Source: a virus
Taxonomy: Duplodnaviria > Caudoviricetes
Reading direction: 5' to 3' (one strand)
IMG/VR virus record: IMGVR_UViG_3300020325_000037
Location: 1-35,639 of that record
Length of the DNA stretch: 35,639 nt
A program made the translations under genes and the position numbers. Positions 1 through 35,639 of this stretch are shown here, in pieces. A model generated the notes under the pieces. The model was not told the DNA's origin. It saw only the letters and a list, made by a program, of their open reading frames with translations, and did no database searches. Within the stretch, counting starts at the first letter, position 1; each line of letters opens with the position of its first letter.

Positions 1-165
1 TCTTTTCCTCCACTTAATAAAGATCTCCTTATTAAAATGACTGGTCACCGAAGTGATGGAGACCAGTCGAAGGAGTTCTTCTTCATCAGGAACAGAGTAA
101 TATCTTACTCCATCAATTGTCTCCCTCTCAAGTTGAGGAAGACTCACATCAACATGATTAAACAT
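1..165 (-). CDS. Putative PD-(D/E)XK exonuclease, N-terminal part (runs off the window)
   Basis: Not in the ORF track. Hand translation gives MFNHVDVSLPQLERETIDGVRYYSVPDEEELLRLVSITSVTSHFNKEIFIKWRKR. Its ATG overlaps the phoH stop (TGATG). It resembles the exonuclease that follows phoH in T4-like cyanophages. Confidence 0.75.
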   Translation of the reverse strand, partial: MFNHVDVSLPQLERETIDGVRYYSVPDEEELLRLVSITSVTSHFNKEIFIKWRKR

Positions 166-923
166 CAAAAACCAGATTCCATTTTTGCAATAATATATTC
201 TTTGACGAGTCCAGAACGAACAATATCGTCAACACCAAACTCAATTATATCAAATGAGTCCATTTTACGCAAGATGCTTAAGAAATCAATGATACCATTC
301 TTTTCTTTATCTTTCTGTAAATCAGACTGACGTGCATCACCACAGAAGCAGATCTTGGTATTCTCACCAACACGGGTGATGATACTATCAAGTTCATGGA
401 AGTTCAGATTCTGAAACTCATCAACAATAACGATAGCGTTATCAAGAGTAGTTCCGCGCAAGAATGAAGTAGACCAGAACTTGATAGATTCCTGAGATTT
501 CAGGTTTCCATATAGCATTTCAAAGTCTGCATCACTAGGCATCTGGAACATATACTTCACCATATTCTTATATGGAATCTGGTAAATATCTGCCTTATCC
601 TCATGAGAACCAGGAAGGAAACCAATCTCTCTAGTTGCTACAAGAGAGCGTACAAGGTAGATACGTTCGTAAGGTGTATTTTCACTCAGAACATCACGGA
701 GAGCGTTGTAGAGCGTAATAAAGGTCTTACCAGTACCTGCACAACCATAAGCAACAATATGCTTACCTTTATTATATGAATCAAATAACTGTTTTTGATT
801 ATCTGATAATGGATCAATATCAACCAGGTATTCCTGACTGAGCGGTTTCTTCCGCTTCATCTGCTTTGCCGTGAGTCCAACCCCGATAGGTTGCTCTGCA
901 GATGCTCTTTTTCTTCTTGCCAT
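165..923 (-). CDS. phoH: PhoH-family ATPase
   Basis: Walker A GCAGTGKT, IGFLPG, FLRGTTLDNAIVIVDEFQN, TRVGENTK and GDARQSD are all PhoH hallmarks. Confidence 0.95.
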   Translation of the reverse strand: MARRKRASAEQPIGVGLTAKQMKRKKPLSQEYLVDIDPLSDNQKQLFDSYNKGKHIVAYGCAGTGKTFITLYNALRDVLSENTPYERIYLVRSLVATREIGFLPGSHEDKADIYQIPYKNMVKYMFQMPSDADFEMLYGNLKSQESIKFWSTSFLRGTTLDNAIVIVDEFQNLNFHELDSIITRVGENTKICFCGDARQSDLQKDKEKNGIIDFLSILRKMDSFDIIEFGVDDIVRSGLVKEYIIAKMESGF

Positions 924-924
924 A

Positions 925-1167
925 CTAAATTTTCTTTACTCTAGAACCAGGTGCTTTTGCTGCTTTACCAAGGACATCATTCCATCCAGGATTTCTAGAG
1001 ATTAGTTTGTTATGCCAGTCTCCAACTTCCTGAGCAGAAGCACATCCCTTACTCCAGTCTTTATCCCAATCGGGATTATCTTTACGCCATTGCTCATAAT
1101 CGGCAATGGTCATAGTCAATGTTTGTTCTTCTCCAGTCTTATTATTCTTTACAGGATATATGGGCAT
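925..1167 (-). CDS. Conserved cyanophage small protein (FmdB-like N-terminus)
   Basis: MPIYPVKNNKTGE start and GWNDVL motif; usual position upstream of phoH; late promoter at 1189-1195. Confidence 0.7.
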   Translation of the reverse strand: MPIYPVKNNKTGEEQTLTMTIADYEQWRKDNPDWDKDWSKGCASAQEVGDWHNKLISRNPGWNDVLGKAAKAPGSRVKKI

Positions 1168-1191
1168 AATAATAGTTTCAATGTGATGTAT

Positions 1192-1827
1192 TTAGACCCA
1201 CTCAAGGGCTTCTGCACAAGTTGGGAACTGCTCAATGAACACTTTCTTACAACCTTCTGCAAGGTCCATATGTTCTTTCTGAGTACCGTTAGCAGTCCTC
1301 AGATTAATATAATGAATCCATGAGCGGCATGAACCGGACATATAGATTCTTGTGGGCGTGGCGAGTGGAAGCACAAAACGCGAACACTCCTTTGCGATTC
1401 CCATATCAAGCATTGATTGATAAAGCACCATTGCTTCATCGAAGTGCTTCCTCATTTTAATTTCAAACTCTTGCTTGACGAAAGGATCAATATCATCAAT
1501 AGAGTTTTGACGATTTTTGGTATCCTGACGACGAAGTTCAGGCAGAGGAATTTTTTCCGCAAGCATTGAACTATCAGCGTAGCGTTGTGAAAATTCTTGA
1601 TATGTGAACGAACGGTGCCGGAGCACTTGAGCTGCTACCCCCCTGGTAGTTTCAAGTTCCAGAGTCATAAATGCCTGCTCAAACACAGACCAGTGGTTGT
1701 GCTTAATACAATAACCCAATAGTTTTGCATAGTTGGGATTTTCTTGATTGTTTGGGTTAGACACACGCGCCACGTATGCCATCATCTTCTCCGCATCGGG
1801 AGTTACACTGATCAGTTTTACGCTCAT
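1192..1827 (-). CDS. thyX: Flavin-dependent thymidylate synthase
   Basis: ThyX motif RHRSFTYQEFSQRY, plus HWSVFEQ, AKECSRFVLP and WIHYINLR. Confidence 0.95.
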   Translation of the reverse strand: MSVKLISVTPDAEKMMAYVARVSNPNNQENPNYAKLLGYCIKHNHWSVFEQAFMTLELETTRGVAAQVLRHRSFTYQEFSQRYADSSMLAEKIPLPELRRQDTKNRQNSIDDIDPFVKQEFEIKMRKHFDEAMVLYQSMLDMGIAKECSRFVLPLATPTRIYMSGSCRSWIHYINLRTANGTQKEHMDLAEGCKKVFIEQFPTCAEALEWV

Positions 1828-2000
1828 TTAAATCCTTTCGATACTTTTGATTCTAGCATAGCAAGTTCTTCTTCCAAAACTCGCAATTGTTTCTTCATCT
1901 CAATCAGTTTTTCTTCACTGTAAAGATGCTCTTGCTTCACCAATCTGCGAAGCAGTTTCATATACTTTCTTGCCCGTTCAGTCGGGATACCCGTCGTCAT
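1824..2000 (-). CDS. Hypothetical coiled-coil protein (start revised from 2078; ATG at 1961 also possible)
   Basis: Charged helical sequence ending SKGFK; stop overlaps the thyX start. Confidence 0.65.
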   Translation of the reverse strand: MTTGIPTERARKYMKLLRRLVKQEHLYSEEKLIEMKKQLRVLEEELAMLESKVSKGFK

Positions 2001-2163
2001 CGTTGAATACCTCGTCGTAGTCTGCTTGGTAATAATGTGCTGGATCGTCAAAATTTTCTCTTTTATCCATGTAAGCACTTGGATCAGAGTAAACTTCTGC
2101 TTTCAATCCATCAACTAAGAGTTCAAGATTACGAACGATAAGTTTTAGTCGTTCCTTGTCCAT
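1978..2163 (-). CDS. Hypothetical acidic protein (start revised from 2241)
   Basis: MDKERLKLIVRNLELLVDGLKAEVYSD...DDDGYPD. The longer ORF extension crosses a terminator and a promoter. Confidence 0.75.
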   Translation of the reverse strand: MDKERLKLIVRNLELLVDGLKAEVYSDPSAYMDKRENFDDPAHYYQADYDEVFNDDDGYPD

Positions 2164-2184
2164 AATAGTGTATACACTGCATCT

Positions 2185-2193
2185 ATTATAGCA
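2185..2193 (-). promoter_or_regulatory. Extended -10 promoter TGCTATAAT
   Basis: TGnTATAAT lies just after the terminator U-tract and upstream of ATG 2163. Confidence 0.65.
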
Positions 2194-2194
2194 T

Positions 2195-2219
2195 AAAAAA
2201 AGAGGGGTCGAAACCCCTC
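2195..2219 (-). terminator. Rho-independent terminator
   Basis: GAGGGGT-TTCG-ACCCCTC followed by T7 on the minus strand. Confidence 0.9.
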
Positions 2220-2237
2220 CCATCTTACTAATTTTTC

Positions 2238-2333
2238 TCACTTCTTATGTAAAAGTGTGAGTTCCCCATAAAGTAAACCAAGAAATGCAATGCTAAAAAT
2301 AGAACCTACTGATGCTACTTGTAATGCTTGCAT
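2238..2333 (-). CDS. 31-aa single-TM peptide
   Basis: Not in the ORF track. MQALQVASVGSIFSIAFLGLLYGELTLLHKK, with GAGG SD 5 nt before ATG. Confidence 0.6.
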   Translation of the reverse strand: MQALQVASVGSIFSIAFLGLLYGELTLLHKK

Positions 2334-2340
2334 AGTTGCC

Positions 2341-2508
2341 TCACTTGTTATAAGTGTGACCACGATAGCAGAAAGTGCCGTGTGACTCTTTGCTTTCTAC
2401 ACAACGAGTATCATACTCAACACCACGATATGATGTGTGAGTGATCTGAGCGTCATGCAGTGCTGCTGCTTTCTCGATTTGCTTCTTGATGATAGTAAGG
2501 GTGTTCAT
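2341..2508 (-). CDS. DUF4278-family (YRG-motif) peptide, 55 aa
   Basis: Not in the ORF track. MNTLTIIKKQIEKAAALHDAQITHTSYRGVEYDTRCVESKESHGTFCYRGHTYNK has two YRG..Y motifs; AGGAG SD at 2517-2521. Confidence 0.85.
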   Translation of the reverse strand: MNTLTIIKKQIEKAAALHDAQITHTSYRGVEYDTRCVESKESHGTFCYRGHTYNK

Positions 2509-2551
2509 AGTAGTTGCTCCTGAAATACTAGGGATTTTTAGCCCCGTTCCT

Positions 2552-2722
2552 TCAGTCGTTTGCGTCCCAGTAATGACTACACTCAGGTACAGATTCCTTT
2601 ACGGTCTCTACTAACTCTATAACCACCTTTGGTGATAGTTCTGCTCTGTTTGCTTGGATCCTGAACACTAGTGCATCAGCATCGGCGCATAACATACCAG
2701 AGTATAAAAGTAGTTCTATCAT
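2552..2722 (-). CDS. 56-aa two-cysteine protein inside the riboswitch inner P2 loop
   Basis: Not in the ORF track. MIELLLYSGMLCADADALVFRIQANRAELSPKVVIELVETVKESVPECSHYWDAND, with GGAG 10 nt upstream. Confidence 0.65.
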   Translation of the reverse strand: MIELLLYSGMLCADADALVFRIQANRAELSPKVVIELVETVKESVPECSHYWDAND

Positions 2723-2757
2723 GGGATGAACGCTCCGTTCCGCGACTTACTTGCGTC

Positions 2758-2958
2758 CTATGTATACGCTCCGTTACATTCACCTGGTACTTTTGATTTA
2801 AGGTAAGCGATTAGACTCAACTTCGACCGAAGGTCAAGGTTTGGATCTAATCGGATTTCCGTAGATCTTTGTAACCACCTTTCACAAGACATATGCCAAT
2901 CGTAAGGATTGGCATCATTATGATGGGCAAGGGTGAATGCCAGCAGAAGTGCTAACAT
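2758..2958 (-). CDS. 66-aa two-cysteine protein with hydrophobic N-terminus inside the riboswitch outer P2 loop
   Basis: In the ORF track. The MxC...VPGEC pattern resembles 2552..2722. Confidence 0.65.
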   Translation of the reverse strand: MLALLLAFTLAHHNDANPYDWHMSCERWLQRSTEIRLDPNLDLRSKLSLIAYLKSKVPGECNGAYT

Positions 2959-2977
2959 TGGATGAACGTACTAGAGT

Positions 2978-3006
2978 ATTATAACTCCTATGCACTATGT
3001 AGTCAA
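2978..3006 (-). promoter_or_regulatory. Sigma70-type promoter TTGACT-N17-TATAAT
   Basis: -35 at 3001-3006, -10 at 2978-2983, 17-nt spacer; the predicted TSS falls just before the riboswitch P1. Confidence 0.85.
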
Positions 3007-3013
3007 GTAGTTG

Positions 3014-3029
3014 TGTAACTTATGATACA
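3014..3029. promoter_or_regulatory. NtcA-type binding site TGTA-N8-TACA
   Basis: TGTAACTTATGATACA matches the extended consensus and lies just upstream of the -35 box. Confidence 0.7.
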
Positions 3030-3089
3030 ATTTTAAAAAACTTTAAGAAGTGAAATTTTTGCCGGGATTTTTTCCCCCGATCTGGGAAA

Positions 3090-3359
3090 TCACTTCTTCT
3101 TTTTGGTTTTGGGTCCTTCGTAACCATACAACTTAGGATTGATTCTACCCTCAGTTTGTTTCATAGTCACGAAACCTTTCTTATACTTGTCGTAGTAGTG
3201 ATCAAAGATTTCAGATTGCTTTGCTGCCGCAGCAATATCATATGAACTAGCAGCACCACCTTCAACTTTATATTCAATCAAGAATGAATTGTTAGGCAGT
3301 TCACGATCATCTGCTCTTTCTGGATCGCAGTTTTCAAATAAAATTTTCATAAGATTCAT
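3090..3359 (-). CDS. Hypothetical protein
   Basis: 89-aa ORF whose start overlaps the upstream stop; basic C-terminal tail. Confidence 0.7.
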   Translation of the reverse strand: MNLMKILFENCDPERADDRELPNNSFLIEYKVEGGAASSYDIAAAAKQSEIFDHYYDKYKKGFVTMKQTEGRINPKLYGYEGPKTKKKK

Positions 3360-3967
3360 GAACGGTCTCCCCAGTGAACTTCAGGATATGCTTCCTCTAC
3401 AAGTTCTCTAGTAATTTTGTATTTGGTAGAGAGTTTCTTATCCTTACACAAGCATAGAATCTCTGCTTCAAGAGGATGCAAACCTGAAAGGATGTTGATA
3501 AACATCGTCTCCCTACGAAGCATACTCAAAGAATCATTCCCACCCTTCACAAAGTTATAAAACTTACGAAACTCTGCGCGAATAGTGGTCTTACCTTGAT
3601 CATTTGCGCCAAGAGAACGAGTATCAAGTTCTTCCATCTTGCTTACTGCATCAGCAATCTTTTCGGAGAGGGTTCCTTTGAATCCAGTCTCTCCGTCAAT
3701 TGCTGCATAAGGAACATCACCTTCTGGAAGTACAGAAATTATACTTTCGTCAAAGTTCCATACAAAAAGAGTAATGAGTACAGGTGCTTTGTACTTTTGA
3801 AGTGCTTCGATCTTCCTTGCCTTAGTACGTTGCTTTGAGATTACATCAAAGACTTCGTAAATAAAGGGATTATTAGGAAGATCTGGTAAAGGTGCTGGTG
3901 CTGCTGCCTTTTTGCGAGGAGCAGCAGGTTTCTTAGCCCTCGTCGTCGTTTTCTTCGCTGTCGTCAT
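3356..3967 (-). CDS. Conserved T4-like cyanophage hypothetical protein (start revised from 4000)
   Basis: K/A/P-rich N-terminus; motifs WNFDESIISVLPEGDVPY and RRETMFINILSGLHPLEAEIL. Confidence 0.75.
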   Translation of the reverse strand: MTTAKKTTTRAKKPAAPRKKAAAPAPLPDLPNNPFIYEVFDVISKQRTKARKIEALQKYKAPVLITLFVWNFDESIISVLPEGDVPYAAIDGETGFKGTLSEKIADAVSKMEELDTRSLGANDQGKTTIRAEFRKFYNFVKGGNDSLSMLRRETMFINILSGLHPLEAEILCLCKDKKLSTKYKITRELVEEAYPEVHWGDRS

Positions 3968-4160
3968 AATAGTTTTCAAAATTGAATGCAATAACCTCAT
4001 CTGGGATCAAGTTACCTTGACCATCAAACATTTCGGGGTGAGGTCTTGGAACTTCCCGATAGTTCATCATATATTCTCTAGCAGTCCATCCTCCAATTAG
4101 TCCCACTACAAGAAACAGGATGGTCAAAAATGAACCGAAGACTAAACTTACTGCTAACAT
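3933..4160 (-). CDS. Small membrane protein
   Basis: N-terminal TM helix, HPEMFD motif, acidic tail, and GAGG SD upstream. Confidence 0.75.
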   Translation of the reverse strand: MLAVSLVFGSFLTILFLVVGLIGGWTAREYMMNYREVPRPHPEMFDGQGNLIPDEVIAFNFENYYDDSEENDDEG

Positions 4161-4178
4161 TGTTCTTACCTCTGGGAA

Positions 4179-4325
4179 CTAACTTTTCTTCCTTGTCTTA
4201 AAGGAAAATTCGAAATAGATAGTTACTTCCCTCTTGAAGAAGCAAACCATCTTTTCAAAGATTATATGAAATGGTTTAGATTGCTTCTTCCCTCCATTAA
4301 GAATGAGTTCAACCCCACGATTCAC
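4179..4325 (-). CDS. Small basic hypothetical protein (probable GTG start)
   Basis: Lies downstream of the late promoter at 4343-4349; the longer ORF to 4397 overlaps the glutaredoxin. Confidence 0.55.
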   Translation of the reverse strand: MNRGVELILNGGKKQSKPFHIIFEKMVCFFKREVTIYFEFSFKTRKKS

Positions 4326-4356
4326 CTCGCGGGTACTGACTTTATTTATGTCTTGA

Positions 4357-4593
4357 TTAGATAACTTTCTCTTCTCTGAGAAACTGAATGGTGTCAACGC
4401 ATCCTCCTAAATTTTTATCATCACAAACAACCTGTGGGAAGGTAGAACCCTCACCAAACTTATCATAGAACTCTTGTCCTGTAAAGTCCCTACCAAGTTT
4501 GTACTCAACAAATTGCTTACCAGTCATTTCTAGGACAGTCATCACTTTACTACAGTAAGGACATCCATTCTTTGAATATACTAAAAATTTCAT
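4357..4593 (-). CDS. nrdC: Glutaredoxin (NrdC-like)
   Basis: CPYC active site, TFPQV cis-Pro loop and GG turn; start revised to MKFLVYSK. Confidence 0.9.
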   Translation of the reverse strand: MKFLVYSKNGCPYCSKVMTVLEMTGKQFVEYKLGRDFTGQEFYDKFGEGSTFPQVVCDDKNLGGCVDTIQFLREEKVI

Positions 4594-4606
4594 ACTAAGT
4601 GAATAC

Positions 4607-4629
4607 ACACTCAGTAATTATAGCACATC
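4607..4629 (-). promoter_or_regulatory. Extended -10 promoter of the glutaredoxin; near-identical copy at 22877-22899
   Basis: GATGTGCTATAATTACTGAGTGT, 22/23 identical to the second copy. Confidence 0.6.
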
Positions 4630-4635
4630 CTAGAT

Positions 4636-5421
4636 TTATATTGAGTCGGGATATCTTACAACAACTCTTCCGTCATTACCAGGGCGTCCATTATCGAATG
4701 GTGTTTGACAACAAGCACCACCAGTACCACCATCACCATAATTATCACCACTTCCGGGTACAATATAAGGATAGTACCAAAGACTAGAAGGTTGAGGTGG
4801 ATTGTTTTGCATACCATTAGGACCGCCAGGTCTTCCAGAACCCGCACCGCCAGCACCAGAGAAAACAGAAGATCCGTTAGCCCAGCCACTAACAGAACCA
4901 GATGGTCCGCCAGGACCAATATATGCTGGAGGACCTGAACCATAATTTCCTCCTCCAGATTCCAAATTTCCAGGGGATGATGGGTTTCCAACAAAGGATG
5001 AATCTTTACCTCTCATCTCTGGTCCAGGTTGTCCAGGAAATGAATTGGGTCTAAATCCACCAGCACCTACTGTAACAGCATAATCTCCAGGTAAGATACT
5101 ATCACCCAAATTATGAACTCTGGTGCCGCCTCCGCCGCCGCCACCACCAGATGGGTTTCCACCTCCAGGTTGTCCGTAGTTTCCAGCTGCTCCAGAAGCT
5201 TGAACAAGTACCTCTATGTTACTACCAGTTCCCTGTGTAACTTGGAAAGTTGAGGAACCTACCTCAAATACATGATAGTAATAACCACCTGTTGGTCCAC
5301 TTTTAGATCCACCATTTGCTAAAAAAGGAAGATTGGCTGGATCAACTCCACCTCTACCAACGCCACCACCTAATCCTGCTAATGCCTTGAGTGGTGCTTC
5401 TTTTTTATTCCATCCAAACAT
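4636..5421 (-). CDS. Glycine-rich adhesin-like protein 1 (261 aa)
   Basis: YYYHVF / IEVLVQASG / VTVGAGG / GRVVVRY scaffold with polyglycine runs; KKEAPL N-terminus. Confidence 0.75.
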   Translation of the reverse strand: MFGWNKKEAPLKALAGLGGGVGRGGVDPANLPFLANGGSKSGPTGGYYYHVFEVGSSTFQVTQGTGSNIEVLVQASGAAGNYGQPGGGNPSGGGGGGGGTRVHNLGDSILPGDYAVTVGAGGFRPNSFPGQPGPEMRGKDSSFVGNPSSPGNLESGGGNYGSGPPAYIGPGGPSGSVSGWANGSSVFSGAGGAGSGRPGGPNGMQNNPPQPSSLWYYPYIVPGSGDNYGDGGTGGACCQTPFDNGRPGNDGRVVVRYPDSI

Positions 5422-5436
5422 TATACTTATCTCCTA

Positions 5437-6414
5437 TCAAGCGTGGTTAGTCAAAGATGCAAAGACTTGAAAATTATTATTGTACTTATAAATGGTAAAA
5501 GTATAAACATCATATCCAGAAGTTCCTGCTGCAGATGGGGCAGAACCACCAGCCCAGAAAATATTACTTCCTGGCGTTAAAGTAGTACCATCAATTTTAA
5601 ATGCCGTCATATAATTACTTGAATTATTTACAGCAGTCGTCATCATATATGAAAGTGATGTCTCTGGACCTATCATACTACTAAGAGTATAAGTTTCATC
5701 TCCTCTCAAATTAATTGTAAATGGTCCAGCAGCATTAGTATGATTAAGGTATACGTTACCACTCTGCAAAAGGTTAATAGTTTTATCGCCAGTCAATCCT
5801 GTTGAATCATGGATGCATTTTTCACTCAATGAGGTTAGAAATTCAACTTGTCTATTATCACCATGAATTCTTATATGTGTACCTCCTGCAACACCAAGAG
5901 TTAAATCACCACTTCCAAATCCAATTAAAGCAGTAGTTCCTCCAGAAGCAGTTACACGTCCAACAGTATTACCATCACTACGAAAATCAATTACTCCTCC
6001 AGTAGTACCATTAATATCTAAAGATCCATATGCTGCTGAGTAAACGTGTGGAGTTGTGGTCCCAATACCAATCCTAGTACCAGAAGTAATCTGCCCATCA
6101 ACTGCTAAACTATCAACCGATGTAACAGCAGTATCGATAGTTGTTGTGGTTCCGTTTACGTTCAGATTACCAGATATCGTTGTGTCGCCAGTAATAGTAG
6201 CACCAGAAGTAGTTGCCTGAACTCTAGTAGCACTATTAGAATCGACAAGAGAAGATGAATCAGCACTGATTCCAGAGAGTTGAGAACCATCTCCACTAAA
6301 AGATGTTGCTGTTACAACACCTGTAACACTAAATCCAGAAGCAACTCCATTTGGGAGATGAGGTCCGCCACTTCCTGCTCTATTAACAAGTTTATCAGCT
6401 CTAATTCTGGACAT
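5437..6414 (-). CDS. Tail-fibre carrier protein (325 aa)
   Basis: MSRIRADKLVN start, TATSFSGDGS, GNLxVNGTTTTID shaft, and C-terminal WxGGSAP..YDVYTFTI domain. Confidence 0.75.
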   Translation of the reverse strand: MSRIRADKLVNRAGSGGPHLPNGVASGFSVTGVVTATSFSGDGSQLSGISADSSSLVDSNSATRVQATTSGATITGDTTISGNLNVNGTTTTIDTAVTSVDSLAVDGQITSGTRIGIGTTTPHVYSAAYGSLDINGTTGGVIDFRSDGNTVGRVTASGGTTALIGFGSGDLTLGVAGGTHIRIHGDNRQVEFLTSLSEKCIHDSTGLTGDKTINLLQSGNVYLNHTNAAGPFTINLRGDETYTLSSMIGPETSLSYMMTTAVNNSSNYMTAFKIDGTTLTPGSNIFWAGGSAPSAAGTSGYDVYTFTIYKYNNNFQVFASLTNHA

Positions 6415-6445
6415 TTTATAGTATCTTTTTAGTTATTTATTACGA

Positions 6446-7444
6446 TCAACTCCACCACATGATTACTGCACCAGGTCCACCGTAGAAACCACTACCAGAG
6501 CCAGAACCGCCACCACCAGATCCAAAAAATCCTGCAGCAGTATTACTAGGACTAGTAGTAGATCTTCCCTGTTTTCCATCAAACGCACTTTGACTGCTTG
6601 CATCCCCAAAGAACGGTAAATTTGAAACTAAAGAATACTGAAAGGTGTCACTAGGAACTGCATGTACTCCTCTAAGACTATCATAAAGATTGGAATCTGA
6701 AAAATTAACATTACTATTTCCTGGACCTCCGCCTGGACCTCCACCATCTCCGCCTGCGCCGGCACCACACCATGGCATTCTTGACTCTCCTCCAGAGAAA
6801 CCAGATCCACCGCCTCCACCTGTTGCTCCAGGATATCCATGGTTATTATCACGACCTTCACCACCAGTCATAGTATAAGCGTATTGAATTATAGGATTAT
6901 TAGTGTCAGCATAACCAGAACCACCAGGTGAAGGTCCTCCGTCAGGTCTACTATTTCCTCGATTACCCCTCAATAGTTGTGATCCATTTATTTCAATATA
7001 ACTAGGGTCTGAATTTGGACTCGAATGAGTATGACCACCTCTACCAGCACTCATATTAATAGTAGTTCCATGAGCAGGTCTAAGATCTATTTTTGCAAAT
7101 GCATATCCTCCTCCACCACCACCATCTCCAGCTCCAGCTCCATTACCACCACCGCCACCACCAATACAAACACAATAAGCCCAATCTATTGCACTAGGTA
7201 CTGAAAATGTTTCAGTATCCCCTGAAAAATATCCAGGTGTTGAGTTTGATCTAGAAGCACCACCTCCACTATAATTTCTTATATCACTACCAACTAGTGC
7301 AATACCTTTTCTATTATTCCAAACCCATAATTTATTACTAGTACCAGCACTAAAACTATGATTACTTGATCCCGCTAAAAATCCTGGAGAATTTTCTAAT
7401 GGGTCAATAAGAGCACCCAGTCCAACAAGTATTTGTTGCATCAT
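6446..7444 (-). CDS. Glycine-rich adhesin-like protein 2 (332 aa)
   Basis: TFSVP..VCIGGGGGG..GGPGAVIMWW scaffold; MMQQIL N-terminus. Confidence 0.75.
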   Translation of the reverse strand: MMQQILVGLGALIDPLENSPGFLAGSSNHSFSAGTSNKLWVWNNRKGIALVGSDIRNYSGGGASRSNSTPGYFSGDTETFSVPSAIDWAYCVCIGGGGGGNGAGAGDGGGGGGYAFAKIDLRPAHGTTINMSAGRGGHTHSSPNSDPSYIEINGSQLLRGNRGNSRPDGGPSPGGSGYADTNNPIIQYAYTMTGGEGRDNNHGYPGATGGGGGSGFSGGESRMPWCGAGAGGDGGGPGGGPGNSNVNFSDSNLYDSLRGVHAVPSDTFQYSLVSNLPFFGDASSQSAFDGKQGRSTTSPSNTAAGFFGSGGGGSGSGSGFYGGPGAVIMWWS

Positions 7445-7458
7445 ATCTAATTACCTCC

Positions 7459-8445
7459 TTAGGTTAACTGAGTACCAGAAATAATAAACTCGTTAGTTGA
7501 CGTACAAACAATTGTACATACACCCTTTGGTCCTAATGTTCTATTTCCTGTAGAAGCATCATTGGTATTATATAAAGTAACACCCGAACCTTGTGCGATG
7601 GTATTATTACCAGTAGAAACATTGAAGATTGAAATCATATCCCCAGCACTGAATATACTTTGTGGAATGGTAAGAGTAGAAGCATTTCCTGTAGATCTAA
7701 TAAGTTTACCCGCCATATCAGCAGCAAGTGAGAAACTACTACTTGATGCTTGAATACCAAGTCTTCTCAATGGACCTATCGAATCACTAACAGTACCAGT
7801 TACTGTTATACCATCAGTAGTTGTTTCAAGTTTTTTCCCATTATTCCAATAAAGTCTTACTGCTCCTTGCTTAATAATTTGAATTCCGTTATTACCACCA
7901 TTAGGTCTAAGGGTAATATCTTCACCAGCAGTTAAATAAAGATCTGAACCTGCCCCTGTATTAGCATTTTCAATAGCAAAGATTCCCTGAGGCATATGCT
8001 GTATGAGTGTATAATCACTCGCATGATAAATGTCAAGTCCATTATTATCACCAAAATATAGATGATCGCTATCACCTAATTTAATATCTCCACCTTCAAC
8101 TTGAATTGCTAAACCAGTACCACTCTGAGTAACTGCAATAGCTGGATTAGTTCCGTTAGCACCAACCTCTACTCTATCAACATCGATTAGATTGGTATCT
8201 AAAGTTGTAGTGGTTCCATTAACAGTTAAGTTTCCACTCAATGTTAAGTCAGTAGCACTTAAAGCACCACCAATATTTGCGCCACCAGCAAAAGTTACAA
8301 TTCCAGAAACGTTTGCACCTGACTGGAAATCTGCGTCTCCACGGACAGTCAGAGTCTTTCCAGCAGCAACAACCATGCCTTGTGTATAGACAGGTGCTGA
8401 ATTTCCGTCCTGACTTACAATATTATCAACTCTAAGTTCCGACAT
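7459..8445 (-). CDS. Tail-fibre carrier protein with a different C-terminal domain (328 aa)
   Basis: MSELRVDNI start, GNLTVNGTTTT and KKLETTTDGITVTG; C-terminus FSAGDMISIFN..EFIISGTQLT. Confidence 0.75.
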   Translation of the reverse strand: MSELRVDNIVSQDGNSAPVYTQGMVVAAGKTLTVRGDADFQSGANVSGIVTFAGGANIGGALSATDLTLSGNLTVNGTTTTLDTNLIDVDRVEVGANGTNPAIAVTQSGTGLAIQVEGGDIKLGDSDHLYFGDNNGLDIYHASDYTLIQHMPQGIFAIENANTGAGSDLYLTAGEDITLRPNGGNNGIQIIKQGAVRLYWNNGKKLETTTDGITVTGTVSDSIGPLRRLGIQASSSSFSLAADMAGKLIRSTGNASTLTIPQSIFSAGDMISIFNVSTGNNTIAQGSGVTLYNTNDASTGNRTLGPKGVCTIVCTSTNEFIISGTQLT

Positions 8446-8468
8446 CGCGCCTAATACTTTCTAGTTAT

Positions 8469-8726
8469 TTAGACGACGGTGTGCGGCAAATTATAATGAT
8501 TGATTACTAAGTTTCTATTTCCATCAATAGCGAGTGTTGCACCATCATCAACTCTTACATGAGTTCTCTGAATCGTAATGAGTGCATCATTACCACCAGC
8601 ATTGAGAGTTAAATTTGAGTCAATCAACTTCACTGATGTATCAACAACAGTGAATTCATCAGCGCCACTAATACCATCAAGGTTAGTGGCGACTTGAAGT
8701 CTAGATGTTTCTCTTGCTCTTGACAT
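8469..8726 (-). CDS. Small fibre linker protein (85 aa)
   Basis: MSRARE N-terminus and beta-rich C-terminal VRVDDGATLAID module; own late promoter. Confidence 0.65.
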   Translation of the reverse strand: MSRARETSRLQVATNLDGISGADEFTVVDTSVKLIDSNLTLNAGGNDALITIQRTHVRVDDGATLAIDGNRNLVINHYNLPHTVV

Positions 8727-8754
8727 ATCAATACATCCTTTTTATTATTTATTA

Positions 8755-10473
8755 CTATACTGTTATTTTAATTCTAACATTTTTTATCTTACCTTGGAAG
8801 GCGCTACTCCGAGTAGCATTTGCATATTGGGAGCTAGCTCCCATATTAATGCGAGATAAATCACAATACTCTTGATTGTGCTTCATAGTACCCCTATGTA
8901 CCCACCTAGTAGAAGAACCATAATTGGTAGAAGTAGAACTAGGACTTTCTACATTTCTAGTGTAAACACTTAGACCACCAGTTTCAGCATTAGAAGCACC
9001 ATGACTACCAGTATTACATCCATTAAATACTATTTTATTTCCGACCCATTGATTGACTGAATGTCCATAACCAGTATCTAAACCATATCCACCCAGATGT
9101 TGACCCGCAATAGAGATTCCACCCGTAGTCGAACTATCCCAATATCCAACCAAGAATCCACCTGCTTCATCATACCCATTACTACCTATAACCCATTCGT
9201 TACTACTTGCACTTCGATCAGCACTAGTTTGAAATGTATCAAAATATAATTCAAACTTAGTTACTCTTGTTCCATTTGTAAGAGCAGTAATACCAGTAGC
9301 TTCTTGAATACCTTGATGTGAGGTGTTGGTATAAGTTTGCTCAGTATCGTAAGACCAATCCCATTCCGGAAGATCATAATAAGCGCCAACAGTAGGACCC
9401 CATTCAATAATCAACATTCCACCGCCGCCGCCACCTGCAACCTGATTAGGATTCCAGTGTCCAGCGGCTCCACCACCGCCGCCGGCGGAAGCACCGCCGC
9501 CGCCACCACCATTCTGCCCATCTCCAATACCTTTATCACCACGGTTAACTGGAGGTCCACCACCAAATCCACCTCTTAAAGCAGGTGGTGGATTAATACC
9601 TGGATATGGATGTCCCCAACCTTCGCCATTCTCTCCACCATATCCACCGCCAGCACCGCCGTGACCGTATGTGTTAGTTCCATCACTAGCACCACCACCT
9701 CCACCAAAGGAACCAGATTTAATTGATGGATCTGGAAGTAGGGGGTGATCCTTTATCTTCAATTCTCCACCATTTCCACCCATACCACCAGCACCATTAT
9801 CGGCACCACCGCCGCCTCCGCCACCAGCAAATCCACTACCTAAACCACCTGCTCCAGCATCACTATTATCAGATCCCATGCCGCCACCTCCGGCGCCACC
9901 ATCATAACCACATGCATCAACACCTTGTGTATATCCAAATACTGGTATCAACTGAGCAGCAGAACCATATCCCTTTCCACCAACACCATTTATATTTCCA
10001 CCACTACCACTACCACCATTTACGCCAGCAAATCCTGGAGTGCCAGTAGTATCAGTATTGGTTCCCCCATTTCCACCAGTGGCACTAAGTGTTACTCCAT
10101 TATAAATTAGTGTAGAAGTTCCTCCTGGCTCTCCAGCACCACTCTGACGTTGCCCCCCTGCTCCAAGAGTAAAACCAATAACATCCCCAGCAGTAACAGG
10201 CATATATCTTAAAGCAGCACCACCACCGCCTCCACCACTATACTGACCACCAGAACCGCCACCACCAATAATAGTAAATCTAGCAGCAGTAACTCCAGGA
10301 GGAACTGTCCAGGAACCAGAACCTGGAGAATCGAAATAAACACTTCCAGAGTTAGATGAATCTCCCCATTCTTTATCGGCATCAGCAAGATTAGCAGATC
10401 CAATATTTCTGGATTCAAAAACTTCTAAGAACTTACCAAGATTTTTGGTGATTGATGACTTAAATGGGGACAT
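8755..10473 (-). CDS. Glycine-rich adhesin-like protein 3 with extra C-terminal domain (572 aa)
   Basis: SWTVPPGV..IIGGGGSGG..GGMLIIEW, then about 200 aa ending FQGKIKNVRI (possibly lectin/LamG-like). Confidence 0.75.
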   Translation of the reverse strand: MSPFKSSITKNLGKFLEVFESRNIGSANLADADKEWGDSSNSGSVYFDSPGSGSWTVPPGVTAARFTIIGGGGSGGQYSGGGGGGAALRYMPVTAGDVIGFTLGAGGQRQSGAGEPGGTSTLIYNGVTLSATGGNGGTNTDTTGTPGFAGVNGGSGSGGNINGVGGKGYGSAAQLIPVFGYTQGVDACGYDGGAGGGGMGSDNSDAGAGGLGSGFAGGGGGGGADNGAGGMGGNGGELKIKDHPLLPDPSIKSGSFGGGGGASDGTNTYGHGGAGGGYGGENGEGWGHPYPGINPPPALRGGFGGGPPVNRGDKGIGDGQNGGGGGGASAGGGGGAAGHWNPNQVAGGGGGGMLIIEWGPTVGAYYDLPEWDWSYDTEQTYTNTSHQGIQEATGITALTNGTRVTKFELYFDTFQTSADRSASSNEWVIGSNGYDEAGGFLVGYWDSSTTGGISIAGQHLGGYGLDTGYGHSVNQWVGNKIVFNGCNTGSHGASNAETGGLSVYTRNVESPSSTSTNYGSSTRWVHRGTMKHNQEYCDLSRINMGASSQYANATRSSAFQGKIKNVRIKITV

Positions 10474-10476
10474 ATA

Positions 10477-10815
10477 TCAGACCTCCTTATCTCCTAAAAT
10501 CAAAATATTAGTTGTTGTAGCTGAACCAACATGAATAGAATCACCAGTTTGTGTCAAAATAATTGGGTATGATGGTTCAATAAGAATTGTTTCCTTATTT
10601 GATGCAGTCACATGAAATATTCTATTATCAACAGAAACCGATTGTCCATTCTCAACATAATAAACTTGGGTATCTCTTGTTCCACCAACACCAGTGTCGT
10701 GAACAACAATCGATTTTACATATATTTTTTTATTGTTGGCAACAGTAGTGATTCCAACAGTCGATCCTGCGGAGACTTGAACTACTGTTGATAATCTACC
10801 TCTTTCTAATGCCAT
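10477..10815 (-). CDS. Small beta-sandwich adaptor protein (112 aa)
   Basis: Similar pattern to 34722..35048 (PIILTQTGDSI vs KVVLETTDTL). Confidence 0.65.
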   Translation of the reverse strand: MALERGRLSTVVQVSAGSTVGITTVANNKKIYVKSIVVHDTGVGGTRDTQVYYVENGQSVSVDNRIFHVTASNKETILIEPSYPIILTQTGDSIHVGSATTTNILILGDKEV

Positions 10816-10852
10816 GATTTTTATGTTTTCTGTTATTTATATTAGGGTTATA

Positions 10853-11284
10853 TCAAGGAGAGAATAACCAGGTATCTAATTGATTCCAACTTTCGACACC
10901 AGTCAATCCAGAACCATTACCATAAAATGAAGTAGCAGTAACTGAACTACCAGCAGAGATATTACCATCAACTGATAAACTATCAACTTCGGTAATAATC
11001 GTATCAATAGTTGTAGTGGTTCCGTTTACCGTTAAGTTACCACTTACACCAAGATTACCAGTAACGTCAGCACCAGTAGGTACTGCCTGAACCTTTACAT
11101 TACTACCATCTTTTAGAGCACCAGCATCAATACCAGAAAGTCCTGAACCGTCTCCACTAAAACTGGTAGCAGTTACAACACCAGTAACAACAACGCCACC
11201 AGTAGGAACTGTAACACCATAGGAAAGTTCTGGTGCTCCAGTACCAGCTTTATTTACTATCCTGTCGGATCTAAGCCTAGACAT
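10853..11284 (-). CDS. Short tail-fibre carrier protein (143 aa)
   Basis: MSRLRSDRIVNKAG start and shaft motifs; ends WNQLDTWLFSP. Confidence 0.7.
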   Translation of the reverse strand: MSRLRSDRIVNKAGTGAPELSYGVTVPTGGVVVTGVVTATSFSGDGSGLSGIDAGALKDGSNVKVQAVPTGADVTGNLGVSGNLTVNGTTTTIDTIITEVDSLSVDGNISAGSSVTATSFYGNGSGLTGVESWNQLDTWLFSP

Positions 11285-11310
11285 CTATCCTAGTACCAAT
11301 TTATTTGTAT

Positions 11311-12372
11311 TTATACCTGATGAAGGTTGATAACAAATTCTTCGTTTTCACCTATAGTGAGAATTTGAGAATCACTCACCGCAACAATTTTATTTGCTGT
11401 ACCCAGAACACTACCTCCAGAATATGGTGAAATGAGTGTTACAGTCTCATCAACATTAACAATATCCTCGATTGCAATTACACTTTGTAAAAATGCAGAA
11501 GATCCTAATGTCTTTGTATTCTGTATGCTAGTAATACCAACGGCATTTAATCCATCTGGGAATGTTGGTGACTCTCCAGGAGTTTTTGCAACATAATTAT
11601 TTGCTCTTACTCTACCACCACTTCCTGGAATATCAGGAACATCAAGATCACCTATTCCAAAAATATCTAGAACAAAGTCATCATCTTCACCAACAATAAA
11701 ATCATTACTATCATTAACAACAATTTCACTATGATGAGTATAAGTTGTTTTATCGGTACCCGCAGGAGCATCGACAGTTACTGTACTACTAATTCCTAGA
11801 ATGTTGTTTACATAGAAAACAGAATCTAGAACATCAACATTTGGATCAAGTGCAGTACCAATACCTACAGGAATATTTGTTAGATTTCTACCATCACCAT
11901 AAAATTGACCTCCAGTAACAATACCACTAACGTTTAAGTTAGTTAAATCAGCTTCAATATCAGTATTTACAGCACGAGTTCTGAAAGCAACAATCTCTAC
12001 AATGTCTCCAGAAACTGCATCAACATCTAATACAAATCTATTTGGAGGAAATTCACTATAATCTTCTCTAGGTAATCTGATACCATTAACATATACATCA
12101 ATGAATCCATTATCAAATTGACCAGAGCTAAGAGTAAATGATGATTGAGCATTTACTACATTAAAAGTCTCTTTGTATATCTGTTCCGCAGAAGCAGAAG
12201 AAAGAGACTGCCATACATTATTATGATATCCCTCAAATATATGAAGGTCAGTATTATAACGAATCTGACCTGAACTAATACCTATGGGTCTCTCTGATGT
12301 TAGACCCTTAGGTACAGCAAAGGAATGAACCAGAGTACCAATACCAGTATTTACAATCTTTGTAAATGTCAT
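11311..12372 (-). CDS. Tail-fibre scaffold protein (353 aa)
   Basis: PKGLTSERP..GQIRYNTD..FEGY, IDVYVNGIRL and FYGDG motifs, plus two beta-rich linker modules. Confidence 0.7.
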   Translation of the reverse strand: MTFTKIVNTGIGTLVHSFAVPKGLTSERPIGISSGQIRYNTDLHIFEGYHNNVWQSLSSASAEQIYKETFNVVNAQSSFTLSSGQFDNGFIDVYVNGIRLPREDYSEFPPNRFVLDVDAVSGDIVEIVAFRTRAVNTDIEADLTNLNVSGIVTGGQFYGDGRNLTNIPVGIGTALDPNVDVLDSVFYVNNILGISSTVTVDAPAGTDKTTYTHHSEIVVNDSNDFIVGEDDDFVLDIFGIGDLDVPDIPGSGGRVRANNYVAKTPGESPTFPDGLNAVGITSIQNTKTLGSSAFLQSVIAIEDIVNVDETVTLISPYSGGSVLGTANKIVAVSDSQILTIGENEEFVINLHQV

Positions 12373-12392
12373 TATTGACTCTTTTTAGATAT

Positions 12393-15300
12393 TTATGCCT
12401 GAGATTCGGTCCAAGTGATTCTTGCAGAAACTGCAAGCGGTGAAGTTGCGTTAACTTCTCCAGTATCAATTGGAAGAATTGCAATGGTTAGAATATCAGG
12501 TCCATTGGGGAATGTACCATCACCACCAATGATTGAATTACCAAGGTCAGTAATCTGAGAAATATCAAAGTCATTAGTAGCAGACAATCTCTTACCAGCA
12601 GCGTTTTCAGTACCACCCGAAGCGCGTAATGAGAAGATAGTTGTACCACCAATCACTTTATCTCCAGCAACATGAGTAACCAGTTCTGAAAGTGAAGGAG
12701 AAGTAACATTCTCATAAGTACGATTACTGATAGCACCATTAAGAATCAAGTTAACGGTACAATCGTGAGACAGAGTAATACCCAACTGCTTCAACTGTAA
12801 CTGCATTCGGTTGATAATTTCTCTCTGTCCAAGAGAACCCGTGAGGTTGTTATCAACAGAAGGTGCGAGACGAATACTAATAAGAGGAACCTGTTCCTGC
12901 AGATTAACTTCGTCACCACCAGAAGCGGGAGCACCAATGTTAACAACTTCACCATTATCTGCTGTTGGATATACTGCAGGACCCTGATACCAACTTCTGC
13001 TGGTACCAATGAAGATGTGAACATAGATTGTATTACCAGAGTAACTTATATAATCAACAAGTTCTCCATTTAAACCTCCATCAACAGTATACAATGGTGT
13101 ACCAGAAGAGAACTTACCAGCATCAGAGTTGGCGAAAGGAATTCTAGTATACCAGTTATATCTCCTTTGACCATAGTCATAATATCTAACTGTAGTAGAT
13201 GCACCTGTTGTGGTTGCAGTTTCCGAGTCACCATTTGTGAATGATAGTGAATTAGAAGATGCAGTAAACAGATATGCTTTATCATCGTCAAACTTACCAT
13301 CCATGATAACGGAAGTACCCCAGTGGAACAACGAAGGTACATATGTAGGAAGAACATCAGAAGTATTTTCAATTTCATAACGACCTGGAATATTACCAGA
13401 TCTCATGTATGCTTCTTCCAAGATGTTGTTATGTAAGAATTCATGCATGTACTTAACATGTCCCTTCGCATCCTTAAATCCAAAGCGAATCTTACCAGCA
13501 CCATACCAAGAATAGTCAATATATGCCATCTGAATCTTAGTAATATCAAGAACAAATCCCGAAGGTCCACTTCCATCTGCTTTATCGATATTCCATTCAG
13601 ACTGAACTACTCTGGTATCAATTGTCTTAGTAAGAATGACTCCATTAGAATCAATACCTCTATATGCAGGTTGAATATGCATTTCAGTCTTAGAGGCAAG
13701 ATTAGTAATTCTGTAACTCGAACCTCTAATAACAACAAAGTCACCTACCTCCAATTGTCCAGTGAAGTTTGTATCACTTCCTGTTACAATATTACTCTTA
13801 GTAGTAACAGCAACTGTTCCTGTTAACTGCTGCACAGATGATCTTCTTACACAAGCAAGTTCTGTTCCATCAAATTCAAAGAACATTCCATTCTGATAAT
13901 CAAATAGACCACAACGAACAGCACTGTTTGACCAAGAATCAATACTATACTCTAGGATTCCATCAGGAATTGAACTAAAGAATGGAGGAATATAATATGC
14001 AAATGTGAAGTCATCCGCTGCTTGAATTTCAAAAGTTCCATTATATGCAGCATCTTTAGAACCCCTAATTGTAAGACTATCTCCTCTTGTTAATCCATGA
14101 GGATACTTAGTAGTAGCAGTTGCAATGGTAGTTGTAATTCCTACAGGTTCAACTGTAATTGGAGCAGCCATCGTTGCATGGTTCTGGCAGTTGTAATAGT
14201 AAGTACCAGGAGTAACACTTGTGGTGTCCCATGTAATCAATCCAGTCTCTGCACCATTATTAGTAATTCCAGTTGTTACAGCATTACTACTTCCAGTAGA
14301 CTGTGTAGTCTTAATCCATAATGGGTGCCCAGGTGCATTGATTTGAATCTTAAGTGTATCTCCCTTTGAAATAACTAGGGGTTCATTTTCACCAAGAACT
14401 CTCGAATTTCTATCATCTCCAGAAATATTATATGATCCATTACCATTATTATTCACATTAACAAGATAAGTTTCTGCAGGTAATGAAGAATTTCCAACAC
14501 CTATAATCTTATTAATAATTCTAGATGGATTGAAGTTAATAGCAACAGAACACTGAATGCCTTTACCAGATTGATATCGGAAATACTTACGGGTCTGTCT
14601 AACAATAGAACTGTTTGGAGATGTACCAGCAGTAATTTCTACACCACCATCGAATGGTCTGTGAATGAACGTTCCATCTGGTCTAGTATTAATCTTAGTA
14701 TCAACATAATAGAAAGTTGGATCAATATCAATACCAGCATTGCCCTGAATTGTTAATTCAGTATCATCAATAACTGATGCAATTTCATACTCTCTATATG
14801 CAGGTGGAGATTGATTAGTATCAGAAACTTTGATAGTATCACCACTTCTGAAGAATCTCTTAAACAGAGTCTCAGTTCCAGTAATTGTAGATTTCATAGA
14901 ACTAATACCAATTGTTCCAGGAGCAGAAGAAATACCTGCAATAGAAGGAACGGTAAGAGTAAAGTTACCAGCAGATGTTGTTGCGATTGAAACTACGTTT
15001 CCAGAAGAAGCATTCTCTGCAGAAGTAGCAAGTCTAAAGTGATCTGGACCATCGGCAACAGTATAATATGTGTTACCACTCATAAGACCATCAATATCAC
15101 CACCAGAAGAAGTGTAAACAACCTTCTGAAGATTTCTCATCTTATAGTTGTCTTTATTAAAGTAGACAGTTCCAGTAACTGAAACAACATTATTAAAGTC
15201 AAGATTTATAACTCTCTTAGGTAATTCTACATTCGAGAAGTGACCTATAGTTGTATCCGTAACTGTATCTACATCATAGTATCCATCAAGACCACCAGTC

Positions 15301-18300
15301 TTCTCTTCTGTTTGGAAGGTGAATGGTGAAGTACCAGAATTTGTAAAGTTATACAGAACGTCATTCTCAGTTTGCAAACCGAATCTATTTGCATTTATTG
15401 GATTTGCAAAAACAGTTCCTGCAGCAAGTGCAGGTTGTGTGAGTCTATTAGCAACAGCAGTTGCAATATCACTTGCAATCTGTGCATTAGTCTTATTACT
15501 TCCGCTAGAACCATATCTACTTGTAGATGTTCCAGACTTAATTGGAATCATTACATCAATATGATATCTTGTTCCACCATATCCATATTCATAAGACCAA
15601 GGATAATTACTACTTGGGAAGTAAATATTACTATTATCCCAATCCAAATGTCCAGACCATCCTTCATTCATCAGGATAACCTTCATCTGAATTCTACCAT
15701 GATAAGACCCAGAACCAGATGGTCGGGTATAATTGGTTTCATAGGTATACTTCCAACCACCAGAAATTGAGAACCAATTAGAGTAGCTGTTACTTACATA
15801 ATCAAGGTCACCATTTCCTTGATAATTATATCCACCACGACTGCTATAATACATTTGTGTTCTATATCCACCAGAATTTGCTGGATTTGGAACCTGGAAT
15901 ATAGAAACGTGATAAGGTATTGTTTGATTATATGCGTGTGGTGTCTGGATATGATAGTATCCTTTTCCTGCTAGACTTGTATTTGAGAATGGATCCCATG
16001 CAATACCAGTAGCATGTCTATTATCACTACTGAAACTTACGCTACCTCCACTAAAAACATTACTCCATCCTTGAGTGTAATGGTTTACATACAAATCATT
16101 TGTATACCAATAAAAATACTGATATCCATTATCGATGGTTGAGAAACTAGAGGAGAATGGATAATATTTACTATTATTATTGATTAGCAGAACACCAGAA
16201 TCTGAACCCATAGCGGTTTTTATATTATCCAATGCCCCCTTTACTGCAGAATATACAGTATCAAGTGATTTGGTAGATAATCCTGGGTCAACTGCACCAG
16301 ATGTTGAAGATGGTAATGTTCCTGTGGTAGAAAGAGTCAACTTTTCTCCACGAACTAAATCATGTCCGTCATAATAGAATGAGTTTCCAACAGGATTAGT
16401 TGCATTTCCAGTAACACTATAAGTTCCAGCAGCATCATGTATCCTATTAGCTCCAACAATTTTAATCCTATTAGAACTCTGGACATCAACGGTACTTGTT
16501 GTTCCTGATGTAAAAGTAGAAGTAGATGGACTTGTAGAGTAACTAGTTCCAGTATCAGTTCTATATCTAATATCACTTCCACTAACAGTATCGACTGTTA
16601 CTGCACCACCATTTTCAAATCCATGATTTGGTACATATAAAGTATCCGCTTCAGAATCTGTCTGTAATGGGAAGAAGAACATATCTCCTCCACCAGGATA
16701 TTCATATGTGGAACTATAATAGTTAAATCCACCAATGTAGTAGATGTAAAAAGCACCGGGACTATTATAATAATGACCCCAGAAATTATTATTACCTGTA
16801 GAGTATTGATAGTAGCTGCTAGTACTATTAAATCTTTGGAAGTCTTCTAAGAAATTATATCCAAGATTTGGATTTCCAAATTGGAAATTACTATACTTAC
16901 CTTGACCATACCACACACCACTACTATAAACAATATTACTTGGTAATCCACTACTATCAGTTCTACAGAACAGATATCTTTGTGGTTTTACACCACCCAT
17001 ACCAAAGTAACCACTTCCACTATTATTACTATAGTAAGTATTCATATCACGACCAGATCCAGAACCATTATAAGCGTATCTGGTTTGGAAGTAAGTTGTG
17101 TAAGAGTAATATGGTTTGTAGCAGTACCTTATTTCATATCCTAAGATAAGTTGATGTCTACCATAATTTGAAGTTCCAGTAGAATTGAAATTTATAGTTG
17201 CATTACCACTATAATTTCCACCAGAAGTTGAACATAAAGTAATTGTATTAGCAGTAGGAGCAGACTTTACATAATAAATTTGAAATCTTTCAAGACCACC
17301 AATAGGAGAATCCGAACCTGGTGCAGAATACAATAAAACATCCCCTGCTTGAAGACCATGGTCCTGCCATGTAATAGTATTAGATGAAGTATTCACAGCA
17401 GTAGAATGAAACTTCAAGACTTTATATCCCGTCATCTGACGAGTTTCAGTCATTGAACTATCATTTCTAACAGTAACATTCAATGAATCTTCATGGTCAA
17501 CATAAGGTCTTCCATCAGGAGCAGTATCCGTTGATGTCTCATCAAGGGTTAATTTTCTAGAACCAATAGTATTGGTAAAGTATAAACTAGAACCTCTACC
17601 AAATCCATGATGGTAATCAGTTTCTATATTAAGTGTTGAGGGTGCTAGACCATCAGTTTCAATTCCAATTTCATCCTTAATATTAATATCAGAACCACTG
17701 TAAAATTCTCCAGGAATAATTACAGTATAACTACCATTGATTGCTCCAGTAGAAGACTGAGCTCCTTTACCTTTATATACAAACTGTGTTGTGGAAATGA
17801 TGTTAGTAACCAGATACTTTCCTTCTGCAGTTCTTGAGGTCAGACCTTGGACATCAATAGGAGAACCAACAGTCAAACCATGTGGTTCCATGGTGGTAAC
17901 AGTAATATTCTCACTATTCTCAGTTGTTGTTACTGAAATAACATCAGAAATAGAATAGTCATTTGAACTTGCAAAGAACGATGGAATGTTGTTTACAAGT
18001 TCAATAGTTTCCCACTTAGTTGGTTGGAGACCATATTCAAAGTCAGTATCAATCAGGTTCTGTGGGTTTGAAACTCTTAACTTACTTACAGGATCAGTAA
18101 AGGTTTCAGAGAAATTAATCTTATCTTCTTGAATATCAATGAAGATTTGAAGTTGGTCAAGACGATCTAAGTGCGATGTATCGTGCTTTAAAGTTAAAGT
18201 AGTTTCATCAGTACTACTATTATAATAAGTAGATCCGCCCTTCTTATTATCTGCAAAGTTATAAATGATTTCATTATCAGATGAAATCGCGCCGCCTGTC

Positions 18301-18758
18301 GGACGACCAGTCATTACTGTAAATGTATTAGAATCAACTACAGTAACTGCAACTGGAGTATCATAAATCGGATCAGTTGTTCTAGGATATGAGTGATCAG
18401 TCGTATAATTGTCCTTCGCACATCTAAATGTGGTGGACATTGGACGGAACTTAATTGTAGCACCACTGGACAACCCATGAGCGGTTGTTGTGGTAACCGT
18501 CATGATACCAGTATCTTCATCAAGAGATGTTCCAGGTACCGATATAGTTAAGTCTCCAGAACCACCCGAAATAATTTCAATAGCACCAGTAGTTGATGCA
18601 AACTCGTCTCTTGTAAAACTGTGAGTATATAAACCACCAGTTCCAGTATCAGTAACCAACTGCCAGACTTTTGCTGGATAGTTTCCTTTAATTATAATGT
18701 TACCAACGTTAGAAGCACCAGGATTAAAGGTGTAGTTATATACTAACTTCTTTGCCAT
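12393..18758 (-). CDS. Large virion structural protein (2121 aa)
   Basis: Repeated HG(L/F)xxG beta modules, RQTRKYFRYQSGKG, WYGAGKIRFG, Tyr/Ser/Gly-rich inserts and a cupredoxin-like module; late promoter upstream. Confidence 0.8.
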   Translation of the reverse strand: MAKKLVYNYTFNPGASNVGNIIIKGNYPAKVWQLVTDTGTGGLYTHSFTRDEFASTTGAIEIISGGSGDLTISVPGTSLDEDTGIMTVTTTTAHGLSSGATIKFRPMSTTFRCAKDNYTTDHSYPRTTDPIYDTPVAVTVVDSNTFTVMTGRPTGGAISSDNEIIYNFADNKKGGSTYYNSSTDETTLTLKHDTSHLDRLDQLQIFIDIQEDKINFSETFTDPVSKLRVSNPQNLIDTDFEYGLQPTKWETIELVNNIPSFFASSNDYSISDVISVTTTENSENITVTTMEPHGLTVGSPIDVQGLTSRTAEGKYLVTNIISTTQFVYKGKGAQSSTGAINGSYTVIIPGEFYSGSDINIKDEIGIETDGLAPSTLNIETDYHHGFGRGSSLYFTNTIGSRKLTLDETSTDTAPDGRPYVDHEDSLNVTVRNDSSMTETRQMTGYKVLKFHSTAVNTSSNTITWQDHGLQAGDVLLYSAPGSDSPIGGLERFQIYYVKSAPTANTITLCSTSGGNYSGNATINFNSTGTSNYGRHQLILGYEIRYCYKPYYSYTTYFQTRYAYNGSGSGRDMNTYYSNNSGSGYFGMGGVKPQRYLFCRTDSSGLPSNIVYSSGVWYGQGKYSNFQFGNPNLGYNFLEDFQRFNSTSSYYQYSTGNNNFWGHYYNSPGAFYIYYIGGFNYYSSTYEYPGGGDMFFFPLQTDSEADTLYVPNHGFENGGAVTVDTVSGSDIRYRTDTGTSYSTSPSTSTFTSGTTSTVDVQSSNRIKIVGANRIHDAAGTYSVTGNATNPVGNSFYYDGHDLVRGEKLTLSTTGTLPSSTSGAVDPGLSTKSLDTVYSAVKGALDNIKTAMGSDSGVLLINNNSKYYPFSSSFSTIDNGYQYFYWYTNDLYVNHYTQGWSNVFSGGSVSFSSDNRHATGIAWDPFSNTSLAGKGYYHIQTPHAYNQTIPYHVSIFQVPNPANSGGYRTQMYYSSRGGYNYQGNGDLDYVSNSYSNWFSISGGWKYTYETNYTRPSGSGSYHGRIQMKVILMNEGWSGHLDWDNSNIYFPSSNYPWSYEYGYGGTRYHIDVMIPIKSGTSTSRYGSSGSNKTNAQIASDIATAVANRLTQPALAAGTVFANPINANRFGLQTENDVLYNFTNSGTSPFTFQTEEKTGGLDGYYDVDTVTDTTIGHFSNVELPKRVINLDFNNVVSVTGTVYFNKDNYKMRNLQKVVYTSSGGDIDGLMSGNTYYTVADGPDHFRLATSAENASSGNVVSIATTSAGNFTLTVPSIAGISSAPGTIGISSMKSTITGTETLFKRFFRSGDTIKVSDTNQSPPAYREYEIASVIDDTELTIQGNAGIDIDPTFYYVDTKINTRPDGTFIHRPFDGGVEITAGTSPNSSIVRQTRKYFRYQSGKGIQCSVAINFNPSRIINKIIGVGNSSLPAETYLVNVNNNGNGSYNISGDDRNSRVLGENEPLVISKGDTLKIQINAPGHPLWIKTTQSTGSSNAVTTGITNNGAETGLITWDTTSVTPGTYYYNCQNHATMAAPITVEPVGITTTIATATTKYPHGLTRGDSLTIRGSKDAAYNGTFEIQAADDFTFAYYIPPFFSSIPDGILEYSIDSWSNSAVRCGLFDYQNGMFFEFDGTELACVRRSSVQQLTGTVAVTTKSNIVTGSDTNFTGQLEVGDFVVIRGSSYRITNLASKTEMHIQPAYRGIDSNGVILTKTIDTRVVQSEWNIDKADGSGPSGFVLDITKIQMAYIDYSWYGAGKIRFGFKDAKGHVKYMHEFLHNNILEEAYMRSGNIPGRYEIENTSDVLPTYVPSLFHWGTSVIMDGKFDDDKAYLFTASSNSLSFTNGDSETATTTGASTTVRYYDYGQRRYNWYTRIPFANSDAGKFSSGTPLYTVDGGLNGELVDYISYSGNTIYVHIFIGTSRSWYQGPAVYPTADNGEVVNIGAPASGGDEVNLQEQVPLISIRLAPSVDNNLTGSLGQREIINRMQLQLKQLGITLSHDCTVNLILNGAISNRTYENVTSPSLSELVTHVAGDKVIGGTTIFSLRASGGTENAAGKRLSATNDFDISQITDLGNSIIGGDGTFPNGPDILTIAILPIDTGEVNATSPLAVSARITWTESQA

Positions 18759-18800
18759 CTTACAGGTCTACAATAACTTTTATCTTAAGTTATTTAGTTC

Positions 18801-19139
18801 CTATAAAGCTATCGAATATGCTATTGCTAGAGTTTCAGAGACAAGACCTCCAGTATCCTGCCCGATGGTTACATTTACATTTCCACCAGCAGCAGATACC
18901 GTAGTGGCTGCTCCAATAAAGTTTATTTGCGTTACACCAGCACCAATACTATTTCCTCCAGATGATATCCCCAACCCATGGGAAGTAATGTCCATCGTAT
19001 TTGTGGACTGATGAAACGCCATAGCGTTTCCATCACCAATGAAGTTTAGCGTCGTAACTGTAGACGCCATACCAGCGCCACCAGAGTGAATTCCAATACC
19101 AACACCAGATATTGAAATATCTCTTGCCTTTGATGTCAT
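18801..19139 (-). CDS. Small fibre linker protein (112 aa)
   Basis: Two GIxSGG..T(L/Q)(I)NFIG repeats; C-terminal AIAYSIAL. Confidence 0.65.
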   Translation of the reverse strand: MTSKARDISISGVGIGIHSGGAGMASTVTTLNFIGDGNAMAFHQSTNTMDITSHGLGISSGGNSIGAGVTQINFIGAATTVSAAGGNVNVTIGQDTGGLVSETLAIAYSIAL

Positions 19140-19163
19140 TGTAACTTCTGGTATTTTTACTAT

Positions 19164-19193
19164 TTATTAAATGAAAGTCAATTACGAAATTCT
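19164..19193. repeat. 30-nt exact direct repeat, second copy at 28005-28034
   Basis: ttattaaatgaaagtcaattacgaaattct at both loci. Confidence 0.9.
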
Positions 19194-20396
19194 CTCAATT
19201 ATCATTTTTCCATTCCCACCAAATCTATCATTAATAAGAGTACCATTAGTTCTGTATGTATCATAGTCGCTATCAGGAGAGTTGGGCCTAGAAGTATTAT
19301 CAATACTGTTACCATATTCATTAATATGACCAGGACGCCCGTTACCGTTTACGGAAGAATTAGACCAAGCCCATGAAGGATTACCGTTACCTGCACCACC
19401 TAGAGTTCCCGATACATTAGTAGCACCAGGGTATGCATACCCAGAACCACCTCCAGTTCCAGAAGCATTAGCACCATTTTCATCAACAGCGCCACCGCCA
19501 CCATAATATCCACCACCACCGCCACCAGCAGCATTTGCACTACTAACAGGTTGAGATCCATCATATCCAAAACCACCCAGCCATAAAGAACCACTCATAT
19601 AGGGTTCATATAATGTTCCATTATACAAAGCACCAGAACCACCAGCAGATTGTGTTCCACCTCTTGCATACCCCCCATTGTTTGAAGAAGGATTATATCC
19701 ACCAGGTTGTCCATTTCCATTAAATGTACCACCAGCACCACCAGTCATATAGTTTTGATCAGTAGCTCCACCGCCACCACCTGCAATCAAAATTCTATCA
19801 GATAAACCAGTACCATTCAAACGAATATCAGTAGATCCTCCACCACTACCAGAATACATAGAGTCTGAATTTTGAGCACCAGCATCTCCTCCACCATTCC
19901 AACCACCAGGATTTGGATAGTACCAAGATGGTTGAGAACTTCTACTAGCACCACCAGTGTATATACCACCCTGACCAATAGCATACCAAAGAACATCTAA
20001 AGGAGTTATTGAAATTCTAGCTATACCTCTACCACCAGGTGCGCCAAATCCAGGATCAGCATCTGCACCACTAGCACCATCAAGAGTAAATTGATATATT
20101 CCAGTAGGAAATCCAGTAATACCCATCAACACTCCAGGAACAGGATTTCCTCTAGATTGTTCTTGAGGGTGTACTACTGATTGAATTGCTTCACTTACAC
20201 CGTTCCAGGGAACACCTAAAGTACTATAAATGGTAGTCCAATCACTTAGACTCATTCCATAAGAACCCCATTTACTAGGTCTTAAGACTACATTAGTACC
20301 TACATTAAAATTAAATAACGGATCGGCACTACTACCAGAAACTAATTTTCCAGAAGCACCTCCACCATAAGAGAAATATGAAAGAAAAGGACTCAT
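19182..20396 (-). CDS. Glycine-rich adhesin-like protein 4, ALK/LTK-GRD-like (404 aa)
   Basis: GIYQFTLDGASG, GGGSTDIRL, ILIAGGGGG, GGGGYYGGGG. Confidence 0.75.
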   Translation of the reverse strand: MSPFLSYFSYGGGASGKLVSGSSADPLFNFNVGTNVVLRPSKWGSYGMSLSDWTTIYSTLGVPWNGVSEAIQSVVHPQEQSRGNPVPGVLMGITGFPTGIYQFTLDGASGADADPGFGAPGGRGIARISITPLDVLWYAIGQGGIYTGGASRSSQPSWYYPNPGGWNGGGDAGAQNSDSMYSGSGGGSTDIRLNGTGLSDRILIAGGGGGATDQNYMTGGAGGTFNGNGQPGGYNPSSNNGGYARGGTQSAGGSGALYNGTLYEPYMSGSLWLGGFGYDGSQPVSSANAAGGGGGGYYGGGGAVDENGANASGTGGGSGYAYPGATNVSGTLGGAGNGNPSWAWSNSSVNGNGRPGHINEYGNSIDNTSRPNSPDSDYDTYRTNGTLINDRFGGNGKMIIERIS

Positions 20397-20405
20397 CGTT
20401 TTAAA

Positions 20406-21260
20406 TCAAGCAAAATTATTAACGTTAGCAAATATCTGATATCCACCAGATGTTTTGATAATAGTATATGTGTAAATATCATTTCCACTAGCACCTCCTT
20501 CTGTTGGTGCAGAACCACCCAACCACTTCTCTGTTACAGCAGCACCATCAATCGTCAACTGCGCCGAATAACCCGCTGCAGCTGCTGTAGTAATCAATGT
20601 AATAGTAACTGACTCTCCCTCAGCCAATACATTGTTCAGTGTTTTTGAGGCGCTATATCTGATGTTTGGTGTGGATGTGGTAGTTTCTGTTGAAGAGAAA
20701 TAATAAACAGATCCATTCTCAAGGTTGATATTATTATTATCACTCAGTTTACCAGAGATAATATTAACACCCTCTTTCATCAAACCACTCAAGTGAGCAC
20801 CACTAGTGCTCTTGAATAATCCACCAGAAAGTTCCCAATACTTAAAGTGTGTGCCGTCAGACCAATTAAAAGTTTTATCTCCGTCTGTACCAGCAAATAA
20901 AGTTAATCCACCACCGTTAGCAGTAACATTAGTAGGACTTGTTACAGAACCAATTCCAATGTTTTTATCCTGAACACTGAGCGTTTGTGTTTCAAGAATA
21001 GTTTGTACACCGTTGACCGTTAAATCTCCGGTGATTGTTAGTGCTCCACCAACTCTAACATCATGAGCATCAACATAATTTACATTGATATTTGGAGTTC
21101 CAGTAAGACCCTCAGCATTAGTTGCTAAAGTAACAGTTCCATTCAAATTACCATCAAAAGTGGTAGCAGTTAGAACTCCACTAACAACTGCACCATTAGG
21201 AAATGTGGGAGCACCGCCACCTTGTCTATTACTAATATTATCGGCTCTAAGCGTAGACAT
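20406..21260 (-). CDS. Tail-fibre carrier protein (284 aa)
   Basis: MSTLRADNI start, DKNIGIG..ANGGGLTL, C-terminal WLGGSAP..DIYTYTIIK. Confidence 0.75.
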   Translation of the reverse strand: MSTLRADNISNRQGGGAPTFPNGAVVSGVLTATTFDGNLNGTVTLATNAEGLTGTPNINVNYVDAHDVRVGGALTITGDLTVNGVQTILETQTLSVQDKNIGIGSVTSPTNVTANGGGLTLFAGTDGDKTFNWSDGTHFKYWELSGGLFKSTSGAHLSGLMKEGVNIISGKLSDNNNINLENGSVYYFSSTETTTSTPNIRYSASKTLNNVLAEGESVTITLITTAAAAGYSAQLTIDGAAVTEKWLGGSAPTEGGASGNDIYTYTIIKTSGGYQIFANVNNFA

Positions 21261-21290
21261 TAAATTATCCTGGTACCAATTTAATTATAT

Positions 21291-22817
21291 TTATAACCCA
21301 CGAATCATAAAGTCATTATTGTCGATAATCAAATCATGGTTATCAATTCGCACCTCTTCATACTTAACATATGCAATTTGATCTCCTAACTTAGGTGCAA
21401 CTGTTTCGTTTGATGCAGTAGCAACAGTAATAGTTACAGGAGCACTTATAACTTCTGCAAGAAATCCCGTAGTACCAACAGTTTCTTCGCCACCACCAAG
21501 TTGACCTGTAAGAGATTGATTGATATGTAAATTATCAACTGTTGAATTCAGGATAGTATTCTGAACAACAGAACCATGAATCAGAACGTCAACAACATCC
21601 CCAGATATAGCAGGTTCAGTAAGTGTAATTCTAGTAGAGCTAGTCTCAGTGAAATCAGTAGATGATAAGCGAACGCCGTTGATGAATACATCTACGTATC
21701 CAGTATTGTAAGTGTTTGCTAAATCGAAGATTGTCTGATTGGTAGTGACGTTGAATGTTTCCTTATGGATAACACCCGATCCACCACCGCCACTACCACC
21801 AGCAATACTAATTTCAACAGTATCTCCAACCTGTCTAATGCTATTACCAGCACCAACAAAGTTCAGAGTCCTAACAGTACCAATACCAATACCACCAGAA
21901 TGAATGGCAACAACTGGGTCACTATCAATGATGTTAACATTACCAACTCTCCCGTGGAAAGAAGTTACATCACTAACCGCAGGAGATGCATATGAAAGAT
22001 GTCTTACAGATATATCTGCACCATTAGAAGGAGAACCACTGAAGGCAAGAATAGTATCATAAACAGAATATGCACCAGCAAAATCGGTCTCTGTTGGGTG
22101 CTGAACAACACCATCAATCGAAACTACTACAGAAGAATTATTTGGAACTGATCTTGAAAGAACGAAGTCAGTCGTAGTTCCATCGCCAGTAAAATTATCA
22201 ACCTCATAGTCAGTAACATCAAATGATGCAAGACTTTCTACAATAACTTGTCCCCAGAATGCACGCTCATTCTCTGTGGGAGCAGTTGCAAATGCAATAT
22301 TTCCGCCATTCTCAATCGTATATCCTTGAGTTAGAGTTTGTGTATTCTTATTTGGTTTCTGAATAACACCATTGATGGAAATTTGTAACTGTGCCGCATC
22401 AGAAACACTACAAAGTTTTCCATTATCTCTTGTAGGACGAAACTTTGTATTAACACCATCAAATGCAACATTCAATGTATGAGCAAATCCAGCACCAGTT
22501 GACGACAACGATATTGGTATACTGGAAATTGCATCCGATGCTGATGCTGCTAATAAGATATGATCACTATCATGCTTTATAATAAAGTAAACACCATCAT
22601 TAGATAAACCACCAATATCAGTCCCGCCACCATTTCCATAAGTTGTCCTCTGACCTGTTAAGAACCTATGCCCTACCAGTTTAATCCTATTAGTCGTAGT
22701 GTCAACAACACCAGAACTAGAAGGATTAAAAGTCTGTGTAAATGATGATATATCATCAAGTACTCTAAAATTACTACTAGATTCTAGAGTTGGGTTTAGA
22801 TTGCCGATATATGGCAT
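21291..22817 (-). CDS. Tail-fibre / baseplate-associated scaffold protein (508 aa)
   Basis: MPYIG start, LDDIS, ISINGVIQKP, FTGDGTTTDF and VDVFINGVRL repeats. Confidence 0.7.
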   Translation of the reverse strand: MPYIGNLNPTLESSSNFRVLDDISSFTQTFNPSSSGVVDTTTNRIKLVGHRFLTGQRTTYGNGGGTDIGGLSNDGVYFIIKHDSDHILLAASASDAISSIPISLSSTGAGFAHTLNVAFDGVNTKFRPTRDNGKLCSVSDAAQLQISINGVIQKPNKNTQTLTQGYTIENGGNIAFATAPTENERAFWGQVIVESLASFDVTDYEVDNFTGDGTTTDFVLSRSVPNNSSVVVSIDGVVQHPTETDFAGAYSVYDTILAFSGSPSNGADISVRHLSYASPAVSDVTSFHGRVGNVNIIDSDPVVAIHSGGIGIGTVRTLNFVGAGNSIRQVGDTVEISIAGGSGGGGSGVIHKETFNVTTNQTIFDLANTYNTGYVDVFINGVRLSSTDFTETSSTRITLTEPAISGDVVDVLIHGSVVQNTILNSTVDNLHINQSLTGQLGGGEETVGTTGFLAEVISAPVTITVATASNETVAPKLGDQIAYVKYEEVRIDNHDLIIDNNDFMIRGL

Positions 22818-22925
22818 TGACTTCTATTATATTCTGTTTTATTATTTATCCTAAGTATTCCACAACAACATTATATACACTCAATAATTATAGCACATCA
22901 TGCAACAGCATAGTAGATATGGTTC

Positions 22926-23087
22926 TTACCATTTATTAACTGGACAATGAAACTCACGAACTTTACACTTAACTTTTAAGAAGCATCCACAAACATCACA
23001 CCTATGAAAACTTTGTGGAAGATAATGTTCACATTGCTTACACACATCAAATCTTTTTTGTGCATCTTTTTGCTCAAGAAATATCAT
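22926..23087 (-). CDS. Small Cys-rich, putative metal-binding protein (53 aa, start revised)
   Basis: CKQC..CDVCGC..CPVNKW. Confidence 0.7.
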   Translation of the reverse strand: MIFLEQKDAQKRFDVCKQCEHYLPQSFHRCDVCGCFLKVKCKVREFHCPVNKW

Positions 23088-23598
23088 AATCTGGGTGATT
23101 TTCCTCAATATAAGGACTATTTTGTGGTCGAATCCATGATTGTGTGGATTCATCCCATGCATATGGGATATCAGTATCAATAGGCATATCTACTGGTGCA
23201 TTCCACTGCTTAGTTGAATCGTCCCATGTCCAGGAAGCATATGGTGATGATGGTTTACTACTATTGAAAGTAAAAGAATCTCTATAATCAGTACCACGAT
23301 ACAAACACCACATGGATATTGTGTATTCTGTAGTTGGAATTAAAAAAATGCCCGCACTACATAACGGACAAATACCATCCGATGAAATATATCTTTGCTG
23401 ATCTTTAGGATAATTTTGTGCCGAAATAATTTCAGAATTTTTTGTTAATTCATATCCAAATCTAACATCTGTAATATCTACAGGATATGAATCACCAACA
23501 AACTTTATATTTAATTCACTATAACCATGTGCATTGGAAGAATCCTCCAAAATAAATTGACGTGTTTCAATATCAAACTTGATATCTATACTATTCAT
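23074..23598 (-). CDS. Hypothetical protein with Trp-rich C-terminus (possible fibre assembly factor)
   Basis: PSSPYASWTWDD..WNAPVDMP..YAWDE..W; AGGAG SD. Confidence 0.6.
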   Translation of the reverse strand: MNSIDIKFDIETRQFILEDSSNAHGYSELNIKFVGDSYPVDITDVRFGYELTKNSEIISAQNYPKDQQRYISSDGICPLCSAGIFLIPTTEYTISMWCLYRGTDYRDSFTFNSSKPSSPYASWTWDDSTKQWNAPVDMPIDTDIPYAWDESTQSWIRPQNSPYIEENHPDYDIS

Positions 23599-23610
23599 AA
23601 TAATCTCCTA

Positions 23611-24789
23611 TTAGACTTTATATCTTATCATAACAATTCCAGGTCCACCATTACCACCAGTGTAAGTTGGACTACCACTACCATTACTTCCAGCACCACC
23701 ACCACCTCCACTATGAGCACCACCAGGTGCGCCAGGTGAATCACCGGGTGAGGTTGGTCCATTACCACCAGGATTTATTGAAGAACCACCACCTAGTGCA
23801 TATCCTGGTGCACCAATTCCACCAGAACCACCACCTCCACCAAGTCCACCATCACCATGATAGTTTGCATCAAATGGTGTTGAACCAGGTGGTGTCTGGC
23901 AGTATCCATCAGCAGCACCGCCGCCCCCCCAATAATAATTATTTCCATCAAAATTATGTTGATAACCATTACCACCATTAGCACCACCGGATTGATCCGC
24001 CGGGGTTTGGCGAGCATTTATTCCACCCGACCCTGCACCTGCACCACCTCCACCTCTGCATGGACAACAGTATCCGGATCCTTGACCACCAGCATTATTA
24101 TATGCATTAACTATTCTATCAAATTGACCCTTTGGTGTTGATATTGTGTTTGTTGCAGATCTGTAAGACCAATGCGAATCTCTTGGATTAGCCGGGTAAT
24201 TTTCACCACCAGTGTTAGCAACATTAACGTTCAAAGTCGTATTATCAGGATGACTAAATGAATATGATTGTCCAGCTCCACCACCTGCAACTTCTATCTT
24301 ATCATTTGCACCATTATATTGAAAATATGATGGCGATCCATTACTGGACGAGTGCGACCAACCTTGATCACCGGTACCACCTTGTCCAACACCAATAGTA
24401 TAAGTTCCAGGAGCAATACCAGTAGGCATTCTATATACTGCAACACCACCACCGCCGCCGCCACCGCCGAGGACAGCACCTCCACCTCCACCACCAACTA
24501 AGAAAATTTCAATTCGACCATCAGTACCACCAGCACCACCATTTGGACTATTATCACCAGATGCTGTAAATGTAGCAGTATGTGGGGCACCACCAACATT
24601 TGGACTAGCAAGAAAGGTGTGTAAGTTATAATCTTGCCCATTGATATTAATCTGAGTTACTGTACCTCCAGTAAAAGTTCCAGCTTCACTAGCACCAGAA
24701 CCACCTGCCAGAAAACCAAGACCTCCACCAGAACCTTCCAGTCCCAGAAGAGGTGCTTCCTTTTTAAAGAAGTTACTGAATATACTCAT
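23611..24789 (-). CDS. Glycine-rich adhesin-like protein 5 (392 aa)
   Basis: YNLHTF, IEIFLVGGGGGG, IGVGQGG, GGPGIVMIRY; KKEAPL N-terminus. Confidence 0.75.
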   Translation of the reverse strand: MSIFSNFFKKEAPLLGLEGSGGGLGFLAGGSGASEAGTFTGGTVTQININGQDYNLHTFLASPNVGGAPHTATFTASGDNSPNGGAGGTDGRIEIFLVGGGGGGAVLGGGGGGGGVAVYRMPTGIAPGTYTIGVGQGGTGDQGWSHSSSNGSPSYFQYNGANDKIEVAGGGAGQSYSFSHPDNTTLNVNVANTGGENYPANPRDSHWSYRSATNTISTPKGQFDRIVNAYNNAGGQGSGYCCPCRGGGGAGAGSGGINARQTPADQSGGANGGNGYQHNFDGNNYYWGGGGAADGYCQTPPGSTPFDANYHGDGGLGGGGGSGGIGAPGYALGGGSSINPGGNGPTSPGDSPGAPGGAHSGGGGGAGSNGSGSPTYTGGNGGPGIVMIRYKV

Positions 24790-24802
24790 TGTCTACCTCC
24801 TA

Positions 24803-25792
24803 TCAAGCGTAATTGGTCATAGCACCAAATATTTCATATGAATTTGTTGCTGATCCATCTTTAAAGATTGTAAATGTATAAACATCTCTACCAGATGAAC
24901 CAGCACTAGGCGCTGAACCACCAGACCATTTTAATCCAGCAAAAGGCGCTACTCCATCAACTGTAGCAGCATTGATATAACCAGAATTATTTGGTGTGAG
25001 AATGACTGTGAAAGAAACTGATTCTCCATTAGCAAGTGTAGAGTGTACTCCAGTAAAGTTTACTGTTTGAGCACCAGACTCATTGGTTGTAAATCTATGA
25101 ACGTTACCAGAACTAAGAGCAACATCATTACTTGCTGCTGCTAATGTAGTTCCTTGTTTATACTTTTCAACAAGTCCACCCTTGAAGACTCCTACTCCAT
25201 CTACTTCACATTCTCCAACAACTCTTACACCAGCACTAGTAGTGAGGAATTTACCACTATTACCAAAGCTTAATACTACATCACCACCAGTGCCAAAGTG
25301 AACACACCTATAGTCATTTATACCAAGTTCAAACCACGACTGCGTTAGGTTATTACGTAAATACGCAGACCCAACTCCAGCCTGACCAACGGTGGTATCT
25401 TTTAAGAATATCGTGGGTGAAAGACCAAAAATGGATAGATTTGAAGTTGGGTTTGTGGTTCCGATACCAACATCACCATCAACTGCTAAACTATCAACCG
25501 ATGTAACAGCAGTATCGATAGTTGTTGTGGTTCCGTTTACAGTCAGGTTACCAGTAACTGTTGCATCACCACTTACACCAAGATTACCAGTAACGTCAGC
25601 ACCAGTAGATGTTGCTTGTACCTTTACACTGCCGCCAGCACTTAACGAAGATCCACCAATACCGGAAAGTCCAGAACCATCTCCACTAAAAGATGTTGCT
25701 GTTACAACACCTGTAACAACAACGCCATTGGGTAAAGACGGTGCTGAACCAGCAACGCGACCAGTTATTGAGTCAACACTTAATTGCGACAT
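24803..25792 (-). CDS. Tail-fibre carrier protein (329 aa)
   Basis: MSQLSVDSI start, VGIGTTNP, C-terminal WSGGSAP..DVYTFTIFK. Confidence 0.75.
   Translation of the reverse strand: MSQLSVDSITGRVAGSAPSLPNGVVVTGVVTATSFSGDGSGLSGIGGSSLSAGGSVKVQATSTGADVTGNLGVSGDATVTGNLTVNGTTTTIDTAVTSVDSLAVDGDVGIGTTNPTSNLSIFGLSPTIFLKDTTVGQAGVGSAYLRNNLTQSWFELGINDYRCVHFGTGGDVVLSFGNSGKFLTTSAGVRVVGECEVDGVGVFKGGLVEKYKQGTTLAAASNDVALSSGNVHRFTTNESGAQTVNFTGVHSTLANGESVSFTVILTPNNSGYINAATVDGVAPFAGLKWSGGSAPSAGSSGRDVYTFTIFKDGSATNSYEIFGAMTNYA
25476..25718. repeat. Three exact blocks shared with other carrier genes
   Basis: 25476-25540 = 6095-6159 (65 nt); 25568-25608 = 11039-11079 (41 nt); 25673-25718 = 6283-6328 (46 nt). Confidence 0.9.
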
Positions 25793-25817
25793 CTGATTAT
25801 ACTACCTTTTTACTTAT

Positions 25818-25991
25818 TTATTCAGTTACGACTGCGCCACCAAAAGAATAAATCTCACTAGCAGCAGTTGTTTTATTAGTATATCTCTTTCTATCCGCAT
25901 ACTCAGTAGTCCAAGCGGTACCACCAGTATAATAGACAGTACGCTCGGTACCAAGAATGTTTTGCTGTTTAGCAACGTGATAGTTTGCCAT
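25818..25991 (-). CDS. 57-aa late protein, probably structural
   Basis: Not in the ORF track. MANYHVAKQQNILGTERTVYYTGGTAWTTEYADRKRYTNKTTAASEIYSFGGAVVTE; late promoter at 26014-26020. Confidence 0.7.
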   Translation of the reverse strand: MANYHVAKQQNILGTERTVYYTGGTAWTTEYADRKRYTNKTTAASEIYSFGGAVVTE

Positions 25992-26019
25992 CTTTACTAT
26001 AACTGTTTTCAGTTATTTA

Positions 26020-26751
26020 TTACCTTGCCATATCAAATGCACAATGTGCTCTCTGACCATCTTGAAGAACGTAATGAAAAAAGATTTGATGGTAATAATA
26101 TTCTTTTGCTTTTCTCCTAAGAATAATGTCCCTCTTCCTACGTCTTGGTGTAGGCATAGGATCACGCCAGTGAGGTCTTTCACATCCTTTATATACCATA
26201 CCATCACCAGGTCCAAGAATTACTGAGCGATTTTCACCTGGAGTTTTTATTATATTCTTATACTTATCTGTATATGTGTCTGGAGTTTTAATCCAAAGTG
26301 GCCAATCTTTATCCTCACCTTCTAGGTTGGTGCTGATATGAATGGAGACAGAGATTTCACAAGCGTCACGATCAGCATGAAGAGTCAGTGCTTGTCCAGG
26401 ATAGTAAAATCTATCATAATAATAGGTATTATAAAGTTTGCGTCCAAGTGCTTTTTCCAATTTCATACGAACACCAGAGTGAATTTGACGATATTGAGGA
26501 TGCCAGTAACGTGCTGTAGAACCTTCCACCTGACCTTCAACAGGAACATGACTATAATGTTCAGGATTTTTGTCCCAATAGTTGTACTGACCCCTTTCAA
26601 GAGGAACTGGATGATACAGTTCTTCTGGATCCCAGAGATCTTTGATTACAAGATATCCATTTTTATCAAAACTTTCATTACGAGTCCATGTAGTACCCGA
26701 ATTCATTCTTTCTTGGAACTGAAGTTGTTCCATAGTCATTTCTTCCGCCAT
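26020..26751 (-). CDS. 2OG-Fe(II) oxygenase-like protein
   Basis: LHADRDACEISVS (HxD), GDGMVYKG..PHWR, QIFFHYV. Confidence 0.75.
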   Translation of the reverse strand: MAEEMTMEQLQFQERMNSGTTWTRNESFDKNGYLVIKDLWDPEELYHPVPLERGQYNYWDKNPEHYSHVPVEGQVEGSTARYWHPQYRQIHSGVRMKLEKALGRKLYNTYYYDRFYYPGQALTLHADRDACEISVSIHISTNLEGEDKDWPLWIKTPDTYTDKYKNIIKTPGENRSVILGPGDGMVYKGCERPHWRDPMPTPRRRKRDIILRRKAKEYYYHQIFFHYVLQDGQRAHCAFDMAR

Positions 26752-26759
26752 AATTTACC

Positions 26760-27350
26760 TCAAATTTTTTTCCAATGATTGCGAACTTTTGGATGTATAT
26801 CGAGTATACTAAAACTGTCTCTAATATCAAAGGCAATAGATACCCTACAATCATTTCCAATGTATCTATCAGTCGAATGCTTTAAACAACTCGAAAAGAG
26901 TACCATATTACCAATTATATTGGGAACCTTTTTTTCACCATAATATGTAGAAGTACTAGTATCACTGTAAATAAAAAGATTTCCAGAAACTAGATTAAAG
27001 TATCGGGTACTTTCTTCATCAGAATGGAGATGGGGATTAACCATTTCGCCATTTCTCAATACATTTGCCCAACACTGGACATATATACTGGTCTCCCGAC
27101 TATTAGTAAGTCTTTTATAATTTTGCTTGATAGTTTTCTTTAACTTTTTTGTTCCCCACCATTCTAAAACATTAAAATGACAGGCTCTTGAAGTTAAACT
27201 TTCGTATCCAAGACCTGTTTCTCCATCAAAATCATACTTCAAATCCCAAGTTTTTGCTGGGTATTTTTGTATGATTGATTTTTCATTCTTTAGAATTTTT
27301 TTCTTTAGATAAAGAGTATCAATATCTGTGGAAAATTCTTCAAAAAACAT
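26760..27350 (-). CDS. 2OG-Fe(II) oxygenase-like protein (start revised)
   Basis: WANVLR..PHLH, SGNLFI, LFSSCLKH, RVSIAFD; TAATG coupling with the upstream gene. Confidence 0.75.
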   Translation of the reverse strand: MFFEEFSTDIDTLYLKKKILKNEKSIIQKYPAKTWDLKYDFDGETGLGYESLTSRACHFNVLEWWGTKKLKKTIKQNYKRLTNSRETSIYVQCWANVLRNGEMVNPHLHSDEESTRYFNLVSGNLFIYSDTSTSTYYGEKKVPNIIGNMVLFSSCLKHSTDRYIGNDCRVSIAFDIRDSFSILDIHPKVRNHWKKI

Positions 27351-27970
27351 TACTTCCAACGAGGACCAACAGTCCAACCAACAATAGATTTTCGTAGACC
27401 ACTCTTAACTTTTGTGACTCGGTGCATTGTTCGAGAATCAAACAAAATAACTGTGCCGCGCTTCCTTGGTGCAAAATATGATTTACCTGCTTCATCAAGG
27501 AGTTGAAGGTTTCCACCTTCATAGGCATCTGGATCGGAAAGTTGAAGAACAAAGGATAGTTTACGAACCATCTCAACATTTTCATTGAGGTAATCTTGTG
27601 CAATACCTTCTGAACGATTACCAAAACTTACTGGTTTGTATTGACCAGCTAGTCCAGCATCATTATGCCAACCATAAAATTGTCCCTCACCATATCGAGT
27701 ATATTGCATTGACTCACCATCAATACAACGAAGGTTATAAAGGAAGTTCTCTCGATTAGCACGCTCAATATAATGCCACAAGAATCCACCAAGCCAATGT
27801 TGACTTGGAACCCATGCATTTTGAGAGTTACGCTTTTCTTTATTCAGAGAATCTCCCATAAGACGGGAATCTCCCATCTGATCATCAAACTTTTCCGTAA
27901 GATCTTTTTCAACAATCTCTACAACATCTTCAGGAAGATCGGTAAAATACCAAATAGACTGATACGCCAT
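27350..27970 (-). CDS. 2OG-Fe(II) oxygenase, PKHD/prolyl-hydroxylase-like
   Basis: WHND (HxD), RKLS, YEGGNL, HRVTKVKSGLRKSIVGW. Confidence 0.88.
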   Translation of the reverse strand: MAYQSIWYFTDLPEDVVEIVEKDLTEKFDDQMGDSRLMGDSLNKEKRNSQNAWVPSQHWLGGFLWHYIERANRENFLYNLRCIDGESMQYTRYGEGQFYGWHNDAGLAGQYKPVSFGNRSEGIAQDYLNENVEMVRKLSFVLQLSDPDAYEGGNLQLLDEAGKSYFAPRKRGTVILFDSRTMHRVTKVKSGLRKSIVGWTVGPRWK

Positions 27971-27993
27971 ATACCAATAATATGTTCAAGTTT

Positions 27994-28022
27994 ATTATAT
28001 ATGATTATTAAATGAAAGTCAA
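27994..28022 (-). promoter_or_regulatory. Sigma70-type promoter TTGACT-N17-TATAAT for the oxygenase cassette
   Basis: -35 at 28017-28022, -10 at 27994-27999. Confidence 0.8.
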
Positions 28023-29426
28023 TTACGAAATTCTTTGAATTGTTACCTCACCTGACTGATACCCAGGATATACTCCAGTATTTTGACGCGACCAATCAGT
28101 AAATCCTTCAGCAGAATCTCTACCATAGATACCACCCGCTCCAGAAGTTGCATAACATCCAGAATTCATACCACCACTAAATCCACCTCCAGCACCACTT
28201 CCACCACATCCTCTAGATCCTCCTCCTCCACCACCAAATCCACCATCATTTTGATTTACTGGTGAATTGGAATGTCCTATCGGAGAGGATCCAGCGCCGC
28301 CATGAAATGCTCTATGATAATCAGAAGGAACAGAAGATACCCCTCGATTTTGGCGTGATGGACCATCAGCCCACTGACTAGTAGGACCACCACTATTTCC
28401 AGGATAACCACCTCCAGAACTGTTTAATGGTTGGTTTCCAGCCATTGTAAAGACAGCATTCTGTGAATGATTAAATGCACCGAAATTAGGATTAGGTCCA
28501 GGAAAAGCATATGATTCTGGAATCGCCATCCAAGATACTGGATTATTCTGATTTGCATCATCTGGTGATGCAGTTCTCGACATAAATCCAGCACCACCGC
28601 CACCTTCAAAGTTTCTAGCACCCGGACCACCCCAGTCTATTTGACCAGCATAACCAGCAGCTTGTCTTCTAAAACTATTATAGTCATAAGACGGTGGACT
28701 TATTCCAGGTCCAGGAGTACTTACACTACTTCTAGTTCCAAATATATTAGTAGATCCATTTATACCCCTACCATCCGTCGCGTTAAATGGACTACCATGG
28801 GCTCCAGAACCACCTCCACCAGCACAAATAATTGATTCTAAAGTTCTAGAATTATAAGAATAATTCATACCACTTCCACCATTATCCCAATAATTACCAA
28901 CATACCATACAAATGATCCTCCACCTCCACCACCACAATAGGATTGTTCGATTCCTTTCTTACCAACAACAATTAAAATAATATCTCCACCTAAAAGTGG
29001 ACCTCTAGTTGTACAATAAGATCCCCTTCCTCCGTATGCCGTCCCGCCAGATGATGAATTTGGGCAATCACCACCAGCAGCTCCACGAGCTGAAAGTTCA
29101 TATACACCATCTTCTGGAATAACAAGTTTTATAACTCCCCTCCAATTGACAGTATGATCATGTTCTACGGTACTAAAAAGATGCCTACCCCCATTACGAA
29201 ATCCTGATCCTGAATAGTTAGGATTACCATATATTGTAGAGTCAGGACTTCCTAATGCGCCGGTGTCAATATTATCGGCGTTGAAAGTATAAGTAGTTCC
29301 AGCAGTCCAATTATACAGGGGAGGGTTTGGTCCGCCGCCGCCACCAGTAAGATATCCAGTGGTACCACCACCCATACCCATCATACCTTGAATGGGTCTT
29401 TCTTTCCTAAACCAGTTGTTAAACAT
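28023..29426 (-). CDS. Glycine-rich adhesin-like protein 6, ALK/LTK-GRD-like (467 aa)
   Basis: GVYELSARGAAGG, GGGGGGSFV, GGFGGGGGG, GAGGGFSGG. Confidence 0.75.
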   Translation of the reverse strand: MFNNWFRKERPIQGMMGMGGGTTGYLTGGGGGPNPPLYNWTAGTTYTFNADNIDTGALGSPDSTIYGNPNYSGSGFRNGGRHLFSTVEHDHTVNWRGVIKLVIPEDGVYELSARGAAGGDCPNSSSGGTAYGGRGSYCTTRGPLLGGDIILIVVGKKGIEQSYCGGGGGGSFVWYVGNYWDNGGSGMNYSYNSRTLESIICAGGGGSGAHGSPFNATDGRGINGSTNIFGTRSSVSTPGPGISPPSYDYNSFRRQAAGYAGQIDWGGPGARNFEGGGGAGFMSRTASPDDANQNNPVSWMAIPESYAFPGPNPNFGAFNHSQNAVFTMAGNQPLNSSGGGYPGNSGGPTSQWADGPSRQNRGVSSVPSDYHRAFHGGAGSSPIGHSNSPVNQNDGGFGGGGGGSRGCGGSGAGGGFSGGMNSGCYATSGAGGIYGRDSAEGFTDWSRQNTGVYPGYQSGEVTIQRIS

Positions 29427-29441
29427 ATTCTTTACCCCCTA

Positions 29442-30437
29442 TCAAGAAGTCTTGGTTTGATTACCGATAACAGTATAAGTGTTTGCAGCAGTTTTGATAA
29501 TATTAAAGGTGTAAATATCAACACCCGATGATCCACCATCTGATGGTGCAGAACCACCAATCCAATTTATGTTAGTTTGATTAGTACCATCAATCTCAAG
29601 TCCGGTTACATTATATGCAGAGTTGTTTACAGAGTGAATAATGGTGACAGTGATTGCTTCACCAACATTCATAGTGTTATCCAGTGATCTAGTAGAACTA
29701 TATCTAACATTAGGTCTAGCAGAAGAACCCAAGTTAGCAGTCCTAAAATGAACCATACCATCTGAAATATTAATTGATGTTGCAGAACCGAGGTCATTAG
29801 AAAGAATTTTAACTTGCTCAGAAAGCATCTTACGGGTATTTAAACCCTCTGAGGTAAATAACTGACCTCCATCAACCTGCCAGTAATTTTGAACACCAGA
29901 CTGGTTCCAAGTGAATGACTTATCACCATCGGCACCACCGAAGAGTGTGAGTCCACCACCATTAGCAGTGGTGTTTGTTGGTGTAGTTACAGAACCGATA
30001 CCAATATTAGCATCTTCTACACTGAGATTTGCTGTATCAATTGTTGTAGTCGTACCATTGACGGTAAGGTCACCAGTAATCGTAGCATTATTACTTACAG
30101 TTAAATCTGCAATAGTTCCTGTAATATCAGCAAATGATGTAGAACCAGAAACATTCAGAGTACTACAAGTAATAATACCAGTAGTATTAAGATTTGCTCC
30201 ACCAGTAAGATTAAGTCCACCACTAGCAGTAATATCACCAGTGATGTTAGCACCACTACCAAATTCTGCTGGACCAGTAAATATGGAACTTCCGCTGTTG
30301 GTAAAGGTACCACCGTTTGTTATATTACCAGCACTAGTAACGGAAACAATACCCGTCACAGCAAGTGTGTTTGCTTCAGGAACAGTAACTACCGTACCCG
30401 TTCTCGATTTAATATTATCGACTCTTAATGTAGACAT
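29442..30437 (-). CDS. Tail-fibre carrier protein (331 aa)
   Basis: MSTLRVDNI start; C-terminal WIGGSAP..DIYTFNIIK. Confidence 0.75.
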   Translation of the reverse strand: MSTLRVDNIKSRTGTVVTVPEANTLAVTGIVSVTSAGNITNGGTFTNSGSSIFTGPAEFGSGANITGDITASGGLNLTGGANLNTTGIITCSTLNVSGSTSFADITGTIADLTVSNNATITGDLTVNGTTTTIDTANLSVEDANIGIGSVTTPTNTTANGGGLTLFGGADGDKSFTWNQSGVQNYWQVDGGQLFTSEGLNTRKMLSEQVKILSNDLGSATSINISDGMVHFRTANLGSSARPNVRYSSTRSLDNTMNVGEAITVTIIHSVNNSAYNVTGLEIDGTNQTNINWIGGSAPSDGGSSGVDIYTFNIIKTAANTYTVIGNQTKTS

Positions 30438-30472
30438 TCGTTTTCGTCGTGACGGTTTTTGCTAGAAATTAT

Positions 30473-31138
30473 TTATAATATCATTAGAGCGCCATCATCA
30501 ATATCAACAGTTACATTAGGTTCAACATCATAAGTTAACTCATCCTGTAACTCTACGGGCATTTTACCATACCCAACAAAAGCACTCTCTAAACTCATAG
30601 GAAGATTGAAACTTGTGCGAATATTATCATCAAAGTCAGTCTTCCTGTATATATTTGTCTGTTGTGCAGGATTTCCAAAAAAGTCAATATCAAATTCATC
30701 CTTATCTTTGATGAGTAGTAAGCACTCATCATCAATACTAACAGTTACTCCAGGTTCAATATCAACAGTAACATCCTGATGTGTAAATACTTCTCCAAAC
30801 TTTTGAGGTGCTGATATAGTAGCATCAGTAGTAAATCTTGCACTGTGCAAGAATAAAATTTTATTGAGAGTATCTACATCATAATCAATACCACCACTTC
30901 CACTACCACCGCCACCAGCGATAGAAATATCAACTCTACTACCATCAACTAAAAATGTATTTCCAGCACCAACAAAATTAATGGTTTCAATTATACCATC
31001 ATGTACTGTTTGACCGGCAGAGTGAATACCAATACCCTTAATACCAGAACTAGCAACAATAGTATTTGCTTGGATATCTCCAAATCCAAGATCTAAATCA
31101 CTCTGTATAACACCTTGTCCAACTTTAGTTAATCCCAT
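30473..31138 (-). CDS. Fibre linker protein (221 aa)
   Basis: GIGIHS..TINFVGAGN motif and two VDIEPGVTVSIDD-type modules. Confidence 0.65.
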   Translation of the reverse strand: MGLTKVGQGVIQSDLDLGFGDIQANTIVASSGIKGIGIHSAGQTVHDGIIETINFVGAGNTFLVDGSRVDISIAGGGGSGSGGIDYDVDTLNKILFLHSARFTTDATISAPQKFGEVFTHQDVTVDIEPGVTVSIDDECLLLIKDKDEFDIDFFGNPAQQTNIYRKTDFDDNIRTSFNLPMSLESAFVGYGKMPVELQDELTYDVEPNVTVDIDDGALMIL

Positions 31139-31545
31139 CAGAATAATCCTAATGCATTAGTACGGATAGTTGTTCCAGAACAAATAGTAACTGTAGAACC
31201 TGTAGAGATTGTTATATTCTTTTCTTTAGCAATTACCATATTTCCTTCAGAAGCACTTGCACATATATTCAAAACATCACAACCACTACCACCTAAGGTA
31301 AGAGTCATGTTGTTTACGTAAAGACTCTCCAACCCACAGTCACTTCCTATAGCAGATCCGATACCAGTAGCACTACTACCACCACCGCCAGCACCAGAAC
31401 CAGAAATACTTACATCAACTTGATCATTATGTACGGCAAAAGTGTTTCCAGCACCAATGAAATTAATAGTTTTGATTAATCCACTGTGAACATTAGATCC
31501 ACCAGAGTGAATACCAATACTTCCAGTAAGTCCTTCTAGCGCCAT
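31138..31545 (-). CDS. Fibre linker protein (135 aa)
   Basis: GIHSGG..TINFIGAGN motif and ITISTGSTVTI module. Confidence 0.65.
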   Translation of the reverse strand: MALEGLTGSIGIHSGGSNVHSGLIKTINFIGAGNTFAVHNDQVDVSISGSGAGGGGSSATGIGSAIGSDCGLESLYVNNMTLTLGGSGCDVLNICASASEGNMVIAKEKNITISTGSTVTICSGTTIRTNALGLF

Positions 31546-31573
31546 TATGTTCAGGAAGTCTTTTTACTATTTA

Positions 31574-31747
31574 TCAAGCAGGTGTTGTTCCCAAATTACC
31601 AGAATTATCTACAGTTAAACGATATCGTGTCCCATTTGGAGACGTTAAGATAAGACCACCATTACCAAGTTCAAGTCTATCACCAACTTGAAGTTCTTGG
31701 AATTGCTTAGCAGTTGAATTATATGTTAATGGATACTTATCAGCCAT
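31574..31747 (-). CDS. 57-aa late protein
   Basis: Not in the ORF track. MADKYPLTYNSTAKQFQELQVGDRLELGNGGLILTSPNGTRYRLTVDNSGNLGTTPA; N-terminus paralogous to 34379..34720; late promoter at 31768. Confidence 0.75.
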   Translation of the reverse strand: MADKYPLTYNSTAKQFQELQVGDRLELGNGGLILTSPNGTRYRLTVDNSGNLGTTPA

Positions 31748-31770
31748 TCTATCAAACTGTTTTTAGATAT

Positions 31771-32172
31771 TTATGCCTTATTAAAAGATATGAAACCTTT
31801 TGTTCCATCTCTCAAAAGAATACCAAGGTTCTCACCATTCAAAGGAAGTAAAGCATGAGTAGTTCTAGTTGCTATAGTCAAACTAGTTAATGCTGCAGTA
31901 TTCATTGTCGTACCTAAAACAATACAATAGAATTTAGATCCTGCACTAGGAGCAGAAGCAAAGGTCAACAAATTTTCTTCAACAATAAAAGACCTAACTG
32001 GTTCCTGAATAATACCATTCAATGATACAAGTAAAGTGTATGCATTTGAAGAAAAGAATGGTTCATTAGAAACCGAAAGATTAAAAGATACCCTATTACC
32101 ATCAAACTGGTCTGAAATATCATCCAGTTTGATATAGGGTCCTGTTGTTTGGGGTCTTCCTATGTATGGCAC
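31771..32172 (-). CDS. Short scaffold protein (133 aa), paralog of the 508-aa protein
   Basis: GTG start, PYIG, KLDDIS, VSLNGIIQEP, LTFASAP. Confidence 0.7.
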   Translation of the reverse strand: MPYIGRPQTTGPYIKLDDISDQFDGNRVSFNLSVSNEPFFSSNAYTLLVSLNGIIQEPVRSFIVEENLLTFASAPSAGSKFYCIVLGTTMNTAALTSLTIATRTTHALLPLNGENLGILLRDGTKGFISFNKA

Positions 32173-32210
32173 TGACTTATATTATATTCTATTTTATTAT
32201 TTATCCTATA

Positions 32211-33281
32211 TTATCCAACAAATGTAATTGTCAAATAACCACCTATCGGATTCAGACGAGTATATCCTGAATTACCATCTTTATCTAAGGCATCAGGTTC
32301 TCTCCACCCATTTCCTTGTGCATTGATTAAATTGCTACGATAAGTTGATCCTCCGGAACTACTATATCCGTTACCACCTCCTCCTGCACCACCATTATAT
32401 CCTCCACCAGGTCCCCCAGCATGGTTTCCCCCACCACCTGCACAACCAAATCCAGAGTCATGACCACCACTTACACCATCAGCATAATATCCTTCTCCTC
32501 CCTGAGCACCCTGAAGCCATCCCTGACACACTGTCGCATTAGAACTATAAGTGAAATTAGTTCCTGCAGTATATAAACCTCCTGCTGGAGCAGCAGCACC
32601 AGATCCACCACTATACCCATTTCCATTTCCACCATTTCCACCAGTCCCACAATCTCCCCTGGAGGAACCACCCGAAGGTTGATTTGCAGATACAAATGGC
32701 GATGCATCACGAATAGAAAGATCATTACTCGTAACATTATATGATCCACCAGCACCACCGCCAGCGATTAAAATAATATTAGAATCAACCGAAGAAGTAT
32801 CACAAAATGCCTGCTTCACAACAAAAGTACCTCCTCCACCACCACCATTGTATGAGTGGGCTTCGCCTGTCCTACCTATAGTGAATTGTATTTCGTCACC
32901 CATTTCAAAATCCATCTCACCTTGAGCTATAGCTCCTCTACCACCTCTTCTAGCGAGTCCTGTATCATATGAGGGAGAAGTTCCAGGTGCTCCTGCTGCT
33001 TCAAAAAAATAGCGACCAGTATACGGTAATGTTAATCGATGATATCCTTGATGCAAACCTTGCACAAGTCTTCCACTAGTTAAAAAAGGTTCTCCAGCAT
33101 ATCTACTTTGAAGAGTACTAAAAGTAGGACCATCTCTTCCTGCTACTGTTTCCTCAAAAGTGTATGTAGTGAATTCATATAAACCAGCAGCAGAACCAGC
33201 ATTACCAAATCCACCAGCGCCACCAGTAGTACTAGTCCCAGACATAAATGGTGCCATTTTTACGGTAGGATATAGTATCAT
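32211..33281 (-). CDS. Glycine-rich adhesin-like protein 7, ALK/LTK-GRD-like (356 aa)
   Basis: GRYFFEAAGAPG, GGGGGTFVV, ILIAGGGAG, GGGYNGG; AGGAGG SD. Confidence 0.75.
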   Translation of the reverse strand: MILYPTVKMAPFMSGTSTTGGAGGFGNAGSAAGLYEFTTYTFEETVAGRDGPTFSTLQSRYAGEPFLTSGRLVQGLHQGYHRLTLPYTGRYFFEAAGAPGTSPSYDTGLARRGGRGAIAQGEMDFEMGDEIQFTIGRTGEAHSYNGGGGGGTFVVKQAFCDTSSVDSNIILIAGGGAGGSYNVTSNDLSIRDASPFVSANQPSGGSSRGDCGTGGNGGNGNGYSGGSGAAAPAGGLYTAGTNFTYSSNATVCQGWLQGAQGGEGYYADGVSGGHDSGFGCAGGGGNHAGGPGGGYNGGAGGGGNGYSSSGGSTYRSNLINAQGNGWREPDALDKDGNSGYTRLNPIGGYLTITFVG

Positions 33282-33294
33282 AATTTACCTCCTA

Positions 33295-34128
33295 TTAAGC
33301 AGTTTTAGTTTGATTACCGAATACGGTAAAAGCAGAATCTGCCGTTTTCACAACAGTAAACACATACATATCTTTTGCACTACCATCAGATGGAGCAGAT
33401 CCTCCTGCCCAATTAACTGTTTGCGAAGAACCGTCAATAGTCAACCCATTAATGTATGATCCAGCAGCACCAGTACACATAATAGTCATTGTAACAACAT
33501 CATTGATAGCCATCCAAGCATTTACACTCGATCCACCATATACCAATTGTGCCGCTGCAGATACAGCACCTGGAGCACTAGAATTTCTGAAATGTACTAA
33601 TCCATCAGCAATATCAAATTGAAGTGATGCACCAATTGAAGTGGTTATAACATTTGCCTTTTCTTTTGTGATTCCAGAAAGATATACGGATCCAGAAGTA
33701 ACTTCAAGACCAGTTCTAGCAGTTACAAGACCAACAGAATCAATATTGGTTACATCTTCATAAGTTAAAGTTCCTGCAATACTTACATTACCTGTAGCAT
33801 TAAGGTTAGTTACGGTAAGACTTGGAGCACCAGTAAGTCCAACTGCATTAACATTGGTTAAAGCGGAACCATCAACTGCGGGAAGAGATGCTGGAAATCT
33901 AGCATCAGGAACTGTTCCAGAATCTAAATTTGAAGCATTGACACTAGAAGGAGAAACATTTGTTAATCCAGCACCATCTCCATGAAAACTAGTAGCAGTT
34001 ACAGCACCACTAACATTAGCATTCAATGTTGTAGCAGTAACGACACCCGTTACAGTAATTCCGTGAGGAAAGTCTACCGCACCCAATCCACTTTTACTAG
34101 CAATTGAATTTACATTAATTCTGGACAT
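33295..34128 (-). CDS. Tail-fibre carrier protein (277 aa)
   Basis: MSRINVNSI start, GTLTYEDVTNIDSVG, C-terminal WAGGSAP..DMYVFTVVK. Confidence 0.75.
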   Translation of the reverse strand: MSRINVNSIASKSGLGAVDFPHGITVTGVVTATTLNANVSGAVTATSFHGDGAGLTNVSPSSVNASNLDSGTVPDARFPASLPAVDGSALTNVNAVGLTGAPSLTVTNLNATGNVSIAGTLTYEDVTNIDSVGLVTARTGLEVTSGSVYLSGITKEKANVITTSIGASLQFDIADGLVHFRNSSAPGAVSAAAQLVYGGSSVNAWMAINDVVTMTIMCTGAAGSYINGLTIDGSSQTVNWAGGSAPSDGSAKDMYVFTVVKTADSAFTVFGNQTKTA

Positions 34129-34154
34129 CGCCTTCTGACTACCTTTTTACTTAT

Positions 34155-34376
34155 TTATGAATTATTTACACGCCTATCACTGAGGACTCCATATATATCT
34201 GGAATGACCGTTTTGTTATCCTCAACAGTTAAAGTCACACTATCATCTATCGTTAAGATGGAATGTTCTAAGACTATATTTGATGGAACAGTATCAGCAT
34301 TACTATCGTCCAACACCATTGATTGCGTCAATGTAACTGACGAAAGAATCAGTTTAGTACTATCAATAGCATCCAT
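34155..34376 (-). CDS. Stand-alone linker module (73 aa)
   Basis: Near-copy of the C-terminal domain of 34379..34720 (LDDSNADTVPSN, EDNKTV). Confidence 0.7.
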   Translation of the reverse strand: MDAIDSTKLILSSVTLTQSMVLDDSNADTVPSNIVLEHSILTIDDSVTLTVEDNKTVIPDIYGVLSDRRVNNS

Positions 34377-34378
34377 AA

Positions 34379-34720
34379 TTAGTTATTAATGTACGTATCA
34401 GACAATACGTTATAAAGATCTGGTACGACAGTTTTGTTATCTTCAATGGTAACTGTAACACTATCATCTACAGTAATTGTAGACTCATTTGTTATAACAT
34501 TAGAAGGTACAGTATCAGCATTAGAATCATCTAATGTTATATTCTGTGTAATATGAACAGAACTTAAAATAAATGGTGAGTTTGTGTTATCTGGATATTT
34601 AATTACAGTTCCAGCAGATTGACCACTACCACCAGAAGAACCTGCTAATGTATCACCCTCAGGAAGTTCCTGAATCTGGTTAGCAATAGGATTATAAATT
34701 AGAGGAAATCTTTCCGCCAT
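34379..34720 (-). CDS. Fibre linker protein (113 aa)
   Basis: MAERFPLIYN..IQELPEGD N-terminus, Gly/Ser hinge, then linker module. Confidence 0.7.
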   Translation of the reverse strand: MAERFPLIYNPIANQIQELPEGDTLAGSSGGSGQSAGTVIKYPDNTNSPFILSSVHITQNITLDDSNADTVPSNVITNESTITVDDSVTVTIEDNKTVVPDLYNVLSDTYINN

Positions 34721-34721
34721 A

Positions 34722-35048
34722 TCAGGTCATCTCCAAAATAGTTAGTGCAATATCAAGACTACTAGCAGTATCACTATTTACAGTTAATGTATCAGTAGTC
34801 TCTAAAACAACTTTGTTTCCTTGCATAAATTCAAGAGTTGATCCTTGAGGAATAGGAACATTCTTCAAAATTTTAATATCATCCGAAGACGCTCTAGTAA
34901 TTCCAACACCAACATTAATTCCACTACCAGATGTATTACATAAGGTAATACCAATGATGGTTGTTGTCGTTGCACTAGGAACAACATAAACGTTTTCGGT
35001 CGATACGCCTACAGATGCCTTAGTTTTTAGCTTAAAATTATTCGCCAT
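34722..35048 (-). CDS. Small beta-sandwich adaptor protein (108 aa)
   Basis: MANNFKLKT, IIGITLCN, GNKVVLETTDTL, ILEMT. Confidence 0.7.
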   Translation of the reverse strand: MANNFKLKTKASVGVSTENVYVVPSATTTTIIGITLCNTSGSGINVGVGITRASSDDIKILKNVPIPQGSTLEFMQGNKVVLETTDTLTVNSDTASSLDIALTILEMT

Positions 35049-35098
35049 GTTTTATTGACCTAGTGCGTCCATATCGATATCTCCAAGTATTTATATTA

Positions 35099-35506
35099 TT
35101 ACCCAAAAGCGATAGCAAGACGAACAACATCATCACCTGCAGAACCTCCACTTGCAGATGCTGCAGCAATAGAGGTCATATCAACAACAACGGTAGTTCC
35201 ATATCCTGTTATTGTAATTCCACTACCAACAAAATTCAAGTCAGTAAATCCAAGACCAACTCTATTAGTAATAGTACCAGAAGCAGGATCTACATCAGTA
35301 GATCCAACACCAATTCCAGATTGTGGATTAAAAAGTACTCCGTTCTTATAAAGATTCTGGCTAAAATTAATATCACCACGAACATCAAGTTGATAGTCTG
35401 GTGATGTTGTACCAATACCAACACTAGAACCAATACCAAGACTCTGATTAGAGTCATTGATATCGACTATAGAACCTAATTGAGATAGTTCTCTATTGTT
35501 AGCCAT
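35099..35506 (-). CDS. Fibre linker protein (135 aa)
   Basis: NRELSQ, VGIGTTSPDYQLDVRG, LNFVG; C-terminal LAIAFG. Confidence 0.7.
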   Translation of the reverse strand: MANNRELSQLGSIVDINDSNQSLGIGSSVGIGTTSPDYQLDVRGDINFSQNLYKNGVLFNPQSGIGVGSTDVDPASGTITNRVGLGFTDLNFVGSGITITGYGTTVVVDMTSIAAASASGGSAGDDVVRLAIAFG

Positions 35507-35526
35507 TACAGGTTTTTAGTTATTTA

Positions 35527-35637
35527 TCAATTATCATCAGGTCTAACTGAATCTGCTTCAGGAGGTGTCTGATCGATCAGTACCCATCCCCGAGTGTTAT
35601 CACTTTGATATACTGATTCATCCCAAATATAGATTCC
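35527..35637 (-). CDS. C-terminal fragment of a gene entering from the window edge
   Basis: ...IYIWDESVYQSDNTRGWVLIDQTPPEADSVRPDDN*; the YxWDE..W motif also occurs in 23074..23598. Confidence 0.55.
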   Translation of the reverse strand, partial: GIYIWDESVYQSDNTRGWVLIDQTPPEADSVRPDDN

Positions 35638-35639
35638 TC

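Follow-up and report, generated by a model that had tools for sequence, protein, structure and literature searches.

Glutamine riboswitches of cyanobacterial hosts function as ON switches for genes encoding DUF4278 proteins, typified by the glutamine-I leader of gifB/IF17 in Synechocystis, and the short IF17-like proteins are described as lacking the C-terminal part needed for glutamine synthetase (GS) binding in that organism (Klahn 2018, PMC6212724). RNAs termed 'tandem glnA' have also been reported (PMC2864571), with 157 such doublets counted more recently (PMC9481103), and a 99-nt glnA match is on record for cyanophage S-CREM1 (PMC9964418). Glutamine riboswitches of cyanophages and 'tandem' forms are thus familiar from the literature, most of it openly accessible, in which neither a nested permuted core nor open reading frames (ORFs) within the loops were found.

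The element considered here lies on the minus strand of a 35,639-nt stretch of DNA (the whole of which is called the window) that looks like a fragment of the genome of a T4-like marine cyanophage and encodes PhoH, ThyX, 2OG-Fe(II) oxygenases, ferrochelatase, and tail and virion proteins. Like the gifB/IF17 leader of Synechocystis (PMC6212724), it displays a P1-P2-P3 three-way junction, an E-loop and the pocket bases, and precedes a DUF4278-like gene for which a translational ON switch is predicted. Unlike that leader, its P2 houses a 66-codon gene, the loop of its P3 houses a permuted core together with a 56-codon gene, its outer P1 spans 424 nt and its 23-60 pair is C-G. The blocking strand is different too, being the P3/E-loop strand in the phage as opposed to C68 and the following bases proposed by Klahn et al. 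(PMC6212724). With glutamine-II RNAs (RF01704; PMC6698751) the element has in common the pocket chemistry, the C19-G41 polarity of the long-range pair, a DUF4278-like target and, at its inner junction, the lack of an E-loop, but it has no pseudoknot strand after the core, and its inner junction adjoins a helix that also belongs to the outer core. The 'tandem glnA' RNAs (PMC2864571) resemble it in bearing two cores per leader, and half-units of the phage element stand as separate rows of their alignment; an ORF-free allele is probably among these published RNAs, although their descriptions, as far as accessible, tell of tandems and mention no nested permuted core and no loop ORFs. The element is apparently a widespread, undescribed variant of the glutamine-I riboswitch. 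The reading favored here, with a probability of roughly 0.65, is a two-site glutamine riboswitch with a microprotein gene in each P2, predicted to turn the downstream gene ON and the enclosed genes down (Table 1).

Genes housed in the loops of a structured RNA are represented by group I introns, which bear endonuclease genes in peripheral loops, and in leader-peptide attenuators the position of a ribosome decides the fold of the RNA. Unlike these introns, the putative host RNA of the phage genes is a metabolite sensor, with nothing indicating splicing, and unlike the short sensor peptide of an attenuator, its cargo is a selected family of proteins of 50-70 aa.

Table 1. Features of the element and its predicted transcription unit (positions in the window)
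Feature	Positions	Strand	Details
Sigma-70-type promoter	2978..3006	-	-35 at 3006-3001, 17 nt spacer, -10 at 2983-2978; 11/12 consensus match
Short inverted repeat around -10 box	2974..2987	-	Covarying across relatives
Outer core 5' strand	2963..2968	-	C1, G2 of outer pocket; outer P1 pairing with 2549-2545
P2a	2756..2962	-	Arms 2962-2960 and 2758-2756 around 207-nt insert
ORF66	2758..2958	-	phrog_6471, Syn9 gp196-like; two-cysteine helical-hairpin microprotein (predicted), hydrophobic N-terminus
Junction 1	2742..2755	-	G22 2754, C23 2753 (outer pocket); E-loop strand 2751-2748; P3 5' strand 2747-2743
Inner P1 hairpin	2728..2740	-	3-nt loop; C58' 2737, G59' 2736, G60' 2735, C1' 2732
P2b	2565..2726	-	Arms 2726-2722 and 2569-2565 around 162-nt insert
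ORF56	2552..2722	-	phrog_504, Syn9 gp197-like; two-cysteine helical-hairpin microprotein (predicted)
Junction 2	2544..2564	-	G22' 2563, C23' 2562; P3 3' strand 2558-2554; E-loop 2553-2551
Junction 2, outer-core part	2549-2544	-	Outer P1 3' strand 2549-2545 (C58 2546, G59 2545), G60 2544
Switch (OFF) helix, predicted	2520..2555	-	2555-2550 with 2525-2520; overlaps first bases of downstream SD, excludes P3/E-loop
AGGAG ribosome site of downstream gene	2517..2521	-	AGGAG in 217/242 distinct spacers
DUF4278/IF17-like gene, predicted regulated gene	2341..2508	-	55 aa; phrog_545 E 7e-36, Syn9 gp198-like
Intrinsic terminator-like hairpin and T run	2200..2221	-	End of unit

Three minus-strand ORFs of 66, 56 and 55 codons lie between the promoter and the terminator, and the transcript is predicted to start near 2971, about 3 nt 5' of the aptamer. 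A sigma-70-type site recurs in 292 of 324 distinct upstream regions of relatives, with the end of the -10 box placed 7-9 nt before C1 in 283, and the inverted repeat bracketing this box forms at least four Watson-Crick pairs in 232 of 249 relatives (0.37 with the halves shuffled), reminiscent of the stem-loops of T4 promoters. In many relatives TAAATA-like words overlap the -35 spacer, and some bear TATAAATA in their place, hinting at early plus late transcription starts. The contigs of relatives from RNA libraries, whose depths are unsuited to ranking genes by expression, give a weak hint as to the extent of the unit: they are concentrated on about 2213-2953 in five of six libraries and become sparse near the terminator. 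Among the six, X8 covers the flanks too and X9 holds only two contigs, and in two unlabelled runs contigs fill all 30 bins, like DNA. A 31-aa hydrophobic ORF (2238-2333, minus strand) without a PHROG match overlaps the stop codon of the DUF4278-like gene and ends ahead of the terminator. Elsewhere in the window, the minus-strand regions 4636-7444 and 20409-34128 encode many Gly-rich or tail-fibre-like paralogues with phrog_5906 or phrog_36132 segments in common.

Related loci were collected by seven scans of viral contigs with the downstream protein, ORF66, four motif patterns and one free-standing homologue, the last of which came later and yielded loci outside the parsed set; the loci are samples of at least these numbers, and the frequencies of loop states vary with the query. 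From 522 loci and the element of the window, the parser recovered 490 central motifs, of which 459 were complete (31 incomplete ones were dropped) and 368 were distinct elements. Pairs 1 and 2 of P2, the pairing of inner P1 and an open frame in long loop-1 inserts were conditions set by the parser, so these features carry no evidential weight. The riboswitch region is matched by 435 phage records, with names of Synechococcus, Cyanophage, Prochlorococcus or Marine, and these matches, together with the 368 distinct complete elements parsed from 523 sequences, argue that the element is not a product of chance. Both loops are compact in 62 elements, loop 2 alone holds an ORF in 198, loop 1 alone in 22 and both in 83, with 3 elements of other kinds; among elements found solely through the downstream protein, 61 of 62 distinct ones have at least one loop ORF. 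A search of 185,579 bacterial genomes returned 8 matches, comprising 6 full elements on contigs that are phage-like by their neighboring ORFs and 2 chance hits. Cyanophage-like contigs with the full element were binned as bacterial or archaeal in six cases (L527, L528, L529, L531, L532 and L534, including a Nonlabens isolate assembly), likely through contamination.

The product of the downstream gene scores 24.4 bits against PF14105 of Pfam (E 3.8e-5), just below the cutoff of 25.3, and three phage relatives score 18.8-22.9 bits. Syn9 likewise has both loop ORFs (gp196-gp198, the last being the downstream product). The product of g198 has been detected in infected WH8102 and falls within the late group, with g196 and g197 absent from the list (PMC6708340 Table S3A; gene numbering matched via g193, g194 and g199); the accessible supplements of PMC11726456 gave no match to Syn9 gene names. 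The original prediction that the DUF4278-like gene is under the control of a switch is supported by a helix that covers its ribosome site and covaries. The variable pair of this helix is G:C in 110, A:U in 77, G:U in 59 and A:C in 0 of 246 cases (from 249 distinct combinations; Fisher p 1.5e-26), the helix having been first noticed and then tested on the same loci, and it is present in ORF-free alleles as well (A:U 27, G:C 26, G:U 9, A:C 0). On supported branches six contrasts are available, four of which go the same way, none the opposite way and two unchanged (p 0.125). The helix has a predicted probability of 0.91-1.0 in this element and above 0.5 in 68 of 70 relatives. Folded without ligand, outer P1 and P3 are near zero in all four loop states because the switch helix competes with them, and this mutual exclusion of switch helix and aptamer leads to the prediction of an ON switch. 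Relative to the ligand-free minimum, the nested fold of this element is less stable by 9.8 kcal/mol (25 C, with E-loop and ligand unscored). Folding without ligand predicts that inner P1 and P2b form and that the start of ORF56 is hidden as well (P about 0.9-1.0). P2a has a probability of at most 0.02 in this element and exceeds 0.5 in 14 of 22 two-ORF relatives. A helix led by G60 was rejected as the expression platform, its value of 0.45 being not clearly above chance (0.37 shuffled, maximum 0.46). About a quarter of the spacers between aptamer and SD in relatives (60 of 242, these spacers measuring 59-71 nt) bear an extra hairpin module (e.g., L523 and L459), and in L225 (407-596) a compact allele is preceded, at a distance of about 85 nt, by a manA RNA scoring 173 bits.

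Each P2 stem does hold an ORF in place of a short loop, as had been proposed, and the P2 pairs covary both in compact and in ORF-bearing alleles, the comparison that had been suggested as a check. The third pair of P2a is retained in all 103 distinct ORF-bearing inserts (CG 74, UA 28, UG 1; shuffled 0.80). On a tree of 101 inserts of the ORF66 family, its base changes coincide, since each base changes 9 times but the whole pair only 10; kinship inflates covariation counts, and just 3 independent contrasts are found on supported branches (p 0.25). The fourth pair of P2b is retained in 275 of 276 ORF-bearing inserts (CG 223, UA 40, UG 10, AU 2; shuffled 0.87), its variation within the main family being almost only C-G to U-G. 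The outer stem had been drawn longer, from 2962-2955 with 2763-2756 around one A.A mismatch. While its 5' arm does contain the ATG and the TAG (2760-2758) does supply G2758, covariation is confined to the 3 junction-proximal pairs, and the extension through the start codon was rejected as a selected stem: positions 5-7 are paired at 0.73, 0.57 and 0.61 in the 103 inserts versus 0.75, 0.59 and 0.64 when shuffled. The inner stem agreed base by base with the original prediction, its arms enclosing most of the 56-codon ORF, and so did the placement of GGAG (2736-2733) within the inner hairpin and the identity of the terminal W-D-A-N-D-stop with the aptamer junction. This tail is dictated by the RNA, as its W is replaced by K, Q, R, E, S or I in step with changes in P2b. 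A short permuted P2, formed by the 3' arm of P2a with the 5' arm of P2b, was rejected (P 0.00), P2a covarying within itself.

The loop ORFs are under purifying selection, with dN/dS of 0.21-0.23 in the ORF66 family and 0.36-0.47 in the ORF56 family, compared with 0.19-0.32 for the downstream gene (pooled Nei-Gojobori, unsaturated bins, pairs not independent). All 379 distinct loop ORFs, which fall into 12 BLAST clusters, encode exactly two cysteines and a hydrophobic N-terminus, the cysteines are spaced by 35-36 in 363, and structure models place a two-helix hairpin between them (pLDDT 83 and 79), suggesting disulfide-closed, exported or membrane-bound microproteins. The ORF56 and ORF66 families have the same Cys spacing and helix pattern, and a relationship between phrog_504 and phrog_6471 is suggested; hhalign gives a probability of 11% (E 0.003) for this pair and of 38% and 49% for the ORF66 family with other families, and nothing significant was returned by direct BLASTP of ORF56 against ORF66. 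No family was found for the loop ORFs in Pfam, no match to the ORF66 model in the PDB at E<=0.001, and only unnamed clusters for the microproteins in the Atlas; the top matches of the ORF56 model were only unnamed cyanophage proteins, none at E<=0.001. Extra RNA structure was rejected as a special trait of the loop ORFs, which do fold more stably than synonymous shuffles (mean z -3.1, -1.9 and -3.0; 25 each), as does the downstream gene (-2.2), against a reference of -0.65 for 20 other gene pieces and an unremarkable -0.6 for ORF56 of this element.

ORF56 continues across junction 2, so that its stop codon lies within the switch strand, and GGAG is its candidate SD. With the loci of one motif-pattern scan excluded, GGAG is found in the inner hairpin of 135 of 190 loci with a loop-2 ORF and of 8 of 82 without; for the common P1 type the former count is 108 of 109, and in the clade with a GCAACG P1, 54 of 81 loop-2 ORFs have no GGAG. 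ORF66 has a leader of about 13 nt without an SD, its ATG lying 10 nt from C1, and leaders of genes of this type measure 10-14 nt. Long loop-2 inserts are ATG-started open frames in 281 of 284 cases. Homologues of the ORF56 family, sampled from one protein, are also found free-standing in ordinary operons with their own SD, implying that the microprotein family was likely captured into the loops; these comprise gene 59 of phage Bellamy (L535:1501-1680) and genes on eight further contigs (L536-L543), with no riboswitch halves nearby.

As a two-site glutamine riboswitch, the leader would be built on the nested architecture of five helices supported by covariation. Without ligand, the strand 2555-2550, whose pairing covaries, would cover the ribosome site of the downstream gene; once the aptamer folds, this strand would be drawn into P3 and the E-loop, leaving the site free. 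Glutamine, to which the pocket bases and the host riboswitches point, would drive the aptamer fold, such that more IF17-like protein is made at high glutamine, and that glutamine turns the downstream gene ON is quite probable. On steric grounds, the bound fold would hold the 13-nt leader and the start of ORF66, whose initiation would fall, and it would lower initiation at ORF56, where the first two G of GGAG are the pocket bases G59' and G60'. That glutamine represses one or both of the loop ORFs is given a likelihood only a little above even. Conversely, ribosomes on either loop ORF would be expected to unfold the aptamer, and those stopping on ORF56 would occupy the blocking strand and would briefly free the downstream site. 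A reciprocal switch between loop ORFs and downstream gene had been suggested, of which control of the downstream gene is supported by the covarying helix; two results argue against clean reciprocity, the start of ORF56 being predicted to be hidden in the ligand-free state and its stop lying in the blocking strand. Reciprocity is likely leaky rather than strict because of the position of this stop codon. A broader and more tentative proposal, given somewhat less than an even chance, is a two-site, likely cooperative sensor whose P2 loops would be plug-in slots, conferring glutamine-OFF control on any gene of the disulfide-hairpin family and glutamine-ON control on the downstream gene.

Alternatively, the riboswitch may govern the downstream gene only, the P2 loops being tolerant landing sites from which microproteins are translated without glutamine control. 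This is unlikely, although a number of observations accommodate it: all four combinations of loaded and unloaded loops exist, loading switches frequently on the tree of the downstream gene (39 and 16 changes versus 67 and 45 shuffled), free-standing family members lie in ordinary operons, a homing endonuclease gene occupies the inner P1 loop of some phages, and the ORF56 start appears equally hidden without ligand. Mere landing sites are harder to reconcile with the fixed place of the start codons, which lie 4-6 nt from the core in the 5' arm of P2 in 98 of 98 loop-1 and 225 of 229 loop-2 ORFs, or with a loop-2 SD that is built from pocket bases and tracks the presence of the ORF. Moreover, the initiating ribosome and the bound aptamer would compete because both require the same bases.

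Returning to the two-site glutamine riboswitch, a scan of the whole window against Rfam gave no element match at the gathering score, and the glutamine-family models gave none over 2200-3100 at E<=10. Ten of 20 ORF-free alleles pass RF01739 (two of two at 46.4 and 45.0 bits versus a threshold of 35, then 8 of 18), a threshold reached by neither of the two-ORF phages Syn9 and S-TIM5, and even a model built from 57 compact alleles finds only fragments of this element (25.5 and 13.4 bits). As in RF01739, five P1 pairs join the first and last strands, P2 is a covarying stem of variable sequence, the E-loop strands AGUA and GAA are present (AAA replaces GAA in 121 of 368 elements), and C1, G2, G22, C58, G59 and the long-range 23-60 pair are in place. 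These observations uphold the original prediction of a glutamine-riboswitch-like RNA. Its likeness to both the glnA and the Downstream-peptide RNAs holds in part, the outer core being glnA-type: the pseudoknot of RF01704, between the linker strand and the strand directly after the core, is absent, the linker strands pairing as P3 on which both cores are nested. One of 18 compact alleles reaches the RF01704 threshold (34 versus 33), and the pocket bases of that family (C1, G2, G18, C19, C39, G40 and G41) are complete in both cores of 358 of 368 elements. The same count applies to the contact bases of Huang 2019 (PMC6698751), and the outer set is complete in 364, all partly fixed by the search patterns.

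It is improbable that the fold, though real, binds a ligand other than glutamine, or that only the outer core binds with the inner one serving a structural or kinetic role. Such a reading would account for the C-G at position 23/60 in place of the G-C of the solved glnA aptamer, for an inner core with a 3-nt linker and no adjacent E-loop, and for the loss of C23' from 6 of 368 inner cores. The bases of direct contact are unchanged in both cores, however, covariation is as good for inner P1 and P2b as for their outer counterparts, and the published glnA alignment, as far as accessible, contains ordinary rows in which C23 occurs with G60.

A glnA-type outer core with a circularly permuted second core inside its P3 loop is proposed with high confidence. 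The identity of the P1 strands in both halves means that sequence alone permits a sequential or a nested parse, and two self-contained glutamine riboswitches in a row, as 'tandem glnA' RNAs are usually drawn, would match the resemblance of the halves, the single half-units without P3 that form rows of the glnA alignment of Weinberg 2010, and the doublets counted by Sherlock 2022. This arrangement is very improbable. Among 41 complete loci with P1 variants, parsed without the P1 pairing rule, the nested arrangement fits 41 and the sequential one 0, although the variants may derive from only two or three events; the middle strands change together in 40, and the first and last in 4, three of which also have inner changes. 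Variants of the outer 5' strand covary with the final strand and not with the middle one, outer P1 being paired in 367 of 368 elements with a C-G to U-A change in 9. P3 covaries between the two halves, including a G-C to A-U change, and in the sequential parse the P1 of the second unit is predicted at P about 0 for each of the four loop states. RNAalifold recovered the nested fold unprompted from 57 ORF-free alleles, in an alignment with 99.9% of cells paired and both-sided changes in 8 of 23 pairs. Alignment of ORF-free alleles to RF01739 places an inner module of 39-41 nt in the P3 loop, identifying the outer core as glnA-type, and junction 1 of compact relatives fits the RF01739 consensus. 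The inner module is permuted in that its 3' strand comes first, followed by a loop of 3-5 nt and its 5' strand, with P3 common to the outer core and no E-loop beside its junction. Two of the five helices thus supported by covariation span 207 and 162 nt of coding sequence.

Variations on this architecture were also observed. L131 (compact, ORF, compact), L134, L146, L151 and L220 have three-unit or otherwise variant elements in which the first junction is longer, and P3 is altered on both strands simultaneously in L163, by matching insertions, and in L194, by a double substitution. In Sf-CH5 (L524:1104-1676), L360 and L379, a 190-aa homing endonuclease gene (phrog_314) interrupts the inner P1 hairpin within its 3-nt loop, and judging from these sequences this loop is a third gene-accepting loop in some phages.

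The notion that the half-motif repeats serve a gene-cassette system as anchors for DNA recombination, or that RNA splicing removes the ORFs, draws on the exchange of cargo among at least 12 sequence clusters and on RNA-library contigs that skip ORF56, but is scarcely credible, as G-U wobbles are tolerated throughout the stems and the skipping contigs, which also appear in runs covering the whole stretch like DNA, differ in the hairpin letters between the arms and are hence compact alleles of other phages, for which reason splicing or excision of the loop ORFs was rejected.

Riboswitch aptamers are regarded as compact, non-coding RNAs, and annotated genes are masked in searches for them, whereas the sensor proposed here is assembled over about 420 nt containing two selected genes. 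Given that close relatives mostly bear the gene-loaded form, counts of phage riboswitches are likely too low. The natural empty-loop alleles provide ready controls, and the two-ORF layout is shared with the model phage Syn9. If the broader proposal of plug-in slots is correct, a riboswitch invisible to covariance models would be present in most marine cyanomyoviruses, and a single RNA would divide the output of a phage operon between nitrogen-poor and nitrogen-rich conditions. The sensor would offer cyanophages a possible route to read the nitrogen status of the host, perhaps throttling the host glutamine synthetase late in infection.
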